A stretch of 64,000 bases of DNA from the NCBI GenBank assembly GCA_029932915.1, contig JAOZPE010000001.1:32222-96221 (forward strand), read 5' to 3'. A program made the position numbers and the translations under genes. The notes beneath the pieces are model-generated. The model was not told the origin of the DNA. It made no database searches and saw nothing but the letters and a program-made list of their open reading frames with translations. Positions within the stretch are counted from its first letter, which is position 1, and each line of letters opens with the position of its first letter. Positions 1 through 64,000 of this stretch are shown here, piece by piece. The stretch comes from Candidatus Krumholzibacteriia bacterium. GTDB taxonomy: Bacteria > Krumholzibacteriota > Krumholzibacteriia > JAJRXK01.

Positions 1-1
1 G

Positions 2-1426
2 CCCCTGGCCATCCGCCTGGCCCGCGACGCCCGGCGCATGGCCTCGAAGGTGTTGATGCCCCTGGCCTTCGCCTCGCTGCTGGGCGGATTGATCACCGTC
101 ATCGGGACGCCGCCGAACATCCTGGTGGCCCAGCTCCGGGCCGAACACATGGGCGAGCCCTTCCACTTCTTCGACTTCACCCCGGTGGGGCTGGGATTGA
201 CCCTGGTGGGACTGATCTTCCTCTCACTGATCGGATGGCGGCTCCTGCCGGCCCGCCGTGGGGCGGCGTCCACGCACGATTTCTACCGCATCGGCAGCTA
301 CTTCGCCGAGGTGGTGGTGCCCGTCGGCGGGGAACTGGTCGGCCATCCCCTGGCGTCCTTCTCGAAGCTGGGCGTCGATGTGAACGTGGTGGGTCTGATC
401 CGCAAGGGGAAGAAGATCCTCACCCCGCCGCCGGAGGAGATCCTCCAGGGCGGGGACGCGCTGCTGGTGGAGGCCACCAGTGAGGAGCTGCGCAAGCTCT
501 TGAAGACGGCCGGGCTGCAACTGGGTTCGGACCGGCGCATCGCCGAGAACGAACTGGGTTCGGGAGAGATCCTCCTGCAGGAGGTCGTGGTTACCCAGAG
601 TTCGCCCCTGGTGGGGCGCACCGCCCGCAGCATGGCCCTGCGCAGCCGCATGGGCCTGAACGTGCTGGCCATCCATCGCTCGGGCGAGAGCATCGTGCAC
701 CGTCTGCGCGAGACCCGCTTCGCCCCAGGTGACGTGCTGCTGGTGCAGGCGCGGGCCGAGGAATGGGGCGAATCGCTGCACGATCTGCGCCTGCTGCCCC
801 TGCGCGAGCGGGACATCGAGCTGGTGTCGACGCCGCGGGCCCTGAAGTGCCTGCTGATCTTCGCTGGGGCGGTGGTGGCCATCGCCACCGGGGTCTTGTC
901 CCTGGGAGTGGCCTTCACCAGCGCCGCGGTGCTGATGATCCTCACCGGGGTGCTGTCGCTGAAGGAGGCCTACAACGCGGTCGACTGGCCGGTGATCATC
1001 CTGCTGGGGGCGACCCTCCCGCTGGGGTGGGCCCTGGAGAGTACCGGTGGGGCCCAGACCATCGCCAACCTGCTCATGAACTTCGAACCCTCCGCTCCGG
1101 GCTACATGCTGGTGGGGACGGTGCTCCTGGTGACCATGCTGCTCTCCAATCTCATCAACAACGCGGCCACGGCGGTCATCATGGCACCCATCGCCTACCG
1201 CTTCGCCCTGGAGATCGGGGCCAATCCGGACACCTTCTTCATGGCCGTCGCCGTCGGGGCGTCGAGCGCCTTCCTCACCCCCATCGGCCACCAGTGCAAC
1301 CTGCTGGTGCTGGGCCCCGGTGGCTACCGCTTCTCCGACTACTCGCGGGTGGGCATCCCTCTGTCCATTCTGACCATCCTGGCCGCGATTCCGCTCATCC
1401 TGTGGGTCTGGCCCCTGCACGGCTGA
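2..1426 (+). CDS. Ion-transporter-superfamily permease (SLC13/DASS-like) with two TrkA-C/RCK_C domains, 5'-truncated at window edge
   Basis: The reading frame is open from position 2 and the ORF track starts at 38. Two RCK_C-like segments (GDALLVEATSEELRKL.. and GDVLLVQARAEEWGE..) sit between hydrophobic transporter segments. Multiple TM helices end in ...GPGGYRFSDY. Confidence 0.7.
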   Translation, partial: PLAIRLARDARRMASKVLMPLAFASLLGGLITVIGTPPNILVAQLRAEHMGEPFHFFDFTPVGLGLTLVGLIFLSLIGWRLLPARRGAASTHDFYRIGSYFAEVVVPVGGELVGHPLASFSKLGVDVNVVGLIRKGKKILTPPPEEILQGGDALLVEATSEELRKLLKTAGLQLGSDRRIAENELGSGEILLQEVVVTQSSPLVGRTARSMALRSRMGLNVLAIHRSGESIVHRLRETRFAPGDVLLVQARAEEWGESLHDLRLLPLRERDIELVSTPRALKCLLIFAGAVVAIATGVLSLGVAFTSAAVLMILTGVLSLKEAYNAVDWPVIILLGATLPLGWALESTGGAQTIANLLMNFEPSAPGYMLVGTVLLVTMLLSNLINNAATAVIMAPIAYRFALEIGANPDTFFMAVAVGASSAFLTPIGHQCNLLVLGPGGYRFSDYSRVGIPLSILTILAAIPLILWVWPLHG

Positions 1427-1471
1427 TGGCGGCGCCGGTGGTTTTCGCCCGGGCGCCTTTGGGGCTATCTT

Positions 1472-4027
1472 GTGGGCTCATTTCATGGAACGCACCTTCT
1501 GTCGCCCTGTGGGGATGTCATGCGTGAATTGCTGTCGTTCATCGAGAGAAGTGTGAGGATCCCAGGCGGCCTCGGGGCTCCCATCCGGCCGGCCGGGAGC
1601 CGATGCGGCCACGGTCGGTTCCGTCCGGGGGCAGGGCCGGCTTTGGTCCTGTTCGTGGTGGCCGCTGCCCTGCTTGCGGCAGCTGGCCAGGGTCTCCAGC
1701 TGGGATGGATGGGGCTTGGCCCCGCTCTGGCCGCGCCTCCGGCGGGCGGACTCGACGAGTTGCCCTTCGAGGCGCCCGGGGACGCCGCCGATGCGGTCAC
1801 CGCCGAACTGGTGGCCGAGAGCCGGACCATCGTCCCCGGCCAGACCCTTCAGCTGGGCGTCCATCTGGAGATGAAGCCGGGCTGGCACACCTACTGGCAG
1901 AACGGCGGCGACGCCGGGCTGCCCACCACCATCCAGTGGGATCTGCCGGAGGGCTTCGTGGCCGGGCCGATCGAGTGGCCGGTGCCGCACCGCTACGTCG
2001 AGAGCGGGGACATCGTCACCTATGGCTACGCCGACGAGGTGACCCTGCTCGTGGCGATGAATGTCCCGGCCGACGTGGAGGTGGGCGAGGCGATCACCCT
2101 GAAGGCCCAGGTCGAATGGCTGCAGTGCAAGTCGCTGTGTGTGCCCGGTGAGGCCACCGTCTCCCTGCGTCTGCCGGTGGCCCGCCACAGCGAGCTCGAT
2201 CCGGCCGCCGCGCCCCTCTTCGCCGCGGCGCGGGAACACCTGCCCCGGCCGGTCAGCGACTACGAGGGCCTGCACCTCGATTCGTTCCTGAGCCTGAATG
2301 CGGTGCCTCCCGGACAGGGCGCGCACGTGGCTTTCATCATCGACGGTCTGTCCCTGAGCGGGAAGGCCACCCTCACCTGGTTCCCCGAACTGCACCCGCC
2401 GGTGAGCGTCGGCGAAGCCCTGATCGACCGGACCAACGGCACGCTGCGGGTGGTGGCGCCGCTGGAAGTGGGAGCGGAGGCCGAGGCGGCCAGCGAAGCC
2501 ACGATGGCCGCGGTGTTGAAGATCGTCGATGGATCGCGGCACTGGTATCTGCGCCTGACCGAGGTGGTGCCCATCGCCCGGCCCGATCAGCAGTTGCGGG
2601 CCCAACACGAGGAACTGTTCGGGGCCATCCTGGAGGGCGCGGCCGTCTCCGGCGGAGGCAGCGGAGCACCGGGAGCTGGTGGAGAGGGTGGTGGAACGGC
2701 CGGCCCGGGCGTCTCCGGGGGCGGCGCAGGAGGTACAGGCGCCGCAAATGCTTTCGCTCCGACCGGCTCGGTGTGGCGCTACCTGCTGCTGGCCCTCATC
2801 GGCGGGGTGATCCTGAACATCATGCCCTGCGTCTTGCCGGTCTTGTCGTTGAAGGTGATGGGCTTCGTGAGCCACGCCGACCGCGACCGGGCGACGGTCT
2901 TCAAACTGGGTCTGATGTTCGCGGCCGGGGTGCTGGCCAGCTTCTTGACCCTGGCCCTGGTGGTCGTGGTCCTGCAACGCGCGGGCGCGCTGTTGGGCTG
3001 GGGCTTCCAGTTCCAGAATCCCACCTTCGTGGTGGTGATGATCGCCATCATCTTCGGCTTCGGGCTGAACCTCTTCGGACTCTTCGAGATCGTACCCCCG
3101 GTCGGCCGGCTGGGTCAGGGGGTGACGAACCACTACACCGAGCAGTTCTTCAACGGGGTGCTGGCGACCATCCTGGCCACCCCGTGCAGCGCGCCCTTTT
3201 TGGGGACGGCCCTGGGCTTCGCCTTCACCCAGCCGCCCTGGGTGATCGTGGCCATCTTCCTGACCATCGGCGCGGGTCTGGCCCTGCCCTACGTGCTCCT
3301 GTCCATCAATCCCTCGTGGCTGCGCTTCGTGCCCAAGCCGGGCCCGTGGATGGAGCGCTTCAAGCAGTTCATGGGATTCCTGCTGATGGCCACGGCGGTG
3401 TGGCTGCTGTGGGTGCTGGGACAGCAGCTCGGCGGCGACGGGGTGATCCAGGTGCTGTGGTTCGTCCTGGTGCTCTCACTGGTCCTGTGGATCCACGGGG
3501 CTTTCCTCGATCTGAGCGCATCGCGCAGGCGGCGTATCGTGGTGTGGACGGTGGGTGTGCTGTTGCTCGTGGGCGGATGGAAGTACTTCCTCGCCGGCAC
3601 CCTGTCGAGTGAGGGCCTGGCCCGGGCGGCCACACAGCGCGGCACGGTTGCCACCCAACATGAGGGCGGACGCGAGTGGGTGACGTTCACGCCGCAGAAG
3701 CTGGAGGCGACGGTGCGCGCGGGCAAGACCGTGTTCCTGGACTTCACCGCCGCGTGGTGTCTCACCTGCAAGGCCAACGAGAAGGCGGTGATCGACAGCG
3801 GTGAGGTGCAGTCGAAGTTCGACGAGCTGGGTGTGGTGACGATGGTGGGCGACTGGACCCAGCGGGATCCGGAAATCTCGAAGATGCTGCGCCGCTACGG
3901 GCGCAGCGGGGTGCCCTTCTACGCGGTGTTCCCCGCCGGCCGTCCGGACGATCCCATCGTCCTGCCCGAAGTCATCAACCGCTCGATGGTGGTGGATGCC
4001 CTGGAGAAGGCCGGGCCGAGCCGATGA
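1472..4027 (+). CDS. dsbD: Thiol:disulfide interchange protein DsbD (N-terminal alpha domain, Gly-rich linker, CcdA-like TM core, C-terminal thioredoxin)
   Basis: The DsbD-alpha signature GWHTYWQNGGDAG..WP.P and a CKSLC cysteine pair are present. The TM core carries the NIMPCVLPVL and TPCSAPFL motifs. The C-terminus is thioredoxin-like (FTAAWCLTCK). The true start may lie at an internal Met or Val. Confidence 0.85.
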   Translation: MGSFHGTHLLSPCGDVMRELLSFIERSVRIPGGLGAPIRPAGSRCGHGRFRPGAGPALVLFVVAAALLAAAGQGLQLGWMGLGPALAAPPAGGLDELPFEAPGDAADAVTAELVAESRTIVPGQTLQLGVHLEMKPGWHTYWQNGGDAGLPTTIQWDLPEGFVAGPIEWPVPHRYVESGDIVTYGYADEVTLLVAMNVPADVEVGEAITLKAQVEWLQCKSLCVPGEATVSLRLPVARHSELDPAAAPLFAAAREHLPRPVSDYEGLHLDSFLSLNAVPPGQGAHVAFIIDGLSLSGKATLTWFPELHPPVSVGEALIDRTNGTLRVVAPLEVGAEAEAASEATMAAVLKIVDGSRHWYLRLTEVVPIARPDQQLRAQHEELFGAILEGAAVSGGGSGAPGAGGEGGGTAGPGVSGGGAGGTGAANAFAPTGSVWRYLLLALIGGVILNIMPCVLPVLSLKVMGFVSHADRDRATVFKLGLMFAAGVLASFLTLALVVVVLQRAGALLGWGFQFQNPTFVVVMIAIIFGFGLNLFGLFEIVPPVGRLGQGVTNHYTEQFFNGVLATILATPCSAPFLGTALGFAFTQPPWVIVAIFLTIGAGLALPYVLLSINPSWLRFVPKPGPWMERFKQFMGFLLMATAVWLLWVLGQQLGGDGVIQVLWFVLVLSLVLWIHGAFLDLSASRRRRIVVWTVGVLLLVGGWKYFLAGTLSSEGLARAATQRGTVATQHEGGREWVTFTPQKLEATVRAGKTVFLDFTAAWCLTCKANEKAVIDSGEVQSKFDELGVVTMVGDWTQRDPEISKMLRRYGRSGVPFYAVFPAGRPDDPIVLPEVINRSMVVDALEKAGPSR

Positions 4028-4791
4028 AGACGCCGGATGATCTGCAGGGCGAGATCGTCTTCTGGGACGAGCGGGCGGTCGACGAGCAGTACCGCGCGCA
4101 GATGGAGATCCCCCCTTCGCAGTACATCGACCAGGAGGTGTGGCTGGCCGAGTGGAAGAAGCTGCTGCCCGACCTTCATGGCAAGCGCGTCCTCGACTGC
4201 GGCAGCGGGATGGGGGCCATCGCCGCCTGGTGCGCACAGCAGGGGGCCGAGGTGGTGGGCTTCGACATCGCCCAGGGCATGGCGCGCCTGGCGGTCGAGT
4301 ACGCGCGCCGGCACCGCTGCCGGGTGGAGATGATCGCCTCGACCTTCGAGGAACTGCCCTTGGCCGATGCTAGCATCGACGTGGCCGTCGGCCAGTACAT
4401 CCTGCACCACACCGACGTCGACCGCTCGGTCGACGAACTCAAAAGGGTGGTCAAACCCGGCGGGATGGCACTCTTCGTGGAGAACATGGCGCTCAATCCC
4501 CTCATCCGCCGTTACGTCACCTCCTCGCTGTTCGAGGAGGGCGTGCTGCGCGAAGGCTCGCCGGAGGAGTGCCCCATCCTGCCGGAGAAGGTCGAGCACA
4601 TGCGCCGGGTGTGCCGCTCCGTTCAATTGCACTGGCCCAGCTTCGTCTTCTTCGAGATCCTCTTCGACCGGCTGCCGCTGGTGCCGAGGCGTTGGGGGCA
4701 GGCGTTGGACGATCTTCTGTATCCCCTGTTGAAGGGGCATCCGAAACTGTTGAAGAACAGCTATTTCGCGGTGGTGGAGATGAGGTTCTAG
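4024..4791 (+). CDS. Class I SAM-dependent methyltransferase (Methyltransf_11-like)
   Basis: It has the glycine-rich SAM-binding motif VLDCGSGMGAIAAW followed by an acidic loop VVGFDIAQGM. Its start overlaps the dsbD stop (ATGA). Confidence 0.75.
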   Translation: MKTPDDLQGEIVFWDERAVDEQYRAQMEIPPSQYIDQEVWLAEWKKLLPDLHGKRVLDCGSGMGAIAAWCAQQGAEVVGFDIAQGMARLAVEYARRHRCRVEMIASTFEELPLADASIDVAVGQYILHHTDVDRSVDELKRVVKPGGMALFVENMALNPLIRRYVTSSLFEEGVLREGSPEECPILPEKVEHMRRVCRSVQLHWPSFVFFEILFDRLPLVPRRWGQALDDLLYPLLKGHPKLLKNSYFAVVEMRF

Positions 4792-4799
4792 GGCGCTTG

Positions 4800-4921
4800 T
4801 CGCAGACACGCGGGCTTGACACGGTGTGATCCACAGAACAGTCCATGGCAGCTTCTGCAAAACACGAGTATATTGTTTTGTCCATTTTTTTGTCTCTTTT
4901 CGTCGATAAAGGAGATATGCC
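4800..4921 (+). promoter_or_regulatory. AT-rich intergenic island upstream of the vWA gene, with a TTGACA box (~4816), a TATATT -10-like hexamer (~4869) and an AAGGAG RBS (~4910)
   Basis: Local GC drops sharply (ttgttttgtccatttttttgtctcttttcgtcgataaaggagatATG) in an otherwise ~70% GC sequence. The -35/-10 pairing is imperfect. Confidence 0.4.
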
Positions 4922-5584
4922 ATGCAATTCGATTCCACCCACATCACCGTCATTCTCGATCGCAGCGGATCGATGCACTCCATCCGCAATGATGTCATCG
5001 GCGGATTCAATTCCTTTCTGCAGGAGCAGAAGACCGAAGCGGACAGCGCGACGCTCACCCTGGTTCAGTTCGATTCGGTGAATCCGTACGAGCTTGTCCA
5101 CAACGAGCTTCCCCTCGATGAGGTTCCCGATCTCACCCGCCGAAGCTATGTCCCGCGCGGTACCACGCCGCTTCTCGACGCCCTGGGCCGGGGAATCCAT
5201 GAGGTCGAAGCTCGTCGGAACGAACGGGCCGGTCGGCAGAGCCCTGCGAAGGAGGTCTTTGCGGTCATCACCGATGGTCGCGAGAACGCGAGCCGGGAGT
5301 ACCGCAGGGCCCAGGTGGAGGAGATGGTGAAGGAGAAGACGGAGAAGGACGGTTGGCAGTTCGTCTTTCTCAGTGCAGACCTTTCCTCCATCAGAGATGC
5401 CCTGTCGGTGGGAATCGAAGCCGACGCCATCCTGCTCTTCAAGAAGAGCCACGAGGGAACCCACCATGCGTGGAGAACCCTCTCCGCCCACACATCGCGA
5501 TTCAGGAGGGGAGGAGTCGGCAGGGTCGCTTTCGATCCGCAGGACCGCTTGCACCCGGATGATCCGATGAGGAAACATCGATGA
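4922..5584 (+). CDS. Small cytoplasmic von Willebrand factor A (vWA) domain protein, TerY-like
   Basis: A complete MIDAS is present (DRSGSM, GTTPL, ITDGRE). The protein has no signal peptide. The gene has markedly lower GC and A/T-rich third codon positions than its neighbours. Confidence 0.7.
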   Translation: MQFDSTHITVILDRSGSMHSIRNDVIGGFNSFLQEQKTEADSATLTLVQFDSVNPYELVHNELPLDEVPDLTRRSYVPRGTTPLLDALGRGIHEVEARRNERAGRQSPAKEVFAVITDGRENASREYRRAQVEEMVKEKTEKDGWQFVFLSADLSSIRDALSVGIEADAILLFKKSHEGTHHAWRTLSAHTSRFRRGGVGRVAFDPQDRLHPDDPMRKHR

Positions 5585-5609
5585 TACCCGGTCGAGTGAG
5601 CTGATGGTG

Positions 5610-6119
5610 CTATTCCGCTCTTCCCTGCGGATAGCCCGGGTGTAGATCCTCTCTTCGGCGCCGCCGGATCGCCGCGACCCGACGCGCCGCTCTCGTGGAG
5701 AGCAACCGGGGGTCGGCTTCGATCCCCAGCCGACACAGGTCGAGCCGGTCGGCATCCCACAGGCAAGCCGCCAGCGGATCGTCGGTGGTCCTTCCGTCGG
5801 CATGACGGGCGATGGCTTCGCACAGGCGAGGCGCGTCGAGATGGGGATAGAAGGTCTTCAAGAGTCTTCGGGCCAGGACGGCCGAGTCATGGGCGTGGCG
5901 GTTTCCGCCCCCGTCATGGACGCGCGCGCAGTCGTGGAGGAAGCCGGCCACGACGGCTGATTCGACGTCGCAGCCCACGAGAACGGCGAGACGGCCCGCG
6001 GTGAGGGCGACCTGTCGCAGGTGGGGCATGCCATGGATGTCCAGTTCCTCGCAGCTGCAGAACGGCCCGCACCGCGTCTCCACCTCACGGACCATGGCCT
6101 CGATTTCACGCTTGTCCAT
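5610..6119 (-). CDS. HD-domain phosphohydrolase
   Basis: The His..HD..D metal-binding pattern is present (HGMPH.., VVAGFLHDCARV, HDSAVLARRLL). It is convergent with the vWA gene. Confidence 0.65.
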   Translation of the reverse strand: MDKREIEAMVREVETRCGPFCSCEELDIHGMPHLRQVALTAGRLAVLVGCDVESAVVAGFLHDCARVHDGGGNRHAHDSAVLARRLLKTFYPHLDAPRLCEAIARHADGRTTDDPLAACLWDADRLDLCRLGIEADPRLLSTRAARRVAAIRRRRREDLHPGYPQGRAE

Positions 6120-6181
6120 CGTTCCCTTCCCGGCTCATGATGATCGCCAGGTTGTTCCGTATCCCATCAAGGAGCTCAAGC

Positions 6182-6916
6182 ATGAAGCAGCGTGTGTCCT
6201 ACCTGTTCCTCGCCGTGCTGGTGGTCCTCTTCGCCGGCTCCTCGGCGCGGGCCCAGTTTGCAAATACCCAGCCGTTGAACCAGGTGGAGCAGGCACCCGG
6301 CGAGGAGGGGGAACCCTATCTCTTCGGTCCCGTCGACCGCCAGGGATTTTCGATGATGCCCTTCGCCCAGTGGTTCCAGGAGAACTACGACGGCTACGAT
6401 CCCGATCCGAAGGTTCTCGAGAAACTCGAGCCGCTGGTGAAGGATTGCACGATCGAGGTCTTCATGGGCACCTGGTGCGGCGACAGCCAGCGGGAGATCC
6501 CCCGCCTGTACCGCATTCTCGATGGGGTCGGTTTCGAGGAACGATCCCTGAAGGTGTGTGCGATGGCCCCCTCCTCGGTCGATCCCCGAAGATGCCCGGA
6601 TCGACGGCAGGAGCAGCGGAACATCGTCCGCATCCCCACGATCATCGTCAGCCGCGAGGGGGAGGAACTCGGCCGCATCATCGAATACCCGGTGAAGACC
6701 CTGGAGGAAGATCTGCTGGCCATCGTGCGCGGCGACCCGTACCAGCCGAACTACGCGCTGCCATCGCAGATCCATCTCTACGTGCAGGAGCATGGCCTTG
6801 AGGCTCTGGAGGCGAATCGCGACAGTCTGGACCAGTGGTTTCAGTCGCAGGGTTTCTCCCACGACGAGGTCGCCGAGGCGGTGAGTCAGACGATCGCCCG
6901 TTACCGGAAGGAATAG
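6182..6916 (+). CDS. Secreted thioredoxin-fold protein with a CxxS motif
   Basis: It has a signal peptide (MKQRVSYLFLAVLVVLFAGSSARA). FMGTWCGDSQREIPRLY shows the Trx fold with WCGDS, so the resolving Cys is replaced by Ser. An AAGGAG RBS lies 8 nt upstream. Confidence 0.6.
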   Translation: MKQRVSYLFLAVLVVLFAGSSARAQFANTQPLNQVEQAPGEEGEPYLFGPVDRQGFSMMPFAQWFQENYDGYDPDPKVLEKLEPLVKDCTIEVFMGTWCGDSQREIPRLYRILDGVGFEERSLKVCAMAPSSVDPRRCPDRRQEQRNIVRIPTIIVSREGEELGRIIEYPVKTLEEDLLAIVRGDPYQPNYALPSQIHLYVQEHGLEALEANRDSLDQWFQSQGFSHDEVAEAVSQTIARYRKE

Positions 6917-6984
6917 AAGGCCTCTCCGCTGTTCTCAGCTCGATCGGCTTGTCACGGAACGTGTTGCCGTCGCTGACGTAGTTC

Positions 6985-7755
6985 TCAGCTCCCGCGCAGG
7001 TGCGCCAGGAGGATGCCCGCCGCCACGCCGACGTTGAGACTCTCGGTGGCCGGCGAAGCGTGTTCCCCGCGTGGAATCATCACCAGCTGGTCGCAGCGTT
7101 TGCGAGTGAGCTGACGCAGCCCGCTTCCCTCGGCGCCCAGCACCAACACGCAACGCAGGGGAGGGGCGAGCTGGCGGTAATCGACCGCCTCCTCAAGGCC
7201 CGCACCGACCACGAAGAAGTCTTCCTTCTGCAGGCGTTGCAGAGCGGTCGAGAGGTTGGATACCTCCACCACCGGGAAGAACTCGAGCGCGCCGGCCGAG
7301 GCCTTCGATGCCGCGGCCGAGAGCGGCGCGCTGTGGGCGCGCAGCACGAGCAGACCATGGGCCCCGAGAAAAGCAGCCGAGCGGGTGATGCTTCCCAGGT
7401 TCTGGGGGTCTTCCACCTGGTCGAGGGCGACGATGAGAGAAGGGGAGGGAAGCGGATCGACCGTATCGAGGAAGTCGTCGAGCGAGAGTACGGGAAGCTC
7501 ACCACACTCGAGAACCACTCCCTGATGATGACGGGTGTGTGCGAGCTGCCCCAGCTCGTGCGTGTTGCTCTCGACGATCTCGACTCCGGCCGTGCGCGCC
7601 AGTTGTACGATCTCCCGCAGCCGGGGCCCCGCCTTGCCTGCTTTCATGTGCAGACGTTGCAACGAACGCCGTCGACTGCGCAGGGCCTGGGCCACCGGTT
7701 CGATCCCATAGAGCAAGGGGCGATCTCCTGGAAGGGGGAGAATCGAGCATGACAC
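6985..7755 (-). CDS. SpoU/TrmH-family rRNA 2'-O-methyltransferase (RlmB-like)
   Basis: An N-terminal L30e-like substrate domain (LYGIEPVAQAL) is followed by SpoU motifs (IVALDQVEDPQNLGSITRSAAFLG, LVLGAEGSGL). Confidence 0.75.
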   Translation of the reverse strand: MSCSILPLPGDRPLLYGIEPVAQALRSRRRSLQRLHMKAGKAGPRLREIVQLARTAGVEIVESNTHELGQLAHTRHHQGVVLECGELPVLSLDDFLDTVDPLPSPSLIVALDQVEDPQNLGSITRSAAFLGAHGLLVLRAHSAPLSAAASKASAGALEFFPVVEVSNLSTALQRLQKEDFFVVGAGLEEAVDYRQLAPPLRCVLVLGAEGSGLRQLTRKRCDQLVMIPRGEHASPATESLNVGVAAGILLAHLRGS

Positions 7756-7901
7756 CGCCTCGCCCGGGGCGCAAGGGAAGCTCCCGCTTCAGGGAATGAG
7801 CGGAGCATCTCGACCGGAGAGGAATCCCTGACAGAACCCCGGCTCCGGGGTACACTTCATCCAGCCGACGCTGTTGACGCCATCTCCAAGGAGTGCACGC
7901 C

Positions 7902-8927
7902 ATGAGCTACCGCCTGCTGGGCCCGACCGGCCTGATGGTCCATCCCCTGTGCCTGGGCACCATGAATTTCGGCGACGAGGTGTGGGGATGCGATGAGAAG
8001 ACCAGCCTGCGCATCCTGGAGAGCTACGCCGAGCGCGGCGGCAACTTCATCGACACCGCCAACCGCTACAGCGCCGGGCGCAGCGAGGAGATCGTCGGGA
8101 AATTCCTGCGGGGGCGCCGCGACGAGATGGTCGTGGCCACCAAGTGCTTCTTTCCGGAGGGCAAGGGCCCCAATCGCATGGGCCTCACTCGCAAGAACAT
8201 CTTCGACCAGGTGGAGAACTCACTGCGGCGCTTGGGCACCGACTACATCGACCTCTATCAGGTGCACGTCTGGGACCCGCTGACCCCCATCGACGAGACC
8301 CTCTCGGCGTTGACCGACCTGGTGCACCAGGGCAAGGTGCGCTACCTGGGCAACTGCAACTTCACCGCCTGGCAGACCGTCCTCGCCGCCGAGCGCGCCG
8401 AATCGGAGGGCCTGGAGTCCTTCGTCTCCACCCAGGTGCAGTACAACCTGCTGTGCCGGGAGATCGAGGCCGAGGTCATTCCCGCCTGCGAGCCCTACGA
8501 GATGGGGATCCTCGCGTGGAGCCCGCTGGCCTTCGGTCTGCTCAGCGGCAAGTACAGCCGGGATGGCGGGCCCGAGGGCGCGCGGATGAGCGCTCCTCCT
8601 GACGACAGCGTCATGGCTCCCTGGCGCGAGCGCATCTGGACCGACCGCAACTTCCACATCGTCGAGGCGGTGAAGACCGCCGCAAACCGGCTGGAGATGC
8701 CTCCGGCTGCCCTGTCCACCAGTTGGGTCCTGCAGCAGGAGTCGATCACCAGCGCCATCATCGGCCCGCGCAGCGTCGAACAGTTGGACACCTACTGGGA
8801 AGCCGTCGATCGACCCGCACCCATCGACGTGCTCGAGGAACTCGACGAGGTGAGCGCTCCCGACGAAGGTTGCATCGCCTTCATGCAGCGCTCGATCACC
8901 GATCAACGGATGGAAGAGCTGGAATAG
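7902..8927 (+). CDS. Aldo/keto reductase family oxidoreductase
   Basis: MSYRLLGPTGLMVHPLCLGTMNFG is followed by a catalytic tetrad context (DTANRYS, K in VATKCF, H in QVHVWD). An AAGGAG RBS precedes it. The ORF track start 7893 is a GTG 3 codons upstream. Confidence 0.8.
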   Translation: MSYRLLGPTGLMVHPLCLGTMNFGDEVWGCDEKTSLRILESYAERGGNFIDTANRYSAGRSEEIVGKFLRGRRDEMVVATKCFFPEGKGPNRMGLTRKNIFDQVENSLRRLGTDYIDLYQVHVWDPLTPIDETLSALTDLVHQGKVRYLGNCNFTAWQTVLAAERAESEGLESFVSTQVQYNLLCREIEAEVIPACEPYEMGILAWSPLAFGLLSGKYSRDGGPEGARMSAPPDDSVMAPWRERIWTDRNFHIVEAVKTAANRLEMPPAALSTSWVLQQESITSAIIGPRSVEQLDTYWEAVDRPAPIDVLEELDEVSAPDEGCIAFMQRSITDQRMEELE

Positions 8928-8945
8928 GCGCAGTCCTGGGGGGGT

Positions 8946-10496
8946 CTAGCGCAACGCCATCTGCTGGGTGATGTAGCCGGGGAGATGGGGGGACTCCAGC
9001 CCGTAGACGTAACGGTCGAACCACCCGTGGAAGTCGTGGCCGGTCAGGTCCAACAGGGCCGCTTCGAGGGTCTGGCGGGTCAATACGAAGTCGGGATCGC
9101 GCTGTGCTCTGACGGCCAGATCGTACATCAGATCGTCCAGGCTCTCCTGTTGGCGGGTGACGTCGTCGATCTGCTCGTCCAGCCCGGCCGCGACGAAGAG
9201 ACCGCCGCTGTAGGTGTAGCGCGTGGTCTCGCGGTCGATGAGCACCTTCTTGCTGGCCTGGGCGAGACTGATCTTGCCCCGTAGCGGGTGGACCTCGTAC
9301 TCGCGGTGGAAGCGATCGCTCAACACCGAGGCGTAGTCGGGGAAGCTCAGCATGCCCGCCTCCAGACGTGTCTGGTAGGCATAGAACTCGGTGACCCCTT
9401 CGATGAACCAGTTCATGTCGTAGCGGTGCTGGCGGATGAGTTCGCCGCACCAGTTGTGGTAGAACTCGTGGGCGCAGAGCTGGGCCGGTTCCTGCTGCAG
9501 GCGCTTGCGGTCGGTGTTGGTGTCGATGAGCAGGATCATGCTGCCGTCGTAGTGCAGGCCGAAGTAGTGCAGGATCTCGGGGTCGCCCGATTCGGGATGG
9601 GGGCCGACCAGGAAGACGTACTCGTCGCGCAGGGGGCCTCCGAAGATGTCCATCTGGATGCCGGCCAACTGACTGAGGACCGCCAGCAGGTCGCGGTCCT
9701 GGAAGTCGTAGCGCCCGGTGACGGCCACCCGCAGCCGACAGCCACGGACCGTGCGCTCGAGGGTCCGCAGACGCCCCATGCCGACCGCCGAATGGTAGAG
9801 TGACTTGACGTCGGGCACGACCGCCGCCGTGGCGGTGCACTGGAAGGGATGCACCAGTTCCCAGTGGGGCGGCAGGGTGTATTCCACCCGGATATTGCGG
9901 AGGTCGCCGAAGACCGGGATGATGAAGATGTCCGAGCCGACCAACCGCGCGCTCGTCTCGGTGATGTCGCTGAGCATCTGGCGGGAGAAGACCCCGGTGT
10001 CGATTCCCGCCCGCAACCACACTTCATAGCGCAGGTCGATGCCGCCTCCCTTGGCCCGGATCTTCCAGTAGTCGTCCTGGGCCTCCACCGGGGTGTCGTG
10101 GCCGTTGAGATCGCGGGCTTCCCGCAGGCGGAAACGGGCGGACAGGCGGTTCTGGTCGGGAGAGACCACCACGGTGGTCAGGTAGAGGTTGGGTGAACGC
10201 ATGCCTTCGGCGTGCAGCCGTACCTGCAGCACGCCGTTCTTCAGGTCGAGCACCTTCACCTGGTAGGAGAGTTCGTACTGTTCGGTGTCGGGGTCGACGC
10301 GCAGGGCGAAACCGAGCGCCGCGCCGCCGATGACGGCGGCGACGATGCCCACCAGCGCGGCACGCCACAGGGGCGGGCGCTCCCGCACGAAACCCGGGGA
10401 TCCGAGGATCTCCAGACTGCCGGGTCCTGTATGCTTCCCGAAGATGGTGTGTGCTACCCCGACGTGTCCCCCAGAAGACCTTTCGGAGAACTGCAC
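8946..10496 (-). CDS. Membrane-anchored zinc metallopeptidase (HEFYHNW motif, M61/M1-like)
   Basis: It has an N-terminal TM helix (LWRAALVGIVAAVIGGAALGF) and an HExxH-type motif (LCAHEFYHNWCGE) resembling the M61 glycyl aminopeptidase HE[YF]FH.W motif. The start is uncertain. Confidence 0.5.
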   Translation of the reverse strand: MQFSERSSGGHVGVAHTIFGKHTGPGSLEILGSPGFVRERPPLWRAALVGIVAAVIGGAALGFALRVDPDTEQYELSYQVKVLDLKNGVLQVRLHAEGMRSPNLYLTTVVVSPDQNRLSARFRLREARDLNGHDTPVEAQDDYWKIRAKGGGIDLRYEVWLRAGIDTGVFSRQMLSDITETSARLVGSDIFIIPVFGDLRNIRVEYTLPPHWELVHPFQCTATAAVVPDVKSLYHSAVGMGRLRTLERTVRGCRLRVAVTGRYDFQDRDLLAVLSQLAGIQMDIFGGPLRDEYVFLVGPHPESGDPEILHYFGLHYDGSMILLIDTNTDRKRLQQEPAQLCAHEFYHNWCGELIRQHRYDMNWFIEGVTEFYAYQTRLEAGMLSFPDYASVLSDRFHREYEVHPLRGKISLAQASKKVLIDRETTRYTYSGGLFVAAGLDEQIDDVTRQQESLDDLMYDLAVRAQRDPDFVLTRQTLEAALLDLTGHDFHGWFDRYVYGLESPHLPGYITQQMALR

Positions 10497-10514
10497 GCAA
10501 CGTGCCAGGAAGAT

Positions 10515-11357
10515 TCAGAAGTCGAAGTGAAGCACGGGGATTCCCGGATCATCGATGGAAGGAGGAGGCAGCCAGCTCAAGCGCGCCTGCCTTGCCGCAT
10601 CGTCCCCGCTGCCGTCTCCTCCGTCGCCCTCCATGGCTTGTCCCACCGCCGAGGACACGAAGAAGCCGATGGTCCAGCCGAGCAGGACATCCGACGGGAA
10701 GTGCTTGTTGCCCTGCAGGCGGCTCAGACCAGCGAAGACGGCCGCTGTATAGGCGGGCACTCCGATCCACCACCCGAAGCGCATCTGCAGCATCCGGGCC
10801 GAGGCCATGGTCGCGCTGGCGTGGCCGGAGGGAAGGTTCTTGTCGTTGCTGCCGTCGGGTCGTTCCCTCTGCGCGGTGATCTTGATCAACTCGGTGATGC
10901 CGGCGGTGATGAGGTTCGCTTCGGCGTAGAGCACACCGGTGTCCCGCACGTGATGGTTCCCGACGAGCTGTCCTCCTCCGGCCAGCGCGATGCTCACCGC
11001 CGTCACCCACTTGCGGTGTCCGAGCTCACGGCCCAGATCGACCGCGCCGTCGCCCAGGGGCTGTTCATCCCGGAACCATTCGGTGATCTCCCCATCCCAA
11101 GGGGAGATGAGCAGGGCGGCCGCGGCGCCGCCGGCCGCCATCAGGAGCAGATCCCGATCGCCGGCGTGATGCCAGACGCGGGCCAGGTGCCGGGGGGTGA
11201 AGGGGTAGGGGGGCGATGCAACGGGCCCGGGTGGCTCGGCCTGTGCACCATGCGCCGGCAGCGGCAGCAGGGCCACCAGCAGGAGAGGGACGATCAGCAG
11301 GAGGCCGGCCGGGATCCAGGGTCGAGGGGCGGTCGGTGGTTGGGTGGAGAGGTCCAT
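10515..11357 (-). CDS. PAP2-family (acid phosphatase/phosphatidic-acid phosphatase) membrane protein
   Basis: All three PAP2 motifs are present (KITAQRERP, PSGHAS, SRLQGNKHFPSDVLLGW). It has a signal peptide after Met144 of the track ORF (MDLSTQPP..LLLVALLPLPAHGA). The 10515..11786 track ORF is longer at its 5' end. Confidence 0.8.
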   Translation of the reverse strand: MDLSTQPPTAPRPWIPAGLLLIVPLLLVALLPLPAHGAQAEPPGPVASPPYPFTPRHLARVWHHAGDRDLLLMAAGGAAAALLISPWDGEITEWFRDEQPLGDGAVDLGRELGHRKWVTAVSIALAGGGQLVGNHHVRDTGVLYAEANLITAGITELIKITAQRERPDGSNDKNLPSGHASATMASARMLQMRFGWWIGVPAYTAAVFAGLSRLQGNKHFPSDVLLGWTIGFFVSSAVGQAMEGDGGDGSGDDAARQARLSWLPPPSIDDPGIPVLHFDF

Positions 11358-11616
11358 GGATGGTCCAGCTCGAGGGGGGCTCGATCGGCAGCATCGGTCA
11401 ATGTGCACCCAAAAGCAAGGAGCGGCGCGGCCCTTGAAATGTACCTTCGCGTCCACTACCCTGCAGTGGTCGTCGGCACACGGAAGCCGTGTTCCAGGCG
11501 GATTCCGGCGTTCTCGGGGGCAAGGACCGCTCGCGGCACCGTCGGCACCCAGCTTTCCACGGTCGAAGTGCTTGCGGTGGGGCGCTTTCTCTAGAGATCC
11601 ACGACGGGAGGATCCG

Positions 11617-11958
11617 GTGAAGATCAAGCAACGCGAAGTGGGCGACATCGTCGTCCTCGAGCTGTCCGGCAAGATCATGGGCGGCGACGATTTCGATCTC
11701 TTCAACAATACGATCAAGCAGTTGATCGCCGAGGGGAAGATCGACATCGTGCTGAACATGTCCAGGGTCAGGTGGATCAACAGCACCGGTCTGGGCTTGA
11801 TGGTCTCGGCCTATACCACCCTGGTCAAGAACGGCGGGCGCATGAAGATCTGCGAGATGAGCGACCGCGTCGACAACATCCTGCACGTCACCCAGTTGGG
11901 CCTGGTCTTCGAGCATTATGACAAGGAAGAGGACGCTCTGGCCTCCTTCCAGGACTGA
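11617..11958 (+). CDS. STAS-domain anti-sigma-factor antagonist (SpoIIAA-like)
   Basis: VKIKQREVGDIVVLELSGKI...INSTGLGLMVSAY is a typical STAS fold with the conserved Ser/Thr in NSTGLG. It has a GTG start with a GGAG RBS 7 nt upstream. Confidence 0.8.
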   Translation: MKIKQREVGDIVVLELSGKIMGGDDFDLFNNTIKQLIAEGKIDIVLNMSRVRWINSTGLGLMVSAYTTLVKNGGRMKICEMSDRVDNILHVTQLGLVFEHYDKEEDALASFQD

Positions 11959-12140
11959 CGGGACCCCCCGGAGGGCCGGGAGCGGATCTGTACGCGAAAT
12001 CATGGGAAAGGACGGGGAATGACGGGAAACCGCCCCCGTCCTTCTTGTATGGGTCGGCCTGTTCCTTGCGTATGGACCAGGGGATTCCGGAGGAAGCCCG
12101 ATCGCAGGGGCACCACCGGACAGTCAAGGAGAGGCCGATC

Positions 12141-12758
12141 ATGCCCGATCGTCAGCCCGATGGTGTCAACCACAAGCCCTTGCTCGACAATGAGCAGGCC
12201 GTCGCCAGCGTGGTGGACACCCTCAAGGCCAACGAGCCCGTGTGCGAGGAAGACCCCGTCCGTGCCCTGGCCGAGATGCAGGAATTCCTCGAGGCCCGTG
12301 GGCCCCATCCACAGCTTCTGAGCCGCATCGCCGTGCTCCAGCAGCGGCTGGGTCGGCCCGAGGCCCTGGAGACGGCCCGTGAGGCCGGCCGCCTGGCCAT
12401 CAGCCTGGGCAACACCGCCGCGGTGGCCGAGCTGCTCGCTCCATTCGGCGAGCAGTGGGACGCCCTGGGTTGGGACCAGGAGCACTGGCTCAAACTGGCC
12501 TCGTCCCAGCGCTCGTTGGGGTACCTGGAGATGGCCCAGCGGATCTACCGCCATGTGCTGGCCGACGATCCGGGCTCACTGGGTGCGATCAAGGGCCTCC
12601 TGCAGATCGCCGACAGCTACCTGCGCCAGAAGGAGACCCGCGAGCGGGCCAACGAGGTGTACGACATCCTCGACGAGCTGGCCCCGGATCATCCCTTCCA
12701 GGACTACGTGGAGATGGGACGCGAGAAGGCGGCTCGCCCGGCCGAAGCCGTGCGCTGA
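12141..12758 (+). CDS. Hypothetical alpha-helical (TPR-like) protein
   Basis: The ORF is in coding-typical GC3 frame. An AGGAG RBS precedes ATG 12141. I recognise no motif. Confidence 0.45.
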   Translation: MPDRQPDGVNHKPLLDNEQAVASVVDTLKANEPVCEEDPVRALAEMQEFLEARGPHPQLLSRIAVLQQRLGRPEALETAREAGRLAISLGNTAAVAELLAPFGEQWDALGWDQEHWLKLASSQRSLGYLEMAQRIYRHVLADDPGSLGAIKGLLQIADSYLRQKETRERANEVYDILDELAPDHPFQDYVEMGREKAARPAEAVR

Positions 12759-12851
12759 GGCCGCGCCCGTCCCCACCACCGGCCGAAGCCGTGCGCCGAG
12801 GCCGCACCCGTCGCCACCACCGGCCGCGGATCCGGCTGCGGGGGGTCTCCC

Positions 12852-13613
12852 TCAGTCCGCTTCCCCCTGCTCGGCGATCCACAGCTTCACGTCCCGCAGG
12901 AAGCGTCCCAGGACGGTGAGGCTCGCCCACAGGAAGCCGGGGAAACCGTCGCGGAATCCACCCCGGGCCACATAGAAACGCCAGAAGGTGGCCGGAGGGC
13001 TGCCCAGCAGATGTCCCAGCCGGAAGGGCCGCGGCCGGTCGGCGATCTCCAGACTGGTGTAGAGGTCCATCTTGCGCACGTAGGCGTCCACCCCTCCGAA
13101 GGTGTAGTGGTCGAGTGCCTCCTCCAGGCGTCCCACCGGCAGGCGGGGCGGAAGCACCACTCCTTCGTGGACCCGGCTGTCGGTGTAGTGGGCCCCCTCG
13201 CGCCGGAACAGCCTCAGAGGATAGTCCCGATCCAGCCCCATCGAGCGCATCTCGTGGCCCAGGATGAAGTTGCGCCGCCGCACCCGGTAGCCTCCCATGC
13301 CCACCAGTTGCTGGTTGGCCACCAGGTGTTCCCACTTGGCCGCCAGCTCCGTCGAGACCCGCTCGTCGGCGTCCAGGGCCAGGACCCAGTCGCCTTCGGC
13401 CAGTTCCAGGACCCGTTGCTTGGCATGGCCGAAGTCGTCGAAGACCCCCTCGAAGAGCCGCACCTTCGGGTGGGCCGAGGCGATCGAGAGCGTGGCGTCC
13501 CGGCTTCCGGTGTCCAGGACGACGATCTCGTCGGCCATCTCCTCCACGCTGGCCAGCGCCCCGGGGAGCTTGTCCTCCTCGTCGCGGACGATCATGGTGA
13601 CGCTCAAACGCAT
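12852..13613 (-). CDS. Family 2 glycosyltransferase
   Basis: The N-terminus is GT-A fold (MRLSVTMIVRDEEDKLPGALASVEEMADEIVVLDTGSRDAT) with a DxD-like ALDADE. Confidence 0.75.
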   Translation of the reverse strand: MRLSVTMIVRDEEDKLPGALASVEEMADEIVVLDTGSRDATLSIASAHPKVRLFEGVFDDFGHAKQRVLELAEGDWVLALDADERVSTELAAKWEHLVANQQLVGMGGYRVRRRNFILGHEMRSMGLDRDYPLRLFRREGAHYTDSRVHEGVVLPPRLPVGRLEEALDHYTFGGVDAYVRKMDLYTSLEIADRPRPFRLGHLLGSPPATFWRFYVARGGFRDGFPGFLWASLTVLGRFLRDVKLWIAEQGEAD

Positions 13614-13773
13614 GGATTCTCCCCCGATGCCGGTCGGCCGATGGGCTCAGGCTTGCCCCCGGCCCCTGTCGGTACTTCCTTGGGGCTCTGCCGCAGGACA
13701 GTATCGGCGCCGCCGGGGCCGGGCGTCAACGCCGCGACCCCCGGATGCGGTCTTTTCACAGGAGCAGGACAGG

Positions 13774-15003
13774 ATGGGCATCACGCAACGACAAGTGGAA
13801 GAAGCGCTGAAGACGGTGAAGTATCCGGGCTTCAGCCGGGACATCGTCTCCTTCGGACTGGTTCGGGAGATCCGCGTCGAAGGGGGCAAGGTGCACGTAC
13901 TCGTCGAACACCGGATCGACGACGCGGCCACCCTGGAGACCTTCCAGCAGGAGGCCCAACGGGCTCTCGATGGGATCGAAGGGGTCGAGGAGGCCCATAT
14001 CGAGTGGCGGGGCAAGGCTGCCTCCGAAGGGAAGGGCGATGAGAAGGGCACCCCGGCCGGGAAGCCCGAGGTATCGACCGCTTCCGCCGGCGCGTCGGCG
14101 AAGACCGCGACCAAGGGCGGCTACGTGGCCGCTCCCTCGCTCTCCACGCCTTCGCCGGATCCATGGGCCGATCAGGCGCCCCTGCCCGGGGTCAAGGCGG
14201 TCATCGCCGTGGCCAGTGCCAAGGGAGGAGTCGGCAAGTCCACGGTGGCCACCAACCTGGCCCTGGCCCTGTCGGCCAAGGGCAAGAAGGTCGGTCTGCT
14301 CGACGCGGACATCTACGGTCCGAGTCTTCCCACCATGATGGGAGTGAACGAGCGGCCGGAGGTGCAGGACGGCAACAAGATCCTTCCGGTGATGAAGGAG
14401 GGCATCGCGTGCATGTCCATCGGTTTCCTGGTGCCCCAGGACAAGGCCATGATCTGGCGCGGTCCGATGGTCATGGGGGCGATCAACCAGTTCCTGGACG
14501 ACGTGCGATGGAACGGCCTGGACGTGCTCATCGTCGATCTGCCCCCGGGAACCGGTGACGCCCAGTTGTCGCTGGCCCAGAAGGTTCCCCTGACCGGGGT
14601 GATCATGGTCACCACACCCCAGGACGTCGCGGTGATCGATGTCGTCCGCGGCATCCAGATGTTCGAGGAGACCAAGGTGCCCATCGTGGGCATCATCGAG
14701 AACATGAGTGTCTTCGTCTGCCCCCACTGTGGGCACGAGGAACACATCTTCGGCGAGGGCGGGGGCAAGCGGACCGCCGAGCGTTTCGGTGTGCCCTACC
14801 TGGGCGGTATCCCCCTGGAGCCCGCGGTGGTGGCCACCGGGGACGAAGGCCGCCCGGTGGTGGTGGCCCGGCCCGACAGCGCGTCGGCCAAAGCATTCCT
14901 GGCCGTGGCCGAGCAGGTGGAGCAGTATCTGCAGACCCCGCACGGGGGCCATCACCACGGACATGGACATGGCGGGCACAGCCATGCCGGTCACGGTCAC
15001 TGA
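13774..15003 (+). CDS. apbC: Fe-S cluster carrier ATPase Mrp/ApbC with N-terminal MIP18/DUF59 domain and C-terminal His/Gly-rich tail
   Basis: A DUF59-like N-terminus (EALKTVKYPGFSRDIVSFGLV) is followed by a deviant Walker A (SAKGGVGKST) and the CPHC cluster-ligand motif. The tail is PHGGHHHGHGHGGHSHAGHGH. Confidence 0.85.
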   Translation: MGITQRQVEEALKTVKYPGFSRDIVSFGLVREIRVEGGKVHVLVEHRIDDAATLETFQQEAQRALDGIEGVEEAHIEWRGKAASEGKGDEKGTPAGKPEVSTASAGASAKTATKGGYVAAPSLSTPSPDPWADQAPLPGVKAVIAVASAKGGVGKSTVATNLALALSAKGKKVGLLDADIYGPSLPTMMGVNERPEVQDGNKILPVMKEGIACMSIGFLVPQDKAMIWRGPMVMGAINQFLDDVRWNGLDVLIVDLPPGTGDAQLSLAQKVPLTGVIMVTTPQDVAVIDVVRGIQMFEETKVPIVGIIENMSVFVCPHCGHEEHIFGEGGGKRTAERFGVPYLGGIPLEPAVVATGDEGRPVVVARPDSASAKAFLAVAEQVEQYLQTPHGGHHHGHGHGGHSHAGHGH

Positions 15004-15089
15004 GACCGTTCCACCGGCGACCGATGAACACAGCGGCGTGACCATGGGGGCCACGCCGCCCGATCTTCCCCATCCGCTCGGCAGCGACG

Positions 15090-15548
15090 ATGAAACTGAT
15101 CGAGTACACCAGCGAGGAACTCTGTCTGGCCGGCCTGCGCGTGCCGGACAAGGAGAGCTGTCTCGATCGCATGTGCGCGCGGCTGGAGGAAGCCGGTCGC
15201 CTGAAGGAGCGGTCTGCGCTCCATCGGGCTCTTTTGGAGCGTGAGAAGGTGGAATCGACGGGCATCGGAGGCGGGATCGCCCTTCCCCATGCCCGCTGTG
15301 AGGACTTCGACGGCCACGCGGTGGCCATCGCCCATCTGGCCGAGCCCATCGACTACGGCGCTCCCGATGGGAGGCCGGTCGACCTGGTCTTCCTGTTGGC
15401 CGGATCCAGCCGCCGTCCCGGGCAGCAGCTTCGGGTCCTGGCCCGGATCTCCACCCTGGTGAGGATCGACTCCTTCCTGGCCGAGCTGCGGGCGGCGTCC
15501 ACCCCGGAGGCGATGTGCCGGGCCCTGCGGAAGGCCGAGGGGCTCTAG
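15090..15548 (+). CDS. ptsN: PTS EIIA(Ntr)-type regulatory protein (PtsN paralog 1)
   Basis: The EIIA type-2 active-site motif is present (ESTGIGGGIALPHAR). Confidence 0.7.
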   Translation: MKLIEYTSEELCLAGLRVPDKESCLDRMCARLEEAGRLKERSALHRALLEREKVESTGIGGGIALPHARCEDFDGHAVAIAHLAEPIDYGAPDGRPVDLVFLLAGSSRRPGQQLRVLARISTLVRIDSFLAELRAASTPEAMCRALRKAEGL

Positions 15549-15845
15549 GGCCCCGAGGGCGCAAGGAGATTCTCCGCCACTTGCTGCAGGTCGGGGGCAC
15601 TCCGGTGTTCCGGCCGGGTTGGGGTCCGTTCCCGGCGGCCGTCCTTTCCCCTTCCCCCCGGCGGGGCCATTTGCTAGTGTGGATTTCCTTTCCCATCCCG
15701 CGGATCGGTTTCGGCCTGCATTTCCGGTGGAGTCCTTGCCTCGAGGACGGCCGCCGGGGTGAGGTCGCTCTCCCGGAATTCCATCGGCGGCCTCCCTCCA
15801 TGGGCCGCCAGCCAAGGAGCTGGACCCTTGCGACGCACTTTCGGA

Positions 15846-18680
15846 ATGGTCACCACGACGACTGCTTCGACTCTTTCGATCCTTCTCTTCCTTCTTGTGC
15901 TGAGCCCCAACCTCGCGTCGGCCCAACCGACGGTGACCGATGTGCAGACCCCCGATCTGCTCTCGGTGCTGATCACCTTCTCCGAGGCGATCGATCCGAC
16001 GACGGGCAACACGGTTGCCAACTACCTCATCTACGAAAAGGATGACATCGGCAATCGTCCGCCCATCTCCTCGGCGGTCACTTCCGGCTCGCAGGTGACG
16101 CTCGCCCTGGATGCCGCGCTCACCGACGGCATGGTCTATTCGCTGCGTGTGCAGGGTGTGGAGAACACCTCGGGCGAGGTGATGGAGACGCAGATCGTCG
16201 ACTTCACCGCGTCGGGCCCGGACATCACGCCACCGGAGGTCACCGGGGCCTCGGCCGTCGACGACCAGACGGTGCGGATCGACTTCAACGAGGCCATCGA
16301 TGCGGGCAGCGCCGCCGACCCCGGTTCCTATCTGTTGTATCCCACCGCGCAGCCGGGCAGTCCCTTGACCATCACCGCCATCGGCACGGCCACCTCCAGC
16401 GTGACCCTCACCCTCGGTTCCTCCCTGAGCGACGGTGTCGAGTACACGGTGGAGGTCAGTGACGTCGAGGACCTCGCAGGCAACGCCATCGAGGACAACA
16501 ACACCGCCACCTTCACCTACACCGCCTCGTCTGCCGCCACCCCCATCGCCGACATCCAGGCCGATCCGGATTCGTGGGAAGGTCAGGTGGTGACCGTCGA
16601 GGGTGTGGTCTACATCCCCAGTGATTACCGGGGGACGGTCGTCAGCGGCTTCATCCAGGACGAGTCGGGCCGCGGCATCAACCTCTTCGGAACGGGGATG
16701 GATGTGGCGGCCCTGCAGACCGTGGGCAACCGGGTGCGGGTCACCGGCACGGTCACCTCGTACTTCACCACGGTGGAGATCCAGGACCCCACCGAGGTCA
16801 CCCTCATCAGCAGCGGCAATCCCCGTCCCACGCCGGTGCAGTTGGGAACGGGAGCGGCAGCGTCTACCCAGTGGGAAGGCACTTTCATTGAAGTGAGCGG
16901 GTCCATTCAGAGTCAGGTGGTTGCCAATGGTGCCGTCAACTACACCGTCAATGATGGGAGCGGTCCGATCATTGTGCGGGTGGTCGACACCCTGGGCGCG
17001 CCGAGCTTCTCCAACGGCACCACCATCACCGCCCGGGGAGCGGGCGCTCAGTACCAGAGCGACTACCAGGTGCTGGTGGGCCTGGCCAGCGATGTCTTCG
17101 AGGGCAACGGAGGGGACACGACGCCACCGCAGGTGATCAGCGCGAGTGGCTCGAACGAGACCTCGATCGTGGTGAATTTCAACGAGGCGCTCGATCCCAC
17201 CACCGCCCAGGTCTCGGCCAACTACGAGGTATATGAGAGTTCAGCCCCGTCGAACACCCTCACGGTGACTGCCGCTTCGCTGACGGGCAGCCGGGTCACC
17301 CTCACCCTGGCCTCGGCCATGAACGAGGGCACCTCCTACACGGTGACGGTTTCCAATGTCGAGGACCTCGCTGGCAATGTCATCGCCGGGAACAACACCG
17401 CGACCTTCACCTATACCCCATCCTCGGGGGCCACACCCATCGCCGACATCCAGGCCGATCCAGAGGCTTACGAGGGTCAAGAGGTCACCGTCGAAGGCGT
17501 GGTCTACATTCCGACGAACTACCGGGGAACGACCACCAGCGGCTTCATCCAGGATGAGTCCGGCCGCGGGATCAACCTCTTCGGCCGGGGCATGGACGTC
17601 CCTGCCCTGACGACGGTGGGCAACCGGGTGCGGGTGACCGGAACCATCGACATCTATTTCACCACGGTGGAGCTCACCAGCCCCACCGAGGTCACGCTCA
17701 TCAGCAGCGGCACGCGGATCCCGCCCACCCAGTTGAGCACCGGGGCGGCGGCGAACCACCAGTGGGAGGGCACCTTCATCGAGGTCTCCGGACCCATCCA
17801 GAGCCAGGCCGTCGCCGGCACCGCCATCAACTACACGGTGGACGACGGAAGCGGCCCGATCATCGTGCGGGTGGTGGACACCCTGGGTGCGCCGAGCTTC
17901 GACAACGGGACCACCATCACCGCTCGGGGAGCGGGTGGCCAGTACCAGAGTGACTTCCAGGTGCTGGTGGGCCTGGTCAGCGACATCTTCGAGGGCACCG
18001 GCGGCGACCTCACGCCGCCGCGGATCGAACGGGCCAGCCTGGAGACCGCGACCACGGTGATCATCGACTTCAGTGAGGGAGTCGAAGCCACTTCGGCCAC
18101 CACCGCCGACAACTACGAGGTGTTCCGGACCAACAGTCCCGGCGAGACGGCCGGGGTCACCGGCGTGGAGTTCGTCTCGGGCAGCAACAACCGCGTCCGT
18201 CTGCAGCTCGACCGCAGCGTGAGTCTGGACGAAGGCTGGTCGGTGCGGGTGCGCAACGTGGCCGATCTCAACGGCAACGCCATTTCGCCGAGCGGGGTGA
18301 CGGCGCGGCTCGAGGCCCTTCTCAAGGAAGAGATCGACCTGGAGGGACCGCCCTTCACCTTCCTGCCTCGCGACGGGGAACGCTATCCGTTGACCATCAA
18401 TCTCACCTCGGAGCTGGTTGACCACAACGCCGAGGTGGTCCTGAGGATCTTCAACATGAACGGGGCCCTGGTACGGACGCTCTATGACAGCCGGGTGGCT
18501 CCATTGAGTTCCGTCTTCAGGGACAACCGGGCGACCATCGAATGGGACGGTACCGATGACTACAAGGAATGGGTGCCGGCCGGAGCATACGTGGCGCACC
18601 TGCAGGTGCGCGAGGCTGGAGGTAGCGGTTCCAATGAGGTCCATATTCCCGTGGTCGTGGCCACGCGCCTGGATCGATAG
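15846..18680 (+). CDS. Large secreted surface protein: triplicated bacterial Ig-like (SbsA/Big_5-type) plus OB-fold module, with a C-terminal T9SS/FlgD-Ig-like sorting domain
   Basis: It has a signal peptide (MVTTTTASTLSILLFLLVLSPNLASA); the track ORF starts at 15759. A ~298-aa module is repeated, each copy containing TPPxV...NYxVY Ig-like domains and an OB-fold (WEGQVVTVEGVVYIP..GFIQDESGRGINLFG..VGNRVRVTG). The C-terminal ~80 aa (LRIFNMNGALVRTLYD...IEWDGTDD...GAYVAHLQV) fit the Por_Secre_tail/FlgD_ig pattern. Confidence 0.8.
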   Translation: MVTTTTASTLSILLFLLVLSPNLASAQPTVTDVQTPDLLSVLITFSEAIDPTTGNTVANYLIYEKDDIGNRPPISSAVTSGSQVTLALDAALTDGMVYSLRVQGVENTSGEVMETQIVDFTASGPDITPPEVTGASAVDDQTVRIDFNEAIDAGSAADPGSYLLYPTAQPGSPLTITAIGTATSSVTLTLGSSLSDGVEYTVEVSDVEDLAGNAIEDNNTATFTYTASSAATPIADIQADPDSWEGQVVTVEGVVYIPSDYRGTVVSGFIQDESGRGINLFGTGMDVAALQTVGNRVRVTGTVTSYFTTVEIQDPTEVTLISSGNPRPTPVQLGTGAAASTQWEGTFIEVSGSIQSQVVANGAVNYTVNDGSGPIIVRVVDTLGAPSFSNGTTITARGAGAQYQSDYQVLVGLASDVFEGNGGDTTPPQVISASGSNETSIVVNFNEALDPTTAQVSANYEVYESSAPSNTLTVTAASLTGSRVTLTLASAMNEGTSYTVTVSNVEDLAGNVIAGNNTATFTYTPSSGATPIADIQADPEAYEGQEVTVEGVVYIPTNYRGTTTSGFIQDESGRGINLFGRGMDVPALTTVGNRVRVTGTIDIYFTTVELTSPTEVTLISSGTRIPPTQLSTGAAANHQWEGTFIEVSGPIQSQAVAGTAINYTVDDGSGPIIVRVVDTLGAPSFDNGTTITARGAGGQYQSDFQVLVGLVSDIFEGTGGDLTPPRIERASLETATTVIIDFSEGVEATSATTADNYEVFRTNSPGETAGVTGVEFVSGSNNRVRLQLDRSVSLDEGWSVRVRNVADLNGNAISPSGVTARLEALLKEEIDLEGPPFTFLPRDGERYPLTINLTSELVDHNAEVVLRIFNMNGALVRTLYDSRVAPLSSVFRDNRATIEWDGTDDYKEWVPAGAYVAHLQVREAGGSGSNEVHIPVVVATRLDR
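16227..18011 (+). repeat. Intragenic tandem duplication: two ~891-894-bp units plus a partial third, encoding the Ig-Ig-OB module
   Basis: Near-identical DNA stretches recur, for example cccatcgccgacatccaggccgatcc at ~16540 and ~17440, and ggcttcatccaggacgagtc at ~16650 and ~17545. Protein units start at TPPEVTG (16227), TPPQVIS (17121) and TPPRIER (18012). Confidence 0.85.
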
Positions 18681-18693
18681 GAGCAGAAGACCA

Positions 18694-19611
18694 ATGCATA
18701 CGAAAAGAACCTCGATTCTCCTCCTGCTTCTCTTCGGTCTCCTGCTGCTCGGCAGCAGTGCAAGAGCCGCGTTCGACGACATCGCGGTGAGTCCCCGGGC
18801 CCGCGCCATGGGCGAGGCCTACGTGGCCGTCGGCGGCGATGCCTGGAGCTGGTACCACAATCCGGCTCTCCTGCCGTGGATCACTTCACCGGAGATCGCC
18901 GCGGCGGGCACCGAACCCAACGGCGGTGGTTACAACTCCCTGGGGACCATCGGCGGCATCCTTCCGGTGAAGGGTGGCTGGACGGGTCTGGCGGTCGGCC
19001 TGCGCCGCTACGGCGTCGACTACCGGGATGTCTCCCTCCTCACCGAGTACACGATCTCGATCGCGCAGGGCATCCAGTTGTTCAAGGACGACGCTTCGGG
19101 CGCTTCCTTCGGCTGGGCCCTCAACTTCTACAACCTCGATCTGGGCCAGAGCATCGGTCTGGCCGGGGACGGCACCGACGGCATCGACCCGGGCAACGCG
19201 TGGGCGATGGGCCTCGATCTCTCCGCGGTGGTTCAGGTGTGGGACCGCACCAAGGTGGGTTTCAACGCCAAGAACATCAACAGCCCGACCATCGGCGACG
19301 AGAACGAGGAGTTGCTGCAGCAGTTCAGCGTGGGGCTGAGCTATGAGCCGTACGAGGCGGTCATCACCGCGCTGGACATCCGCAGCCGGCCGGGGGAGGA
19401 CTTCCGTCTCCATGCGGGCGCCGAGTTCGGGGTGCTGGAGGTGCTCGATCTGCGAGCGGGTCTGGAGACCGATCCCGACAAACTCACCGCGGGTTTCGGC
19501 GTGCACCTGTACGGCGTCACCCTCGACTATGCCTTCTCCACCGGCGGCGGCGTTCTCGAGTCGACGCATCAGTTCGGCTTGAGCTATCGCTTCTCGGGAG
19601 GGGGGGAGTAG
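18694..19611 (+). CDS. Outer-membrane beta-barrel protein, FadL/PorV-like family
   Basis: It has a signal peptide (MHTKRTSILLLLLFGLLLLGSSARA). The N-terminal motif SPRARAMGEAYVAVGGDAWSWYHNPALL matches the FadL/PorV-type signature (ARAxxMGGA...D...YNPA). The protein has alternating amphipathic strands and ends in ..YRFSGGGE. It sits 13 bp after the giant gene. Confidence 0.6.
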   Translation: MHTKRTSILLLLLFGLLLLGSSARAAFDDIAVSPRARAMGEAYVAVGGDAWSWYHNPALLPWITSPEIAAAGTEPNGGGYNSLGTIGGILPVKGGWTGLAVGLRRYGVDYRDVSLLTEYTISIAQGIQLFKDDASGASFGWALNFYNLDLGQSIGLAGDGTDGIDPGNAWAMGLDLSAVVQVWDRTKVGFNAKNINSPTIGDENEELLQQFSVGLSYEPYEAVITALDIRSRPGEDFRLHAGAEFGVLEVLDLRAGLETDPDKLTAGFGVHLYGVTLDYAFSTGGGVLESTHQFGLSYRFSGGGE

Positions 19612-19612
19612 C

Positions 19613-22168
19613 GTGTACGCTCCGCGCAAACAACTGGGGCGCGGAATTCTCGTGGCACTGGCCTTCAGCCTGTTGCTCGCGGCGCCGGTCCGCGCTCAAT
19701 ACGAGCAGGGAGACTCCCGGCGAGAGGCCATCGAGCCGAGGCAGCTCAAGGGCGAGGTGGACCTGGCCGGAGGGAAGCTCGATCTGAATCGCGCGACCCG
19801 CGATCAGATCCGTTCCCTTCCCATTCCTCCTGAAGTCGCCGACGCCATCTGGGAATACCGCACCTATCGCAGTTACTTCAGCTCCATCTACGATCTGAGC
19901 AAGGTCGAGGGCGTCACGCCCGAGATGATCAAGGAGCTGATCCCCCTGGTGGCCACCATGCCGCCGGAGAAGCAGGAAGCCTGGGTACGTCGCTTCGACG
20001 CCTCGTTCCGGGCGATGCAGCGATTCCTGAGCCGTGAAGGGGCCAGCGAGGAGCTCGCCGACGAATACCGCGACCTCCTGCTGGAACCGCGCAACATCAA
20101 CGATCTGTCCATCTATGCCCTGGAGAGCTACCAGAACGTCTCCCCGGTGGATGCCACCGCCATCCTCAAGGCGCGCAAGAGGTCGGGCGGCATCCAGAAC
20201 CAGCGGCAACTGCGCAGCGTCGACGGCCTGACCTACTGGGCCTACCGCAACCTGCGGGACTACGTCGTCTACGAACCGCCGGCGGGGGAGATGAAGCTGC
20301 ACGGTGGGGCCCAGGTGCAGGTGTACAACACCCCGTACATGCTCGACGACCGGGACATCCTCACCGAGGACTACGTGGGGGCCCCATCCCGCGACTTCGA
20401 CGAGGGGACGCCCTACGGGATCAAGAATCTGGACAGCGCGAATCCGGCCATCCTGAGCAAGTTGAAGCTGCGGCTGGGCAACCAGTGGAAGGCCGGCATG
20501 AGCACCTTCCGCAATGTCGGTGAGCGCAACGTGGCCGAGACGCTCAAGGGCTTCATCGAGTGGCACAACCCGCGGGCGAAGTCCTACCGCCTGGACAAGT
20601 TCGTGCTGGGCAATTTCCGGATCGCCTTCGGACAGGGCCTGGTGATGGACAACACCGACTACTTCCTCAGTCGCAAGACCGGCACGGGCTTCAACAAGCG
20701 TCCACGGGGCTTGATCGGTGACATGAGCCGATCCTACGAGTTCGCCCTGCGCGGCGCGGCCGCAGAAGCCGCCCTGGGGAATCTGCACGTCGTCGGTTTC
20801 TACAGCAACACCGACAAGGACGGCATCCTCAACCTCGACGAGAACGGCAACGCGGTGAGCATCAACAAGTACGTGGTGGGCAAGCCGCGGTTCGAGAACA
20901 GTGAATACGAGTTGATGAACACCGCCATCCGGCGGGGCGCCTTCGACGAGGAACTCTACGGTGGTGTTCTGCACTATCAGTTCGTGCCGGGAACCTTCGT
21001 GGGAATCTCGGGCTACGAGGCCCGCCACGACCTTCCCTGGGATCCGAAGGTCTCCACCCTGGTGACCGAGGTAGGTCGCTTGGAGGCTCGGGACAACGAA
21101 CTGTTCAACGCCTACGATTCGACCCAACTGGGCAACTTCCGACGCGTTCTGGGCGCTGAATTCCAGACCGTGATCAGCAACGTCGCCCTGGCCGGCGAGT
21201 ATGCCAAGCTCGACTCGAACCCCACCGGCGGCATCTTCTCCAATGCTCCCGACGCCATGGTGTTCACCGGCTACACCCAGTGGTCGAACTTCAACATCTT
21301 CGCGCTCTATCGTGACTACGATGTGGGCTTCGACAATCCCTATGCCCGGCCGTTCGGGCAGGACAACCGTTACGAGCAGACCTTGCTCGGCGATCCCTTC
21401 CGTTTGAATTCACCTCTGTACAGTTGGCTGGAGTCGACCACGCCGCAGACCAAGGCCGAGCAGGGGATCTTCCTGCAGACGCGCTACCGGATCAGCCGTC
21501 AGCTCACGATCTCCGGCCTGGAATTCGATCAGTGGAAGCGGAAGGCCGACGGACAGAGCCAGCATCGCTACACCTTGCGTCTGGAGTACGCGCCGATCTG
21601 GCCGCTGCGTTTCCGTCTGCGTGAACGCTACAGCGACCGGGCACCCGAGGAGCTGAGCGACAACCGGCGTTTCAAGAGCTGGGATACGCGGCTCGAGCTG
21701 CGGGCGCGGCTGAGCGGCTACGACGAATTGCGCTTGCTCTACAGCAATACCAACACCCAGTTCGCGCCGCGGCCCCGTCTGGGAGGACCGGCCGATCCGG
21801 ACGGCAGCAACTTCACCCCGCTGGCGCAGGAAGCCGCCCCGGGCCAGGCCATCCAGGCCATGCTGGTGCACAACGTCAACGATCGTCTCCAGTTCACGTT
21901 CAGCACCGAGCTCTACGAGGGCTTCCTCTGGAACTTCGAAGACAACGAGTTCGTCGTGGTCGACGGCAACGGCATGCGCAACTGGTTCCTCATCCAGAGC
22001 CGACTCGATGACCACTTCCTCGTTCGATTCAAGATGACCAACGATCGTCAGCGGACCCGTGACAACCTGGAGATCCGCGATTATGCCAATTCCACCCCCA
22101 GCGAGTTGCGCGCGGGCGACAAGCGTCAGTACACCGCTTTCCGCCTCCAGCTCGACTACAACTTCTAG
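19613..22168 (+). CDS. Outer-membrane beta-barrel protein with two N-terminal ComEA-like helix-hairpin-helix DNA-binding motifs
   Basis: It has a signal peptide (LVALAFSLLLAAPVRA). HhH motifs are present (DLNRATRDQIRSLPIPPEVADAI, and DLSIYALESYQNVSPVDATAILKARKRSGGIQNQRQL). A ~650-aa Tyr/Gly-rich region follows with alternating strands, and the C-terminus is ...QLDYNF (aromatic terminal residue typical of OMPs). The track start is GTG. Confidence 0.6.
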   Translation: MYAPRKQLGRGILVALAFSLLLAAPVRAQYEQGDSRREAIEPRQLKGEVDLAGGKLDLNRATRDQIRSLPIPPEVADAIWEYRTYRSYFSSIYDLSKVEGVTPEMIKELIPLVATMPPEKQEAWVRRFDASFRAMQRFLSREGASEELADEYRDLLLEPRNINDLSIYALESYQNVSPVDATAILKARKRSGGIQNQRQLRSVDGLTYWAYRNLRDYVVYEPPAGEMKLHGGAQVQVYNTPYMLDDRDILTEDYVGAPSRDFDEGTPYGIKNLDSANPAILSKLKLRLGNQWKAGMSTFRNVGERNVAETLKGFIEWHNPRAKSYRLDKFVLGNFRIAFGQGLVMDNTDYFLSRKTGTGFNKRPRGLIGDMSRSYEFALRGAAAEAALGNLHVVGFYSNTDKDGILNLDENGNAVSINKYVVGKPRFENSEYELMNTAIRRGAFDEELYGGVLHYQFVPGTFVGISGYEARHDLPWDPKVSTLVTEVGRLEARDNELFNAYDSTQLGNFRRVLGAEFQTVISNVALAGEYAKLDSNPTGGIFSNAPDAMVFTGYTQWSNFNIFALYRDYDVGFDNPYARPFGQDNRYEQTLLGDPFRLNSPLYSWLESTTPQTKAEQGIFLQTRYRISRQLTISGLEFDQWKRKADGQSQHRYTLRLEYAPIWPLRFRLRERYSDRAPEELSDNRRFKSWDTRLELRARLSGYDELRLLYSNTNTQFAPRPRLGGPADPDGSNFTPLAQEAAPGQAIQAMLVHNVNDRLQFTFSTELYEGFLWNFEDNEFVVVDGNGMRNWFLIQSRLDDHFLVRFKMTNDRQRTRDNLEIRDYANSTPSELRAGDKRQYTAFRLQLDYNF

Positions 22169-22178
22169 GGAGTATCCC

Positions 22179-23543
22179 ATGCGTGGCAGTGTTTGCAGAA
22201 GCATACGGATCCTGACCCTCGTCCTGGCGGCGGCGTCGCTTCTCGCCTCCCCCGCGCGCGCATTCACCACTCTGGATGCGGCATACGGTACGCCATGGGA
22301 TGCGGAGAACCCGCGCACGGCGGCCATGGGTTCGGTCGGGGCGGCTCTGTACCAGGGGGCGGGAAACCTCGTCTCGAATCCGGCGATGCTCGCCTACATG
22401 GACGGCCGCATCCTGGTGGAGCTCAACGGGGGATTTCTCCAGGCCAACGAGGACCGCTATCAGCCCCTGTACAATTCCTTCGACTCGTACGTGACCGATA
22501 CCGTCATCGCGAGCAACCGCAACAGCTACGGGCAACTGCAGGGCGGTGTCCTGTTCAGCCTTTCCCGCGAGCATGCGATGAGCTTCGGGATCGGCGTGTT
22601 CGACCGCTACATCTTCGACTACGACTACAGTGAGGAGATCCGCGATCCCTCTCCCTTCGTCGACACCCGCGACGCGGTCATCCAGTTGCGTCAGTACCAT
22701 ATCGAGGGAAGACTCCGCTCGATCACCGCGGGCTGGGGGATGGAAGTGATTCCGCGCCTGTCGCTGGGTCTGAGCGTGAACTACTACCTCGGAAAGTTGC
22801 AGCACCGGGTGGCGACCTCGACCACGCCTACCTACGAGAACACCTTCCTGAGCGATCCGGGCCCGGCGGCCTTCGACCACGATCTCGACGGCTGGAGTGT
22901 CGCGCTGGGTCTGGAGGGAAGGGTTTCCGACCGCCTCGATCTCGGAGTGAACTTCGAGAGCGGCTTCACCGTCGAGGGGGCCATCACCTCCATGGATTCG
23001 ACGATCGGGACCTGGGTGCCCTACGACCGCGAGGAGACCGTGCTCGCCGTGGGTGGGGAGGATGTGAAGATCAAGTATCCTTCGACCCTGCGGGCGGGGA
23101 TGACCTTCCATCCGCGCAACCAGCTCAAGACCACCTTCTCGTTCGACCTGGTCCGCCGCTTCTGGGAGGGCGTTTCCAGCGATAGCTACCGTACGGCGGC
23201 CTTTGGCGGCGGATACACGCTGCGGGACACCTGGGACGTCCGGGTGGGTCTGGAGCATGTCTTCTACAACAAGGTGCCGGCCCGCTTCGGTTTTCGTTAT
23301 CTTGAGAACTACGCCGACCCCGAGTCACAGCGGTCGATCTTCTCGGCGGGGACGGGTTGGTCGACGGCGGGTCTTACCCTGGAAGCGACGGTGCAGTACC
23401 ACCGGCAGACCACCCGCCAGGACTATCTCTTCGACCGCACCCTGGAGTGGACGGACCGTCCGCCGGACGTTCCCGACGACGGGCTCTCCAAAGTGGAGGA
23501 TGGAACGGTGACCCTCCTGCTGGGGGTTTCCCGGCGCTTCTAG
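22179..23543 (+). CDS. Outer-membrane beta-barrel protein, FadL/PorV-like family (second copy)
   Basis: It has a signal peptide (ILTLVLAAASLLASPARA). The N-terminal motif is ENPRTAAMGSVGAALYQGAGNLVSNPAML. The C-terminus is ...LLLGVSRRF (terminal Phe). Confidence 0.6.
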   Translation: MRGSVCRSIRILTLVLAAASLLASPARAFTTLDAAYGTPWDAENPRTAAMGSVGAALYQGAGNLVSNPAMLAYMDGRILVELNGGFLQANEDRYQPLYNSFDSYVTDTVIASNRNSYGQLQGGVLFSLSREHAMSFGIGVFDRYIFDYDYSEEIRDPSPFVDTRDAVIQLRQYHIEGRLRSITAGWGMEVIPRLSLGLSVNYYLGKLQHRVATSTTPTYENTFLSDPGPAAFDHDLDGWSVALGLEGRVSDRLDLGVNFESGFTVEGAITSMDSTIGTWVPYDREETVLAVGGEDVKIKYPSTLRAGMTFHPRNQLKTTFSFDLVRRFWEGVSSDSYRTAAFGGGYTLRDTWDVRVGLEHVFYNKVPARFGFRYLENYADPESQRSIFSAGTGWSTAGLTLEATVQYHRQTTRQDYLFDRTLEWTDRPPDVPDDGLSKVEDGTVTLLLGVSRRF

Positions 23544-23555
23544 CCTCTGGAAGGG

Positions 23556-25010
23556 ATGACGCTCTTGGAGCGCGGAATTCGTTCGTTCATCGGCCGTGCC
23601 GCCGTTGTCTCTGTGACGGCGGCGCTGCTTCTGCTGGGCGCCTGCTCGTCGAAGGCACCGGTGGAGGGAGTGATCCTTCCACCCAGCGATTCGATCAGCG
23701 TGGTCGATCGCAGCGTACTGTGGCACACCGACGAGCCGGCCCGGGGTCTCGTGCGCTACGGTCTCGATCGTGGGCATCTCGATCACGTCGCCTATCCCGC
23801 CGCGGCCGCCCGTGAGGACCGCTCCTTCGTCAAGGAACACCGGGTGACCCTGCTGGACGTGCAGGCCGGCCGGACCATCTACTACCAGGTGGGGGTGGAG
23901 ACGAGTCTCAGCGGCTGCCGTTTCACCGCCATCGATTCCTTCGTCTCGCAGCTGGGTCCGGCGCCGGGCGTGCTGACGTCGACCATGGTCCACATCGGCT
24001 TCGGTGATGCGCACGTGTTGACCATGCCCACCAACGGACGCCATGTGCTCATCGACGCCGGTACGCGCGAAGCGGCCGTCTCGGTGCGTCAGTATCTGCT
24101 GGAGCATGGCATCGACGCCTTCAGCGGCATGCTCGCCACCCACGTGCACATCGATCACATCGGAGGCATCCTCGGCTACGATCGCGGTGGCATCCTGGCG
24201 AGTCACCCGCCTTCGATCTTCTACGATTCGGCACGCAAGGACGTGGGCTCGGAGAAGTACGCCTACAGCGAGGTGCAGTCGATGATCGCCGAGGAGAACG
24301 TCGACGAAGCCGTCCTGCATCGCTTCGATACCTCATCGAGCGTGGCGGCGCTGCAATGGGATCCCGAGGTCGAGGTGACGGTGTTGAACAGTGGCACTCC
24401 CGACGACTACGTCCCGGACGGCTACGAGGGTACGGACATCAACAACGAGTCGATCGTGTTGCTCATCGCCTACGGCGACGTCCGCTTCGTCATCGGCGGC
24501 GACGCCGAGCAGGAGGCCGAGGCCAGCATGCTGGCGGCCTTCGCTCCCGCGGACCTGGAAGTGCAGTACTACAAGGTGCAGCACCATGGTCTCTCCGATG
24601 CCTCGAGCACGGCGTGGGTGAACACGTTGAGGCCGCGGGTGGCGTTCATCCCCAACACGGCGTGGTCGTGGGACGGAGACCTCGATGGGGCCATCAGCCA
24701 GACCACGGGACGGCTGGAGGCCATCGGAGCGCAGATCTATGTCATCGACGACGTGCCGATGATCGGTGAGCCCCGCTCGATGGGCATCCAGCACAACATC
24801 ACCTTCGCCACCGACGGTGTCAGCTATGAGGTGCGGGTGGAGACGGCACAACAGACGGCACCGCACAAGATGGCCTCCACCGCCTCGTGTGTCCGCGGCG
24901 ATCCCGACCTGCAGAATCTCTTTCCTCTCCATGACCACGAGGGCGATTCCGGCCTCGACAGGGTGAAGACCGACTCTCCGCCGCCGACGGCGGACAGCTC
25001 CCAGGAGTAG
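23556..25010 (+). CDS. Lipoprotein with purple-acid-phosphatase-N/Fn3-like domain fused to a ComEC-type metallo-beta-lactamase-fold domain (putative nuclease)
   Basis: It has a lipobox (LLLLGACSS). The ComEC/Rec2-type MBL pattern is present: VHIGFGDAHVL....GRHVLIDAGT...AFSGMLATHVHIDHIGG and NESIVLLIAYGDVRFVIGGDAE...YYKVQHHGLSDAS (compare vGqGDa..LID.G / lilTH.d.DHiGG / lKvgHHGS..S). Confidence 0.75.
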   Translation: MTLLERGIRSFIGRAAVVSVTAALLLLGACSSKAPVEGVILPPSDSISVVDRSVLWHTDEPARGLVRYGLDRGHLDHVAYPAAAAREDRSFVKEHRVTLLDVQAGRTIYYQVGVETSLSGCRFTAIDSFVSQLGPAPGVLTSTMVHIGFGDAHVLTMPTNGRHVLIDAGTREAAVSVRQYLLEHGIDAFSGMLATHVHIDHIGGILGYDRGGILASHPPSIFYDSARKDVGSEKYAYSEVQSMIAEENVDEAVLHRFDTSSSVAALQWDPEVEVTVLNSGTPDDYVPDGYEGTDINNESIVLLIAYGDVRFVIGGDAEQEAEASMLAAFAPADLEVQYYKVQHHGLSDASSTAWVNTLRPRVAFIPNTAWSWDGDLDGAISQTTGRLEAIGAQIYVIDDVPMIGEPRSMGIQHNITFATDGVSYEVRVETAQQTAPHKMASTASCVRGDPDLQNLFPLHDHEGDSGLDRVKTDSPPPTADSSQE

Positions 25011-25014
25011 AGCC

Positions 25015-26697
25015 ATGCGCGCAGTTTCCGCTCTCGCTATCTTGTTCATTCTCGCCGCGACGGGTCTGGCCGTCTCCGATGCTTCGGCCGGAGAGACCGT
25101 GCGCCTTCATCTCATCTGGACCAACGACATCCATGGCCACGTGGGCAATGAGGAAGCGCGCTTCATGAATCCCGAGTTCCCCCCGCCTCTGGGTGGGGGG
25201 GCCTCGGCGGCGGCCTACGTGCAGAAGGTGCGCGCCGCGTGTGAGAAGGACCCCGACTCGGACGTGCTGCTGCTCGACGCCGGCGATACCTGGCAGGGCG
25301 CCCCGGTGGGCACGCTCAGTGCGGGCCGGGTCATGGAAGCTTACTTCGATGCCATGCAGTACGATGCGGTCACCGTCGGCAACCACGAGTTCGACAAGGG
25401 CCTCGACGTTCCCATCCGCATGTCACAGGCCATGCGGCAGAAGTTCGTCTGCGCAAACATCTACAAAGAGGGCACGGAGGAAATGGTCGACTGGACCGAG
25501 CCCTACCGGGTGGTGGAGAAGGCCGGCCTGCGCATCGGCATCGTCGGGGCGGTCACTCCTTCCACGAAGTCGATGGCCTTCGCCGAGAACGTGGCCGGGA
25601 TCGATTTCGGCCCGATTGCCCCGGTGCTGGAGAAGTACCGTGACATCCTTCTGGAGCGCGAACACGTCGATCTGGTGGTGGCTCTGATTCACGAGGGTTT
25701 GCCCTACAACCCGGACGAAGGCTGGGAAGATCTGGTGCGACGGGTGAAGGAGGGCGTCGATCTGCGGCTGCATGCGCGCAGTGCCATGGAGATCGCCCAC
25801 GTGGTCCACGGGATCCCCATCTTCGTCGGCGGCCACACCCACCGCGGCTACCGCAAGCCGTGGATCGATCCGGTGACCCAGGCCATGGTCTTCGAGACCT
25901 TCGGCAACGGCTCATCGGTGGGACACGTGATCATCCTCATCGACCGCCCCACCGACCAGGTGGTCGGTTACGAGAGCCCCCGGCGCGACGGCACCCTGGT
26001 GACCCTGTTCGAGGACGAGTGGTGGCCGGATGAGAAGATGGCGGCCGAACTCGAACCCTATATCCACGAAGCCCGGGCCGGTCTGGACGAGACGGTGGGG
26101 CGCTCGGCGGTCGAATTGAGCCGCCGCGGCGGACCTCTCTCGCGGATGGGGATCCTCGTGACCAGCGCCATGCTCGAGGCCACCGGGGCCGATTTCGCCT
26201 TCTCCAACACCGGCGGCCTGCGCAGTGATCTGCCTCCGGGCCGGATCACCCTGGGCGACCTCATCCGGGTCCTGCCCTTCGGCAACGCCCTGGCCACCGT
26301 CGAGATGGACGGAGCCATGATCCGCAAGATCTTCGAACGCAAGAGCGGGCGTCGCAGCAGCGGCATCGCCTTCTCCGGGGTGAAGGTGGTCGTCGATCCG
26401 GACGCCCCGCAGGGACGCCGGGTCCTCGAGCTGACCCTGCTCGACGGCACGCCCATCGTGCCGGGGCGGCGCTACCTCGTGGCGACCTCGGACTTCCTCA
26501 TGGAGGGCAACAGCGGCCTGGACTTCCTGGCCGAGATCCCGCCGGATCAGGTCAACTACACCGGCATCCTCACCCGCGACGCCCTGGCCGAATACCTGCG
26601 CAAGCACAGCCCGGTGGCGCCTCATGCGGACGACCGGTGGAGGGAGAAGGTGGGGGGGACGCCCGCCGACTATCTGCAGACCCCGGCCGTCCAGTAG
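25015..26697 (+). CDS. Secreted bifunctional metallophosphatase/5'-nucleotidase (UshA-like)
   Basis: It has a signal peptide and calcineurin-like motifs (LIWTNDIHGHV, DAGDTWQG, GNHEFD, GGHTH). A C-terminal 5'-nucleotidase substrate domain is present (FSNTGGLRSDL..GNAL). Confidence 0.85.
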   Translation: MRAVSALAILFILAATGLAVSDASAGETVRLHLIWTNDIHGHVGNEEARFMNPEFPPPLGGGASAAAYVQKVRAACEKDPDSDVLLLDAGDTWQGAPVGTLSAGRVMEAYFDAMQYDAVTVGNHEFDKGLDVPIRMSQAMRQKFVCANIYKEGTEEMVDWTEPYRVVEKAGLRIGIVGAVTPSTKSMAFAENVAGIDFGPIAPVLEKYRDILLEREHVDLVVALIHEGLPYNPDEGWEDLVRRVKEGVDLRLHARSAMEIAHVVHGIPIFVGGHTHRGYRKPWIDPVTQAMVFETFGNGSSVGHVIILIDRPTDQVVGYESPRRDGTLVTLFEDEWWPDEKMAAELEPYIHEARAGLDETVGRSAVELSRRGGPLSRMGILVTSAMLEATGADFAFSNTGGLRSDLPPGRITLGDLIRVLPFGNALATVEMDGAMIRKIFERKSGRRSSGIAFSGVKVVVDPDAPQGRRVLELTLLDGTPIVPGRRYLVATSDFLMEGNSGLDFLAEIPPDQVNYTGILTRDALAEYLRKHSPVAPHADDRWREKVGGTPADYLQTPAVQ

Positions 26698-26762
26698 GCT
26701 CCGCCGATCCGGCCCCTCCCTCGAAGGCTCCCGCCGTCTCGCGGGCTGCGGGCACGTCGTCG

Positions 26763-26810
26763 TTTTGCAAGTCATCGCAGCTTTTGCAAGCCTTCCTCCG
26801 CTTGCGCAAA
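26763..26810. promoter_or_regulatory. Triple TTTTGCAAG motif (two direct copies 19 bp apart plus one inverted, imperfect copy CTTGCGCAAA) upstream of the AAA+ gene
   Basis: The copies lie at 26763-71 and 26782-90 (direct) and 26801-10 (inverted). They sit in the only AT-richer part of the 300-bp intergenic gap. Confidence 0.4.
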
Positions 26811-27004
26811 CGTGCCAATCGGGGCCGAGGAGGTCCATTCCCGCCCCGGACGGTGCGAGGCAAGCGGCCGCCGGCTTCCCCGGCCTCGCTCTCGTGAGTT
26901 CCCCTGCGTTCCCATGATTCCCCGTAGAGGAGCGCGCTTACGGGCGTGGTGGCCTGGAGCCGGCCGGTGGCCGGTCACGGGTTGGGAGGGGGGACGCCGG
27001 AGCC

Positions 27005-28405
27005 GTGGGGACGGTCCTGATCCTGCATATCCCGATGGTTCCAGGAACACCGCCTCACATCCCGGGGGGACCAGGGGCGGTGGTTGCGGCCCGTGCCGTC
27101 CCCATGGAGGAGATCGCGTTGACCCAACCCGCACCGTGCCCCGTCGTTCCCGATCAGCCGGTCCGTCTCGATCCCACCCGGCGCAACCCCCAGCTCGTCC
27201 GCTTCCACGAACTGATGGAACGGATGGTGGTGGGTCAGCCGGGAGCGCTGGAGACGGTCACGAACTCCTTCTCGCGTCTGCTGGCGGGGATCCACGATCC
27301 GGAGAGCCCGATCCTGACCATGATGCTGCTGGGACCGACCGGCGTGGGCAAGACCGAGACCGTACGCTGTCTGGCCCAGGCCCTCTTCGGAAGCCGCCGG
27401 GCCTTCACCCGGGTGAACTGCCAGGAGTACTCGGCCCACTACAACCTCTCGAAGTTGCTGGGCAGCCCACCGGGCTACGTCGGTGGCGAGATCAAACCCC
27501 TGCTGAGCCAGGAGAACCTCGACCGGCACTACAAGAAGGCCATGGAGGAGGGGTTGGGGATCTTCCAGGACGACCTGGGCCGGATCGGCGGTGGCCCGGA
27601 CGGGGACCACGCGCTCTCGCTCATCCTCTTCGACGAGATCGAGAAGGCCCATCCCAAGCTGTGGAACATGCTGCTGGGCATCCTCGAGGATGGCACCCTG
27701 GTGCTGGGCAACAACGAAGAGGTCGATTTCACCCACAGCATCATCGTCCTGACCACCAACGTGGGCAGCGAGGCGATGGGCAAGCACCTCTCCCACGAGA
27801 ACATCGGTTTCGTCAGCGGTGAGGACCTCGAGCAGATGGACCGTGACATCCACGAGGCGGCGCTGCGGGAGGCCCGCAAGGTCTTCCCCTTCGAATTCCT
27901 GAATCGCTTCGACGAGCTCATCACCTACGACACCCTCAAGGAATCGCACCTGTACCAGATCCTGGACAATCTCATCGCCGACATCCACATCCGCAGCATC
28001 GGTTGCACCCAGCCCTTCCTGTTGAAGGTGGAGGAGGCGGCCAAGCGCAAGCTGGTGGAGGAGGGCTACGACCCCCGTTTCGGCGCCCGTCCCCTGCGGC
28101 GGGCGGTCGAGACCCGCCTGGTGACGCCCATCGGACACCTGATCTCCAGTGGCCAGGTGGTGCGCGGAGACCTGGTCACCGTCGACTGGGTCGATGGAGA
28201 ATGGGTCTTCGGGAAGGAATCGGGAGTGATGACCGCCGAGGAGATCGCGGCCTTCGAGGCCCGTCAGGCCGAGAAGGAGAGAAGCCGCGATCTGGATGGG
28301 ATGGACGACGGGGGCGAGGCCAAGCGGATCGTCGAGGAACTCGACGAGGTGGTGGCCCACGGGCACATGCTCGGTGACGGTTCGGACCTTCCCGGCGGGC
28401 TGTAG
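27005..28405 (+). CDS. Stand-alone Hsp100/Clp-type AAA+ ATPase consisting of a single D2-like module (AAA_2 plus ClpB_D2-small)
   Basis: VVGQPGALETVTNSFSRLLAG precedes Walker A (LLGPTGVGKTE), Walker B (LILFDEIEKAHPKLWNMLLGILEDGTL), sensor 1 (LTTNVGS) and a D2-small domain (RFGARPLRRAVE). There is no N-domain, D1 or M-domain. The start is uncertain (Met candidates at 27005, 27035, 27104). Confidence 0.75.
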   Translation: MGTVLILHIPMVPGTPPHIPGGPGAVVAARAVPMEEIALTQPAPCPVVPDQPVRLDPTRRNPQLVRFHELMERMVVGQPGALETVTNSFSRLLAGIHDPESPILTMMLLGPTGVGKTETVRCLAQALFGSRRAFTRVNCQEYSAHYNLSKLLGSPPGYVGGEIKPLLSQENLDRHYKKAMEEGLGIFQDDLGRIGGGPDGDHALSLILFDEIEKAHPKLWNMLLGILEDGTLVLGNNEEVDFTHSIIVLTTNVGSEAMGKHLSHENIGFVSGEDLEQMDRDIHEAALREARKVFPFEFLNRFDELITYDTLKESHLYQILDNLIADIHIRSIGCTQPFLLKVEEAAKRKLVEEGYDPRFGARPLRRAVETRLVTPIGHLISSGQVVRGDLVTVDWVDGEWVFGKESGVMTAEEIAAFEARQAEKERSRDLDGMDDGGEAKRIVEELDEVVAHGHMLGDGSDLPGGL

Positions 28406-28429
28406 ACCTCAGGCCGCGGATACGTCGAA

Positions 28430-28457
28430 GGGGAGACCCGCGCAGCCGGATCTCCCC
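28430..28457. terminator. Weak GC-rich stem-loop (GGGGAGA-N14-TCTCCCC) between the convergent AAA+ and bactofilin genes
   Basis: It has a 7-bp stem and a 14-nt loop with no U-tract. Confidence 0.25.
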
Positions 28458-28557
28458 TCATCCCCATCTCGATACGGTTTCGTCGCCGGCGCCGCCCTCA
28501 CCGCGTTCCGCCCCCGGTGCCTCGACGCTGGGGTCGACACGGCGGACAGTCGGCCGC

Positions 28558-29079
28558 CTACTTCCGGCTGGTCTCCACTGCCTCGACGATCTCCTCGACG
28601 GCCGCCTTCTTGGGCTTGGCCGAGGGATTCGGATTGGAAGCGGTGTGGTGTTCCTTGCCCGTGGGCATCGAACACGAACCCTGGAAGAACACGGTCTCGT
28701 CCATCTGCAGGGAAGGCGTGATGACGTCGCCCTGCAGGCGGCCATTGTGCTTGAGTTCGACGCGCTCGGAGGCCTCGACGCTTCCCTTCACCGAACCCTT
28801 GATGGTGATCGTGCGGGTGGTGATCTGCGCGTCGACCTCGGCGTTCTCGCCGATGACCAGGTTGCCGGTGCTCTCGATCTCGCCCTTGAAGGTTCCCTCG
28901 ATGAGGACGGAGTTCTCGAAGCGCAACTTGCCCTCGATGTGGACATCGGGGCCCAGATAGGCCGTGATCTGGTTGGAATCGTGGTTCTTGCCGCGGGACG
29001 GCGACGGAGTGGACTTCTCCACGCGAGGAAGCTCCACGCTTGCTTGCGGCTCGTCCTTCTTGTCTTTTCCTCCGAACAT
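28558..29079 (-). CDS. Bactofilin (CcmA/DUF583) cytoskeletal protein
   Basis: It is a beta-helical repeat protein (IEGKLRFENSVLIEGTFKGEIESTGNLVIGENAEVDAQITTRTITIKGSVKGSVEA) with a disordered Lys/Pro-rich tail. A GGAGG RBS precedes the Met55 start. The track ORF is 5'-extended to 29241. Confidence 0.8.
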   Translation of the reverse strand: MFGGKDKKDEPQASVELPRVEKSTPSPSRGKNHDSNQITAYLGPDVHIEGKLRFENSVLIEGTFKGEIESTGNLVIGENAEVDAQITTRTITIKGSVKGSVEASERVELKHNGRLQGDVITPSLQMDETVFFQGSCSMPTGKEHHTASNPNPSAKPKKAAVEEIVEAVETSRK

Positions 29080-29398
29080 GCTGCCTCCAGGCTTGCGTTC
29101 CGCTGCACAGCGGAGTGAGGGGATCGGGCGGCGAGGGGGCGATGAGGCCACCTCCACGGCGAGCGGGGAGAACCGTACCGGGGACTTCCTCCCGGCCGGC
29201 ATATCCTCCGCGGGCCGCCATCGCAGTCCAAGCGGGAGCAATGCCGGTGCCTTTGCTCCGGCCAGGGGAGAACTCGTTGGAAATCAATGGCTTATGCCGA
29301 TGTGACCCCGGCCGGCCCGGGCGGCACGGATGGTCAGATTCTGACCGCTTTGGGCCCACCACGGTGGAAGGGGACCAGGGACGGCGGGGGGCTCGGAA

Positions 29399-29749
29399 TC
29401 AGGGCCAGAAGAGGATCCGGCCGCAGGTCTCGCAGTAGACGACCTTGTCCTGGTTGACCGCGCTGGTGAAGCTCGACGGGATGTTGGTGAAGCAGCCGGT
29501 GCACACACCGTCGACCACCGGGACCACCGCACGTCCCAGGCGCTGGGTGAGGCGCCGGTAGCGGCTCACCAGGGCCCGGGGAATGCGGGCCTCGAGCTTC
29601 TCGTGGGCCTTGCGCAACTCCTCCAGGCCGGTCACCGGGAAGCCCATCTTCTCCAGGGCCGCCCGCTTGGATGCGTCCTCGGCTTCCTTGATCATCTGCT
29701 CGAGATCCTGCAGCGCCACCAGCAGTTGAGCGTCCTTGGGAGCGGTCAT
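29399..29749 (-). CDS. Coiled-coil plus C-terminal CxxC...CxxC zinc-ribbon protein (COG1579-like)
   Basis: VCTGCFTNIPS....YCETCGRILFW forms a C4 zinc ribbon, with an N-terminal helical segment. The stop overlaps the ptsN start (ATGA-type). Confidence 0.5.
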   Translation of the reverse strand: MTAPKDAQLLVALQDLEQMIKEAEDASKRAALEKMGFPVTGLEELRKAHEKLEARIPRALVSRYRRLTQRLGRAVVPVVDGVCTGCFTNIPSSFTSAVNQDKVVYCETCGRILFWP

Positions 29750-30213
29750 TTCTGGGCCTCTCTCAGCGCGGCGACCATCGAGTCGAAGTCCTTGGCCGCG
29801 AGCAGTTTCTCCCGCACCTGGTCGTTCTGGACCAGACCGGTGATGACGCCCAGGGCCTGCAGGTAGATGTTTCCGCTGTCCTGGGGCGGCGCCAGCAGGA
29901 GGAAGAAGAGGTAGGTGGGCTTGCCGTCGATGCTGTCGAAGTCGACCCCCTTGGGGGCGCGGGCGACCAGGATGGTCAGCTCGCTGATGGCCACCGAACG
30001 CCCATGGGGGAACGCCACACCGCTTCCCACCGCCGTGCTTCCCAGCGCTTCGCGGTTCTGGAGCATCTCCAGGATGAGCTCTCCGTTCTTCACCTTGCCG
30101 GCCGACACCAGGACCTCGGTGAGTTTCTGGAGGACTTCTTCCTTGTTGCGTGCGCGGAGGTTGCCCACCCAGAGGGCGGGATCCATATGTTGAATCAGGT
30201 CTTCGATCGTCAT
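29746..30213 (-). CDS. ptsN: PTS EIIA(Ntr) nitrogen-regulatory protein PtsN (paralog 2)
   Basis: MTIEDLIQHMDPALWVGNLRARNKEEV...ALGSTAVGSGVAFPHGRS is a canonical PtsN with the active-site His in AFPHGR. The track ORF is 5'-extended to 31308. Confidence 0.8.
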   Translation of the reverse strand: MTIEDLIQHMDPALWVGNLRARNKEEVLQKLTEVLVSAGKVKNGELILEMLQNREALGSTAVGSGVAFPHGRSVAISELTILVARAPKGVDFDSIDGKPTYLFFLLLAPPQDSGNIYLQALGVITGLVQNDQVREKLLAAKDFDSMVAALREAQK

Positions 30214-30363
30214 GGAAGGGGCCGGACGAGGCCGCAGTCGGCTCTCCGGCGGGTCATGAGATGTACGCGTGAGCGCAAACCAAGCTAGCAGATCGAGGTG
30301 TCCTAGACAAGGACGCACGTCTGGTGTTCCCTGGATCCCGTCAGCAGAGGGGGGATCGATCGT

Positions 30364-31380
30364 ATGGGCGAGAGCGAGCAAGGGCATCCAGCGGGGACGC
30401 AGCCGATCCGGCACGAGGGGCTGGTCGTCCAGCACGGAGCCAACCGTTACCTGGTGGAGGTGCACGAGGCCTCGGGTCCCCGGCAGTGGGCCTGCTCGAT
30501 CGCCGGGCGCCTGCGTCAGGGACCGCGTCAGCAGGTGCGCCTGGCGGTGATCGGCGACCGGGTGCGGATCGAGGCCCAGGGATCGCCGGAGAGGGCGGAG
30601 GCGTCCATCGTCGAGGTCCTGCCCCGGCGCAACGCCATCTCGCGTCCGGCCCCGGCGGGCGGCGCGCGCCGGGGGGCCCGTGAGCAACTCGTGATCGCCA
30701 ACCTCGACCGGCTGTGGGTGATCGCCTCGGTGGCCCAACCTCCCCTGAACCTGTATTTCGTCGACCGTGTCCTGGCCGCGGCCGCCCATCAGGGGGTTCC
30801 GGCCGGACTCATCCTGAACAAGATCGATCTCCTCGACGAGGAGCCCGACGGGGTGGTCGGGCTGTACCGTGGGCTGGGCTATCCGGTCCACCTGTGCTCG
30901 GCCCGCGACGGCCGGGGCGTCGAGCAGCTCGCCGCGGCCTTCCGGGAGGGCATCGGCGCCCTGGTGGGCCGATCCGGGGTGGGCAAGACCAGCCTGCTGG
31001 AGGCGGTCCAACCGGGTCTGCGCCTGAAGACCGGCGAGGTGAGCCCCCGCCGCGGCCACGGGCGCCACACCACCACCGTCAGCCGGCTGTACCGTCTCGA
31101 CGGCGGCGGCTACCTGGCGGACACCCCGGGGATGCGTGAGTTCGGTCTGTGGGGGATGGTGCGGGCCGATCTGGCCGCGTCGTTCGTGGAATTCCCCTCC
31201 TTCGCCGCCGACTGCCGCTTCCGCGATTGCCTGCACGTTCGTGAGCCCGGCTGTGCGGTCCGCGCGGCGGCCGAGGACGGCCGAATCGATCCCGGGCGCT
31301 ACCGTCACTACCTCGAGCTGCTGAAGGAGCTGCCCGAGCGACGTCCACCGCGCTCGGGTGGTGCTTCCAGGGGGATGTGA
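30364..31380 (+). CDS. rsgA: Ribosome small-subunit-dependent GTPase A (RsgA/YjeQ)
   Basis: It has an OB N-domain, circularly permuted GTPase motifs (ILNKIDLLDEE, GRSGVGKTSL, DTPGMREFGLW) and a C-terminal zinc knuckle (CRFRDCLHVREPGCAV). Confidence 0.85.
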   Translation: MGESEQGHPAGTQPIRHEGLVVQHGANRYLVEVHEASGPRQWACSIAGRLRQGPRQQVRLAVIGDRVRIEAQGSPERAEASIVEVLPRRNAISRPAPAGGARRGAREQLVIANLDRLWVIASVAQPPLNLYFVDRVLAAAAHQGVPAGLILNKIDLLDEEPDGVVGLYRGLGYPVHLCSARDGRGVEQLAAAFREGIGALVGRSGVGKTSLLEAVQPGLRLKTGEVSPRRGHGRHTTTVSRLYRLDGGGYLADTPGMREFGLWGMVRADLAASFVEFPSFAADCRFRDCLHVREPGCAVRAAAEDGRIDPGRYRHYLELLKELPERRPPRSGGASRGM

Positions 31381-32501
31381 GCGTGGGACGGATCAACCGA
31401 CGCAGGGATCGCTGGCTGAAGCGTCTGCTCGAACATCTGTTGCGGCCCTTCTTCCATCGGCCGCGCATGGATCTCGAGCAGATCCGCAGGGAGGATCCCC
31501 GCCGGATCCTCATCGTCCGCCAGCACAACCAGATGGGGGACATGCTGTGTGCGGTGCCCGCCCTGCGGGCCATCCACGAGAGCTTCCCCCGAGCCCGCAA
31601 GATGCTGGTGACCGCTCCGGTGAACGACGGTGTGGTGCGGGGCAATCCCTATCTCGACGAGATCCTTCTCTTCGACAAGGTCGCCGTTCGCCGTTCCCCC
31701 CGGCAGGCTGTGGGTTTCCTCAAGAGCCTGCGCTCCTTCGCACCCGAGCTGGCCATCGTCCTCAACAGCGTCTCCTACAGCGGGACCTCATCGTGGATCG
31801 CCGTGCTCAGCGGTGCCCGCCGGATCATCGGGGGCGACAGTACACCCTTCGGATGGTCCTTCAGCCGATGGCTCTACAACCTGGAGATGCCGGTCCAGGT
31901 GGAGTTGAAGGGGCATGCCATCGAGCACTCCCTGGCTCCACTGCGTGCGGTGGGAATGGACACGGCCGATCGCTCCACGGTTCTCATCCCCGGATGGGAG
32001 GATCGCGCGCAGGCCCGGCGTTTCCTCGAATCGGTGGGGCCGTCCCCCTGGGCCGCGATCCATCCCGGCGCGGGCAAGGAGGAGAACCGCTGGCCGGCCG
32101 AGCGCTTCGCCGCGGTGGTGCACAAGCTTCGCCGCCGTGGCTGGTCGGTGTGGTGCATCGAGGGACCGGCCGATCGCCATGCCACCGAGCAGCTGCTCGC
32201 GTCGCTGGAAGAGCCGGTGAAGGTGCTGCGGGGTGTCTCGGTGCGGACGGTGGCCGCCGCCCTGGCCGCTTCCCAGCTCGCCCTGGTGAACGACACGGGC
32301 ATCATGCACGTGGCCGGCGCGGTGGGGACCGCCACGGTGGCGCTCTTCGGTCCGACCGCGGCGGAGAGTTGGAGACCACCGGGCGATGCCGTCCGGGCCC
32401 TGCAGAGTCCGGACGGCACCATGGAAGGCCTTGGTCTCGATGTGGTGTGGGACGCCGTGTCCCGCCTGGCCGGCGAGGTGGAGGCTCGAACGGCCGGCTG
32501 A
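31377..32501 (+). CDS. Glycosyltransferase family 9 (LPS heptosyltransferase-like)
   Basis: ILIVRQHNQMGDMLCAVPALRAIHESFP is the GT9 N-terminal signature, and the C-terminus has LALVNDTGIMHVAGAVGTATVALFGPT. It has a GTG start overlapping the rsgA stop. Confidence 0.75.
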   Translation: MSVGRINRRRDRWLKRLLEHLLRPFFHRPRMDLEQIRREDPRRILIVRQHNQMGDMLCAVPALRAIHESFPRARKMLVTAPVNDGVVRGNPYLDEILLFDKVAVRRSPRQAVGFLKSLRSFAPELAIVLNSVSYSGTSSWIAVLSGARRIIGGDSTPFGWSFSRWLYNLEMPVQVELKGHAIEHSLAPLRAVGMDTADRSTVLIPGWEDRAQARRFLESVGPSPWAAIHPGAGKEENRWPAERFAAVVHKLRRRGWSVWCIEGPADRHATEQLLASLEEPVKVLRGVSVRTVAAALAASQLALVNDTGIMHVAGAVGTATVALFGPTAAESWRPPGDAVRALQSPDGTMEGLGLDVVWDAVSRLAGEVEARTAG

Positions 32502-32530
32502 GAGCCACTTCAACCGACCGCGCGGTGTCC

Positions 32531-34033
32531 TCAGTCGCCCTGGGTGTCCGGCGCTCCCAGTCCCGCGGTGACCTGCTCCAGATAGGTCGCGGCCCTCTCG
32601 TTCGAGGGATCGGCCTCCAGCGCGTGCTTCCACGCCTCGACCGCCTTGTCGACCTTGCCCAGTTTGTGCTGGGCGTTGCCCAGGTTGGTCCAGGCCGCGC
32701 TGACGTCGCACTGGTGCCCCACCGCCTCCTTGTACATCTCGATGGCCGCCTCGTAGTTCTCCTGCAGGAAGAGGGCGTAGCCGAGATTGTTGTAGGTGGC
32801 GCCCAGTTCGGGGTCGAGCTCCAGGGCCGACTCGAAGGCCGCCTGGGCTTCTTCGTGCCGTCCGAGCTCGGTCAGGGCCAGCCCCAGATTGTTGAAGGCC
32901 TGGGCGAAGCGACAGTCCTTGTCGATGGCCTTCTCGAAGAGTTGAACGGCGGTGTCGTGCTCACCGGCGTGATACGCACTCACCCCGGCGTTGTTGAGCC
33001 GACGCGCCTCCTCCTTGAGACGCCGCTCCTCCTCGGCCGCCGCCCGCTCCTTCTCCCGCTCGAAGAAGGCATTCATCTCCTGCTGGCTCTTCTCGAGCTG
33101 GCTTCCCATCTCCTTCAGCGCACGGTTCTCCTCCTCCACCGAGGCGATCCGCTGGTTGTTCTCATCGCGCCATTGCTGCAGGCTTTCATGGATCCTGTTG
33201 GATTCCTCCTGCAGGGACGCCTCGATCGAGCCGATCTTCTCGTTCCAGCTCTCGCCACGGGAACGGAGCTCCTCCTCGATCCGCTGCTGGAGTTCATCCT
33301 TCTGTTGCCGGCCCTGCTCCGCCCATTCCTCCAGTTTGCGGCCATGCTCGTCGAAACGAGCCTCGAGGCGCTCATCCAGGAGGCGGGAGAGGGTCTCTTC
33401 CCAGCTCGAGGTGAGTCGTTCGACGCGCTCGTCCAGGGCGCTGTGGAGCTTCTCCTCCCAGCTCGATGCGAGTCGTTCGATGCGTTCGTCCAGCACGCGC
33501 TGGAGGATCTCCTCCCAGCGTGAGCCGATCTCGTCGAGGCGTTCGGAGAAGATGCGGCCGATGTTCTCCTCGCTGTGGCCGGCGATCCGCTCCGCCTCTT
33601 CCTTCCACTGGTGGACGAGTTCCTCACGGGCCTCCTGTTGCCACCACTCCAGCAGCGAATCCCGGTGGCGGGTGAGTGTCTCGTCGAGTGGCTCGGCGTC
33701 CTCGTCGGCCGCTTCGCGTTCACTCCAGGCCTGGAGCCGCTCACCGAGGAGTTCCTCCATCTGGGAGCGGAACTTGTCCTCCAGACGCCGGGTCTCGCTG
33801 GACAGCCGGTGTTCCATCTGGTCGACGACGCCGTCGAGCCCTTCGGCCAGGGTCTTGCGCCAGGCCGATTCGCGGTTGTGGGCGTCGTCCTTCACCTCGT
33901 CGGCGAGACGATCGGTTGCCTGGGCGAGACCCTCGAGTGCCTCGAGGATCCCCGTGTCGTCGTGGAGGTCTTCCCTGTAGGAAGGCGTTTCCTCCTGAAC
34001 CGTGGTTCCCTGGTCGTGGCTCTCCTCGTACAT
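32531..34033 (-). CDS. Coiled-coil plus tetratricopeptide-repeat (TPR) protein
   Basis: The N-terminal two-thirds is a highly charged coiled coil with three tandem ~21-aa repeats (DERIERLASSWEEKLHSAL / DERVERLTSSWEETLSRLL / DERLEARFDEHGRKLEEWA). The C-terminus has 4-5 TPRs (AYHAGEHDTAVQLFEKAIDKD.., AQAFNNLGLAL.., ATYNNLGYAL.., AWTNLGNAQ..). Confidence 0.7.
   Translation of the reverse strand: MYEESHDQGTTVQEETPSYREDLHDDTGILEALEGLAQATDRLADEVKDDAHNRESAWRKTLAEGLDGVVDQMEHRLSSETRRLEDKFRSQMEELLGERLQAWSEREAADEDAEPLDETLTRHRDSLLEWWQQEAREELVHQWKEEAERIAGHSEENIGRIFSERLDEIGSRWEEILQRVLDERIERLASSWEEKLHSALDERVERLTSSWEETLSRLLDERLEARFDEHGRKLEEWAEQGRQQKDELQQRIEEELRSRGESWNEKIGSIEASLQEESNRIHESLQQWRDENNQRIASVEEENRALKEMGSQLEKSQQEMNAFFEREKERAAAEEERRLKEEARRLNNAGVSAYHAGEHDTAVQLFEKAIDKDCRFAQAFNNLGLALTELGRHEEAQAAFESALELDPELGATYNNLGYALFLQENYEAAIEMYKEAVGHQCDVSAAWTNLGNAQHKLGKVDKAVEAWKHALEADPSNERAATYLEQVTAGLGAPDTQGD
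33360..33560. repeat. ~63-bp tandem repeat (x3) inside the coiled-coil gene
   Basis: The unit ctcctcccagc[tg]cga[gt]g[ct]gag[tc]cg(ttc/atc)ga.gcg(c/t)tcgtccag... recurs. It matches the protein-level repeat. Confidence 0.6.
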
Positions 34034-34051
34034 ATCTTCTTCCTCTCGAGA

Positions 34052-37000
34052 CTAGAGGGTGCTCACCTTCGAGAGCACGGCCTTGTACTCTCCGGCGAGA
34101 TCGCTCAGGTAACGGCCGTAGGCCTTCGATGCGCGCTCGCGGGCACGCGTTCCGTAACGTTGATTGTCGAACAACAGTTGGTAGCGGGCGAAGGCCTCGG
34201 CATGGCGTCCGCTGCGCGCCGCGCATTCGGCCAGACGCCAACCGATCTCATCCACCCAGAAGTCCTCCGCGCGTGACTCGATCGATTTGAGGACCGCCTC
34301 GGCGCGGGTGACGCGATCGCGGCGGAGGTAGGCATCCGCCAGCAGACAAGCACGGCGCAGCGCTTGTTCCCCGGCGCAGTTGGCCTCGCTCAGGGTGGCC
34401 GCCGCTTCCTCGGCCTCATCGCGCTCGAGCAGCAGTGCGGCCAGGGTGAGCCGGGCTTCGTCGTCGCCGGGATCGTTCTCGATCCGCTCACGGAGGGCCT
34501 TGCTCTCGCGATCGAGGCGTTCGATCTTCCAGCGTCCCACCATGGCGTAGATCTCGGTCCATTCCATGTCGCCATGGGCAAGGCCCTTGAAGATCTCCAG
34601 CGCCTCGTCGTGACGGCCCAGATGTTCCAGTCCCCGCGCCAGTTCCGAACCCAGGCGCACCCGGTCCTCGCCCTCGGCCTTCTCGAAGGCCTTCCGCAGC
34701 ACGGCCACGCTCTCCTCACGGCGGCCTGCCTGCCGCAACGATTCGGCCTGGTTCAGCACGAAGAGCACGCGGACATGGCCGCGCCGGGGCGCGGCGGCCA
34801 GGCGCTCGCTGAGGGCTTCCTGACGGTCTTGACCCAGGGCACTCGGGTCGGGAAGGGCCTCGAGGGCTTCCTCCACCCGGCCCAGGCGCAGCAGGAGGTC
34901 GTGGTGCAACAGACGCAGCTCACCGTGTTCGCTGGCCCCGTCGAGGGCCTGCCGGCAGATGGCCAGGGCCCGATCGACGTCGAGGTCCTCGTTCGCCACC
35001 ACCTTCCACAACAGGCGTGCGGCCTCGTCGCGTTCGCCGGCCTCCACGTGCAGTTTCGCCAGTTCCATCGTCAGTCCGCCGTGCTCGGGGATCCTCTGGT
35101 GGAACTCCTCGAGAATGGCCCGGCGCTCCTCCACCGGATGGCTGCCGTCTCCGATGGCGGAGACGATGAGTTGGGCCGCCGAGTCGATTTGCTTGTGGGC
35201 CAGGAGGATCCGGGCGCTGGTGTGGATGGGGAGGAGTTCGTCGGGGTGCTCGCGCGCGCTCAGGCGCAACTCGGTGGTCACCCGCTTGAACTCGTCGGTG
35301 TCCTGGCTGTAGATCTCGGTGAGGATGCGGCAGCTCTCCTCGAGCTTGCCGGCGGTGCGGGCGGCGCGGGCCGCGGCGTAGCGCAGAGGCGTCGCAGCCG
35401 TCGGGTTGGCGATCTCCTCCGATAGACTGGCCAGGATGCGATCGGCCATCTCCGGCTGCAGACGCAGTGCCCGTTCGTAACCGCGGGCAGCGGTATCGGC
35501 GTCACGGAAGCGTCGATCGAAGTCGGCCACCTGGAGGATGTGCTCGCCGGTGACCGAGGGGACGGACAGCAGTGCATCGAGACGTTGGGCGACCTCTGCC
35601 ACCAGGCTGCGGTCCTGCCGGGCTGCGGTGCAGAAGGCGGTCACCGCGGTGTCCGGATCGTTGGCCCGGTGGCTGGCGAGCCCCAGGAGGAACTGAGCGC
35701 GACCGTGGTCCGGATCGATCTCGGTGAGGCGGCGCAGGGTCTCGACCGCCTTCTGCGGAGAGACCTCCTGTTCCTGCAGCAGCAGCTCCAGATGGCTCAC
35801 CGCGTCGTCCAGACGTCCTTCGTCCATCAGCACGCGGGCCTGCAGGAGACGCAGGTCGGCCAGGGCAGTGGGGGCCAGTGAGGAGACGATGGCCCGCTGG
35901 ATGAGGGCGTCGAGCTGGGAGAAACGGCTCACCGAGTACAGGGCTTCCCCGTACTCGAGCCACAGGGTGGAATTCTCCGGTGCCTTCTCCAGCAGTTGTT
36001 CGAAGCGCTCGCTCAGTTCTTCGATGCGCTCGGGTTGGGCCCGCAGCGCGCGGGAGAGGCATTGCCCGGCCTCTTCCTCCTCCTTGGCTTCCCACAGCAG
36101 GTCGAATGCGGCCAGGTTGAGGTCGGCGTCGTCGGGTTCCTCCACGAGCGCCCGGCGCAGTCGGCTCAGCACGTCCTCGGCGAGCTGAGGACGCGCCATC
36201 AACAGGATCTGGAATTCGGGGACCGCACGCTGGATCTGATGGCAGCTCAGGGCGGCGCAGGCCACCGGATAGCGCAGCAGTTGGCTGGCTCCCAGTTCAC
36301 GGTCGACCCCGTCGAGCAGTTTCAGGATGTGCTCGGCGTGTTCGGGATGCTCGTCCATGTGCGCGACCAGGTCGTCGGCAGTCCACTTGAAGTCTTCGGC
36401 GTTGTGGCGGAGCAGGCCGTCGAGGGCCTGGGCCAGGAGATCACTGCGTCCGTGTTCCAGGGCCGGTTGCAGCATGGCGCTCAGCAGACGGGCCGAGGGG
36501 TGGATGCGTTGCAGACAGGTCTCGGTCACCGCGAACAGAGGCCTTGGATCGCTCTCCTGCTCCCACAGCTCGGCCAGGGTGTCGTTGGCGCCATGTTGCT
36601 GGCCCAGACGCGCGTAGAGCACCGCCTGCATCGCGGTCAGTTCGAAGCGTCCCTCGTCCTCCCACTGGGGCAGGACCTTCTCGATCGAGCGGATGAGCTT
36701 GTTCAGGGTGTGCTCGTCCTGGTCGGGGATCTCGTTGGCGTGGATGGCGGCGGCGTGGAGATCCTTGGCCTGCAGGGCCGCGTCCGCCAGCAGATACGAC
36801 ATCTCGGCCTCGGCCGGACCGTCGTCGTTTCCCTCGCCCATGAGGGCCTGCAGTTCTTCGGGGTCGACCTGTCCTTCCTTGCGCAAGCGCTCGATCAACT
36901 GCGGGACGGTGTTGAACTTCCGCATCACCACCAGCAGGCGCAGTTGCAGCTTCCACAGGGGAGCGGCGGCCGAGGGTTCCAGAGAGGGAGGCAGGTTCTC

Positions 37001-37879
37001 CAAATGCGCAAGGATGTCCCGGCGCAGGGTGGGCTGGGCATCGGCTGCGGCAAAGAAATGGCGGGCCGAGGCCTCGGTGTCCCCGGTGGCCAGGGCCAAT
37101 TCACCGAGGGTCTTCAACCAGGTACCGCGGACCTCCTCGCTGGTCCGGTGGTCGCGGATCTGCTCGAGCAGCGAGGACGCCACCTCGGGTTCGGCCGAAG
37201 CCGCACTGAGGAAGGAGCAGGCCAGGGCCTCCTCACCGGCCTGCAGGGCGCACAGTCCCACCGCGGCGGCCAGTTCAGGCGAACGGGAGTGGATCTTCAT
37301 CTCCGCCTGGCACAACGGCAGAAGGGCTTTCGCCTGGTCCGGGACGGTCTCCAGCAGCATCCGCACCGCGCGGGCGAAGTCCTCCGGACGCTTCTGGGCG
37401 TGGGCGATCCCCAATTGGGTGGTGTGGCCCACCCGGCTCAGTTCGTCGGAGGGGTTGGCGGCCAACGAGCGCAGACGGACTGCCAGCTTCTTGCGGTAGG
37501 TCTCCAGGTCGTCGTCGCTGAGTCGGCCGATGACCTCCATCGCCTCGTCGATCTGGGACTTGGCCAGGTAGCGATCGACGAGGAATTCCCCCAGGGGCAG
37601 GATGGGCTCGGCCTCGTAGCGCTCGGTGACCGCTTCCAGGACCCTTCCGCGGCTGTCGGGGGCGTAGCGCAGGAGACTCTTCAACCACCGCAGTCCAATC
37701 GCATGATCGCCCAGGTCGAAGGCCACCATGGCCGCCTCGTACTGGTAGTGCGGCGTGTCGGGATGTTTGCGGGCCCAGTCCTGGAGCTGCTTGAGGGCCT
37801 TTTCCAGTTGTCCCTTGCTGCGCAGGCCCTGGATCTTGCGGAGGTTTTTCTCGAGATTGCGGTCCATGGTGCTCCCCAT
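34052..37879 (-). CDS. Giant (1275-aa) all-helical TPR-repeat protein
   Basis: The ORF runs uninterrupted in coding-typical frame with many TPR-like helix pairs throughout (for example AAMVAFDLGDHAIGLRWLKSLLRYAPD, RAQFLLGLASHRANDPDTAVTAFCTAARQD). It has no enzymatic motif. Confidence 0.7.
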   Translation of the reverse strand: MGSTMDRNLEKNLRKIQGLRSKGQLEKALKQLQDWARKHPDTPHYQYEAAMVAFDLGDHAIGLRWLKSLLRYAPDSRGRVLEAVTERYEAEPILPLGEFLVDRYLAKSQIDEAMEVIGRLSDDDLETYRKKLAVRLRSLAANPSDELSRVGHTTQLGIAHAQKRPEDFARAVRMLLETVPDQAKALLPLCQAEMKIHSRSPELAAAVGLCALQAGEEALACSFLSAASAEPEVASSLLEQIRDHRTSEEVRGTWLKTLGELALATGDTEASARHFFAAADAQPTLRRDILAHLENLPPSLEPSAAAPLWKLQLRLLVVMRKFNTVPQLIERLRKEGQVDPEELQALMGEGNDDGPAEAEMSYLLADAALQAKDLHAAAIHANEIPDQDEHTLNKLIRSIEKVLPQWEDEGRFELTAMQAVLYARLGQQHGANDTLAELWEQESDPRPLFAVTETCLQRIHPSARLLSAMLQPALEHGRSDLLAQALDGLLRHNAEDFKWTADDLVAHMDEHPEHAEHILKLLDGVDRELGASQLLRYPVACAALSCHQIQRAVPEFQILLMARPQLAEDVLSRLRRALVEEPDDADLNLAAFDLLWEAKEEEEAGQCLSRALRAQPERIEELSERFEQLLEKAPENSTLWLEYGEALYSVSRFSQLDALIQRAIVSSLAPTALADLRLLQARVLMDEGRLDDAVSHLELLLQEQEVSPQKAVETLRRLTEIDPDHGRAQFLLGLASHRANDPDTAVTAFCTAARQDRSLVAEVAQRLDALLSVPSVTGEHILQVADFDRRFRDADTAARGYERALRLQPEMADRILASLSEEIANPTAATPLRYAAARAARTAGKLEESCRILTEIYSQDTDEFKRVTTELRLSAREHPDELLPIHTSARILLAHKQIDSAAQLIVSAIGDGSHPVEERRAILEEFHQRIPEHGGLTMELAKLHVEAGERDEAARLLWKVVANEDLDVDRALAICRQALDGASEHGELRLLHHDLLLRLGRVEEALEALPDPSALGQDRQEALSERLAAAPRRGHVRVLFVLNQAESLRQAGRREESVAVLRKAFEKAEGEDRVRLGSELARGLEHLGRHDEALEIFKGLAHGDMEWTEIYAMVGRWKIERLDRESKALRERIENDPGDDEARLTLAALLLERDEAEEAAATLSEANCAGEQALRRACLLADAYLRRDRVTRAEAVLKSIESRAEDFWVDEIGWRLAECAARSGRHAEAFARYQLLFDNQRYGTRARERASKAYGRYLSDLAGEYKAVLSKVSTL

Positions 37880-38067
37880 GCGGGCAAAATGCGGATTTCA
37901 GGCCCCGCTGAGCGGTGGTCGCAGGGGCCCCGGCTTCAGCAGCGAAAGTCGTACCAATCGGCCGCTACGGGGACGGATCTTCCGCCACGGGAAGCCGGCG
38001 GGAACGAAAAGACTCCCCACCCGGGCAGGGGGGGAGTCTCGTGGGCCGAATCGGAACGGTGCGGCGA

Positions 38068-38502
38068 TCAGCGTGCCCGAGGCTGGGGCAGATCCGGATC
38101 GGGAACGGTCACCTGGACCGGAGCGCTGCGGCCGCTCTCGTTGCGATGGATGTCGCGGGCCGCCACCGAGTACCAGTAGGTGTGTCCCGGCTGGGCGTCG
38201 GTGTCCACGTAGGAGTTGGTGGTGACCGTGCCGTGGGTCAGGGGCAGATAGCCCGAGTCGGCCGCGTTGCTGCGGTAGACCACGTAGCCCGCCAGATCGG
38301 GATCGACCGTGTTGGCGGCCCAGCTCAGGGACACCGACGAAGTCGTCAGGATGTCACCGGAGAGATCCAGCGGGATGGTGGGGGGAACCGTGTCCAGGGT
38401 CGGATCGGTGGTGCCGACCTCGTTGCTGCAGCCGGCGAAGAGCGCGAACGAAACCGTCGCCACCACCAGCAGGATGAGAGAAACGCGGGGGGTGCTTGCC
38501 AT
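38068..38502 (-). CDS. Lipoprotein with fibronectin type III-like domain
   Basis: It has a lipobox (LILLVVATVSFALFAGCSN). The Fn3 pattern (LSWAANTVDPDLAGYVVYRS...YWYSVAARD) is present. A GGAGG RBS precedes Met58 of the track ORF. Confidence 0.55.
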   Translation of the reverse strand: MASTPRVSLILLVVATVSFALFAGCSNEVGTTDPTLDTVPPTIPLDLSGDILTTSSVSLSWAANTVDPDLAGYVVYRSNAADSGYLPLTHGTVTTNSYVDTDAQPGHTYWYSVAARDIHRNESGRSAPVQVTVPDPDLPQPRAR

Positions 38503-38971
38503 GATCAGGGACCTCCACTCCAGACAGATGCAGAATCGAGTCGCGTCGTCCATCGGGCGCCGCATCGACCCCCGCCTACGGCGGGATCCTCCCGGTCGAA
38601 TGCGCGCTCCCCGTTCCTGCCTTTCGAGCAAAGGAAGTGCCAGCCTTCCGGGCCGTCTGGGTGGATTCTTCAAGTTATTGAAAACACATCAGTTGAGTGG
38701 TCATTGGGCAAATCCCGCAGGCGGCGGTGAGCAAGATCCGTCGCCTCGGCCCCTCCGTCCTCCTCATTTTGAAAGCCCCAGGGAGAATCTGCACGGCCGC
38801 CCGCCGACGGCGACCGGCGGGTGGGGAAGGCGGTGCGCGGGGACTTGGCCCAAAGTCCATGTTGACAACAGGTTAGATGGGGCGTATCCCTTGAGACGCG
38901 GCTGGGGACGGTTCCGGCCGGCCGGAGAGGGGTTTCTCCGGTTTCGATCTCTCCATCCCACGGGTGTTCCC

Positions 38972-39250
38972 ATGACCAAACAGGACATCGTCGAGGACAT
39001 CGCCTTGCGGACCGGCCTCACCAAGAAGGAGGTCGCCGAAGCCGTCGAACTCTTCCTGAAGAAGATCGGCGAGGCGCTCGCGGAGGGAAAGCATCTGGAG
39101 ATCCGGGGCTTCGGCACCTTCAAGGTGAAGGAGCGCAAGGCCCGGATGGCGCGCAATCCCCGCACCGGCGAGGCGGTTCCCGTGCCCGAACGCCGGGTCC
39201 CCGTCTTCAAGGTGAGCAAGGTGCTCAAGGACCGGGTGGCCCTGACCTGA
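38972..39250 (+). CDS. HU/IHF-family nucleoid-associated DNA-binding protein
   Basis: MTKQDIVEDIALRTGLTKKEVAEAVELFLKKIGEALAEGKHLEIRGFGTFKVKERKARMARNPRTGE is the canonical HU/IHF fold, with the GFGTF..R.AR.GRNP.TGE arm motif. Confidence 0.85.
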   Translation: MTKQDIVEDIALRTGLTKKEVAEAVELFLKKIGEALAEGKHLEIRGFGTFKVKERKARMARNPRTGEAVPVPERRVPVFKVSKVLKDRVALT

Positions 39251-39328
39251 CCCTTCCAGGGACTCGATGCCCTCCGCCTGAGTCTTCCGCCGGTGGAGGA
39301 ATGAGCCTCAAAGCGGGACCATCCATCC

Positions 39329-40351
39329 ATGGAACGGCTCGATTTTCGAAGCGATACCATCACCCGTCCGGATGAGGCGATGCGTCATGTCATCGCGCAG
39401 GCCGAGGTCGGCGACGACGTCTTCGGAGACGATCCCACCGTCCTGCATCTGCAGGAGAGGGTGGCCGGGATGCTGGGCACCGAGGACGCGCTGTTCGTGC
39501 CCAGTGGAACCATGGGCAACCAGATCGCCCTGGCCCTGCATACCCAACCGGGCGACCAGATCATCCTCGAGGCCGACAGCCACATCTATCACTACGAAGC
39601 CGGAGCCGCGGCCGCCCTTTCCGGTCTGTGGCCCACTCTGGTCTCCGCCCCCGGCGGCGCGCTGCACTGGGCACAGGTGGAGGAGGTGCTGAACCCCGAT
39701 GACGTCCACAAGCCCCGTCCCGCGCTGGTCTGCCTGGAGAACACGCACAACCGGGCCGGTGGAGCAGTCGTTCCCCTCGAGCTCATCGACGAGGTGGCCG
39801 AAGGCTGCCATCGCCGCGGGCTGAAGCTGCATCTCGATGGGGCCCGCCTGTGGAACGCGGCCGTGGCGACGGGCATTCCCCTGGAGCGCTGGTGCCGGGG
39901 TGTCGATACCGTATCGGTCTGCTTCTCCAAGGGCCTCGGTGCGCCGGTGGGCTCGTGCCTGGCCGGCACGCGGGAGGACATGCAGGAGGCGCGGAGGTTG
40001 CGCAAGCGCCTCGGAGGGGGAATGCGTCAGGTGGGCCTGCTCGCGGCCGCCTGTCTGTACGCCCTCGATCACAATCTCGATCGTCTGGCCGAGGACCACG
40101 AGAACGCGCGTCTGATCGCCGAGGGTCTCGACCATCCCCGTCTGCGGGTGGCGGTGATGCCCGACACGAACATCCTGCTCATCGATCTGGACGAGGACAT
40201 CGCGGCCGACGGATTCTTGCATCTTCTCGCTGAGCGGGGTGTCCTGGGCGTGGCATTCGGCGAGCACCGCATCCGGCTGACCACCCACAAGGACGTCTCG
40301 CGTGAGGACTGCCGCAGGGCGGTCGAGATCCTCAATGGTCTGGAGATTTGA
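39329..40351 (+). CDS. ltaE: Low-specificity L-threonine aldolase
   Basis: DFRSDTITRPDEAMRHV...GDDVFGDDPTV and the PLP-lysine context (CFSKGLGAPVGS) identify it. Confidence 0.8.
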   Translation: MERLDFRSDTITRPDEAMRHVIAQAEVGDDVFGDDPTVLHLQERVAGMLGTEDALFVPSGTMGNQIALALHTQPGDQIILEADSHIYHYEAGAAAALSGLWPTLVSAPGGALHWAQVEEVLNPDDVHKPRPALVCLENTHNRAGGAVVPLELIDEVAEGCHRRGLKLHLDGARLWNAAVATGIPLERWCRGVDTVSVCFSKGLGAPVGSCLAGTREDMQEARRLRKRLGGGMRQVGLLAAACLYALDHNLDRLAEDHENARLIAEGLDHPRLRVAVMPDTNILLIDLDEDIAADGFLHLLAERGVLGVAFGEHRIRLTTHKDVSREDCRRAVEILNGLEI

Positions 40352-40375
40352 GATGAAGGCAAGGGAGGCCGGGCG

Positions 40376-41707
40376 ATGAAGATCATCATCGTCGGGGCGG
40401 GAGCGGTAGGTTCGATCGTGGCCGAGAGGCTCAGCCGCGCCAACCACGACGTCATCCTCATCGAAGCGGAGGACTCGGTGGTGGCCGAGGCGCAGGAGCA
40501 TCTGGATGCCCTGGTGCTGCAGGGCAACGGCGCCACCATCCCCGTTCTCAAGCAGGCCGAGGTCGAGAAGGCCGACATCCTCATCGCGGTCACCAACGTC
40601 GATGAGATCAACATCCTGGCGTGTCTCACCGCGCATCGTCTGGGTGTGCCCACCAAGGTCGCCCGGGTGCGCAACGAGGAGTACTACGTCGGCGAGAAGG
40701 CGTGTTTCGACGAGATCGACCACCTCATCAATCCCGACCGCGAGGCGGTCAAGGCGCTGCACGAACTGTTGATCAAGCAGGCGGCCACGGACATCTACGA
40801 GTTCGCCGAAGGACGGGTGCAGGTGATCGGGGCCCGGGTCGGCGCGGGCGCGATGGTGGTGGGCAAGAGTCTCGGAGAGATCGGCCGCGAGATCGGATCG
40901 CGCTGGGCCCTGGTGGCGTCGATCACCCGCGGAGGAAAGACCATCATTCCCTGCGGCGAGGATGTCCTGCAGGAGGACGACCAGGTCTTCCTGGTGGGCC
41001 GGCGCGGCAAGATCGAGGAGAGCCTGAAGTATCTGGCCCTGCCCACCGCTCCGGTCGAATCGGTGATGATCGCCGGCGCCAATCCCATCGGGGTGAGTCT
41101 GACCCGCATGCTCAGTGAGCGGGGCATCGCGGTGAAGTTGCTGGAACCCGATTCGTCGCTGGCGCACAAGGCCAGCATGAAATTGGACAATGCACTGGTC
41201 CTGCTGGGCGATCCCACCGATCTGGAGTTCCTCCAGAGCGAGGGCCTGGAGGACGTCGACGGGTTCGTCGCCGTCAGCGAGGACGACGACATGAATCTCA
41301 TGGCCAGCCTCCTCGCCCGCACCCACGGTGCGCGCAAGACCATCGCGCTGATCCGGCGTCCAAACTACGTTCCCCTGCTGTCGACCATCGGGGTGGACGC
41401 CGCCGTCTCACCGCGCCTGTCGACCGCCGATGCGATCATGCGCTACTTCCGCCGGGGCAACATGTTGAGCCTCACCTCGCTCAAGGAGAACGAGGCGGAG
41501 ATCATCGAACTCGAGGCGACGGAGAAGTCGAAGGTGGTGGGTGTCCCCATCTCCGAGCTCGAATTCGTGGACAACGCCCTGTTGGGCGCCATCATCAAAC
41601 CGTATCAAGTGGTGATCCCCCGCGGCGGCGACGTGATCGAGGCCGGCGACAAGGTGCTGGTCTTCGCGCTTCCCAAGGCGGTCTCGGCCGTACAGAAACT
41701 CTTCTAG
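40376..41707 (+). CDS. trkA: Trk potassium uptake system NAD-binding subunit TrkA (two RCK_N/RCK_C pairs)
   Basis: The Rossmann motif occurs twice (MKIIIVGAGAVGSIVAERL and SVMIAGANPIGVSLTRML), each followed by an RCK_C domain. Confidence 0.85.
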   Translation: MKIIIVGAGAVGSIVAERLSRANHDVILIEAEDSVVAEAQEHLDALVLQGNGATIPVLKQAEVEKADILIAVTNVDEINILACLTAHRLGVPTKVARVRNEEYYVGEKACFDEIDHLINPDREAVKALHELLIKQAATDIYEFAEGRVQVIGARVGAGAMVVGKSLGEIGREIGSRWALVASITRGGKTIIPCGEDVLQEDDQVFLVGRRGKIEESLKYLALPTAPVESVMIAGANPIGVSLTRMLSERGIAVKLLEPDSSLAHKASMKLDNALVLLGDPTDLEFLQSEGLEDVDGFVAVSEDDDMNLMASLLARTHGARKTIALIRRPNYVPLLSTIGVDAAVSPRLSTADAIMRYFRRGNMLSLTSLKENEAEIIELEATEKSKVVGVPISELEFVDNALLGAIIKPYQVVIPRGGDVIEAGDKVLVFALPKAVSAVQKLF

Positions 41708-41713
41708 CGGCAG

Positions 41714-43168
41714 GTGACGAAGGTGAACCCCCGCGTGGTCCTGAAGGTCCTGGGTCTGCTCGTCTTCGCCACGGCATCGGCCATGATCCTGCCTCTGGCC
41801 GCCGCGTTCTACTACGGCGAGAGCGAAGCTGTCATCTTCAGCGCGTGCATGGTCGGCGGTGTGCTGGTGGGGGGTGGACTCGCCCTCTTCGGCCGCGGCC
41901 GCCACGATCTCAGTGGCCGAGACGGCTTCCTCATCGTCACCTTCGGCTGGCTCGTGGTGGCCCTGATCGGTGCCCTGCCCTTCGTCATCAGCGGTTCCAT
42001 CCCCGACTTCACCGACGCCTACTTCGAGTCGATGAGCGGTTTCACCACCACCGGTGCGAGCATCCTCACCGACATCGAGGCCCAGCCCCATTCGATGCTC
42101 TTGTGGCGCTCACTGGTGCAGTGGCTCGGGGGAATGGGCATCGTGGTGTTGAGCCTGGCCATCCTTCCCGTCCTGGGCATCGGGGGAATGCAGCTCTTCC
42201 GGGCCGAGGCGCCCGGTCCCACCCCCGACCGCCTGACCCCGCGTATCAAGGAGACGGCCAAACTGCTGTGGGGAGTCTACGTGCTGATCTCCGCGGCGGA
42301 GGTCCTGGCCCTGGTGCTCACCGGCCTGTCCCCCTACGACGCCCTGTGCCATACCTTCACCACCATGGCCACCGGAGGTTTCTCCACCCGGAACGCCTCG
42401 GTGGCCGCCTTCGGCAATCCGGCGGCGGAGATCGTCATCACCGTCTTCATGTTCATCGCCGGGGCGAACTTCTCGCTGCACTTCTCCGCGTTGCGGGGAC
42501 GTCTGGGCAGCTATTTCCGCGACGACGAGTTCAAGACCTATCTCACCGTCACCGTGGCGGCGTCGGCCATCATCTTCCTCTCGAACCTGCATCTGGGAGA
42601 GATGGCGATCGGGAGGAACCTGCGGGGCAGTGTCTTCCAGGTGGTTTCCATCCTGACCACCACCGGTTTCGGGACCGAGGACTACGAACGGTGGGGACAC
42701 ATGGCGGTGTACCTGCTGCTGGTGTTGATGTTCATCGGCGGATCGGCGGGCTCCACCGGGGGCGGGATGAAGAACGTCCGCTTTCTGATCTTCCTGCGGC
42801 ATGCCTTCAACGAACTGCGCAAGTTGCTGCACCCGCGAGGGGTCTACGCCATCCGTTTCAACCACGCTGCGGTCGCTCCGGAGATCGTGACCAACATCCT
42901 CGGCTTCATCCTCCTGATGACGATCATCACGACCGTGGCCACCTTCCTGATGACCCTGGTCGGGTTGGATCTGGTCTCGGCGTTCTCCAGCGTGGCCGCC
43001 ACGCTGAACAACATCGGCCCCGGAGCGGGCAGTGTCGGGCCCACCGACAACTACGCGCATGTTCCGGTGATCGGGAAGTGGGTTCTCATCTTCTGCATGC
43101 TCCTCGGGAGGCTCGAGATCTATACTGTGCTCGTTCTCTTCGCTCCGGAGTTCTGGCGCCGGCATTGA
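41714..43168 (+). CDS. trkH: Trk-type K+ transporter membrane subunit TrkH
   Basis: Four M1-P-M2 repeats carry the selectivity-filter glycines (TTTGAS, TMATGGFS, TTTGFGT, GSTGGG). Confidence 0.85.
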   Translation: MTKVNPRVVLKVLGLLVFATASAMILPLAAAFYYGESEAVIFSACMVGGVLVGGGLALFGRGRHDLSGRDGFLIVTFGWLVVALIGALPFVISGSIPDFTDAYFESMSGFTTTGASILTDIEAQPHSMLLWRSLVQWLGGMGIVVLSLAILPVLGIGGMQLFRAEAPGPTPDRLTPRIKETAKLLWGVYVLISAAEVLALVLTGLSPYDALCHTFTTMATGGFSTRNASVAAFGNPAAEIVITVFMFIAGANFSLHFSALRGRLGSYFRDDEFKTYLTVTVAASAIIFLSNLHLGEMAIGRNLRGSVFQVVSILTTTGFGTEDYERWGHMAVYLLLVLMFIGGSAGSTGGGMKNVRFLIFLRHAFNELRKLLHPRGVYAIRFNHAAVAPEIVTNILGFILLMTIITTVATFLMTLVGLDLVSAFSSVAATLNNIGPGAGSVGPTDNYAHVPVIGKWVLIFCMLLGRLEIYTVLVLFAPEFWRRH

Positions 43169-43255
43169 GATCATCGGAGCCGAGGGGGCAAGGGGGAACG
43201 AGGGTGCCGGCCCCGACGGAACCGTAGTCGTGTACCTGCAAGGAAAGGGAAGGAC

Positions 43256-44149
43256 ATGGACCTGAGAATCGGCCTGGCACAGTGTGATCTCCGCCTGGGC
43301 GATGTGACGGCCAACGCGGAGGAACACCGCAAGTGGATCGAACGGGCGCGGAAGGAGGGGGTCGACCTGCTGGTGTTCCCCGAGCTCTCCCTCACCGGCT
43401 ATCTCCTGCAGGACATGGTGGGTGACGTCGCCCTGCGCGCGGACGATCCGGTCCTGGGGAAACTGGCCGCCGATGCGGGCGAGATGTCCGTCATCGCGGG
43501 AGGAATCGAGGAGAGCGAGGAGCACGCCCAGTACATCGCCTCGTTCTACATGGAAGAGGGAGCGGTCCGTCATGTGCACCGGAAGGTGTACCTGGCCAGC
43601 TACGGCGTCTTCGACGAGGCGCGCTTCGTCGGCGCCGGAGGAAGCATCGCCGCCGCCGACACCCGCTTCGGAAGACTCGGCCTGTCCATCTGCGAGGATG
43701 CCTGGCACCCCTCCATGATCACCACCTTGCTGCTCGATGGCGCCCAGCTCGTGGTGGTCCAGACCGCCAGCCCGGTGCGCGACCTCCGGGAAGGGGAGAT
43801 CCCCCAGAACGCGCTGACCTGGGTCGATACCCTGCGGACCTACGCCCGGCTCTACGGTTGCTACATCGCCTTCTGCAACCGGGTGGGAGCCGAGGATGGA
43901 CTCGTGTTCTGGGGGCGCAGCGTCCTCATCGGTCCCGACGGTGAGGAGATCGCCGTCGGTGCGCTCTACGATGAGGACCTGGTGGTTGCCAAGATCGACT
44001 TCGAGCGGGTACGGCAGGCGCGTCTGAGCAACCCGGTGCTGCGGGACGAGAAGCTCGACCTGACCCGGCGGGAGTGGTCGCGCATCGCGGAGCGCCGCAG
44101 CCGTGCCGCCGGCGGTGATGGCGAGATGGAAGGGGAGCAGGGGTCATGA
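43256..44149 (+). CDS. Carbon-nitrogen hydrolase (nitrilase superfamily) protein, likely the glutaminase partner of NadE
   Basis: It has the Glu-Lys-Cys triad context ([26 protein letters not shown]). It lies immediately upstream of nadE and overlaps it by 4 nt. Confidence 0.75.
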
Positions 44150-45003
44150 ACGCCGGCTCGTCGCCCCCTTCTCCCCATGCCGGCGATCTGCCCCGTCTCG
44201 ATGACGAGGCGGTGGTCTCGGTCCTGTGCCGGGGTCTGCGGCGGGAGGTCCAGCGCGCTGCTTTCTCCAAGGTCGTACTGGGACTCTCCGGCGGGATCGA
44301 CTCCACGCTGGTGGCCTATCTGGCGGCGCGTGCGTTCTCCCCGGAGAACGTCCTGGCCCTGCTCATGCCCTACCGCAGCAGCTCGGCCGACAGCCTCCGG
44401 CACGGGCGCGTGGTGGTGGACGCTCTGGGCATCCGGGCAGTCGAGGAGGAGATCACCCCGCAGATCGATGCCTACTTCGAACGGCACGGCGAAGCCGACC
44501 GCTCGCGCCGGGGCAACAAGATGGCGCGCGAGCGCATGACCATCCTCTACGACCACAGTCAGGCCGAAGGCGCCCTCGTCCTGGGAACCTCCAACAAGAC
44601 CGAGCTGCTGCTGGGCTACTCGACCATCTACGGCGATTCGGCCAGCGCGGTGAATCCCATCGGCGATCTGTACAAGACCCAGGTCTTCGCCGTCTCCCGC
44701 TGGTTGGGGGTGCCCGAGGAGATCGTGGACAAGGCGCCCAGCGCCGATCTGTGGGTGGGCCAGACCGACGAGGACGAGCTGGGTTTCTCCTACGCCGAGG
44801 TCGATCGCCTGCTCTACCACATGGTCGATCGCCGCGAACGCCGGCAGGGCTTGCTGCGCTTGGGTTTCTCGGCCGAGCTCATCGACCGCGTCTTCGAGCT
44901 GATGCGCCGAAGCCAGTACAAGCGGAAGATGCCGGTCATCGTGAAGCTGAGCAATCGCACCGTCGACAAGGACTTCCTCTATCCCCGCGACTGGACCGGA
45001 TGA
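44146..45003 (+). CDS. nadE: NAD+ synthetase NadE (ATP pyrophosphatase domain)
   Basis: It has the P-loop SGGxDS ([16 protein letters not shown]). Confidence 0.85.
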
Positions 45004-45677
45004 CCGCCGTGCTCACCCTCGTCGCCACCCCCATCGGCAATGTCGACGACCTGCCGCCTCGCGCGATCGAGGTGATGCGGCGCGCCCAGTGGCTCTACGC
45101 GGAGGACACCCGGCACACCGGACGCCTGCTGGCGCGTCTGGGTATCGAGAAGAAGCTCCGTTCGTGCCACGATCACAACGAGAGACAGAGGGCCGAGGAG
45201 ATCGTCGCCCATCTTCGCCGTGGGGAGGAGGTCGCCCTGGTGAGCGACGCCGGAATGCCGGGTGTGGCCGACCCCGGTTACCGGGTGGTCCGCGCGGCGA
45301 TCGAGGCCGGTTTCGCGGTGAGCATGGTTCCCGGTCCGTCGAGCATCCTCATGGCCCTGGTCCTCAGCGGTTTCCCCACCGACCGCTTCGTCTTCGAGGG
45401 CTGGATGGCCCGCCGTCAAGGGCGTCTGCGCGCACAGATCGAGAGTTGGGTGGATGAGGAGAGGACCATCGTGGTCCTCGAATCGAACCACCGTCTGCTC
45501 AAGAGCCTGCCGCTGCTTGCCGAACTGCTTCCCCAGCGGCCGATGGCCGTCTGCCGCGAGTTGACCAAGCTCCATGAGGAGATCCGGCGCGGAAGCGCGG
45601 CCCAGCTCCTCGATCACTACCGCGAGCACCGTCCCAAGGGCGAGATCGTCCTGGTGATCGCCCCCGGCTTGGCTTGA
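45000..45677 (+). CDS. rsmI: 16S rRNA (cytidine1402-2'-O)-methyltransferase RsmI
   Basis: [40 protein letters not shown]...[16 protein letters not shown] is a tetrapyrrole-methylase fold of RsmI type. ATG overlaps the nadE stop. Confidence 0.8.
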
Positions 45678-45709
45678 CACCGTTCCATCGGCAGGGTTGA
45701 CTGACAGCC

Positions 45710-46315
45710 ATGAGCAAACTCGATCTCCACGATGCGGTACGGGGGAAGGTCACCCCACTCGTGGCCGCGCTGGACAGGGTGGGTTTCACCCCGACCAGCC
45801 TGACCTTCCTGGGTCTCCTTCTGAACTTCGGTGCAGCCTGGGTGGTGTGGGAAGGCCACCTCTTCTGGGGCGGACTGGCCTTCCTCCTGGCCAGCGCCTT
45901 CGACATGCTCGACGGGGCCCTGGCCCGCCGGCAGGGGAGGGTCACCGAGCTCGGCGCCTTCCTCGATTCCACCTTCGACCGGGTCAGCGAGACCGCACTC
46001 TTCGTCGCCCTCCTGCACGACCAGGCCCATCATGCCTATTCGCTGCCCTGGATCGGCGAGATCACCCTCATCGCGCTGGCCGGATCGCTGACCATCAGCT
46101 ATGCGCGGGCGCGGGCCGAGGGACTGCGGACCGAGTGCAAGGTGGGGTGGCTGGAACGACCGGAGCGCATCGTCCTGCTCGGGGTGGGTCTGCTCCTGGG
46201 GCGACCCGTCCTGGGTTTCGTGCTCTTCGCCCTGGCGCCCTTGACCTGGATCACGGTGATCCAGCGGATCGCCCACGTATGGCCCAAGCTGAATCGCCCG
46301 CCGCAGGACGATTGA
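45710..46315 (+). CDS. CDP-alcohol phosphatidyltransferase family protein
   Basis: The D(x2)DG(x2)AR...G(x3)D(x3)D motif is present (DMLDGALARRQGRVTELGAFLDSTFDRVSE), with 5-6 TM helices. Confidence 0.75.
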   Translation: MSKLDLHDAVRGKVTPLVAALDRVGFTPTSLTFLGLLLNFGAAWVVWEGHLFWGGLAFLLASAFDMLDGALARRQGRVTELGAFLDSTFDRVSETALFVALLHDQAHHAYSLPWIGEITLIALAGSLTISYARARAEGLRTECKVGWLERPERIVLLGVGLLLGRPVLGFVLFALAPLTWITVIQRIAHVWPKLNRPPQDD

Positions 46316-46930
46316 TCAGTGGGGTCCCGATCCCCGGGGAGAGATCCAGCCTTGGATCTCACCGTCCGGGTGGCTCTCAGTGGACACCCGCACGTAGGTG
46401 TCGCCGTCGGCCATGGCCCGGGCGAAATCGTCGAGACTCATGCCGGCCAAGGGGCCGAGCAGCTCGGAGGACTCGATCCTTCCCCAGGCCAGCACTCCGT
46501 TCACCCGTCCCTCCCAGGTCACCGGCGGAGGGCCATCGGGGTAAAGCCACGTCACCACCGGGTCATCCGCTCCGTCGACGGCTAGGTATACCCGGGCCAT
46601 CGTCACATCCTCGATATTGGAGACGATGAGCCGGAAGTAGAGGATGCTACCGTCGAGCGAGCGCTGGAACCAGGCCTGCCCCCGGGCGTGCGTGGTGACT
46701 TCCAGTTCGTCGCCGTTGAGCACCGCGCGGAAGTTGCGGGTACGCCTGTCTTCGCTGCGGTCCTGGGAAGGCCGGAGGGTGTCGGGAAGCTCGAGGCGGC
46801 CGTTTCCGGCGTCGCTCATCTCCACCGGGGCGGCGGCGCCATCGACGGCGGTGGGGGCCTCGCCGGAGCAGGCGGCCAGACCCAGCAGGAGTGCCATCGT
46901 CAGCACTGTGAGCCAGCTTGCAGGGCGCAT
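46316..46930 (-). CDS. CHRD-domain lipoprotein
   Basis: It has a lipobox (LTVLTMALLLGLAACSG). CHRD-like conserved His/Arg/Asp segments are present (YFRLIVSNIED..ARVYLAVDG; YVRVSTESHPDGEIQGWI). Confidence 0.55.
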   Translation of the reverse strand: MRPASWLTVLTMALLLGLAACSGEAPTAVDGAAAPVEMSDAGNGRLELPDTLRPSQDRSEDRRTRNFRAVLNGDELEVTTHARGQAWFQRSLDGSILYFRLIVSNIEDVTMARVYLAVDGADDPVVTWLYPDGPPPVTWEGRVNGVLAWGRIESSELLGPLAGMSLDDFARAMADGDTYVRVSTESHPDGEIQGWISPRGSGPH

Positions 46931-47120
46931 GGGGAATCTCTCCTTGGCAGCGGTATGAAGGGCCCCAGAGAACTCCGGAACCATTCTAACACGGATGAGT
47001 GCGGCGCGGGTGCAGCGCAGCCAGGCTGGTCAGCGGCCGGTGAAGGCCGTACACTCCCTGCGGTTTCCCGTCGCTCTTCTCCGGGTCCCATCCGGCCCTG
47101 GGTTTCCGTGGAGGTTGGGT

Positions 47121-47762
47121 GTGTATCCCCGTCGAGGCGTCCTGATCACCTTCGAGGGAGTGGAGGGTTGTGGCAAGTCCACGTTGCTGGACGGCCTGGC
47201 CGCCCGCCTGGAGGAAGCCGGTCTGCCGGTGCGGCGCAGCCGCGAGCCGGGAGGGACGCCCCTGGGGGAGGATGTGCGACGCCTGGTCCTCGACGCCCGC
47301 CACCGGCGGGTGAATCCCTGGAGCGAGTTGTTCCTGATGCTGGCGGCGCGGGCGCAGCTCGTACAGGAGGTCCTGCGGCCGGCGATGGAGAGCCGCCAGA
47401 TCGTTCTGTGTGACCGCTACGGCGACGCCTCCACGGCCTATCAGGGTGTCGGGCGGGGATTGGGCCTGGAGACGGTCGAGCGCCTGAACGAGCTGGCCAC
47501 CGGAGGGCTCGTTCCCGACGTGACCTTTCTCGTCGACCTCGATCCCGCCGAGGGCCAGCGGAGGATGGGCGACCGCGCCCGCGACCGCCTCGAACGCGAG
47601 AAGACCGCATTCCATGAGAGCGTGCGCGAGGGCTATCTCGAGCTGGCCCGACGTCACAGGGGGCGCTTCGAGGTGCTGGACGGAGCTCTTCCCCCCGCTT
47701 CGCTGCTGGAGGAGGCCTGGGCCCGCCTGGAGGACTTCCGCCGCCGGGAGCGGCTCTGGTGA
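47121..47762 (+). CDS. tmk: Thymidylate kinase
   Basis: It has the P-loop FEGVEGCGKST, a DRY-type motif (CDRYGDASTAYQG) and a lid region (RLGDRARDRLE). GTG start. Confidence 0.8.
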   Translation: MYPRRGVLITFEGVEGCGKSTLLDGLAARLEEAGLPVRRSREPGGTPLGEDVRRLVLDARHRRVNPWSELFLMLAARAQLVQEVLRPAMESRQIVLCDRYGDASTAYQGVGRGLGLETVERLNELATGGLVPDVTFLVDLDPAEGQRRMGDRARDRLEREKTAFHESVREGYLELARRHRGRFEVLDGALPPASLLEEAWARLEDFRRRERLW

Positions 47763-47962
47763 CTGGAAAAGGCCCTCCGGCGGCGTTTCCGGAGCGAGCC
47801 TCAAGACGGGTGCCGGCGGAACACATATTGCTGCCGTCGGTACAAGCTCGTACCCTGGGCCAGGTAGGCGTCGTCCTTGTCCATTTCGTGAACTCCGAGT
47901 CGACCCGATTTCCGATCGATCGCCGGTGATCCGGCCCCTTCCAACCTTTTCGAGGATCATCC

Positions 47963-49777
47963 ATGCAGCGTCCCAGCCGTAAACTTCTGATCACCCTGGG
48001 TGTGGTGTGTCTGCTCAGCCTGGGATTCGTTCTCGGTGCGACCGCGGGTCGCGATGAGCGTCCCGACAAGAAGGGGACCCGCAGTCAGGAGTACTACGAC
48101 AGTCTCGAGCTCTTCGGCCGGGTCTACGAGCGCATCACCCGCAACTACGTCGACGAACTCGATCCGCAGGAGCTGATCGACTCGGCGATCGAGGGGATGC
48201 TCGACCAGCTCGATCCGCACAGCCAGCTGTTGACCCCGCAGAGCTACGAAGACCTGATGACCAGTACCCAGGGCGAGTTCGGCGGTCTGGGCATCCAGAT
48301 CACCGTGCGGGACGGATGGATCACCGTGGTGTCGCCCATCGAAGGCACCCCCGCCTATCTCATGGGTATCCAGGGCGGCGACCAGATCGTCGAGATCGAG
48401 GGGGAGAGCACCGAGGGCTGGAAGACCACCGATGCGGTGAAGAAGCTGCGTGGCCCCAAGGGGACCCAGGTCACCATCGGGATCCGCCGCCCCGGCGAGG
48501 ATGCCATCCGCCACTACACCATCACCCGCGACATCATCAAGCTCGAGAGCGTGCCCTATGCGTTCATGATCGACGAGGACGCGAAGGTGGGCTACGTGCG
48601 CATCACCAACTTCGCCCGCACCACCGCCACCGAGCTCAAGACGGCCATCGACTCGCTGAAGGTGCAGGGGATGAAGCGCCTGCTCATCGACCTGCGCTAC
48701 AACCCCGGCGGACTGTTGAGTTCGGCCAAGGACGTCAGTGAACTCTTCCTGAAGGAAGGCCAGCTCATCGTCTACACCAAGGGCCGCTACATGCGGAACA
48801 ACCTCAGCTACTACGCCACCGGCCAGAGCGAGGCCGACTGGGACGACACCCCTCTGCTGGTCCTGGTGAACGGCAGCTCGGCCAGCGCCAGTGAGATCCT
48901 CTCCGGTGCGATCCAGGACCACGACGTGGGGCTCATCGCCGGCCAGACCACCTTCGGGAAGGGTTCGGTGCAGACGGTCTTCGATCTGCCGCCGGACCGC
49001 GCGCTGAAGCTCACCACCGCCCGTTACTACACCCCCAGTGGACGCTCCATCCACCGTGAGCGCACGCGGGAGGGCGAGTTGGTGGAGAAGGGTGGCGAGA
49101 AGGCTTCCGAGGGAAAGGATGACCTCGACGCCACGCAGGAGAAGGACGAGGGCAAGCAGGACGGGGATGAGGACGACGGGTCGTCCGCTCCGAAGGCCTC
49201 GGACGCGGGGGAGGAGCAGACGGACGCCGACGAGCCGACCGAGGTCTTCTTCACCGACATGGGCCGCAAGGTCTACGGCGGGGGCGGCATCACCCCGGAC
49301 GTGGAGATCGAGCCCACGCTGCTGAGCGATCCGGAGCTGTGTCTGGAGCGGGACGGCATCTTCTTCGCCTTCGCCACCGAGTACAGCATCACCCACGACA
49401 AGCTGCCCGCGGACTTCCAGGTGACCCCTGCCATGCTCGATGACTTCTTCGAGAAGGCCTCCGAGCGGGAGAATCTCGAGAAGTACCTCGCCGAGTTCGA
49501 TCTCAAGTGGACCCGCGAACTCATGGACGAGAATCTCCAGTACGTGAAGGACGGGATCCGCCGGGAGATCGAACGGCACTACCATGGTCCGATGGCCGCC
49601 TACCGGATCTCCATCCAGGACGACGGCCAACTCTGGGAGGCGGTCGATCTGTTGCGTCAGGCGGACAACCGCCTCGGTCTGTTCCACGTGGCCGATGAGT
49701 ACAACGCCCACAAGCTGGCCGAGGCGGAAGAGGCCGGGACCGAGGCGGAGAAGGAAGCCGCCGTCCAGGCCCACTGA
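47963..49777 (+). CDS. ctpA: Carboxyl-terminal processing protease (S41, CtpA/Prc-like) with PDZ domain and acidic C-terminal extension
   Basis: It has a signal/TM helix. A PDZ domain (GGLGIQITVRDGWITVVSPIEGTPAY) is followed by the S41 catalytic Ser-Lys context (VLVNGSSASASEILSGAIQ, TFGKGSVQ). The insert is Asp/Glu/Lys-rich (EKDEGKQDGDEDDGSS). Confidence 0.8.
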   Translation: MQRPSRKLLITLGVVCLLSLGFVLGATAGRDERPDKKGTRSQEYYDSLELFGRVYERITRNYVDELDPQELIDSAIEGMLDQLDPHSQLLTPQSYEDLMTSTQGEFGGLGIQITVRDGWITVVSPIEGTPAYLMGIQGGDQIVEIEGESTEGWKTTDAVKKLRGPKGTQVTIGIRRPGEDAIRHYTITRDIIKLESVPYAFMIDEDAKVGYVRITNFARTTATELKTAIDSLKVQGMKRLLIDLRYNPGGLLSSAKDVSELFLKEGQLIVYTKGRYMRNNLSYYATGQSEADWDDTPLLVLVNGSSASASEILSGAIQDHDVGLIAGQTTFGKGSVQTVFDLPPDRALKLTTARYYTPSGRSIHRERTREGELVEKGGEKASEGKDDLDATQEKDEGKQDGDEDDGSSAPKASDAGEEQTDADEPTEVFFTDMGRKVYGGGGITPDVEIEPTLLSDPELCLERDGIFFAFATEYSITHDKLPADFQVTPAMLDDFFEKASERENLEKYLAEFDLKWTRELMDENLQYVKDGIRREIERHYHGPMAAYRISIQDDGQLWEAVDLLRQADNRLGLFHVADEYNAHKLAEAEEAGTEAEKEAAVQAH

Positions 49778-49945
49778 TCGACCCGGCCGGGACGGGAGGG
49801 CTTCGGCAGGGCAGCCGGTCCGGGAGTGTGGTGGAAGGGCAGGTCGAAGCCGGCACCTGGCAGGCGGATGCGGCAGACGGATGTGAAGAAGGGGAGACCG
49901 GCTGGTCTCCCCTTCTTCATTGTCGAGTCATGGGTCGCTCGCCGT

Positions 49946-50740
49946 TCAGCGGGTGCCGAAGAGCGCTTTCACCTGTCCCCACGAGTCGGACTCGGTGGGC
50001 ACCGGCGATGCGGCGCGGATGAGAACCACGAGGTCGTTGAAGTCGTTGTCGGTCGAGTTGGGTCCGGCGGTGGCGGTGATCTCCAGGCCCGAATCGATGT
50101 CCTCCCAGGCCAGGATGTAGGCCGGCTGCCCGAAGAGATAGGAGACGTTGTAGATGAGGCACTGCGGATCGCCGTTCTCCGGGGGATGGATGGCGCCGCT
50201 GCCGTCCGGGCCGATGTCGTTGAGACTACGGTCGGTGTAGAAACGTTCGGGTTGGGGCGCTCCACGGCTGTCCAGCTCACCGTTGGGATCGAGCCAGAAG
50301 CCGAAGCGGATGGGGGTGTCGAAGGTGATGACCTTGGTGGTCCCCACCCCGTCGCTTCCCTCGAAGATCACGCCGTCGTTGAAGCCGTCGATCTCGGGGA
50401 AACCGATCTCGTACCAACCCATGGTGTTGTTGTCCTGATAGCCGGCGAGTTCCTCGACGATCATTCCACTGAAGTCCGAGTCCTCCCAGTAGGGCACCGG
50501 ATCGAGGTCGGCGTCGCCGGGAAGATAGCCCTCGTACATGGTGAGGACGTCGATGTCGCCGGGGGAGTAGGTCGTGGGGAACTCCGTCGAGAGATAGTCG
50601 TCGATGACGTCCTGCAGGGGGACACCGTCCCAGGACGTTCCCCAGCTCACATCGAAGACGGCGTGAGCGGGGGGGGCCATGACGAGACCCAGGGCCACGA
50701 GGGCGATGAGAGCGCCGATGGTGCGGATGCGCAGATGCAT
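49946..50740 (-). CDS. Secreted protein with C-terminal DUF4114-like domain
   Basis: It has a signal peptide (ALIALVALGLVMAPPAHA). The conserved stretch AWEDIDSG...DNDFNDLVVLI resembles the DUF4114 signature (..ED...GGD.D[YF]NDlV). The assignment is from memory. Confidence 0.45.
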   Translation of the reverse strand: MHLRIRTIGALIALVALGLVMAPPAHAVFDVSWGTSWDGVPLQDVIDDYLSTEFPTTYSPGDIDVLTMYEGYLPGDADLDPVPYWEDSDFSGMIVEELAGYQDNNTMGWYEIGFPEIDGFNDGVIFEGSDGVGTTKVITFDTPIRFGFWLDPNGELDSRGAPQPERFYTDRSLNDIGPDGSGAIHPPENGDPQCLIYNVSYLFGQPAYILAWEDIDSGLEITATAGPNSTDNDFNDLVVLIRAASPVPTESDSWGQVKALFGTR

Positions 50741-51101
50741 GAGGGATCCTCTCTGGGAAGTACACTTCTCCGAGAGCACGGCAATGCCGGCGCTGCTCGG
50801 TAGTTCCACCCGTCCGTCCTGCCCCGGAGGCGAACGAGACTCGTGCCAGGAATGGGCTCATTTTATCACCAAACGGCTGGAACGACAAGTAGGTGACTGG
50901 TTTTTGGCCATTCAGGGAAGTACGAGCGCGTTGGAGGGGCCTACGGGGGGCTTTTCCGCCCGTAGAGGCCTGAAGGAGGCTCGGGGCGGGAGCCCGCAGG
51001 TGACAGGTCCGCTCGGGCGCGCTAGGATGCCCGGGTGGGATTCGGCCGGATTTCCCTGAAATCCCTGCAACCTCCTGTCCTTTCAAGGCGTAGAGCATTT
51101 C

Positions 51102-52028
51102 GTGTCCACCGAGACCTACATCGTCCAGGCTCAGGACCTGCACCAGTCCTACGGCCCTCGTCCGGTCCTGCACGGGCTCGACTTCACGCTCTCCCCGGGG
51201 GCGGTGGGCCTGCTGGGTCCCAACGGCAGCGGGAAGACCACCCTCCTGAGGACCCTCCTGGGCCTCTTGCCGGTGGAACCCGGTCACGCCCGGGTCCTGG
51301 GCCACGATCCCGCACTCGAACCGCTGAGGATCCGCTCGAGGATCGGCCTGGTTCCCGAGAGCGAGTGTCTCGTGCCGGGAATGAATGCGGTCGAGTTGAC
51401 CTCCTACGCCGGCGAGCTCAGCGGCATGGATCCCCGCGATGCCATGCAACGGGCCCATCAGGTGCTCTACTACGTGGGATTGGGAGAGGCCCGGTACCGT
51501 GATCTCGGCTCGTACAGTCAGGGCATGAAGCAACGGCTCAAGCTGGCCCAGGCCCTGGTCCATGATCCCGATCTCCTCTTGCTGGACGAGCCCACCAGCG
51601 GCATGGATCCACCGGGGCGGGAGGCCATGCTGGCGCTGATCCGGGAGCTGGCCGGTGTCCATGGGATCTCGGTCATCCTCAGCACGCATCTGCTGGCCGA
51701 CGTGGAGGAGACCTGCAGCAGCGTTCTCATCCTCCAGGAGGGCCGCCTGAAGGCGCAGCGGCCGGTGCTCGCCGATTCCCTGCACCCGCACCTGGTCTTC
51801 GACGTGAAGGGCCGGGGGGATTTCGAGGCGCTCGGAGGGATGCTGGAGTCGGAAGGGCATCACTGGACGGCGATCAAGGGGGGAATCCGGGTCCGCCTGC
51901 GCGAGGATGCGCGGGGGCCTCGGCCCATCCTCGAGGCCTTGACGAAGCTGGAAGGACGGGTCCAGGTGCGACACCTGGTTCCGGCGGGTCGGTCGGTGGA
52001 GGACACCTTCTTCGAGGTGGTGGACTGA
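51102..52028 (+). CDS. ABC transporter ATP-binding protein (first of two)
   Basis: It has Walker A (GPNGSGKTTLL), the signature YSQGMKQRL and Walker B (LLLLDEPTSGMDP). GTG start. Confidence 0.8.
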   Translation: MSTETYIVQAQDLHQSYGPRPVLHGLDFTLSPGAVGLLGPNGSGKTTLLRTLLGLLPVEPGHARVLGHDPALEPLRIRSRIGLVPESECLVPGMNAVELTSYAGELSGMDPRDAMQRAHQVLYYVGLGEARYRDLGSYSQGMKQRLKLAQALVHDPDLLLLDEPTSGMDPPGREAMLALIRELAGVHGISVILSTHLLADVEETCSSVLILQEGRLKAQRPVLADSLHPHLVFDVKGRGDFEALGGMLESEGHHWTAIKGGIRVRLREDARGPRPILEALTKLEGRVQVRHLVPAGRSVEDTFFEVVD

Positions 52029-52885
52029 TGCCCATCTACGACCAGGGTTATGCCCGCTGGGAGGGGAGCCTGCGCCGCCGGCCGCTGCGGTGGTGGCCCA
52101 TCGTGCGGCGGAACTTCCCGGCCGAGTTGCGTCGGCGCCGTACCCTGTTGTTGCTGATGCTGGCCTGGGCGGCGGTCCTGGTCCAGGGGGTCATCCTCTA
52201 CGGTGACCTGCGGGCGGGCGGGCTGTTGCGCTCGTCCGGCCTCCTCAAGGGCGGCATGCTCTACTTCTACCAGGCGGTCAACCACCAGGGACCCTTCGTG
52301 CTGCTCTTCGTGCTCCTGTCGGGGACCGAACTCATCTCCCGCGACCGGCGCTACCAGGCGCTGCAGATCTACTTCTCCCGGCCTCTCACCCGCAACGACT
52401 ACATCCTGGGCAAACTGGGCATCGTGGCGGCCTTCGTGTTCCTGGTGAGCTGGCTGCCGGTGCTCGTGCTCTGGCTCTTCGCGGTGATCGTCAGCACCCA
52501 GCCGGGCTATCTCGCCTCGGTCTGGATGGCTCCGCTCTCCCTCACCGTGTACTGCGCGGTGTGGTCCCTGGCGGCCGGTCTGTTGATCCTCGCCCTGTCC
52601 TCGCTGGCCCGCCGCAGCGCCATCATCGCCGTCAGCTGGGTGCTGCTGTATGGCCTGCTGGTCATCCGCGGGGTGACCACCCTGGTGGCCTCGCTCACCC
52701 ACTGGCCGTACTGGGGCGCCCTCGATCTGGACCGCAACGTCAAACAGGTGGGTGCCTGGTTCTTCGGCGTCGATGGTCCGCTGGACTACTCCCCCCTGTG
52801 GAGCCTTGTGATCGTGGCCGCCGTCGTGGTGGGATGCTATCTGATCCTGCGCCGCAGGATCCGCCCGGTGGAGGTGGCCCTGTGA
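52028..52885 (+). CDS. ABC-2-type transporter permease (first)
   Basis: It has six predicted TM helices and a start overlapping the upstream stop. No further motif. Confidence 0.55.
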   Translation: MPIYDQGYARWEGSLRRRPLRWWPIVRRNFPAELRRRRTLLLLMLAWAAVLVQGVILYGDLRAGGLLRSSGLLKGGMLYFYQAVNHQGPFVLLFVLLSGTELISRDRRYQALQIYFSRPLTRNDYILGKLGIVAAFVFLVSWLPVLVLWLFAVIVSTQPGYLASVWMAPLSLTVYCAVWSLAAGLLILALSSLARRSAIIAVSWVLLYGLLVIRGVTTLVASLTHWPYWGALDLDRNVKQVGAWFFGVDGPLDYSPLWSLVIVAAVVVGCYLILRRRIRPVEVAL

Positions 52886-53832
52886 ACGGCCCGTCGCCAT
52901 CGTCGAGGGTGACCCTGGCCACCGAGGAGCTGAGCCGCTGGTACGGCCAGGTCATCGGCGTCAACGATGTGACGGTGTCCATCACCCCGGGGGTCACCGG
53001 ACTGCTCGGTCTCAACGGGGCAGGCAAGAGCACCCTGTTCAAGGTCATGGCGGGGCAACTGACTCCGTCCAAGGGAGTGGTCCGCGTCCTCGGACACGAT
53101 CTCTTCCGGCATCGGGGTCTCTTCCGCCGCATCGGCTTCGTGGCCGAGGCCGACGCCCTGTACGAGTCGATGACCGGCCGGGAGATGCTCGTGTACCTCA
53201 CCCGCCTGCAGGGCTTCAGCCGGGCCGAGGCCCGCCGTCGGGCCGATGCCGCTTTGGAGCGGACGCACCTGAGTGACGACGCCGACCGCACGGTGCGGGG
53301 CTATTCGAAGGGGATGCGCCAGAAGATCAAGCTCGCCCAGGCGCTCGCGCATGACCCGGAGGTCTTCTTCCTCGACGAACCCTTCAACGGCATGGACCCG
53401 GTGAGCCGGCGTGAGGCCATGGAACTGGTGGTCCGTCTCGGGGAGGAGGGGAAGACGGTCCTGGTGAGCAGCCACATCCTCCACGAGGTCGAGGCCATGA
53501 CCTCCAGGATCCTGCTCATGCACCGGGGAAGGATCCTGGCCGAGGGCGACATCGGTGAGATCCGCGACGCCGTCGAACGCCATCCCCACCGCATCGAGAT
53601 CCGCTGTGACCAGCCGCGGGCGCTGGCCCCGCGTTTCATCGAGATGGAGGAGGTACAGGGGGTGAGGGTGGAATCGGAGAAGATCCTGCTCGTCGAGTCC
53701 GATCTGCCACGAGAAGTCTTCCGCCGGCTTCCCCATCTCGCCCTGGACGCCTCACTGGGCATCCACTCGTGGACCACACTGGACGACGACCTCAAGAGCC
53801 TCTTCGAATACCTGGTGGAGGACGGAAGATGA
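52882..53832 (+). CDS. ABC transporter ATP-binding protein (second)
   Basis: It has Walker A (GLNGAGKSTLF), the signature YSKGMRQKI and Walker B (VFFLDEPFNGMDP). The GTG start overlaps the upstream stop. Confidence 0.8.
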   Translation: MNGPSPSSRVTLATEELSRWYGQVIGVNDVTVSITPGVTGLLGLNGAGKSTLFKVMAGQLTPSKGVVRVLGHDLFRHRGLFRRIGFVAEADALYESMTGREMLVYLTRLQGFSRAEARRRADAALERTHLSDDADRTVRGYSKGMRQKIKLAQALAHDPEVFFLDEPFNGMDPVSRREAMELVVRLGEEGKTVLVSSHILHEVEAMTSRILLMHRGRILAEGDIGEIRDAVERHPHRIEIRCDQPRALAPRFIEMEEVQGVRVESEKILLVESDLPREVFRRLPHLALDASLGIHSWTTLDDDLKSLFEYLVEDGR

Positions 53833-54692
53833 GCGCAGTGGATCCGGCCCAAGGGACCGTCGTCGGCGGGAGCCGTCCCGATGCTCCCGATCGCGTCCTT
53901 CCCGTGGTCCAGACCGTGGGCCTGGTGTACGGAGCCGCCGTGCTCGAACTCGTCCGGCGCAAGCGCCTGGTCTTCCTCGGTCTGGCCCTTCTGCTCCCCC
54001 TGTTGTTGACCGTGGTATGGCGGATCTACGGGATGGACCATCTCGACGCCACCCGTTTCTTCGCCAATCTGGGGGGGATGATCTACCTGAAGGCGCTGGT
54101 CTATCTGGTGAGCCTGTTCTACGGGGTTCCCGCCGTCCATGACGAGATCGAGGGGCACACGCTGGTCTACCTCTTCACGCGCCCACTGTCGAAGATGGCG
54201 ATCTTCGTCGGCCGCCTGTTGGCGGTACAGACCGTGGCCGGTCTGCTGCTGGCTGCCTCGCTGGCGGTGTGTTTCCTGTTGATGATCGTGGGCAACACGG
54301 CGGCGATCGATCTGGAGTTCATCGAGGTCTACACCAACTACTTCCTGGTCGTCCTGTTGGCGGTGTTCTGTTACACCGCCGTCTTCGCTCTGATGGGAAC
54401 GGCTTTCAAGAAGCCGCTGGTATGGGGTGTGCTCTACATCTTCGCCTGGGAGACCAGCGTCTCGGTGATCCCGGCCCGTCTGCAGATGTGGACCCTCGAG
54501 TGGCACCTGCGCAATCTGATTCTCCACCAGCAGGATGTCGCCGCTTCGCTCAACCGTTTCGTGCTCCAGTTCCTGTCGGTGGATTATGCGATGCCCTGGT
54601 GGGGATCGCTGGCGATCCTGCTGGCCGCTCTGTCGATCTTCACCCTCGCCGGCGGCTGGGTGTTCTCGCGCAAGGAGTACCTGCTCGGATGA
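53829..54692 (+). CDS. ABC-2-type transporter permease (second)
   Basis: It has six predicted TM helices. ATG overlaps the upstream stop. Confidence 0.55.
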   Translation: MSAVDPAQGTVVGGSRPDAPDRVLPVVQTVGLVYGAAVLELVRRKRLVFLGLALLLPLLLTVVWRIYGMDHLDATRFFANLGGMIYLKALVYLVSLFYGVPAVHDEIEGHTLVYLFTRPLSKMAIFVGRLLAVQTVAGLLLAASLAVCFLLMIVGNTAAIDLEFIEVYTNYFLVVLLAVFCYTAVFALMGTAFKKPLVWGVLYIFAWETSVSVIPARLQMWTLEWHLRNLILHQQDVAASLNRFVLQFLSVDYAMPWWGSLAILLAALSIFTLAGGWVFSRKEYLLG

Positions 54693-54753
54693 ACGGTCTG
54701 CGTCTCCGTTCGCTGCATGTCCTCCGTTCCCTGCATCTCGGCGGGTTCCATCG

Positions 54754-55374
54754 ATGAGTCTGCGTTTCCCCGCCTCCCGCCGCTTGCGGCGCCGTTTCTT
54801 CACCCGTGACCCCATCACTCTCGCGATGGACCTGCTGGGCTGCGCCCTGGTGTGGAAGAAGGGTGATCGGGTCCTGGCGGTGCGTCTGGTGGAGGTGGAG
54901 GCCTACCTGGGCGAGGGGGAGGATCCGGCCAGTCACGCCTGGCGGGGACGGACGGCCCGCAATTCCCAGATGTTTGCAACCGGCGGCCGTCTCTACGTGT
55001 ACTTCACCTACGGCATGCACTACTGCATGAACGTGGTGTCGGGAAAGGAGGGGCAGGCGGGGGCGGTCCTGTTGAGAGCGGCCGAGCCCCTGGTGGGGGA
55101 GGCCCTCATGGAACGGCGCCGCGGGCGTGGTGGACGTGAGTTGACCAATGGTCCGGCCAAGCTGTGCCAGGCCATGGGAATCGATCTGCGGCACAATGGT
55201 CTGGACCTGGTCGAGGGGCCACTGGGGATCTGGCCCCATGAGCGCCCCGGATCGATCGTCCGCACGCCGAGGATCGGCATCCGGAGGGGTCGGGAGCTGC
55301 TTCTACGCTTCCACGATCCGGTATCCCCCTATGTGTCCCACCGCTCGCAGCGGAAGCCGCGAAGCGAGCACTGA
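54754..55374 (+). CDS. mpg: DNA-3-methyladenine glycosylase (Mpg/AAG family)
   Basis: LAVRLVEVEAYLGEGEDPASHAWRGRTARNSQMFATGGRLYVYFTYGMHYCMNVV is a canonical Mpg-family core. Confidence 0.8.
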   Translation: MSLRFPASRRLRRRFFTRDPITLAMDLLGCALVWKKGDRVLAVRLVEVEAYLGEGEDPASHAWRGRTARNSQMFATGGRLYVYFTYGMHYCMNVVSGKEGQAGAVLLRAAEPLVGEALMERRRGRGGRELTNGPAKLCQAMGIDLRHNGLDLVEGPLGIWPHERPGSIVRTPRIGIRRGRELLLRFHDPVSPYVSHRSQRKPRSEH

Positions 55375-55500
55375 TGAAGGGAGACTTTGACCGATGGCAT
55401 CGAGTGCTGGTAATGTTCACTTCCTGCGGCGAGACCCCCGGTGGCTTCGTCCCTTGTTTTCTCCATTCCTCGACAGCCTCTCATACTCGGAGGAGGGCAG

Positions 55501-57015
55501 ATGCGCAGAGCAGTTCTGACGTGTCTTTTCCTGCTGGCGATCCTTGTTCAGAGCGTCGCCGTCGCGAGCGCCCAGGACATCGCGAGACTGGAAAAGAGCA
55601 TCACCACTTTCACGTTGGACAACGGTCTACGTTTCATCGTGGTGGAACGCCACGAGGCACCGGTGTTCAGCTACGTCTCCATGTGCAAGGTGGGTTCGGT
55701 GAACGAAGTACCCGGAATCACCGGCCTGGCGCACATGTTCGAACACATGGCATTCAAGGGCTCGACGCAGATCGGGACCAAGGACTACTCCAAGGAGAAG
55801 AAGGCGCTCGATGCGGTGGACGAGGCCCAGGCCCGATGGTGGCAACTGAAACTCAGCGGCGCCGATGAGGCTGAGATCCAGGAGGCCATGGATGCGATGA
55901 AGGCGGCCGAGGATGCCGCCGATGAATTCGTCGTCACCAACGAGTTCGGCAACATCGTCGAAGAGGCGGGGGGTACCGGTCTGAACGCCTCGACCGAGAG
56001 CGATGTGACGACCTACTTCTACAAACTTCCCAGCAACAAGCTCGAGCTATGGGCCTATCTGGAATCGCAGCGTTTCATGCACCCGGTCTTCCGCGAGTTC
56101 TACAAGGAACGCGATGTGGTGGAGGAGGAGCGCCGCATGCGGGTCGACTCCTCGCCCTTCGGCCGTCTGCTGGAGGAGTTCGTGGCCACCGCCTACAAGG
56201 CCCATCCCTACGGGCAGCCGACCATCGGTCATATGAGTGATCTGGAGGCATTCACCCGTGGGGACGCCCGGGCGTTCCGTGACAAGTACTATGTGCCCGG
56301 GAACGTGGTGTTCTGTCTGGTCGGCGACGTCGATCCCGCCCAGGTGCAGAAACTGGCCAAGAAGTATTTCGGCTCGTGGAAGAAGGCCCCGGTTCCCGAA
56401 CCGGTGCGCACCGTCGAGCCCGAGCAGATCGCGATGAGGACGGTGGTGCTGGAGGATCCGGGACAACCGCTCCTGGTGATGGGTTATCACAAGCCCGCGG
56501 CCAGCGATCCCGATGACACCGCCTTCAAGGTTCTCACCGAAGTGCTGGCGAACGGGCGCAGCAGCCGCTTGTTCCGGCGTCTGGTCAAGGAGGACAAGTC
56601 GGCGGTCCAGTTGGGGGCCTTCGTCGGCTATCCCGGAGAGCTCTATCCCTCGCTCTTCCTGATCTACGCGGTTCCGTCCAAGGGCTTCACCGCGGAGCAA
56701 TGCGAGAACACCATCTTCGAGGAGATCGAGGCCATCCAGGACGGGCAGATCACCGCGGCCGAGCTGCAATCGGCCCAGACCCGGCTGAAGGCCAATTGGA
56801 TCCGCAGTATGCGTTCCAACACCGGTCTGGCCCGGCGGCTGTGCGGCGATGAGATCATCCTGGGTGACTGGAAGAAGGGTCTGGACTTCGCCCGGGAGGT
56901 CGATGCGGTCACCGTCGACGACCTCACCCGTCTGGCCCAGCACTACCTGATCAAGAAGAATCTCACGGTGGGCACCATCGTGACGGAGAAGAAGGAGGCC
57001 AAGGATGCGAGCTAG
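55501..57015 (+). CDS. M16-family zinc peptidase, catalytically competent subunit
   Basis: It has a signal peptide and the inverted zinc motif HxxEH (GLAHMFEHMAFKGS). Confidence 0.8.
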   Translation: MRRAVLTCLFLLAILVQSVAVASAQDIARLEKSITTFTLDNGLRFIVVERHEAPVFSYVSMCKVGSVNEVPGITGLAHMFEHMAFKGSTQIGTKDYSKEKKALDAVDEAQARWWQLKLSGADEAEIQEAMDAMKAAEDAADEFVVTNEFGNIVEEAGGTGLNASTESDVTTYFYKLPSNKLELWAYLESQRFMHPVFREFYKERDVVEEERRMRVDSSPFGRLLEEFVATAYKAHPYGQPTIGHMSDLEAFTRGDARAFRDKYYVPGNVVFCLVGDVDPAQVQKLAKKYFGSWKKAPVPEPVRTVEPEQIAMRTVVLEDPGQPLLVMGYHKPAASDPDDTAFKVLTEVLANGRSSRLFRRLVKEDKSAVQLGAFVGYPGELYPSLFLIYAVPSKGFTAEQCENTIFEEIEAIQDGQITAAELQSAQTRLKANWIRSMRSNTGLARRLCGDEIILGDWKKGLDFAREVDAVTVDDLTRLAQHYLIKKNLTVGTIVTEKKEAKDAS

Positions 57016-59170
57016 AAGAAACCGCGGCCTTGCGGCCGCGCTGGCCGTGGCCATCGTGATCTCCCTCTTCCTCACCCTGTTTGCGGACGACGCATCCGCG
57101 CGGAGCAAGCCCTGGGAGAAGCTGCACTACCCGCCGCTGGGCACGGTGCAGGTTCCCAGCTACGAACGGCATGAACTGGACAACGGCCTGGTCGTCTACC
57201 TCATGGAGGATCACGACTGGCCGCTCGTGGAAGGCCGCTTCCTGGTTCGGACCGGTGCGGTCTATGAACCGGCGGGAAAGGTCGGTCTGGCCTCCATCAC
57301 CGGCGATGTGCTGCGGACCGGTGGAACCGAGAAGCTCAGCAGTGACGAACTCGATGAGACCCTCGAGGGCATGGGTGCCTACGTCGAGAGCCAGATCGAG
57401 GACACCGACGGCACCGTCGTGTTCTCCTTCCTCAGCCAGGATCTCGATCGGGGCCTCGAACTCGTCGCCGACATCCTGCGGCACCCGGCGTTCGAGCAGG
57501 ACAAGATCGACGTGGCCAAGACGGCCGAACGGGCGATGATCGCCCGCCGCAACGACGAACTCATGAGCATCCTGCAGCGGGAGATCCCCAAGGCGGTGTG
57601 GGGCGAGGACCACCCCTACGCGCGCTATCCCGAGTACGACACCATCGATGCCATCAGCCGGGACGACGTGGTGGAGTTCTACGGCTACTTCTATCACCCG
57701 GAGAACATGACCCTGGCCGTCTGGGGAGACTTCGACAGCCAGGCGTTGCTGGCTGCCCTGGAGAAGCGTTTCGCGGACTGGCCCAAGGTCTCCAATCCGA
57801 TTCCCCCGTTGCCCAAGGCGCCCGAACCGAAACCGCGGCGGGTCCTGGTGGCGGACAAGGAGGACGTCACCCAGACCTGGTTCGCCGCGGGTCATCTGGG
57901 CATGCGGATGGACGATCCCGACTACTACTCGATGATCGTCATGAACCGCATCCTGGGAGGATCGTTCGGTTCGCGTCTGTTCAACGAGGTGCGCAGCAAG
58001 CTGGGGCTGGCCTACAGCGTGGGGAGTTCGGCCGGAACCGGCATGGCCCACGAGGGCGCGTTCATGGCCTATTGCGGCACGAAGAACGACACGGTGAGCG
58101 AGGCGCTGAGGGCCGTGCTCAGTGAGATCGACAGGATGCGCGACCAGGAGGTGAGCGACGCGGAGCTGAAGCGGGCCAAGGAGGCCATGCTCAACTCCTA
58201 CGTGTTCAACTTCGAACGGAAGAGCCAGACCCTGAGGCGTCTGCAGCGCTACGATTTCTTCGGCTATCCCAGCGACTTCCTCGAGCAGTATCCGGACAAG
58301 ATCCGCAGCGTGGACAAGGCCGCGGTGGAGGACGTGGCGCAGCGCCGTATCCACCCCGAAGAGTTCGCGATCGTGGCGGTGGGGAAGAAGAGCGAGTGGG
58401 ACAGCGATCTCAGCGAGTTCGGGCCGGTCGAGGAGCTGGACATCAGCATTCCCGAGCCCAGCGCTCCGGATTTCCCCGCTCCCACGCCCGAGACCATCGA
58501 GCAGGGTCAGGCCATCATGGCCGCGGCCCAGACGGCGATGGGTGGGGAGAAGCTGGCGCAGATCAAGACCGTCCATCGCAAGGACGATGTCACCTTGTTC
58601 GTACAGGGCATGGAATTGAAGATGTCCATCGAATCGTGGACGGCCTATCCCGAACGCAGCCGTGCCGATATCACCCTGCCGATGAATCAGGGGGTGTTGA
58701 AGCGCGGGGTCTCGCCCAAGGGAGCGTGGGTCGATCAGCCCGGCAAGGGAGTGATGGATCTGGGCGAGGATGAAGCGGAGAAGTCCCGGCGGAATATCCT
58801 CGAGGACAGCCACTACCTCGTCGGCCACTTCGGCGATTTCCAGGTGCAGGCCCTTCCGCCGGAGACGGTCGGAGAGGTCCAGGCCGATGTGGTGCTCGTG
58901 CGTCTCGATGGCGACAGATGGATGAAGTTCTACTTCGATCCGCAGTCGCACCTGCTGCTGAAGGACGCATCGATGCAGCCGAACATGATCACCGACATGG
59001 TGGCCTTGCAGGAGTCCAGCTATTCGGACTGGCACGAGGTCGACGGCGTGCTCTATCCGTCGAAGGTCCATATCGTCCATGGCGGAGAGCCATTGATGGA
59101 CGTGCAGAACACGCTCCTGGAGCTCGATCTTCCCCTGGACGATTCCCTCTTCGAGCCGCCGCAATCCTGA
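57005..59170 (+). CDS. M16-family peptidase, non-catalytic partner subunit with ~250-aa C-terminal beta-rich extension
   Basis: It has an M16 fold but no HxxEH. The N-terminus has a signal/TM segment. The region after ~470 aa is unrelated to M16. Confidence 0.7.
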   Translation: MRARRNRGLAAALAVAIVISLFLTLFADDASARSKPWEKLHYPPLGTVQVPSYERHELDNGLVVYLMEDHDWPLVEGRFLVRTGAVYEPAGKVGLASITGDVLRTGGTEKLSSDELDETLEGMGAYVESQIEDTDGTVVFSFLSQDLDRGLELVADILRHPAFEQDKIDVAKTAERAMIARRNDELMSILQREIPKAVWGEDHPYARYPEYDTIDAISRDDVVEFYGYFYHPENMTLAVWGDFDSQALLAALEKRFADWPKVSNPIPPLPKAPEPKPRRVLVADKEDVTQTWFAAGHLGMRMDDPDYYSMIVMNRILGGSFGSRLFNEVRSKLGLAYSVGSSAGTGMAHEGAFMAYCGTKNDTVSEALRAVLSEIDRMRDQEVSDAELKRAKEAMLNSYVFNFERKSQTLRRLQRYDFFGYPSDFLEQYPDKIRSVDKAAVEDVAQRRIHPEEFAIVAVGKKSEWDSDLSEFGPVEELDISIPEPSAPDFPAPTPETIEQGQAIMAAAQTAMGGEKLAQIKTVHRKDDVTLFVQGMELKMSIESWTAYPERSRADITLPMNQGVLKRGVSPKGAWVDQPGKGVMDLGEDEAEKSRRNILEDSHYLVGHFGDFQVQALPPETVGEVQADVVLVRLDGDRWMKFYFDPQSHLLLKDASMQPNMITDMVALQESSYSDWHEVDGVLYPSKVHIVHGGEPLMDVQNTLLELDLPLDDSLFEPPQS

Positions 59171-59199
59171 CGCCCCATACGGACTTCCCTGCGCCGCCA

Positions 59200-59345
59200 C
59201 GGCGGTGCAGGGAAGGCGAGAAAGGGCGAAGAGGGGAAGGTGAAGCGGCGAAAGGGAAGAGTGGATGCGGTGAAGGTCGCCGGGGGAAGGGACGACAGCA
59301 TGGGACAGAAGGAAAGGCCCGGGACCTGTGTCCCGGGCCTTTCAA
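59200..59345 (+). ncRNA. Candidate CsrB/RsmZ-like small RNA: ~110-nt polypurine tract with at least 8 GGA motifs ending in a strong terminator hairpin
   Basis: caGGGAaggcgagaaaGGGcgaagagGGGAaggtgaagcggcgaaaGGGAagagtGGAtgcggtgaaggtcgccggGGGAaGGGAcgacagcatGGGAcagaaGGAaagg is followed by a 13-bp perfect stem (AAAGGCCCGGGAC-ctgt-GTCCCGGGCCTTT), then caattc. It lies in a 540-bp gap with no ORF. Confidence 0.35.
59313..59342 (+). terminator. Strong stem-loop terminator-like hairpin (13-bp perfect stem, 4-nt loop)
   Basis: See the sequence above. It could terminate the M16 operon and/or the candidate sRNA. Confidence 0.55.
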
Positions 59346-59484
59346 TTCGTGCGAGCCGCCTCGAAGGCTGTCCCGGATTTGAAACGTGGTTAGCCGAACC
59401 GAGTGGCCAATGGGAGGCAGCCCGCATCACTGAGCATAGTCGACGCGCTGGGCCGTGACCAGAAGAAATCGCAGCGAAAGAGCC

Positions 59485-59513
59485 CGGCCGGGGCGAGAGT
59501 TCTCGCCCCGGCC
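59485..59513. terminator. Second GC-rich stem-loop (GGCCGGGGCGAGA ... TCTCGCCCCGGCC)
   Basis: It has a ~12-13-bp stem in the same ORF-free gap. Confidence 0.4.
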
Positions 59514-59706
59514 CTGGGCTTCCTTCTTCTGCGGCCGCTTCACTGGCAGATTGGCGAGCATAGCATATTACAAGAGAACGATTTAGGTTGTCTGTCGAAA
59601 TGGCAGCGCTCTGTCAGGTACGCGGGCCGGCCGGGCCACCAGTCCAGTCGGGCAACTTCCTCTGCGGCCGTCCGTAGAAGGAGTAGACTCTGCGGGAGGA
59701 TGGACC

Positions 59707-59982
59707 ATGTGGGATCTCTTTGCTGTTCTCATCGGCCTGGCCGCCGTGGGCGTGGTGGCCATGATTGCGCTCTTCGTTCTCAAGCTTCTGGTGGGCTTGA
59801 TTCTCTTGCCGCTCAAATTGGGACTCATCCTGGTGAAACTCATCGTCGGGGTGGTCCTGGGTGCCCTGGCGTTGCTGCTGCTTCCCCCCTCGCTGCTTCT
59901 CTTGTTCCCGCTGCTCCTGCTCAGCCTGATCGCCCTTCCCTTCCTCGTGCTTCGCCTCCTGCTCGCGCCCTTCTGGCTCTGA
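59707..59982 (+). CDS. Small (91-aa) extremely hydrophobic Leu-rich membrane protein
   Basis: A GGAGG RBS lies 6 nt upstream. It has three predicted TM helices. The sequence has very low complexity, so it could be spurious. Confidence 0.35.
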   Translation: MWDLFAVLIGLAAVGVVAMIALFVLKLLVGLILLPLKLGLILVKLIVGVVLGALALLLLPPSLLLLFPLLLLSLIALPFLVLRLLLAPFWL

Positions 59983-60028
59983 CCGGGCTGGCCCAGCCAG
60001 GACGAGAGGGGAATCCCTGCGGCCTTGT

Positions 60029-60817
60029 TCAAAGGGCGAAGGGTTTGGGGCCGTCCGCGGCCGGCTCGACTCCCAGGTGGTGGGCGATACTCGGAGCGAT
60101 GCGGTAGTCGTGCAACTCGGCTGGCCAATCCGGAGACCCCTCACCGAACAGGATGAGCATCGCCTGCTCGGGGGGGGCGACCTCGGGGTGCCCCATCGAG
60201 GCCTGCTCGTCCTGGAAACTGTGACCCTTGCCGGCCAGAGCCAGAAGGGTCCCCGGGCGGGCTGGAGGCTGCAGGGCCGACGGACCGCCGGCCTCGATCC
60301 ATGCCTGCAGGAGTTCGCCGTGGAGGACGCGTTCGACGCCGCGCAGCCGCAGCAGACGCTCCCGCAGAGCGCCGACGGCCTCGGGGGGTGCCTCGATGCG
60401 CAGGACCGCACTGTGGATCTCGTGGGGATGGGCCAGGGGAGGGAGGTCGATCTTCCGGCCGGCCGGCTGCAGGCCCGGTCCCCCCACCACCAGGTGGGTC
60501 TGCCCAGGGGAGGCCGCGTCGATCTCGCGACACAGGCTTTCGTCGAAGCGACGGGCCGCCTCCAGCCGCTCCGGAGAGTCCAGGCCCCATCTCTGCGCAG
60601 CCTGCGCGATTCCTCCTTCCTTTTGCAGGCGGAGACGTCCGGGAGGGATCGATTCCAGGCCTCTGAGGACGACTCTCTCCAGGGTCTCGCTCAGGCAGGG
60701 GAAGGAGCAGACCAGCCCCGCGCTTCGGCGGGCCCGCTGCTGCAGGCCGGGCATGGCGCCTCCCTCCAGCAGCCTGCGTGAGAGACCCGCCACCAGATGC
60801 AGGACCAGGTCGGTCAT
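60029..60817 (-). CDS. Hypothetical protein with alkaline-phosphatase-superfamily-like C-terminus, translationally coupled to the upstream gene
   Basis: The start ATG overlaps the upstream stop (ATGA) and a GGAGG RBS lies in the upstream coding end. C-terminal ...HDYRIAPSIAHHLGV resembles the D[IV]APTIL..LG motif of AP-superfamily enzymes. The 60029..61147 track ORF is a 5' read-through. Confidence 0.35.
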   Translation of the reverse strand: MTDLVLHLVAGLSRRLLEGGAMPGLQQRARRSAGLVCSFPCLSETLERVVLRGLESIPPGRLRLQKEGGIAQAAQRWGLDSPERLEAARRFDESLCREIDAASPGQTHLVVGGPGLQPAGRKIDLPPLAHPHEIHSAVLRIEAPPEAVGALRERLLRLRGVERVLHGELLQAWIEAGGPSALQPPARPGTLLALAGKGHSFQDEQASMGHPEVAPPEQAMLILFGEGSPDWPAELHDYRIAPSIAHHLGVEPAADGPKPFAL

Positions 60818-63090
60818 CGTGATCCCTCCTCCCGGTCCGGTTGACCTTCCCTCTTTCCTCTGGTGGAAGGGGAGGGGAGGTCCCCGGCCGAGCTGTCCGG
60901 AGAGTTCGCGCCGGCCATCGCAGGGGGCCACCAGCGGTAGTGCCAGGGTTCGGGATGGTACAAGCCGCGGTCCTCGGGATCGGGGGGATAGCTCAGGCGA
61001 AAGCCCCATCGCTGTGCGTGCGCGGCCAGCCAGCGGCCCTCCTCGGTGGCGGCGAAGCCGGGTTCGAGCACCTGGCGCAGCTCGGCGTCGGCGAAGTCGA
61101 CGGTGGTTCCCAGTTGGTGTTCGCTGGCGCCCGGCGGCGCCACCCATCGTTGATGCTCACCGTGGCGGGCCTGTGCACTCCGGTAGAGGACCTGCTGCCG
61201 TTGCCACGAACGGAAGGCGCTGACCACCCGCAGCTCGATGCCCTCCCGGCGGGCTGCCGCACACATGTCCATCAGCGCCTGCTGTGCCGGCGCGCGCAGG
61301 AGCAGACCCTTGCGTGAGGCCGGAGGCACGGGGATCTCCACCAGGTCGGAGGGAAGGTAGCCGGCCGCGAGTCGGTGCCGGGGATCGACGAGAGCCAAGG
61401 ACGGGTCCGGCGCTTCGGCGGCCACGCCCAGACTGTCCAGCGAGGATGGGTCCGGGGCGTCGGTGGCCACGTCCAGGCTCTCCGCTTCGGCACGGCGGGT
61501 CGTCGGAGGTGTGGCCCGCTCGGGAGGGGACTCTGGAGCCCTCGGCTCCTCGGGCGTCGCCGGGCTCTGCACCTCGTCCAGCGGAGGCAGGCGCAGGAGG
61601 ACGGGTCCCTCCGGGTGTTCCTCGATCACCGTGCAGCGGGCGAGCAGGCGGTCCCAGTCCGCGCCATCCACCCACTTGCTGTGACGTCCCTGTCCCAGGG
61701 CCAGGATGGTGGCGCGCCGAAGGGGGGCCATGCGGCGCAGTCGCTCGAGGATCTGCGGACTTCGGGGGAGGAACACCACCTCGCGCCGACTCTCCCACGC
61801 CAGATGGGCGCTTTCGGTGAAGACCGCGGCCAGGGGGTCGCCGGCGCGGCGCAGTTTCTGGACCACCGGTGCCGGCGCCTTCCGGTAGGCCGGAGGCCAG
61901 GCGTCGAGGTCGTGCAGAGGGGAAGAGGCCAGGCCGGGAGGGAGGAACCATCCGGCCGCCACTGCCGCCGCGGCAAGGGCCGCGAGCGCAGCAGGGGAAC
62001 TGAGCCGGCCGCCGAGCCGGGCCAGGCCGGCTCCCGCCCAGAGGCAGACCACCGGCAGAAGGGGAAAGAGGGGGCGAAACTCGGCGCTGAAGGGAGCCAG
62101 CACGATCGCCACCGCGGCGATCACCAGGGCGTCGCGCAGGGCCAGTCGCCATTCTCCCGCCGCGCCGTACACGGCCAACGCCGCCACCGGCCAGGCGATC
62201 CAGGTGTTCAGGTGCAGCAGGTGCATCTTCACGCGGTGCAGTCCCAGGGCGACGACCTCGCCGCTCCGGCTCGCCATCACCTGCCAGGTGGGCTGTGGGG
62301 TCAGTCCGCGGTAGGGCCCCAGGCCGCCGGGATCGTCGAGATTGCGGGCGAGTTCGGCGTAGGACTGCAACAGTCCCAGAGGATGCCCACTCAACAGCCA
62401 CAGGCGCAGGTGCCAGGGCACGACGGCCGCGGCCGCACCCAGGACCAGCCAGCCCAGATGGCGGCGATCGTAGCGATCCCCGCGGGCGGCAAGGGCGGCG
62501 GCGGCCAGCAGCCACCCGGTCGGATGCAGCAGGGGAAGCAGTCCGTAGAGCGTTCCACAGGCCAGATGGGCCAGTGCTCCGCCGCCGCGCGGCCTCCAGC
62601 TCCAGACGATCAGGGTCAACAGGGCCAGGGCGATCTCCGGCCCGCCGCCGAGCAGAACCCTCCAGGTGGTGAAGGAAGCAGCCAGAGCGAGGGCGGCCAG
62701 CCCTCCCGCTCCTCCGCCGAAGGCCTGATCGCCCACCGTCCGCATCCAGTAGAGGAGGGCGGCCAGGAGCGCGGCGGCCAGCCAGACCCCGGCCCTTGAA
62801 CCCGCCCCCGCGGCCACCACCGGGCTCAACGCGAGGGGCCACAGGGGGGGACGCGTCAGGTTGTCGGGAGGGAAGCTTCCCGCTCCGGGGAACACCATGC
62901 GCAGCGGGTAGACGATCAAGGGCCGCAGGCCTTCACCCTGGGTGGCATGCCAGGCCCGTCCCACGTAGTCGTAGCGGTCCAGATTCGGGGGAGGGTCGAC
63001 GCTCACAGCCCAGCTCGCCGCCAGGGCGGCGGCGGCACCGGCCAGCACGAAGAGAACGAGCGAGAGACGCCGTGCCCGCTCAGGCCCCAT
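60814..63090 (-). CDS. Fusion protein: N-terminal polytopic ArnT/PMT-like (GT-C fold) glycosyltransferase domain plus C-terminal VanY/M15-type D-Ala-D-Ala carboxypeptidase domain
   Basis: The N-terminal ~450 aa have 10 or more TM helices and Asp-containing loops typical of GT-C (DPPPNLDRYDYVGRAW). The C-terminus carries the VanY motifs (VVSAFRSWQRQQVLY, PPGASEHQLGTTVDF) plus a ...WHYRWWP tail. Confidence 0.65.
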   Translation of the reverse strand: MGPERARRLSLVLFVLAGAAAALAASWAVSVDPPPNLDRYDYVGRAWHATQGEGLRPLIVYPLRMVFPGAGSFPPDNLTRPPLWPLALSPVVAAGAGSRAGVWLAAALLAALLYWMRTVGDQAFGGGAGGLAALALAASFTTWRVLLGGGPEIALALLTLIVWSWRPRGGGALAHLACGTLYGLLPLLHPTGWLLAAAALAARGDRYDRRHLGWLVLGAAAAVVPWHLRLWLLSGHPLGLLQSYAELARNLDDPGGLGPYRGLTPQPTWQVMASRSGEVVALGLHRVKMHLLHLNTWIAWPVAALAVYGAAGEWRLALRDALVIAAVAIVLAPFSAEFRPLFPLLPVVCLWAGAGLARLGGRLSSPAALAALAAAAVAAGWFLPPGLASSPLHDLDAWPPAYRKAPAPVVQKLRRAGDPLAAVFTESAHLAWESRREVVFLPRSPQILERLRRMAPLRRATILALGQGRHSKWVDGADWDRLLARCTVIEEHPEGPVLLRLPPLDEVQSPATPEEPRAPESPPERATPPTTRRAEAESLDVATDAPDPSSLDSLGVAAEAPDPSLALVDPRHRLAAGYLPSDLVEIPVPPASRKGLLLRAPAQQALMDMCAAARREGIELRVVSAFRSWQRQQVLYRSAQARHGEHQRWVAPPGASEHQLGTTVDFADAELRQVLEPGFAATEEGRWLAAHAQRWGFRLSYPPDPEDRGLYHPEPWHYRWWPPAMAGANSPDSSAGDLPSPSTRGKREGQPDREEGSR

Positions 63091-63688
63091 GGCGGGAACC
63101 CGGGGAATCCAGCGGGATGCCCTGGGCGCACAGGGGACACTGCGAGGGATCCCAGGTCTGGACCTCTTCGGTCACGAGAGCGTGGACCGGCACGGGCAGA
63201 TCGACGCCTGCCTCCCGTCGGTCGACGATGACCGCGATGCCATGCACCGTGGCCTCGGACGCCTCCACGAGGGCCTGCATCTCACGGAAGGAGGTCCCTC
63301 GGGTGAGCACGTCGTCCACCAGCAACACCGACTCGCTCTTGCGCACGGAGAAGCCCCGCCGCAGTTGGAGATGGCCGTCCTTGCGCTCGCAGAAGAGGTG
63401 GCGCCGCCCCAGGGCCCGCGCCACCTCATGGCCGATGAGGATGCCGCCGACCGCCGGTGAGAGCACCAGGTCGTATTCGAGTTCGTTGCAGCGCTCCGCC
63501 AGCAGTCGTCCCAGTTCACGGGCCAGCTCGGGGTACTGCAGGACCTGGGCGCACTGGAAATAGCGGTTGCTGTGCAGGCCGCTGCTCAGTTGGAAGTGGC
63601 CCGTGAGAAGGGCACCGAGCTCGGTGAGCCGGTCGGCCACATCTTCCGGTCGAAGGTGTTCATCGGGGGGGAGCCCACGAGAAGCCAT
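63080..63688 (-). CDS. pyrE: Orotate phosphoribosyltransferase
   Basis: LLTGHFQLSSGLHSNRYFQCAQVL and the PRPP-binding loop (VLLVDDVLTRGTS) identify it. Confidence 0.8.
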   Translation of the reverse strand: MASRGLPPDEHLRPEDVADRLTELGALLTGHFQLSSGLHSNRYFQCAQVLQYPELARELGRLLAERCNELEYDLVLSPAVGGILIGHEVARALGRRHLFCERKDGHLQLRRGFSVRKSESVLLVDDVLTRGTSFREMQALVEASEATVHGIAVIVDRREAGVDLPVPVHALVTEEVQTWDPSQCPLCAQGIPLDSPGSRHGA

Positions 63689-63805
63689 GCTATTCTCCTG
63701 ATGAGCGGATCGCCGGTCGTGTAACGGGTTTTCACCCTACACCGGCCCGACCCTTCCGTCCACCGTCCCCCGCGCGGTCTCGTTCGGCGCAGGGCGTCCG
63801 GACGG

Positions 63806-64000
63806 TCAAGCGTGCGCCATCTCCTCGAGGATCGCCCGCAGGGCGGCCACCGGAGCGGCGGCCCGGGTGAGCGGCCGGCCGATCACCAGCAGGTCGGCGC
63901 CCGCTTGCAGGGCCGAGGCCGGGGTGGCCACCCGTCTCTGGTCCTGCGAATCGCTGCCGCCGGGCCGGATGCCCGGGGTGACCAGGAGCGGATCGCCGCC
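63806..64000 (-). CDS. pyrF: Orotidine-5'-phosphate decarboxylase, C-terminal fragment (gene continues beyond window)
   Basis: The minus-strand translation ...[63 protein letters not shown] matches the conserved PyrF C-terminus (VTPGIR..G....DQ.RV.TP..A...GAD.LVIGR). Confidence 0.65.

What the first reader, a model, noticed from the sequence alone, without database searches (positions are those of the whole stretch)
15846..26697. Six-gene operon resembling a surface-exposed extracellular-DNA capture, degradation and nucleotide-salvage machine built from competence-type parts
Six plus-strand genes are separated by only 1-13 bp. They encode (1) a giant secreted Ig/OB-fold repeat protein with a T9SS/FlgD-Ig-type C-terminal domain, (2) a PorV/FadL-like OMP, and (3) an OMP carrying two ComEA-like HhH DNA-binding motifs. 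The rest are (4) a second PorV/FadL-like OMP, (5) a lipoprotein with a ComEC-type MBL (putative nuclease) domain and (6) a UshA-like 5'-nucleotidase. ComEA HhH and ComEC MBL domains normally act in the periplasm or inner membrane of the DNA-uptake apparatus. Here both appear in outer-membrane or lipoprotein contexts together with OB-folds and a nucleotidase. That arrangement suggests binding eDNA at the surface, threading or holding it at an OM barrel, cleaving it and dephosphorylating the products for uptake. I know of no described system with this composition.
Basis: partly seen in the sequence, partly recalled or inferred. Interest (0 to 1): 0.88.

Follow-up and report, generated by a model that had tools for sequence, protein, structure and literature searches.

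The report
Outer-membrane DNA capture and breakdown operon
An uncultured Krumholzibacteriota bacterium carries a six-gene operon, conserved across three candidate phyla, that most likely captures extracellular nucleic acid at the cell surface, brings it through a previously undescribed outer-membrane barrel and breaks it down to nucleosides and phosphate. It does the same job as the DNA-utilization loci recently found in Bacteroides but uses different parts.

Summary
Six co-directional genes (15846-26697) lie 1-13 bp apart with the stated domains.

- **Conservation:** in 80 related genome loci the order cargo, PorV-like, HhH-barrel, FadL-like, 5'-nucleotidase is invariant (76/76, 71/71, 68/68, 56/56 where the contig reaches). 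The ComEC-type MBL lipoprotein is accessory (11/56).
- **Independent support:** in a WOR-3 relative (31% GC) the nuclease slot holds two NucT-like PLD nucleases instead.
- **Cargo:** it carries tandem OB folds of the ExeM/NucH type (AF2 pLDDT 93). Most relatives carry lamin-tail domains instead.
- **MBL:** its nearest relatives are ComEC nuclease domains, with the metal motifs intact.

- **Topology:** OMP topology and signal-peptide types place the HhH domain, the MBL nuclease and the nucleotidase in the periplasm, not on the surface.
- **HhH motifs:** the first hairpin of each unit lacks the canonical glycines, so DNA binding is unproven.
- **Prior work:** an analogous system already exists in Bacteroidota (ddbABCDEF and the Riemerella transformation genes), although its transporter is TonB-dependent and unrelated.

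The roughly 620-residue barrel has no Pfam family and no close PDB fold. Verdict: a new variant of a known kind. Interest 0.7.

The parts
15846..18680 (+). g1: secreted 944-aa surface cargo. Signal peptide, 2 Big_5, tandem-OB module, Big_5, tandem-OB module, Big_5, then a conserved C-terminal sorting-type domain.
   Evidence: Big_5 at 3.9e-33. NF033681 ExeM/NucH OB region at 5.4e-8.
16536..17108 (+). g1 tandem-OB module 1 (aa 231-421), of the nucleic-acid-binding type.
17430..17999 (+). g1 tandem-OB module 2 (aa 529-718), 81% identical to module 1 in the MAFFT alignment.
18348..18677 (+). g1 C-terminal domain (about aa 835-944). It is FlgD-Ig-like or T9SS-CTD-like and is the only part conserved in all cargo proteins.
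   Evidence: tblastn finds this roughly 100-aa tail in 71/71 loci. Invariant residues in alignment A2. PorU-tail similarity 2e-4. The WOR-3 orthologue hits FlgD_ig at 1.6e-6 and Por_Secre_tail at 5.5e-3.
18694..19611 (+). g2: 305-aa PorV/PorQ-like (FadL-fold) outer-membrane barrel. Putative holder of the g1 C-terminal domain and partner of g3.
   Evidence: NF033709 at 5e-15. Immediately upstream of the HhH-barrel gene in 76/76 loci. Also paired with it in the WOR-3 loci L085, L086 and L089 and in L088.
19613..22168 (+). g3: 851-aa outer-membrane protein. A periplasmic N-terminal double ComEA-like HhH domain is fused to a large beta-barrel. It is the central conserved component.
19775..19951 (+). 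g3 HhH unit 1 (aa 55-113). Hairpins read LPIPPEVA and VEGVTPE.
20087..20272 (+). g3 HhH unit 2 (aa 159-220). Hairpins read QNVSPVDA and VDGLTYWAY. It carries a conserved Arg-rich patch: R188, R198, R201, R212, R215.
   Evidence: Median pI 8.8 across the family. The double-HhH layout aligns with the N-terminus of human EEPD1 (9yi2).
20297..22165 (+). g3 beta-barrel (aa 229-851), about 24-26 strands. No Pfam family, no plug and no TonB box.
22179..23543 (+). g4: 454-aa FadL/PorV-like outer-membrane barrel.
   Evidence: Toluene_X 33.5 bits (gathering score 29.7), PorV_fam 1.3e-9, weak BamG match at 50 bits against a cut-off of 250. Downstream of g3 in 68/68 loci.
23556..25010 (+). g5: 484-aa lipoprotein with an FN3-like domain and a ComEC-type metallo-beta-lactamase domain. 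Putative nuclease and an accessory member of the operon.
   Evidence: Present in 11/56 loci, always between g4 and g6.
23973..24653 (+). g5 MBL domain (aa 140-366) with the motifs HVHIDH, NNES and HHG.
   Evidence: phmmer against the PDB: ComEC MBL domains 9ic4_A at 1.2e-10 and 30bt_A at 2.5e-9. The motifs are conserved in all listed orthologues except HHG, which is missing in P0174.
25015..26697 (+). g6: 560-aa periplasmic UshA-family 5'-nucleotidase (metallophosphoesterase).
   Evidence: 5_nucleotid_C at 4.8e-34 and Metallophos at 5e-7. The motifs DIHG, GD, GNHEFD and GGHTH are visible in the sequence. Present in 56/56 loci.

Best explanation
This is an outer-membrane nucleic-acid foraging apparatus. 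It is a functional analogue of the Bacteroidales DNA-utilization locus, built from different parts.

**Proposed steps**
1. g1 is exported and displayed on the cell surface through its conserved C-terminal domain, held by the PorV-like barrel g2 (inferred by analogy with T9SS PorV/PorQ). Its tandem OB folds bind extracellular DNA or RNA. In most relatives lamin-tail domains take the place of the OB folds. The fold is shown; binding is inferred.
2. The polymer, or large fragments of it, passes through the roughly 24-26-strand barrel of g3. The N-terminal double HhH domain of g3 sits on the periplasmic side and holds or ratchets the incoming strand, as soluble ComEA does (inferred).
3. In the periplasm the strand is cut by an operon-encoded nuclease. 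This is the ComEC-type MBL lipoprotein g5 in about 20% of lineages and NucT-like PLD enzymes in WOR-3. Elsewhere the nuclease is presumably encoded outside the operon.
4. The UshA-like 5'-nucleotidase g6 removes the phosphate, giving nucleosides and Pi for inner-membrane uptake (family assignment shown, substrate inferred).
5. g4, a second FadL/PorV-like barrel, is either a further anchor or a channel for small products (unknown).
For: **Operon structure and conservation**
- Structure and domains.
- The gene order is invariant in 56-76 of 56-76 assessable loci from Krumholzibacteriota and Eisenbacteria MAGs.
- The same operon occurs in a WOR-3 genome at 31% GC (L086). It has an ExeM/NucH-OB cargo (8.7e-19) with a FlgD_ig tail, a PorV-like gene, the HhH-barrel, a 386-aa signal-peptide protein ending ...IKF with no family hit and no detectable similarity to g4, two secreted single-HKD NucT-like PLD proteins and a UshA-like phosphoesterase.
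- Locus L088 has a cargo with a C-terminal domain, a PorV-like gene, a TPR-HhH-barrel, a g4-like gene, a 5'-nucleotidase and two LTD proteins.
- Locus L089 has an ExeM/NucH-OB cargo, a PorV-like gene and the HhH-barrel.

**Cargo**
- The g1 OB module is modelled with high confidence, and all its top fold matches are nucleic-acid-binding OB or HIN domains. These include 4JBM, the structure used to argue that DdbD binds DNA (PMC12478041).
- The two-OB region is essential for ExeM nuclease activity. LTDs characteristically accompany MBL, EEP and calcineurin-like phosphoesterases (PMC6085458).

**Nuclease and HhH domain**
- The nearest relatives of g5 are ComEC MBL domains. Those domains are endonucleases and 5' exonucleases in vitro (PMC13539106).
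- The catalytic motifs are conserved in g5 orthologues.
Against: - No activity or binding has been measured. Every organism concerned is an uncultured MAG.
- The first hairpin of each HhH unit lacks the canonical glycines throughout the family: LPIPxxVA and QNVSPVDA instead of LPGIG.
- 80% of loci encode no recognisable nuclease in the operon. No nuclease domain is detectable in 36 cargo proteins.
- The function of LTDs, which make up the majority cargo type, is unknown. In ExeM the LTD is dispensable.
- Distant WOR-3 paralogues of the HhH-barrel sit in contexts with no nucleic-acid link: L085 has only the PorV-like partner, L087 lies beside glycosyltransferases and DUF4139, and L090 lies beside a peptidase M1.
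- The operon sits in a conserved housekeeping neighbourhood (Mrp, PtsN, HslU-like), which would also suit a constitutive envelope function.
Confidence: 0.55

Rival explanations
1. It performs the outer-membrane step of a pilus-independent natural-transformation pathway. The surface OB cargo, PorV-like barrel and HhH-barrel would import intact DNA into the periplasm for ComEC/ComF/DprA encoded elsewhere, as proposed for Riemerella anatipestifer. Catabolism would be secondary.
For: In R. anatipestifer, transformation needs a surface DUF5689 OB protein, an outer-membrane barrel and a periplasmic HhH protein (PMC8459023). That system is homologous to the catabolic ddb locus (PMC12478041), so one architecture can serve either purpose. 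In L089 the trio of OB cargo, PorV-like gene and HhH-barrel occurs without a nucleotidase. g5 derives from the ComEC nuclease domain.
Against: A 5'-nucleotidase is co-operonic in 56/56 loci of this clade, and WOR-3 adds two nucleases. Both point to destruction of the DNA, not its preservation. No ComEC channel, ComF or DprA gene lies in the window or in the flanks examined.
Confidence: 0.15
2. It is a dedicated display and anchoring module for a giant surface protein (an adhesin or S-layer-like protein), or a general large-pore outer-membrane channel family. The HhH-like domain would be a periplasmic structural or protein-interaction domain and not a DNA binder. The nucleotidase would be a co-transcribed but mechanistically separate scavenging enzyme.
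For: - g2 and g4 belong to the PorV/PorQ/BamG kind of FadL-fold barrels. In the FCB superphylum these act as holders of surface proteins, not as transporters (PMC12611786; T9SS literature listed).
- Big_5 repeats resemble S-layer protein SbsC.
- The HhH hairpin glycines are missing.
- Paralogues occur in unrelated contexts and as a minimal PorV-like plus HhH-barrel pair.
- The chromosomal context is housekeeping and conserved across the phylum.
- The best Foldseek hits include Deinococcus SlpA, a giant barrel with a periplasmic tethering domain.
Against: This does not explain why the variable cargo keeps drawing on domains typical of extracellular nucleases (ExeM/NucH-type OB, LTD) in three phyla. 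Nor does it explain why two unrelated nuclease families and a nucleotidase recur in the same operon. The HHH_3 homology is statistically solid.
Confidence: 0.2
3. It anchors extracellular DNA as a biofilm or matrix component. Surface OB/LTD repeats and the barrel would tether eDNA to the cell, with the nuclease and nucleotidase remodelling the matrix.
For: ExeM and Xds-type nucleases with the same accessory domains modulate eDNA-dependent biofilms (PMC6085458; titles listed). The cargo is multivalent, with repeated OB or LTD modules.
Against: The periplasmic placement of the HhH domain, the MBL lipoprotein and the nucleotidase does not fit an extracellular matrix role. The universal 5'-nucleotidase is more simply explained by salvage.
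Confidence: 0.07

Closest known systems
Bacteroidales DNA-utilization locus ddbABCDEF (Sharan et al., PNAS 2025, PMC12478041)
   Same: A six-gene, PUL-like operon that combines a surface tandem-OB (HIN-like, DUF5689) DNA-binding protein, an outer-membrane barrel transporter and secreted or periplasmic nucleases. The nuclease content varies between subtypes, and some subtypes lack a secreted nuclease. Both occur within the FCB superphylum.
   Different: - The ddb transporter DdbC is a TonB-dependent SusC-like barrel with a lipoprotein partner. Here the barrel has no plug, TonB box or CarboxypepD_reg domain, and it carries a fused double HhH domain.
- The surface protein here is a cargo with a T9SS-type C-terminal domain, next to PorV-like barrels, and not a lipoprotein.
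- The nucleases belong to other families (ComEC-type MBL or NucT-type PLD).
- A 5'-nucleotidase is an invariant member here.
- No sequence homology of g3 to DdbC was detected.
Riemerella anatipestifer pilus-independent transformation genes RA0C_RS04920/04915/02645 (Huang et al. 2021, PMC8459023)
   Same: A surface DUF5689 OB protein, an outer-membrane barrel and a periplasmic helix-hairpin-helix protein are together required to bring DNA across the outer membrane without a type IV pilus.
   Different: In Riemerella the HhH protein is a separate periplasmic protein encoded elsewhere, and the barrel resembles a TonB-dependent receptor. Here HhH and barrel are one polypeptide, and the operon carries degradative enzymes.
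ComEA / ComEC of the canonical competence machinery
   Same: The g3 N-domain is homologous to the ComEA HHH_3 domain. The g5 MBL domain is most similar to the ComEC C-terminal nuclease domain, with metal-binding motifs and the NNxS and HHG signatures conserved. Both probably act in the periplasm, as in competence.
   Different: There is no ComEC channel (Competence, PF03772) and no DUF4131/OB domain. g5 is a lipoprotein with an FN3-like domain. g3 is an 851-aa OMP. Its first HhH hairpins lack the glycines. Scores are below the NCBIfam cut-offs (40.7 against 152, and 49.7 against 190).
ExeM / Xds / NucH extracellular nucleases (Shewanella, Vibrio; PMC6085458) and B. subtilis YhcR
   Same: They share the accessory modules: a two-OB 'YhcR-like' region and, in most cargo orthologues, lamin-tail domains. 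YhcR also couples OB folds to a 5'-nucleotidase module (from my own knowledge).
   Different: The cargo proteins lack the catalytic EEP or SNase domain. The hydrolases are separate genes.
T9SS PorV/PorQ attachment barrels and the SprA-PorV pairing; BamG of the Bacteroidota BAM complex (PMC12611786)
   Same: 14-strand FadL-fold barrels encoded next to, and probably docking onto, a large barrel or a cargo with a C-terminal domain. FadL-fold barrels are used as holders of surface proteins in the FCB superphylum.
   Different: g2 and g4 score below the PorV/PorQ and BamG cut-offs. g3 is unrelated to SprA in size and sequence. Whether these genomes have a T9SS core could not be tested.
'DNA-degradation loci' of Ca. 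Izemoplasmatales (Wasmund et al. 2021, PMC8289736)
   Same: Clustered extracellular nucleases, 5'-nucleotidases, transporters and a large protein with OB, nuclease and LTD domains, interpreted as serving eDNA catabolism.
   Different: Those organisms are monoderm, so there is no outer-membrane component. Their large protein carries its own nuclease domain.
Helicobacter pylori NucT (PLD-family outer-membrane-associated nuclease)
   Same: The WOR-3 version of the operon carries two secreted single-HKD proteins whose best named matches include NucT (about 1e-14 to 1e-12). NucT serves purine salvage from eDNA and transformation (from my own knowledge).
   Different: These proteins are absent from the window itself and score below the NucT cut-offs.

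Membership tests
ComEA (HHH_3 / TIGR01259) | Significant match to the HHH_3 double helix-hairpin-helix domain | tested here: met
ComEA (HHH_3 / TIGR01259) | Reaches the curated ComEA family score | tested here: not met
   TIGR01259 scores 40.7 bits against a cut-off of 152.35. TIGR00426 scores 28 against 53.1.
ComEA (HHH_3 / TIGR01259) | Canonical G-h-G hairpins (LPGIG, VxGIG) that contact the DNA backbone | tested here: not met
   The first hairpin of each unit reads LPIPxxVA or QNVSPVDA. The second keeps only G-h-T. This holds in 25 aligned members and in the WOR-3 relatives.
ComEA (HHH_3 / TIGR01259) | DNA binding | not testable with these tools
   Needs EMSA or a comparable assay. Net charge is uninformative, because a ComEA fragment is equally acidic.
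ComEC/Rec2 (TIGR00361) | MBL nuclease domain of the ComEC clade with metal-binding motifs | tested here: met
   The best PDB and database relatives beyond the orthologues are ComEC MBL domains. HxHxDH and NN[ED]S are conserved in all listed orthologues, and HHG in all but P0174.
ComEC/Rec2 (TIGR00361) | Polytopic Competence channel domain (PF03772) and N-terminal OB/DUF4131 | tested here: not met
   Neither domain is present in g5. The TIGR00361 score is 49.7 against a cut-off of 190.
Bacteroidales ddb DNA-utilization locus | TonB-dependent DdbC-type transporter as the anchor gene | tested here: not met
Bacteroidales ddb DNA-utilization locus | Surface DUF5689 (tandem OB, HIN-like) DNA-binding partner | tested here: inconclusive
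ExeM/NucH extracellular endonuclease (NF033681) | N-terminal OB region together with an EEP catalytic domain | tested here: not met
   Only model positions 16-111 of 546 match (32 bits against a cut-off of 300). There is no Exo_endo_phos domain.
T9SS cargo (C-terminal sorting domain) | Por_Secre_tail / TIGR04183 or type B CTD match at the C-terminus | tested here: inconclusive
   The window g1 shows only PorU-tail similarity (2e-4). Orthologues hit FlgD_ig at 1.6e-6 and Por_Secre_tail at 5.5e-3, below the cut-off. The tail is conserved in 71/71 loci.
T9SS cargo (C-terminal sorting domain) | T9SS core (SprA, PorK/L/M/N, PorU) present in the genome | not testable with these tools
   Only 22-kb loci around the operon could be fetched. 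None of the core genes is in the 64-kb window.
PorV/PorQ family (NF033709) | Reaches the family score | tested here: not met
   g2 scores 55.9 bits and g4 38.1 bits against a cut-off of 90. The similarity is significant but below threshold.
FadL/Toluene_X (PF03349) | Reaches the Pfam gathering score | tested here: met
   g4 scores 33.5 bits against 29.7, covering model positions 30-381 of 421.
BamG (NF053685) | Reaches the equivalog score | tested here: not met
   g4 scores 50 bits against a cut-off of 250. This is generic FadL-fold similarity only.
UshA-family 5'-nucleotidase | Metallophos N-domain and 5_nucleotid_C domain with catalytic motifs | tested here: met
   PF02872 scores 118 bits and PF00149 30.7 bits, both above their gathering scores. 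The motifs DIHG, GD, GNHEFD and GGHTH are in the sequence. Equivalog cut-offs are not reached (UshA 165 against 600), so substrate specificity stays open.
TonB-dependent transporter | Plug domain and TonB box | tested here: not met
   No Plug or TonB_dep_Rec hit. The N-terminal region is helical HhH.

The most novel reading that the evidence does not exclude
The HhH-barrel, together with its PorV-like partner, is a new class of outer-membrane DNA translocon. It would be a pilus-independent and TonB-independent pore whose covalently fused ComEA-like domain captures incoming DNA on the periplasmic side. Import would be driven by binding and by processive periplasmic nucleolysis, not by pilus retraction or proton-motive force. 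If so, whole candidate phyla (Krumholzibacteriota, Eisenbacteria, WOR-3) would have a previously unknown route for DNA entry across the outer membrane, usable for food and possibly for transformation.
Probability: 0.3. Interest if true: 0.9.

Novelty: new variant of a known kind. Interest (0 to 1): 0.7.

Why it matters
**Biogeochemistry.** Extracellular DNA is a major P, N and C pool in soils and sediments. The uncultured FCB-superphylum phyla that carry this operon have no known mechanism for using it.

**Evolution of DNA uptake.** The operon suggests that DNA-utilization loci arose at least twice around unrelated outer-membrane transporters. It also links competence-type domains (ComEA HhH, ComEC MBL) to a catabolic, outer-membrane-tethered role.

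**A testable new protein family.**
- The family is about 800 aa long, with roughly 145 clusters at 50% identity scoring E<=1e-30.
- It has no Pfam model for the barrel and no close PDB fold.
- It is a concrete candidate for a TonB- and pilus-independent DNA pore.
- A few recombinant assays could test that candidate directly.

Tried and rejected
- **AlphaFold-database fold search (afdb50).** It was not available, so structural relatives among predicted models could not be surveyed.
- **Promoter and terminator scan of 15400-27100.** It found no sigma-70-like promoter and one terminator-like site inside g4. Both counts are below the shuffle expectation, so the scan was uninformative. The intergenic sequences showed nothing I could interpret.
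- **Rfam scan of the whole window.** No match.
- **'The HhH domain is too acidic to bind DNA'.** I considered this and rejected it. The ComEA DNA-binding fragment has the same pI (4.76), and HhH unit 2 is basic in most members.
- **g4 as BamG.** Rejected: 50 bits against a cut-off of 250.
- **g3 as an LptD equivalent.** I considered this because of the roughly 26 strands and the lptC/A/B-rpoN neighbourhood in WOR-3. Rejected: there is no OstA/LptD_N domain, and the LptD structures score no better than generic barrels.
- **g3 as a TonB-dependent transporter or a usher.** Only generic barrel similarity was found.
- **Homologue search with the g1 OB module.** It returned only 12 proteins because of the word-index limit. 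It therefore did not give the hoped-for survey of domain fusions with nucleases.
- **Hidden nuclease domains in 36 cargo proteins.** None found at E<=1e-3.

Full report
**1.

The region 15846-26697 carries six plus-strand genes in the high-GC3 frame (GC3 0.81-0.86). They are separated by 13, 1, 10, 12 and 4 bp. About 300 bp of non-coding DNA lies upstream and 220-300 bp downstream.

The flanking genes are housekeeping. Upstream are Mrp/ApbC and a PtsN-type EIIA. Downstream are an HslU/ClpX-like AAA+ protein, a bactofilin, RsgA and a heptosyltransferase. The rest of the 64-kb window is ordinary chromosome with no Rfam match.

- g1 (944 aa): four Big_5 stretches and two OB regions matching the N-terminal OB part of the ExeM/NucH nuclease model.
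- g2: PorV/PorQ-like, 5e-15.
- g3: two HHH_3 stretches (55 bits against a gathering score of 27) followed by about 620 residues with no Pfam hit, ending in ...DYNF.
- g4: FadL/Toluene_X above the gathering score.
- g5: a lipoprotein (LLGAC) whose best NCBIfam model is ComEC_Rec2.
- g6: Metallophos plus 5_nucleotid_C, with visible DIHG, GD, GNHEFD and GGHTH motifs.

**2. The host, and how conserved the operon is**

The HhH-barrel protein has more than 200 full-length relatives of 820-890 aa. All come from metagenome-assembled genomes.

A scan of one genome per GTDB species found it in 123 species. The 80 loci fetched are labelled Krumholzibacteriota or Krumholzibacteriia, Eisenbacteria, or carry generic or doubtful names. 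The closest are 72-87% identical, so the window is from a Krumholzibacteriota bacterium.

tblastn of the six window proteins against these loci gave these counts, wherever the contig reaches far enough:
- PorV-like gene directly upstream of the HhH-barrel gene: 76/76.
- Gene ending in the same roughly 100-aa C-terminal domain as g1, upstream of that: 71/71.
- g4 homologue downstream: 68/68.
- g6 homologue downstream: 56/56.

The MBL gene g5 is present in only 11 of 56 loci, always between g4 and g6. In the other loci g4 and g6 are 43-605 bp apart. The conserved core is therefore five genes and the MBL nuclease is a recurrent accessory.

**3. The cargo protein**

g1 consists of a signal peptide, two Big_5 domains, a 190-aa module, Big_5, a second copy of the module (81% identical in the alignment), Big_5, and the C-terminal domain.

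In Shewanella ExeM the equivalent two-OB region is essential for nuclease activity.

Only the C-terminal tail is conserved across the cargo genes of other loci. The cargo genes range from 700 to 2200 aa. Of 36 scanned, 32 carry lamin-tail domains, 8 carry Big_5 and only 2 carry a recognisable OB fold. None carries a known nuclease domain.

Lamin-tail domains are the other accessory module of ExeM/Xds-type nucleases. In bacteria they typically accompany MBL, EEP and calcineurin-like phosphoesterases. The last family is the one g6 belongs to, and g5 belongs to the first. The window's OB version is therefore a minority form, but both forms draw on the accessory domains of extracellular nucleases.

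**4. The HhH-barrel**

The AF2 model (pLDDT 73, pTM 0.71) has a helical N-domain (residues 55-217) and about 24-26 beta-strands from residue 229 to the C-terminus.

The barrel has no close solved relative.
- The Foldseek query-normalised TM-score is at most 0.33.
- The matches are porins, FimD/PapC ushers, TonB-dependent receptors, MtrB and Deinococcus SlpA.
- There is no plug or TonB box.

Two caveats matter.
- In all 25 aligned members and in the distant WOR-3 relatives, the first hairpin of each unit reads LPIPxxVA or QNVSPVDA instead of LPGIG. The second keeps only G-h-T. The fold is ComEA-like, but the hallmark backbone-contacting glycines are half lost.
- Bacterial OMP barrels have both termini in the periplasm (established knowledge). 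The HhH domain should therefore be periplasmic, not surface-exposed.

Net charge does not decide the question. HhH unit 2 is basic with conserved arginines, and a genuine ComEA fragment is as acidic as unit 1.

**5. The enzymes**

*g5.* About 56 close orthologues are known (40-100% identity). The next-best database hits are genuine ComEC proteins carrying the Competence channel domain, and PGAP already names one orthologue 'ComEC/Rec2 family'.

Against the PDB the top hits are ComEC MBL domains (9ic4 at 1.2e-10, 30bt at 2.5e-9), well ahead of B3 beta-lactamases. The ComEC-specific NNxS and K-V-x-HHG signatures are shared with them. HxHxDH, NN[ED]S and HHG are essentially invariant in the orthologues.

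The ComEC MBL domain is an endonuclease and 5' exonuclease in vitro (PMC13539106).

All orthologues keep the lipobox cysteine followed by S/A-K-K, with no acidic export signal of the Bacteroidota type. This suggests a periplasm-facing lipoprotein. That is an inference, because the sorting rules in these phyla are unknown.

*g6.* It has a plain type I signal peptide, so it is probably periplasmic like UshA.

**6. Independent support from distant relatives**

A profile search of 1.84 billion representative proteins found 145 clusters at E<=1e-30. These include 767-806-aa members, and those with source names are from candidate division WOR-3.

*Locus L086 (WOR-3, 31% GC against 65% here).* The operon contains, in order:
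1. A 657-aa secreted protein with ExeM/NucH-type OB folds (8.7e-19), a near-threshold DUF5689 match and a FlgD_ig/Por_Secre_tail end. It is homologous to g1 at 5.6e-26.
2. A PorV-like barrel.
3. The HhH-barrel.
4. A 386-aa signal-peptide protein ending ...IKF (OMP-like terminus), with no family hit.
5. Two secreted single-HKD PLD proteins. Their best named matches include the nuclease NucT, and their HxK(x)4D motifs are intact.
6. A UshA-like phosphoesterase.

An unrelated nuclease family thus occupies the slot that the ComEC-type MBL fills in the window.

*Other loci.*
- L088 has a cargo with a C-terminal domain, a PorV-like gene, a TPR-HhH-barrel of 1251 aa, a g4 homologue, a 5'-nucleotidase and two LTD proteins.
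- L089 has an ExeM/NucH-OB cargo, a PorV-like gene and the HhH-barrel.
- Other WOR-3 paralogues stand with only the PorV-like partner (L085), or next to glycosyltransferases and DUF4139 (L087), or next to a peptidase M1 (L090).

The PorV-like plus HhH-barrel pair is therefore the minimal module. The family may not be restricted to nucleic-acid substrates.

**7. Most likely mechanism**

1. Capture outside by the displayed OB or LTD cargo, held by the PorV-like barrel.
2. Passage of the polymer or large fragments through the big barrel.
3. Retention by the fused periplasmic HhH domain.
4. Periplasmic cleavage, either by the ComEC-type MBL, by NucT-type enzymes, or by nucleases encoded elsewhere.
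5. Dephosphorylation by the 5'-nucleotidase.

What is shown: gene order, conservation, domain and fold assignments, and motif conservation. What is inferred: localisation, binding, passage through g3 rather than g4, and the substrate. I put this explanation at about 0.55.

The rivals are:
- an outer-membrane step of pilus-independent transformation (0.15);
- a surface-protein display module or general channel in which the HhH-like domain is structural (0.2);
- eDNA matrix anchoring (0.07).

**8. Comparison with what is known**

Bacteroides thetaiotaomicron ddbABCDEF encodes three nucleases, a TonB-dependent transporter and a surface DUF5689 tandem-OB protein. It is required for depletion of exogenous DNA (PMC12478041).

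It is homologous to the Riemerella anatipestifer genes that, together with a periplasmic HhH protein, are essential for pilus-independent transformation (PMC8459023).

The present operon shares that logic: a surface OB receptor, an outer-membrane barrel, an HhH element and nucleases. It fails the defining membership feature, because it has no DdbC-type TonB-dependent transporter. It differs in four ways:
- the HhH domain is fused to a novel barrel;
- it uses PorV/FadL-fold partners and a T9SS-type cargo tail;
- its nucleases belong to other families;
- it has an invariant 5'-nucleotidase.

It is also not a ComEA, a ComEC or an ExeM/NucH member, because curated cut-offs and key domains are not met (see the membership table). 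I found no paper describing it. Searches on Krumholzibacteriota, Eisenbacteria, WOR-3, HhH and outer membrane returned nothing relevant.

**9. Verdict**

- The 'surface-exposed' topology, the centrality of the MBL gene and the claim of no precedent need correcting.
- DNA binding by the HhH domain remains unproven.
- It is best filed as a new variant of the recently recognised outer-membrane DNA-utilization and DNA-uptake loci, built around an undescribed HhH-fused barrel family confined to uncultured FCB-superphylum phyla.
- Interest 0.7.

Noticed in passing
window 13297-15548 and 26918-32501; L086 2849-7125: The operon sits in a conserved housekeeping neighbourhood. In Krumholzibacteriota it lies between Mrp/ApbC plus PtsN (EIIA-Ntr) and an HslU-like AAA+ protein, bactofilin, a second EIIA, RsgA and a heptosyltransferase. 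In WOR-3 it directly follows lptC/lptA-like genes, lptB and rpoN. It therefore appears tied to the rpoN-ptsN/LPS-transport cluster across phyla, which could hint at sigma-54/PtsN (nitrogen or phosphate) control.
   Followed up: partly
P0374-P0379, Krumholzibacteriia metagenome contigs: Stand-alone secreted proteins of 234-248 aa consist of a single tandem-OB module 50-60% identical to the g1 module. A seventh hit, P0380 (142 aa, 62% identical), is called 'predicted extracellular nuclease' by JGI. These may be free DNA-binding proteins related to the cargo.
   Followed up: no
L085, L087, L090 (WOR-3 and related MAGs): Distant paralogues of the HhH-barrel occur without any nucleic-acid-related neighbour. 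One has only a PorV-like partner, one lies after glycosyltransferases and before DUF4139 and a PorZ-like beta-propeller, and one lies 4 bp upstream of a 941-aa peptidase M1. The barrel family may serve other polymers too.
   Followed up: partly
L088 2420-6175: A 1251-aa variant of the HhH-barrel carries a roughly 430-aa N-terminal TPR extension. It is followed by a g4 homologue, a 5'-nucleotidase and two small LTD proteins.
   Followed up: partly
L039, L043, L049 (all contigs of assembly CAYMCR01): One MAG carries three copies of the cargo, PorV-like, HhH-barrel arrangement. One copy has a 2219-aa cargo. This suggests paralogous expansion with different cargoes.
   Followed up: no
Cargo genes of 17 of 36 loci, e.g. 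L029 6528-8966 aa 352-404: Many LTD-type cargo proteins also hit CBM_56, a beta-1,3-glucan-binding module (best 4e-22). Whether this reflects carbohydrate binding or just a related beta-sandwich is unknown.
   Followed up: no
window 13297-15003: The Mrp/ApbC ORF is 568 aa here against 360-372 aa in relatives (L001, L003). Its 5' part overlaps a glycosyltransferase gene on the opposite strand (12852-13646). The true start is probably further downstream.
   Followed up: no
window 32531-37897 (- strand): Two adjacent large TPR-repeat proteins (506 aa and 1281 aa) of unknown role. The larger has a weak match to the Slam (surface lipoprotein assembly modulator) TPR region.
   Followed up: no

Follow-up and report, generated by a model that had tools for sequence, protein, structure and literature searches.

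The window analysed here, a 64,000-nt stretch of a Candidatus Krumholzibacteriia genome, contains six co-directional genes separated by gaps of 1–13 nt and headed by the gene for a large surface protein (Table 1). Gaps of this size indicate that the six genes form one operon, referred to together with its counterparts in other genomes as the cassette. A gap of 307 nt separates the last gene from the next one, and all six products carry a signal peptide or a lipobox (by eye). The surface protein appeared in the ORF listing as a single long plus-strand frame ending at 18680 and containing ATG 15846, but TTG 15828 is the likelier start, with AAGGAG (15814–15819) located 8 nt ahead of it. A 950-aa protein 99% identical to that of the window (P0001) was called from the equivalent TTG. 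Using this start adds an RR n-region to the signal peptide, as read by eye.

Table 1. Coordinates of the operon genes and of the features within the surface-protein gene
Feature	Position	Strand	Details
Surface-protein gene	15828..18680	+	950 aa from TTG 15828, 944 aa from ATG 15846
Sec signal peptide	15846..15923	+	MVTTTTASTLSILLFLLVLSPNLASA, then Q; translation read by eye
Big_5 Ig-like domain 1	15924..16220	+	aa 27-125; outside the duplicated unit; Pfam Big_5
Module 1	16221..17114	+	aa 126-423; Big_5 Ig 16221-16520, tandem OB-OB 16521-17114; self-alignment
Strain-mosaic patch, ~150 nt	16826..16973	+	second OB of module 1
Module 2	17115..18005	+	aa 424-720; Big_5 Ig 17115-17414, OB-OB 17415-18005; self-alignment
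Big_5 Ig-like domain 4	18006..18290	+	aa 721-815; sole existing part of a proposed third module
C-terminal FlgD-Ig/T9SS-CTD-like beta-sandwich	18342..18677	+	aa 833-944; ends ...PVVVATRLDR; cassette-specific CTD subtype
PorV/PorQ-like outer-membrane barrel, 305 aa	18694..19611	+	signal peptide; NF033709; proposed cognate CTD shuttle/anchor
851-aa outer-membrane protein	19613..22168	+	signal peptide; two ComEA-type helix-hairpin-helix (HhH) domains (aa ~55-220); ~24-26-strand barrel (aa 229-850)
FadL/TodX-family outer-membrane barrel, 454 aa	22179..23543	+	Toluene_X (PF03349)
ComEC-like metallo-beta-lactamase (MBL) lipoprotein, 484 aa	23556..25010	+	lipobox LLLGAC; Lactamase_B; optional cassette member
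UshA-type 5'-nucleotidase, 560 aa, secreted	25015..26697	+	last operon gene; Metallophos + 5_nucleotid_C

From its N-terminus, the surface protein consists of a signal peptide, an Ig domain, two Ig-OB-OB modules, a further Ig domain and a C-terminal sorting/anchoring domain (CTD), with the Ig, OB-OB and CTD regions accounting for the entire sequence. Big_5 (PF13205) matched four stretches at 114.8 bits, above the GA of 23.6. The two modules share 69.8% protein identity and ~78% DNA identity at offsets of 891 and 894 nt, and blastn of the gene against itself aligned 733 nt at 77.9% identity (E 6e-168), far beyond chance. Tandem Repeats Finder reported no repeat in the gene because this period exceeds its 500-nt limit. 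Ig domains 1 and 4 are 35–36% and 35–38% identical, respectively, to the Ig domains of the modules. The sequence-only reading had described three near-identical ~298-aa modules in the order Ig-Ig-OB. The tandem duplication at this period is real, but there are two full modules rather than three, their identity falls well short of near-identity, and the AlphaFold model and Foldseek place the domains in the order Ig-OB-OB. The copy-number variation predicted for the gene was borne out: relatives carry one to four OB-OB units per protein, and in P0002 these units are 98% identical to each other. In a relative that is 99.5% identical (L025), 42 of the 48 differences from the window fall within the mosaic patch in module 1. 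The whole surface protein has a pI of 4.1.

The AlphaFold model of aa 226–423 folded into two OB barrels (pLDDT 96.2) whose best Foldseek matches in the PDB were the tandem-OB DNA binders Teb1, HIN-200 (AIM2/IFI16) and RPA; the OB-OB profile likewise matched RPA32 (E 6e-5). Positions 16–111 of the ExeM/NucH model NF033681 matched the surface protein (E 5e-8), which did not reach the full-length model (32 bits against a cut-off of 300), and an HMM scan of the protein returned no match to the endonuclease/exonuclease/phosphatase (EEP) catalytic domain PF03372. The same OB-OB unit occurs twice in P0071, a nuclease with lamin-tail (LTD) and EEP domains (56.9 bits). The OB segments are thus true OB folds of the ExeM/NucH/YhcR type by HMM, model and Foldseek, as the suggested resemblance to OB domains of extracellular nucleases implied. 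In Xds and ExeM, deletion of the OB region kills activity, and the LTD is dispensable (PMC6746945, PMC6085458). Judged from its sequence, the surface protein is exported and non-catalytic, and the fold of the OB-OB units, with their homology to nuclease accessory domains, suggests that they bind nucleic acid. OB and LTD domains may also bind sugars or proteins. Both OB-OB units have a strongly negative net charge (-12 and -13, with a median of about -12 across the family), an unusual property in a DNA-binding protein, although acidity is general in the proteome.

The CTD is a ~110-aa domain conserved in the family alignment, and in 61 homologues it ends at most 6 residues from the C-terminus. 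We scored it against curated cut-offs of 23 bits for TIGR04183 and GA values of 27 for both PF13585 and PF13860. TIGR04183/PF18962 matched neither the full protein (E<=1) nor the isolated window CTD (E<=0.01) and found 7/30 family CTDs, with a best E of 1e-3. CHU_C (PF13585) scored 19 bits on the window CTD, below its GA, and among the CTDs of 30 relatives it matched five, with TIGR04131 matching two. FlgD_ig (PF13860) remained below its GA on the full protein (12.3 bits) and on the isolated CTD (20.7 bits), and matched 18/30 relatives (best 1e-11); the CTD profile matched FlgD in the PDB at E 2e-7. Profile comparison by hhalign with nine Bacteroidota PorU CTDs gave a probability of 98.1% (E 1e-13) in an alignment spanning the central 79 columns only, with the first and last strands unaligned. 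The Porphyromonas gingivalis PorU CTD in the PDB (6za2) matched the CTD profile at E 5e-4, and 26/30 family CTDs matched the PorU CTD region and 5/30 that of PorZ. The family consensus, TFLPRxGExYP ... PVVVATRLxR, lacks the conserved T9SS terminal motifs (the 'NPF'-type strand and the last Lys strand, e.g. KLVILK). The fold itself is generic: the FlgD-Ig superfamily to which it belongs counts about 98,000 representatives, and many of these occur as internal repeats. By these comparisons the CTD is a divergent relative of T9SS CTDs, and its nearest counterparts are those of PorU and PorZ, which remain uncleaved. The tail had been assigned to the Por_Secre_tail/FlgD-Ig pattern; its homology to T9SS CTDs holds through PorU, but the HMMs proposed for checking it, TIGR04183 and PF13860, gave no match and a score below cut-off, respectively.

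The 305-aa barrel encoded 13 nt downstream matched NF033709 at 55.9 bits (E 5e-15), below the cut-off of 90. This model matched 38/38 members of the barrel's family (best E 1.2e-22), of which 4/38 were PorP/SprF-like; the family is annotated 'hypothetical' in the sources. The suggestion that this gene encodes a dedicated carrier is strengthened by the PorV/PorQ superfamily membership of the entire family and by the tail-bearing gene lying directly upstream in 53/53 cases, as expected for a carrier/anchor. Cognate CTD–shuttle pairs have precedent (PMC9143113, PMC12618676). Two barrels had been proposed to flank the surface-protein gene: barrels of the PorV and FadL kinds do lie downstream, but rather than that gene they flank the 851-aa HhH barrel, which had gone unmentioned. 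No T9SS components were found among the ten largest other ORFs of the 64-kb window. In relatives, type A CTDs (TIGR04183, 34–42 bits, above the cut-off of 23) lie near cassettes in L024, L031 and L088, a PorV/PorQ protein (142.9 bits, above the cut-off of 90) near that of L097 and a PorU-like protein near that of L076. The presence of type A CTD and PorQ/PorU-like proteins in cassette-bearing relatives suggests that a general T9SS is probably available.

The remaining four products include further barrels and two predicted hydrolases. The 851-aa protein contains two stretches matching HHH_3 (PF12836; 55.4 bits, above the GA of 27), but it falls short of a complete ComEA (TIGR01259, 40.7 bits against a cut-off of 152, E 2e-10), and its hairpins depart from the GIG consensus, reading IPP and GVT. 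Its AlphaFold model (pLDDT 77.8, pTM 0.74) retrieved only generic large barrels with Foldseek (TM 0.25–0.32), with no close structural relative, and its family of at least 202 homologues has no annotated function. The 454-aa barrel matched Toluene_X at 33.5 bits (GA 29.7) over profile positions 30–381 of 421, with BamG (50 bits) and PorV_fam (38 bits) both under cut-off. In the 484-aa lipoprotein, Lactamase_B scored 34.1 bits (GA 22.7) and positions 444–635 of TIGR00361 matched at E 1.6e-13, with a fold like that of the ComEC C-terminal nuclease domain. The 5'-nucleotidase matched 5_nucleotid_C (118.2 bits) and Metallophos (30.7 bits), both above GA.

Operon order was kept in Krumholzibacteriota genomes at 66–68% identity and in relatives at 38–51%. 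Across 80 metagenome loci, synteny held for the PorV-like gene (53/53), the CTD (53/53), the FadL-like gene (56/58) and the 5'-nucleotidase (30/30), at identities of 34–75%. The passenger domains varied, with OB-OB units in 21 loci and LTD repeats in 27, both of them accessory domains of ExeM-type nucleases, while the CTD subtype stayed constant (70–147 bits) and, in the roughly 1.5 Mb of loci sampled, was seen only at the head of the cassette. The MBL gene was found in 3/30 loci long enough to show it. It is present in L021, L022 and L028 and absent in L001-3, L024, L026 and L027. A canonical nuclease was not found in most cassettes, nor an EEP domain nearby, and nucleoside-salvage genes adjoin the cassette in one locus only (L024). 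As far as these sequences indicate, the operon is previously undescribed and its gene order nearly invariant. This conservation bears on whether the surface protein is common T9SS cargo of the type A/FlgD-Ig kind, with the role of an adhesin or S-layer-like protein, exported by the general T9SS with the PorV/FadL-like barrels as carriers, with no nucleic-acid link and with the HhH barrel and nucleotidase as incidental neighbours. Such cargo would be compatible with the homology of the CTD to T9SS CTDs, the PorV/PorQ-like neighbour, the acidic surface, the adhesin-typical repetitive Ig-rich architecture and the type A CTD proteins of related genomes. We nevertheless consider it unlikely, given that the synteny counts show the neighbours not to be incidental, the narrow gaps indicate a single operon, the passenger domains are precisely those that serve ExeM-type nucleases as accessory domains, and the CTD is a cassette-head subtype scoring below the TIGR04183/PF13860 cut-offs.

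The large barrel raises two further possibilities. One is a pilus-independent DNA-uptake machine for transformation or whole-DNA import, in which the OB units would catch DNA, the 24–26-strand barrel would form the outer-membrane channel, the periplasmic HhH domains would ratchet the DNA inwards and the MBL would degrade one strand. The above-cut-off HHH_3/ComEA match lies at the N-terminus of the barrel, an end that outer-membrane barrels normally keep in the periplasm; moreover, the MBL has its greatest similarity to the nuclease domain of ComEC, the barrel is within the size range of ushers and LptD, and its family is conserved. That no close structural relative of the barrel was found, that its HhH hairpins are non-canonical and that the MBL is optional count against such a machine, and inner-membrane ComEC, DprA and other competence genes were absent from the cassettes inspected. 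The invariant partner is a 5'-nucleotidase, which fits breakdown to nucleosides rather than import of intact DNA, and we regard DNA uptake as distinctly improbable. We hold it very improbable that the three barrels are instead a self-contained export/assembly device for the CTD protein (mini T9SS-like or two-partner-like), with the 851-aa barrel as translocon, the PorV-like barrel as receiver and the nucleotidase co-transcribed but functionally separate. The CTD subtype does co-occur strictly with the three barrels, whatever the passenger, the 851-aa family is one without annotated function, and in the T9SS PorV docks on the SprA translocon (PMC12618676). A device of this kind gives no role to the HhH/ComEA domains or to the invariant 5'-nucleotidase, and relatives with the cassette carry canonical type A CTD and PorQ/PorU-like proteins. 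SprA is a 36-strand barrel, against 24–26 strands here.

The explanation we favour, held with about as much confidence as doubt, is that the protein is a surface nucleic-acid-binding protein displayed on a cognate PorV-like barrel, and that it belongs to a system for scavenging extracellular nucleic acids in Krumholzibacteriota and relatives. The ComEA-HhH barrel, ComEC-like MBL lipoprotein and 5'-nucleotidase, which the sequence-only reading overlooked, together point to nucleic-acid capture and scavenging, and the operon as a whole probably serves to capture and digest extracellular DNA/RNA for food. The sequences establish the domain identities, the duplication and the operon with its conservation, and from these we infer nucleic-acid binding, the pairing of CTD and barrel, the secretion route and the direction of transport. 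The surface protein would cross the inner membrane via Sec and probably leave the cell through a T9SS-type route, after which its CTD would be held at the surface by the adjoining PorV/PorQ-like barrel, akin to type B cargo with its PorP/SprF shuttle or to PorU-PorV and PorZ-PorQ. The Big_5 Ig domains would act as spacers carrying the two tandem-OB units, and these, or the LTD repeats of other lineages, would be the parts that bind DNA or RNA on the cell surface. Nucleic acid or oligonucleotides may be held or admitted by the 851-aa HhH barrel and, in cassettes that have it, cut by the ComEC-like MBL lipoprotein; the 5'-nucleotidase would free nucleosides and phosphate, and the FadL-type barrel could serve as an additional shuttle or channel. 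The sequence-only reading stands in part, in OB type, CTD homology, PorV-like neighbour and copy-number variation, and fails on module count, module identity and domain order.

Among known systems, the nucleases ExeM, Xds, NucH and YhcR (LTD, OB-OB, and EEP or SNase) share the same tandem-OB unit and are secreted and cell-associated, and sister cassettes carry LTD repeats in its place. Unlike them, the window protein has no catalytic domain; the binding modules of its family are multiplied (1–4), mounted on Ig spacers and joined to a sorting/anchoring CTD, and hydrolytic activities, if any, lie in separate genes (MBL, 5'-nucleotidase). In its HHH_3 domains the 851-aa protein resembles ComEA, the periplasmic DNA receptor of natural competence, but here these domains are fused to a ~24–26-strand barrel, their hairpin glycines are replaced, and competence genes are absent from the neighbourhood. 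In T9SS type B cargo with PorP/SprF (SprB-SprF of Flavobacterium johnsoniae, PG1035-PorP of P. gingivalis), a cargo gene likewise adjoins the gene for a ~300-aa barrel, with one cargo per barrel, a variable passenger and a conserved CTD (PMC9143113, PMC12618676). The window pair differs in that its CTD is below the CHU_C/TIGR04131 cut-offs and its barrel is PorV/PorQ-like rather than PorP/SprF-like. It is also part of a longer, fixed operon that encodes HhH and FadL barrels and a nucleotidase as well, and it belongs to a Krumholzibacteriota/Gemmatimonadota-like lineage rather than to Bacteroidota. PorU-PorV and PorZ-PorQ, in which uncleaved CTDs are docked on PorV/PorQ barrels, share both partners: the CTDs of PorU and PorZ are the best HMM/profile matches of this CTD family and PorV/PorQ is the best family of the neighbouring barrel, and porU and porV are adjacent in Bacteroidota too (L007). 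The window passenger, however, is neither a sortase nor an A-LPS carrier, and the 'NPF' and 'KLVILK' strands of the PorU CTD contrast with 'TFLPRxGE' and 'PVVVATRLxR' in the window family, whose scores are below the family cut-offs. Compared with the polysaccharide utilisation loci of Bacteroidota, the operon has no SusC/SusD pair, a TonB-dependent transporter signature was not found, the substrate would be nucleic acid, and anchoring would proceed via CTD and barrel instead of lipidation. The likeness, by analogy only, is that a non-catalytic surface binder, outer-membrane barrels and exo-hydrolases are combined in one operon.

The surface protein is encoded by a single long forward-strand ORF. 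ATG 15846, from which an earlier sequence-only reading had begun the gene, is in frame with this ORF and is probably an internal codon. TTG 15828 has an AAGGAG motif 8 nt upstream, is the start called in the public protein P0001 (99% identical, 950 aa), and extends the signal peptide by MRRTFG, which gives it a positively charged n-region. Because the window is GC-rich (63–72%; 0.71–0.72 in its last segment vs 0.63–0.69 elsewhere), many long spurious ORFs overlap real genes. The 681-aa reverse-strand ORF upstream of the surface-protein gene, which has no family matches, was rejected as an antisense artefact of GC-rich coding DNA; genes for a Mrp/ParA-type ATPase and a PTS EIIA-2 protein lie beneath it, and its apparent conservation in the related loci L001–L003 reflects conservation of the opposite strand. 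Neither an Rfam scan nor a tRNA scan of the window gave a match, and a promoter/terminator scan was of no help, with 0 promoters and 1 terminator-like site (fewer than the shuffled expectation).

A repeat search located a direct repeat inside the surface-protein gene with copy offsets of 891 and 894 nt, and blastn of the gene against itself aligned 733 nt at 77.9% identity (E 6e-168). The repeat is absent from the Tandem Repeats Finder output, because its period exceeds the 500 nt that this program allows at most. The protein contains two full modules (aa 126–423 and aa 424–720) sharing 208/298 residues (69.8%), with the Ig part more diverged between copies than the remainder; a third copy is limited to the ~95-aa Ig part, at 35–38% identity. 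The three near-identical tandem modules of the sequence-only reading are thus correct as to tandem duplication and period (~891–894 nt) but not as to number.

Pfam recognises four Big_5 Ig-like stretches in the protein (114.8 bits). For the ~198 residues that follow each module Ig, a model based on 37 aligned homologous units (A1) shows two successive five-stranded barrels (pLDDT 96.2, pTM 0.91). The best Foldseek matches of this model in the PDB were tandem-OB nucleic-acid binders (E 1e-6 to 1e-4, TM ~0.4 for the pair), with Teb1 AB, HIN-200 of AIM2/IFI16/p202/p204, RPA70, Stn1 and the AsnRS anticodon-binding domain as the named matches. Searched against the PDB, the OB-OB sequence profile matches RPA32 (E 6e-5) and has a weak match at the N-terminus of a solved endonuclease/exonuclease/phosphatase (EEP) nuclease. 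The full surface protein matches positions 16–111 of the NCBIfam ExeM/NucH model, its OB region (E 5e-8), and lacks the catalytic part, and the unit occurs twice (56.9 and 29 bits) in P0071, a public protein combining a lamin-tail domain (LTD) with an EEP nuclease. From the fold model and the Foldseek, ExeM/NucH and P0071 matches, the module order is Ig-OB-OB rather than the Ig-Ig-OB first proposed, and the surface protein has no catalytic domain; the suggestion that the OB folds are of the extracellular-nuclease type is borne out. In Xds and ExeM, the OB region is needed for nuclease activity and the lamin-tail domain is dispensable (PMC6746945, PMC6085458).

Homologues with the same C-terminal domain carry one (2 proteins), two (11), three (6) or four (7) OB-OB units, and the unit stands alone in P0015, a homologue 71% identical to the window protein. 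The gene had been expected to be a copy-number hotspot, and comparison between species supports this. The most similar units of a given protein share 35% to 98% identity (98% in the homologue P0002), indicating that the duplications have been repeated and are partly recent. Between the window and the strain contig L025 (99.5% identical), 83 mismatches were counted over 17.5 kb. The surface-protein gene holds 48 of these, 42 of them in a 148-nt patch within the second OB of module 1 (aa 341–376). A diversity-generating retroelement was rejected as the cause, since an adenine bias is lacking and the changes are in many cases synonymous; module 2 was likewise rejected as a gene-conversion donor, identity to it being 72–82% and neither strain version deriving from it. 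The patch is a recombination mosaic and looks like DNA imported by recombination into a repeat exposed at the surface.

The last ~110 residues form a domain (CTD) conserved family-wide and placed at the extreme C-terminus in every case, with the consensus TFLPRxGExYPIT...LRIFDLxGRLVRTLxDSR...WDGRDxxxExVPAGxYVxHL...PVVVATRLxR in the alignment of family CTDs (A2). It had been assigned to the T9SS/FlgD-Ig families, and by the sequence-only reading's own criterion simple membership is refuted by scores below the curated cut-offs: TIGR04183 (cut-off 23) gave no match, FlgD_ig (cut-off 27) 12.3 bits for the full protein and 20.7 bits for the isolated CTD, and CHU_C (cut-off 27) 19 bits. Among 30 family CTDs, 26 match the CTD region of the PorU model and five that of PorZ. 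The Bacteroidota matches obtained with tblastn are C-termini of PorU proteins, in one case with porV next. Profile-profile comparison with nine PorU CTDs gave a probability of 98.1% (E 1.2e-13, 79 columns), and the same profile matched FlgD (2e-7) and the P. gingivalis PorU CTD (5e-4) in the PDB. Judged by these profile matches, the CTD is homologous to genuine T9SS CTDs; its first and last strands, the bearers of the known T9SS motifs, are unaligned with the PorU CTDs. An exhaustive profile search gathered 97,947 representatives of the fold superfamily at E≤1e-3, headed by giant proteins with 5–23 internal copies. Since the superfamily is so large and includes internal copies, the fold by itself is not diagnostic of T9SS.

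The surface-protein gene opens a row of six forward-strand genes separated by gaps of 13, 1, 10, 12 and 4 nt, and all six products carry a signal peptide or lipobox (read by eye). The AlphaFold model of the 851-aa product (pLDDT 77.8, pTM 0.74) has a helical helix-hairpin-helix (HhH) region at aa ~55–220 followed by a barrel of ~24–26 strands, for which Foldseek returned generic large barrels only (MtrB, SlpA, FimD and TonB-dependent receptors, TM 0.25–0.32). The HhH hairpins are non-canonical. As a reading of the operon, a pilus-independent DNA-uptake pore is decidedly improbable.

Coordinates of the cassette genes and of other features in the window and in related loci
Feature	Sequence	Coordinates	Strand	Evidence or content
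AAGGAG motif and TTG start	window	15814-15830	+	AAGGAG
Surface protein	window	15828-18680	+	Big_5, OB-OB, CTD
305-aa barrel	window	18694-19611	+	NF033709 PorV/PorQ 55.9 bits, E 5e-15, below cut-off 90
851-aa HhH protein	window	19613-22168	+	HHH_3/ComEA 55.4 bits, above GA
FadL family barrel	window	22179-23543	+	33.5 bits, above GA 29.7
MBL-fold (metallo-beta-lactamase) lipoprotein	window	23556-25010	+	Lactamase_B 34.1 bits; ComEC C-terminal region E 1.6e-13
UshA-type 5'-nucleotidase	window	25015-26697	+	118 and 30.7 bits
Strain-variable patch	window	16826-16973		second OB of module 1
681-aa artefact ORF	window	13756-15801	-	
Mrp/ParA-type ATPase	window	within 13297-15003	+	
PTS EIIA-2 protein	window	15090-15548	+	
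Syntenic upstream genes	window	12000-15548		STAS, glycosyltransferase-2, Mrp/ParA, PTS-EIIA
Syntenic downstream gene	window	27005-28405		ClpX-like AAA_2 ATPase
Two TPR-repeat proteins	window	32531-37879	-	500 and 1275 aa
High-GC segment	window	60001-64000		GC 0.71-0.72
LTD-repeat first gene	L026	5040-9101		
LTD-repeat first gene	L028	6715-9081		
Second cassette-adjacent protein	L024	5557-7470		
Second cassette-adjacent protein	L031	2154-4115	-	
Second cassette-adjacent protein	L088	7983-10994		
Nucleoside-salvage genes	L024	1-5358		

Gene order is kept in the closest genomes, Candidatus Krumholzibacteriota MAGs at 66–68% identity, in which the MBL gene is absent, and in relatives at 38–51% identity, some of which have it. 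A search from the HhH barrel, whose family has at least 202 homologues, reached Gemmatimonadales- and Krumholzibacteriia-labelled loci with the same cassette. A scan of metagenomes yielded 80 loci (34–75% identity), and we scored these with HMMs built in this analysis. The PorV-like gene lay immediately upstream in 53/53 loci with room, preceded directly by a CTD-ending ORF in all 53; a FadL-like gene followed downstream in 56/58, and after it a 5'-nucleotidase in 30/30, with an MBL gene between the two in 3/30. The passenger of the first gene consists of OB-OB units in 21 loci and LTD repeats in 27, and the CTD subtype is constant across both (70–147 bits).

Several features vary or extend beyond this order. 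The window, L021, L022 and L028 have the MBL gene, which L001–L003, L024, L026, L027 and many others lack. In the Gemmatimonadales-labelled loci L026 and L028, 2–4 tandem LTD repeats of ~270–300 aa replace Ig-OB-OB ahead of an unchanged CTD subtype, and are an independent instance of module amplification. The two most divergent loci, L105 and L108 (34–35% identity), retain the genes for the CTD protein, the PorV-like barrel and the HhH barrel, and FadL-like and 5'-nucleotidase genes were not detectable in the 8.7–10 kb downstream; these three genes may represent an older core of the cassette. Synteny with the distant relatives L021, L022, L026 and L028 continues upstream, and downstream after a gap of ~200–300 nt. 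Farther along the window, two large TPR-repeat proteins without other recognisable domains are encoded side by side.

Other ORFs in the metagenome loci match the CTD subtype weakly (26–45 bits), and several of these pass the TIGR04183 type A cut-off (34–42 bits). One cassette-bearing relative has a PorV/PorQ protein at 142.9 bits, above cut-off, and another a PorU-like protein. Because type A CTDs, PorV/PorQ and PorU-like proteins occur in these relatives, cassette-bearing lineages very probably possess a T9SS with ordinary type A cargo. The surface protein might then be a plain T9SS adhesin whose neighbours are incidental; with the PorV-like gene adjoining the CTD gene in every metagenome locus with room, we consider this unlikely. 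The cassette CTD and PorV-like barrel are predicted to form a separate, private pair.

A second protein of ~640–1000 aa lies near the cassette in L024, L031 and L088, and also in L027, L066 and L032. It joins a divergent ExeM-type OB-OB unit to a canonical type A CTD (TIGR04183 34–42 bits, above cut-off), and its N-terminal ~340-aa region, which has no family match, could be an unrecognised catalytic domain. A PDB sequence search with the 637-aa neighbour in L024 gave nothing useful, and an EEP nuclease gene turned up near none of the cassettes sampled. Directly upstream of the cassette in L024 are genes for a NupC-type transporter, phosphoribosyltransferase, amidohydrolase, adenosine deaminase, uridine kinase and purine/uridine phosphorylase. 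At first sight strong support, these genes adjoin the cassette in no other sampled locus.

The reading we prefer, with about an even chance of being right, is a cognate cargo-shuttle/anchor CTD-barrel pair carrying a non-catalytic, predicted nucleic-acid-binding passenger. The pair would display the passenger at the surface, and the operon to which it belongs would capture extracellular nucleic acid and degrade it to nucleosides and phosphate. Nucleic acid is favoured as the substrate by passengers (OB, LTD) that serve ExeM-type nucleases as accessory domains, by the HhH domains of ComEA type, by the resemblance of the MBL protein to ComEC and by the invariant 5'-nucleotidase. It is weakened by the strong acidity of the OB units (net -12 and -13; pI 4.1 for the whole protein, in an acidic proteome), the absence of any recognisable endonuclease from most cassettes, the adjacency of salvage genes in one locus only and the non-canonical HhH hairpins. 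The preferred reading as a whole is also weakened in that none of the window's ten largest other ORFs encodes a T9SS component. A self-contained export device is a further, decidedly improbable reading. A bolder and quite unlikely reading makes the cassette a self-standing outer-membrane nucleic-acid acquisition machine of Krumholzibacteriota/Gemmatimonadota-like bacteria. Here an OB/LTD "fishing line" on the private CTD-PorV-like pair would feed DNA/RNA to the ~24–26-strand barrel, and the fused ComEA-type HhH domains would pull the polymer across the outer membrane without type IV pilus or secretin. If true, it would add a previously undescribed kind of pore for DNA import.

The open literature searched held no description of the cassette and no statement on T9SS in Krumholzibacteriota. 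Every component domain is already known, as is the concept of a CTD with a dedicated barrel in Bacteroidota. New, as far as that literature goes, are a cassette of five to six genes in fixed order, the CTD subtype and PorV/PorQ-like subfamily missed by curated models (the latter annotated as hypothetical in the sources), a large outer-membrane barrel fused to ComEA-type HhH domains, and nuclease accessory modules put to use as a surface protein in their own right.

In sediments and soils, extracellular DNA and RNA make up major phosphorus, nitrogen and carbon pools, and to our knowledge, outside a few Proteobacteria, little has been learnt about the outer-membrane stage of their utilisation in Gram-negative bacteria. 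The operon provides a concrete, widely conserved candidate for nucleic-acid use in uncultured FCB-group lineages, with at least 200 representatives of the HhH-barrel family, and its parts are directly testable through OB/LTD passenger binding, CTD-barrel pairing and HhH-barrel conductance. The surface-protein repeats offer a natural example of modular copy-number evolution (1–4 units) and of recombination mosaics. The operon would also carry the "cognate CTD-shuttle" principle of T9SS past Bacteroidota. In its pairing of cargo with a cognate barrel, the surface protein with its PorV-like barrel would resemble type B CTD proteins, which pair with PorP/SprF barrels (PMC9143113, PMC12618676); PorU-PorV and PorZ-PorQ are a second known model for the proposed CTD-barrel pair.

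Follow-up and report, generated by a model that had tools for sequence, protein, structure and literature searches.

The window is a stretch of 64,000 nucleotides from an uncultured Candidatus Krumholzibacteriia bacterium, which is represented by metagenome scaffolds only. It carries on its forward strand six tightly packed genes separated by intergenic gaps of 1–13 nt:

15846–18680, + strand: large exported Big_5 surface protein, about 944 aa when counted from an internal Met (the ORF opens at 15759)
18694–19611, + strand: 305-aa PorV/PorQ-family-like outer-membrane protein (NF033709, E 1.1e-14, below cut-off), signal peptide, position conserved
19613–22168, + strand: 851-aa HhH-barrel protein (HHH_3, E 6.8e-15; comEA models), signal peptide
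22179–23543, + strand: 454-aa FadL/Toluene_X-like outer-membrane protein (PF03349, E 3.2e-8), signal peptide, position conserved
23556–25010, + strand: metallo-beta-lactamase (MBL) lipoprotein gene, ATG start, 484 aa (ORF list, Pfam and NCBIfam matches, AF2, alignment)
25015–26697, + strand: UshA-like 5'-nucleotidase (5_nucleotid_C, E 4.8e-34, and Metallophos; UshA model, E 2.5e-48), type-I signal peptide

Between the FadL-like gene and the MBL gene, which is number five of the six, lie 12 nt, and the 5'-nucleotidase gene begins after a gap of 4 nt downstream. The MBL reading frame can be regarded as a genuine gene, as had been assumed in the first-pass annotation: it starts with ATG, its GC3 of 0.84 is typical of genuine genes in the window, and identical copies of the 484-aa protein are called on three public contigs. 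Inspection of the sequences revealed N-terminal export signals in all six predicted products. A scan of positions 15000–27300 for promoters and terminators was uninformative, returning no promoter-like site and a single terminator-like site at chance level.

The 484-aa protein is composed of a signal peptide with lipobox, an Fn3/PAP-N-like beta-sandwich and the MBL domain, and its AF2 model reached a pLDDT of 87.9. Residue conservation was determined from a family alignment of 52 sequences. The features of the protein are:

23556–23645, + strand: signal peptide with lipobox LLGA-C (R6, R9, R14; hydrophobic core aa 15–27)
23697–23945, + strand: Fn3-like/purple-acid-phosphatase-N-like beta-sandwich, aa ~48–130 (PF16656 and AF2)
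23958–24851, + strand: ComEC-type metallo-beta-lactamase-fold domain, aa ~135–432 (TIGR00361, PDB, Foldseek, alignment)
24141–24158, + strand: HVHIDH (H196, H198, D200, H201), metal ligands of MBL motif 2, invariant in 52 sequences
24501–24503, + strand: D316 (in GGDAE), putative metal ligand, invariant in 52 sequences
24573–24593, + strand: KVQHHGL (K340, H343, H344, L346), aligned with ComEC 'kvpHHGS'

In a lipoprotein signal peptide, a positively charged n-region is followed by a hydrophobic h-region and by a lipobox whose final, invariant Cys lies among the first ~35 residues. At the N-terminus of the MBL protein we found R6, R9 and R14 preceding a hydrophobic h-region at aa 15–27, followed by the lipobox L-G-A-C, which is closed by the predicted lipidated Cys30 (codon 23643–23645), so that a type II signal peptide is predicted from sequence. 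The Cys is kept in at least 90% of the 52 relatives and an equivalent is present in most distant relatives checked by eye, which supports the lipobox initially proposed. The signal peptide is the sole hydrophobic segment of the protein. The following domain had been described as PAP-N/Fn3-like. It is all-beta between aa 48 and 130 in the AF2 model with a pLDDT above 90, and 14 of the 52 relatives match PF16656 (E up to 0.01, best E 1.6e-8), in agreement with the description, whereas the match of the protein itself (aa 52–117, E 2.6e-5) scored 25.1 bits and stayed below the gathering score of 30. Giant proteins match the Fn3/PAP-N part of the profile in 10–25 separate stretches. Besides lipobox and Fn3-like domain, the family shares a conserved C-terminal extension.

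The MBL domain is nearer to the beta-lactamase-like domains of ComEC than to any other characterized MBL subfamily. Pfam Lactamase_B was matched above its gathering score (E 3.3e-8), and the top NCBIfam match was TIGR00361 ComEC_Rec2 (E 1.6e-13, model positions 444–635 of 663). The best PDB sequence matches of the domain were the ComEC domains 9ic4 and 30bt, for which the family profile gave 95.8 and 92.5 bits, as compared to ~33 bits for CbpE/Pce and at most 34 bits for true beta-lactamases. Distant matches outside the lipoprotein family were almost all ComEC proteins. Foldseek also placed 9ic4 on top (E 1.4e-18, TM 0.87 normalized to the target, rmsd 2.5 Å), and the ComEC signature blocks align across the whole domain (GxGD, TH.H.DH.GG, NNxS(I/V)VL, GD.E, K..HHG and the C-terminal TDG strand). 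The ComEC-type assignment made at first sight thus held, and the best HMM matches did not fall to non-nuclease MBL subfamilies.

A true beta-lactamase was rejected on the grounds that class B3 matches were short and far under their cut-offs. The protein is not a full ComEC either: TIGR00361 is an equivalog model, and the whole-protein score of 49.7 bits lies under its curated cut-off of 190 bits. A Pfam search of the 484-aa protein matched neither Competence (PF03772) nor DUF4131 (PF13567), confirming that a competence channel domain is missing. A search for ComEC elsewhere in the window yielded two ORFs of ComEC-like length, encoding DsbD and a VanY-domain protein. A domain 'detached from ComEC', as it had been described, is not unusual. 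Standalone ComEC-like MBLs number in the thousands, and in a search for relatives covering 1.84 billion proteins they were the nearest outgroups of the MBL lipoprotein family. Because they are so abundant, detachment from ComEC by itself is not new.

The pairing of MBL protein and 5'-nucleotidase noticed in the first-pass annotation is real, with the neighbour assigned by 5_nucleotid_C and Metallophos and the pair kept across MAGs of different candidate-phylum labels, and it is only a portion of the conserved six-gene outer-membrane cluster. The large surface protein contains Big_5 Ig-like domains (Pfam E 4.7e-33), two ExeM/NucH-N-terminal-like segments (ExeM_NucH, E 4.8e-8 at aa 295–382) and a C-terminal domain resembling the C-terminus of PorU (E 2.6e-4); its counterparts at other loci bear LTD domains. 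An OB-fold match was weak and sub-threshold (5e-4), and the call remains weak since querying the PDB with the sequence of this presumed OB-like region gave a chance-level match only. In the 851-aa protein, ComEA-like helix-hairpin-helix modules (aa ~55–215) precede a large beta-barrel (aa ~229–851, ending in ...DYNF), and the AF2 model accordingly shows a helical N-terminal region and then ~26 beta elements. More than 200 proteins belong to its family. Foldseek retrieved generic large barrels only (SlpA, ushers, MtrB, TonB-dependent receptors; TM 0.2–0.3), and for this reason the HhH-barrel was given no specific family. Weak BamG and PorV matches were obtained for the FadL-like protein.

The six-gene order is retained down to 36–41% MBL identity in MAGs that carry the label Krumholzibacteriia or Eisenbacteria, and the MBL gene is directly followed by the 5'-nucleotidase gene in 10 independent related loci. 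Related clusters without the MBL gene still hold the 5'-nucleotidase and outer-membrane genes; whatever the function of the core, the MBL protein is therefore an accessory to it. Two MBL-family loci have no such cluster nearby. A distant family member, P0207, adjoins genes for adenine deaminase, a Bmp-type nucleoside ABC transporter and LTD/OMP/HhH proteins.

These surroundings bear on a possible function in natural transformation, in which the MBL protein would perform the strand degradation of ComEC in trans, as a separate polypeptide, while HhH barrel and surface protein form the uptake route. The nearest characterized homologue is indeed the ComEC nuclease domain, the operon also codes for a ComEA-like HhH domain, and ComEC versions without the beta-lactamase-like domain exist (PMC6299819, PMC12455585). 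However, the MBL protein is constantly paired with a 5'-nucleotidase, a catabolic enzyme without a role in transformation, the MBL gene is missing from otherwise identical clusters, and P0207 is tied to nucleoside import and adenine deaminase. Genes for a pilus, ComEC, ComF or DprA were not found among the window genes examined. We consider a competence nuclease quite improbable.

Even less can be said for an anti-phage effector nuclease akin to Avs1, Lamassu or Hachiman-type MBL nucleases, although MBL nucleases of defence systems are similar to the ComEC domain (PMC12799240) and PADLOC/NCBIfam models of Avs1a, LmuA, PDC-M48B and DRT-associated MBLs gave weak partial matches of 18–34 bits. 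The predicted export signal and lipid anchor, the chromosomal locus with synteny conserved across phyla, and neighbours that are outer-membrane proteins and a 5'-nucleotidase in place of a protease, NTPase or sensor partner make this extremely unlikely. With PADLOC matches confined to weak partial hits to the MBL part and no partner genes, the defence-system reading was rejected.

We also inspected the active site residue by residue. The predicted HxHxDH motif is present as HVHIDH (aa 196–201) and aligns with H598-x-D600-x-D602-H603 of the M. glycerini ComEC domain; D316 aligns with the Asp of ComEC 'sADiE', taken to be D700. The second motif had been given as KVQHHGS and has to be corrected to KVQHHGL (aa 340–346), with Leu in place of Ser. 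In the 52-member family K340, H343 and H344 show no variation and L346 hardly any, and the full putative two-metal ligand set (H196, H198, D200, H201, D316, H343, H344) is invariant in all 52 sequences. While K340, the counterpart of ComEC K690, is retained, the Ser of HHGS and the Arg/His of N-R-x-G-H-P in ComEC are absent from the alignment of the lipoprotein family, where N-T-x-x-x-W-D/N-G replaces the NxxGHP block. ComEC H725 and S728 are putative DNA-binding residues (PMC12455585); judged by numbering, they would correspond to H343 and L346.

At ligand position 2 the lipoprotein has His as in Pce/CbpE from S. pneumoniae (PDB 2bib, 1wra) and not the Asp typical of ComEC. Among solved structures, that of Pce, a secreted surface enzyme whose MBL phosphodiesterase centre is binuclear, ranks second in closeness to the MBL domain. 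A Pce-like phosphodiesterase would act on a substrate other than nucleic acid, with phosphorylcholine/glycerophosphodiester head groups, polymer-linked phosphodiesters or cyclic nucleotides as candidates, and the released phosphomonoesters would be cleaved by the neighbouring phosphatase. Such an enzyme would agree with the second rank of Pce by fold and profile, with the finding that the ComEC domain itself has Pce as its nearest structural neighbour, with weak Apyc1 matches in 15 of the 52 members, and with the acidic MBL domain. The domain has a pI of ~4.5, versus 5.6–10 for most ComEC domains compared, a difference that is confounded as a proxy for DNA binding because the whole local proteome is acidic. 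On the other hand, the ComEC profile score exceeds that of Pce by ~60 bits (96 against ~33), a Pfam search of the lipoprotein found no choline-binding repeats, and substrate and genomic context of Pce differ from those of the lipoprotein. The neighbouring enzyme belongs specifically to the 5'-nucleotidase family, ComEA-type DNA-binding domains are encoded in the operon, and P0207 is linked with nucleoside transport and adenine deaminase. A Pce-like activity therefore appears rather unlikely to us.

The reading we prefer, with a probability of roughly 0.6, is that the MBL lipoprotein is an envelope DNase supplying 5'-nucleotides to the 5'-nucleotidase in a nucleic-acid scavenging operon. From domain, ligands and gene context we infer a nuclease activity, DNA as its substrate and the parts played by the partner proteins. 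The exported, lipid-anchored ComEC-type phosphodiesterase would provide the DNA- or oligonucleotide-degrading step in the cell envelope, in the periplasm or at the cell surface. Surface protein and ComEA-like HhH beta-barrel would capture extracellular DNA at or in the outer membrane. The MBL lipoprotein would then cut the DNA by means of its two-metal centre (H196, H198, D200, H201, D316, H343/H344), presumably leaving 5'-phosphate ends as ComEC does, and the co-transcribed 5'-nucleotidase would finally turn 5'-nucleotides into nucleosides and phosphate for uptake. The 5'-phosphate products of ComEC (PMC12455585) suit a 5'-nucleotidase partner, and the combination of a nuclease with a periplasmic 5'-nucleotidase is an established route to phosphate from extracellular DNA in V. 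cholerae (PMC4714964).

Several observations point away from the scavenging reading, namely the related clusters from which the MBL gene is missing, the two loci outside the cluster, the absence of NxxGHP and of the HHGS Ser as putative substrate contact, the acidic domain, the weakness of the OB-fold match in the surface protein, and the fact that the nearest non-ComEC structure, Pce, is a non-nuclease phosphodiesterase.

A surface nuclease might also remodel the extracellular DNA of a biofilm matrix, in attachment or dispersal, instead of serving nutrition. ExeM and Dns take part in both biofilm control and nutrition (PMC6085458, PMC3929857), and the Big_5/LTD surface protein of the cluster is large and adhesin-like. 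Consumption of the products is, however, indicated by the conservation of the 5'-nucleotidase and by the association with adenine deaminase and a nucleoside importer, and we see little probability in this alternative. Biofilm and nutrition roles are not mutually exclusive.

In its most far-reaching form, the scavenging operon would be an undescribed, pilus-independent machine of six genes that imports DNA through the outer membrane as food. The LTD/ExeM-like surface receptor would capture DNA, the ~24–26-strand beta-barrel would conduct it with its N-terminal ComEA-like HhH domains as a periplasmic ratchet, and ComEC-type MBL lipoprotein and 5'-nucleotidase would digest it in the periplasm. 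This is an unlikely, though not negligible, possibility. If true, Krumholzibacteriota, Eisenbacteria and relatives would have rebuilt the extracytoplasmic modules of competence (ComEA HhH, an OB-like binder, the ComEC nuclease) on scaffolds of the outer membrane and put them to catabolic use.

Extracellular DNA is a major pool of phosphorus and nitrogen in sediments and soils. To our knowledge, its consumers and their machinery are known for few cultured groups only. With the operon, uncultured lineages of the FCB group (Krumholzibacteriia, Eisenbacteria) offer a candidate for DNA scavenging that can be tested. If the envelope DNase is real, the ComEC nuclease fold also serves as a free-standing envelope enzyme, and a tested function would become available for the large pool of standalone 'ComEC-like' MBLs, which are often annotated as competence proteins. 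The fusion of a ComEA-like domain to a large outer-membrane barrel may in addition represent a novel mode of DNA handling at the outer membrane. Neither the lipoprotein family nor its operon seems to have been described in the searchable literature, and a literature search for the ComEA-barrel fusion or the six-gene cluster found nothing.

Among known systems, the nuclease domain of ComEC/Rec2 (M. glycerini BLACT, PDB 9ic4, PMC12455585; B. subtilis, PMC8579336) is assigned to the same MBL subfamily as the lipoprotein on the basis of sequence, profile and predicted fold. The two have in common the ligand positions H-x-[H/D]-x-D-H, GD and HHG, the blocks GxGD, NNxS(I/V)VL and K..HHG, and the C-terminal strands, and the ComEC domain is extracytoplasmic, as predicted for the MBL lipoprotein. 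DNase activity has been demonstrated for ComEC domains (PMC8579336, PMC12455585); experimentally, the domain is a Mn-dependent endonuclease and 5'→3' exonuclease that yields 5'-phosphate ends (PMC12455585). In isolation it binds DNA weakly; an OB fold, ComEA or Sac7d DNA-binding domain fused to it has a stimulating effect (PMC12455585). The predicted ComEA-like HhH domain and possibly the OB-like segments of the cluster may be compared to these. Unlike ComEC, the MBL lipoprotein has neither a fused competence channel nor an OB fold. It carries a predicted lipid anchor instead of transmembrane helices, an N-terminal Fn3/PAP-N-like domain and extra loops at aa ~205–225 and ~398–412, differs in ligand position 2, the HHGS Ser and the NxxGHP block as detailed above, and resides in a catabolic operon setting.

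Standalone ComEC-like MBLs (~290–500 aa; Bacillota, archaea and others), annotated as 'competence protein ComEC', 'competence-like protein' or 'MBL fold metallo-hydrolase', likewise possess a ComEC-type MBL domain without a channel. Most consist of the MBL domain alone, whereas here it is combined with lipobox, Fn3-like domain, C-terminal extension and an outer-membrane operon. We found no experimentally characterized representative of these standalone proteins. With ComEA, the periplasmic DNA receptor and ratchet of natural transformation (PMC3879209), the 851-aa protein shares an HHH_3/ComEA-type module. Unlike in ComEA, this module is fused to a beta-barrel of ~620 residues and encoded beside catabolic enzymes.

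The same logic is found in V. cholerae and Shewanella, where Xds/Dns or ExeM acts as nuclease and periplasmic UshA/CpdB/PhoX follow, a 5'-nucleotidase step giving nucleosides and phosphate (PMC4714964, PMC6085458). The nuclease is surface- or envelope-located in these species as well, and the surface protein encoded here shares LTD and ExeM-N-terminal-like segments. The nuclease folds differ, being MBL here and EEP or EndA-type in Vibrio and Shewanella. As far as we know, the Vibrio and Shewanella genes for DNA utilization do not form one operon with three outer-membrane barrels, unlike those in the window. In line with this class of nuclease/5'-nucleotidase routes, a predicted exported nuclease candidate and an exported 5'-nucleotidase are encoded together and co-conserved.

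The window has a G+C content of about 65%, and spurious overlapping ORFs were numerous in an ORF scan. The ORF at 23556-25010 (+) showed a third-position G+C of 0.84, as for real genes in the window, and its 484-aa product has been called in identical form on three metagenome contigs in public databases. At the N-terminus charged residues and a hydrophobic core precede L-G-A-C30, the lipobox reported in the first-pass annotation; the protein is exported and probably lipid-anchored. A Pfam search placed Lactamase_B above threshold and found no Competence or DUF4131 domain, in agreement with the claimed absence of a competence channel domain. For the proposed PAP-N/Fn3-like domain the search gave a Pur_ac_phosph_N hit scoring slightly under the Pfam threshold. 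Both claimed motifs were read from the sequence, HxHxDH as HVHIDH at aa 196-201 and KVQHHGS at aa 340-346 with a final Leu, as KVQHHGL. Except for this one-residue slip the earlier observation was confirmed.

We determined the metallo-beta-lactamase (MBL) subfamily by sequence and structure searches. The top NCBIfam model is ComEC_Rec2 (E 1.6e-13, 49.7 bits against a cut-off of 190), matched only in its C-terminal MBL part. [quoted passage not shown] A profile of 52 relatives scored these at 95.8 and 92.5 bits, followed by the phosphorylcholine esterase Pce/CbpE at about 33 bits, with true beta-lactamases and Apyc1 below. With the AlphaFold2 model (pLDDT 87.9) Foldseek ranked 9ic4 first (E 1.4e-18, TM 0.87 on the target), Pce second, then generic MBLs and CPSF73. 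This order equals that reported for ComEC's own domain, whose closest structure is Pce and closest nuclease RNase J (PMC12455585). The protein thus belongs to the ComEC-type MBL subfamily, as had been claimed. It is not ComEC itself: channel and OB fold were looked for and are absent, and the score stays below the cut-off.

Direct alignment with ComEC domains showed the common blocks GxGD, TH.H.DH.GG, NNxS(I/V)VL, GD.E, K..HHG and a C-terminal TDG strand. The ligand set is complete: H196, H198, D200, H201, D316, H343 and H344 are invariant across the family. By sequence, these would correspond to M. glycerini H598, D600, D602, H603 and D700, where mutation inactivates the domain, and to H725, listed as a substrate contact (PMC12455585). 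Where ComEC has Asp as the second ligand, the family has His, which Pce also carries, and Leu stands in place of the HHGS Ser; S728A in M. glycerini lowers the rate about 3-fold (PMC12455585). The family also lacks the NxxGHP block, contains two additional loops and has a more acidic MBL domain. Since this His resembles that of Pce, ComEC's substrate-side residues are missing and the domain is acidic, we retain a Pce-like phosphodiesterase acting on a substrate other than nucleic acid as an alternative, albeit a quite improbable one. All cluster proteins checked (window 15759-28405) are acidic, with pI 4.1-6.2 and the cytoplasmic AAA+ protein included, suggesting a generally acidic proteome and possibly a saline habitat. 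Arguments on DNA binding based on charge are therefore weakened.

The family comprises about 56 proteins of 440-498 aa with 40-80% full-length identity, one of them named as Candidatus Krumholzibacteriia; beyond these the same search falls to E 1e-13 or weaker and returns almost exclusively genuine ComEC. In a genome scan close members came from Krumholzibacteriia MAGs, and relatives with 36-39% identity from Candidatus Eisenbacteria MAGs, one being a 4.16-Mb chromosome, and from one bin labelled Fibrobacteraceae. A profile search of 1.84 billion protein representatives gave 236 proteins with E ≤ 1e-30, rising to 18,596 with E ≤ 1e-10. About 30 more clusters (400-470 aa) span the Fn3-like and MBL parts; of these distant Fn3+MBL relatives, most of those inspected by eye likewise have an N-terminal hydrophobic stretch that runs up to [G/A/S]-C. 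The nearest neighbours thereafter are largely standalone MBL proteins that have 290-500 aa rather than ComEC length, and sampled ones go by the names 'competence protein ComEC', 'competence-like protein [Methanolobus]' or 'MBL fold metallo-hydrolase [Bacillota]'. ComEC-like MBLs without ComEC are therefore common: the domain is indeed detached from the channel, but this is not special. The family is set apart by its lipobox, Fn3-like domain and genomic context. Numerous as free-standing ComEC-type MBLs are, we found no characterised member in the literature. The Fn3/PAP-N-like domain (window 23697-23945, aa 48-130) is also matched by 10-25 separate stretches in each of several giant proteins of 1400-4400 aa (P0198, P0206, P0212, P0228, P0235 and others), and so appears to be a repeat unit of large, presumably surface, proteins.

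Six co-oriented genes with gaps of 1-13 nt form the cluster; the MBL gene is number five, and each product carries an export signal.

Genes of the six-gene operon
15759/15846-18680 (+): large exported protein with Big_5 Ig-like domains, two ExeM/NucH-like segments and a PorU-like C-terminal domain
18694-19611: PorV/PorQ-like outer-membrane protein (profile match)
19613-22168 (+): 851-aa protein with ComEA-type HHH_3 modules (Pfam/NCBIfam matches)
22179-23543: FadL-like outer-membrane protein (Pfam match)
23556-25010 (+): MBL lipoprotein (Pfam, NCBIfam, PDB, AlphaFold2 model)
25015-26697: 5'-nucleotidase with both domains and a signal peptide

The 5'-nucleotidase lies 4 nt downstream of the MBL gene, adjacent as previously stated. 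The first ORF (973 aa, 15759-18680) likely starts at Met 15846. It contains an internal duplication of two ~300-aa blocks, each opening '...ATPIADIQADP..EGQ.VTVEGVVYIP..YRG', that resemble the ExeM/NucH region N-terminal to the catalytic domain, with a weak OB-fold match; its C-terminus is weakly like that of the T9SS sortase PorU. The AlphaFold2 model of the 851-aa protein (pLDDT 78) is helical at aa ~55-215, followed by ~26 beta elements up to the C-terminal ...DYNF. Its fold matches were all large outer-membrane barrels with low TM; the PDB offered no specific structural homologue. HhH modules fused to an outer-membrane barrel of ~24-26 strands are predicted. This HhH-barrel family has >200 matches, some named 'DNA uptake protein ComE-like'. 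Literature searches found neither the MBL lipoprotein family nor a six-gene outer-membrane operon with a ComEA-barrel fusion.

The six-gene order recurs where MBL identity is 36-52%, Eisenbacteria loci included, and the 5'-nucleotidase directly follows the MBL gene in 10 of 12 independent loci with usable flanks; the other two have neither it nor outer-membrane genes nearby. Conserved along with the MBL lipoprotein are an exported 5'-nucleotidase and proteins bearing ComEA-type DNA-binding domains. Three more distant HhH-barrel loci (L034 5040-15797, L035 5166-15638, L036 3997-15683) hold a five-gene cluster without the MBL gene, ordered as LTD/Big_5 giant protein, 296-aa OMP, HhH barrel, 420-448-aa OMP and 5'-nucleotidase; their giant proteins showed no recognisable nuclease domain. 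The MBL lipoprotein is therefore accessory to a more widespread core of five genes. P0207, a distant Fn3+MBL lipoprotein (L037 576-21281), sits between adenine deaminase, MFS transporter and complete Bmp-type nucleoside ABC transporter genes on one side and, on the other, a second ABC transporter, after which come genes for an LTD/FlgD_ig protein, an OMP and an HhH protein. This context is independent support for a tie to nucleic-acid breakdown and nucleoside salvage.

Flanking synteny in L034 is that of the window. A Mrp/NUBPL-type ParA ATPase with a FeS_assembly_P domain and a PTS EIIA-2 protein (13297-15548, +) precede the cluster here and in L004, L006 and L034, so its chromosomal position is conserved. 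About 380 nt past the operon a ClpB-like AAA+ protein (27080-28405, +; AAA_2 and ClpB_D2-small, ~441 aa) gives partial PADLOC matches to PDC-M37B and DolB; its gene keeps this position in several related loci (L004, L006, L015, L034). Ordinary envelope housekeeping genes of the window, DsbD (1472-4027, +), an M16 peptidase pair (55441-59170, +) and a VanY-domain protein (60814-63090, -), are not tied to DNA uptake.

Since soluble domains ahead of outer-membrane barrels (BamA, LptD, ushers, TonB-dependent receptors) are usually periplasmic, the HhH modules may act ComEA-like in the periplasm. We speculate that digestion is located there, surface exposure being the alternative. The ComEC domain depends on Mn and acts both as endonuclease and as 5'->3' exonuclease, leaving 5'-phosphate and 3'-OH ends; alone it binds DNA poorly and is stimulated by a fused OB fold, ComEA or Sac7d (PMC12455585). 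In the reading that we favour, DNA or oligonucleotides would be presented to the MBL lipoprotein by the DNA-binding proteins of the cluster and cleaved to 5'-nucleotides or short 5'-phosphorylated oligomers, from which the 5'-nucleotidase would release nucleosides and phosphate. That the cluster as a whole is a pilus-independent outer-membrane machine for DNA import and digestion we consider unlikely, at roughly one chance in five. Because certain ComECs are devoid of the MBL domain (PMC12455585, PMC6299819), the lipoprotein possibly serves as a competence nuclease in trans, but its catabolic operon partners argue against this. Remodelling of a biofilm matrix, a further and improbable alternative, would overlap with the favoured reading. 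An anti-phage function was dropped because the protein is exported and the gene context unfit. The proposed sequence of digestion and dephosphorylation would fit the logic of Vibrio cholerae, where a nuclease and then UshA process extracellular DNA (PMC4714964).
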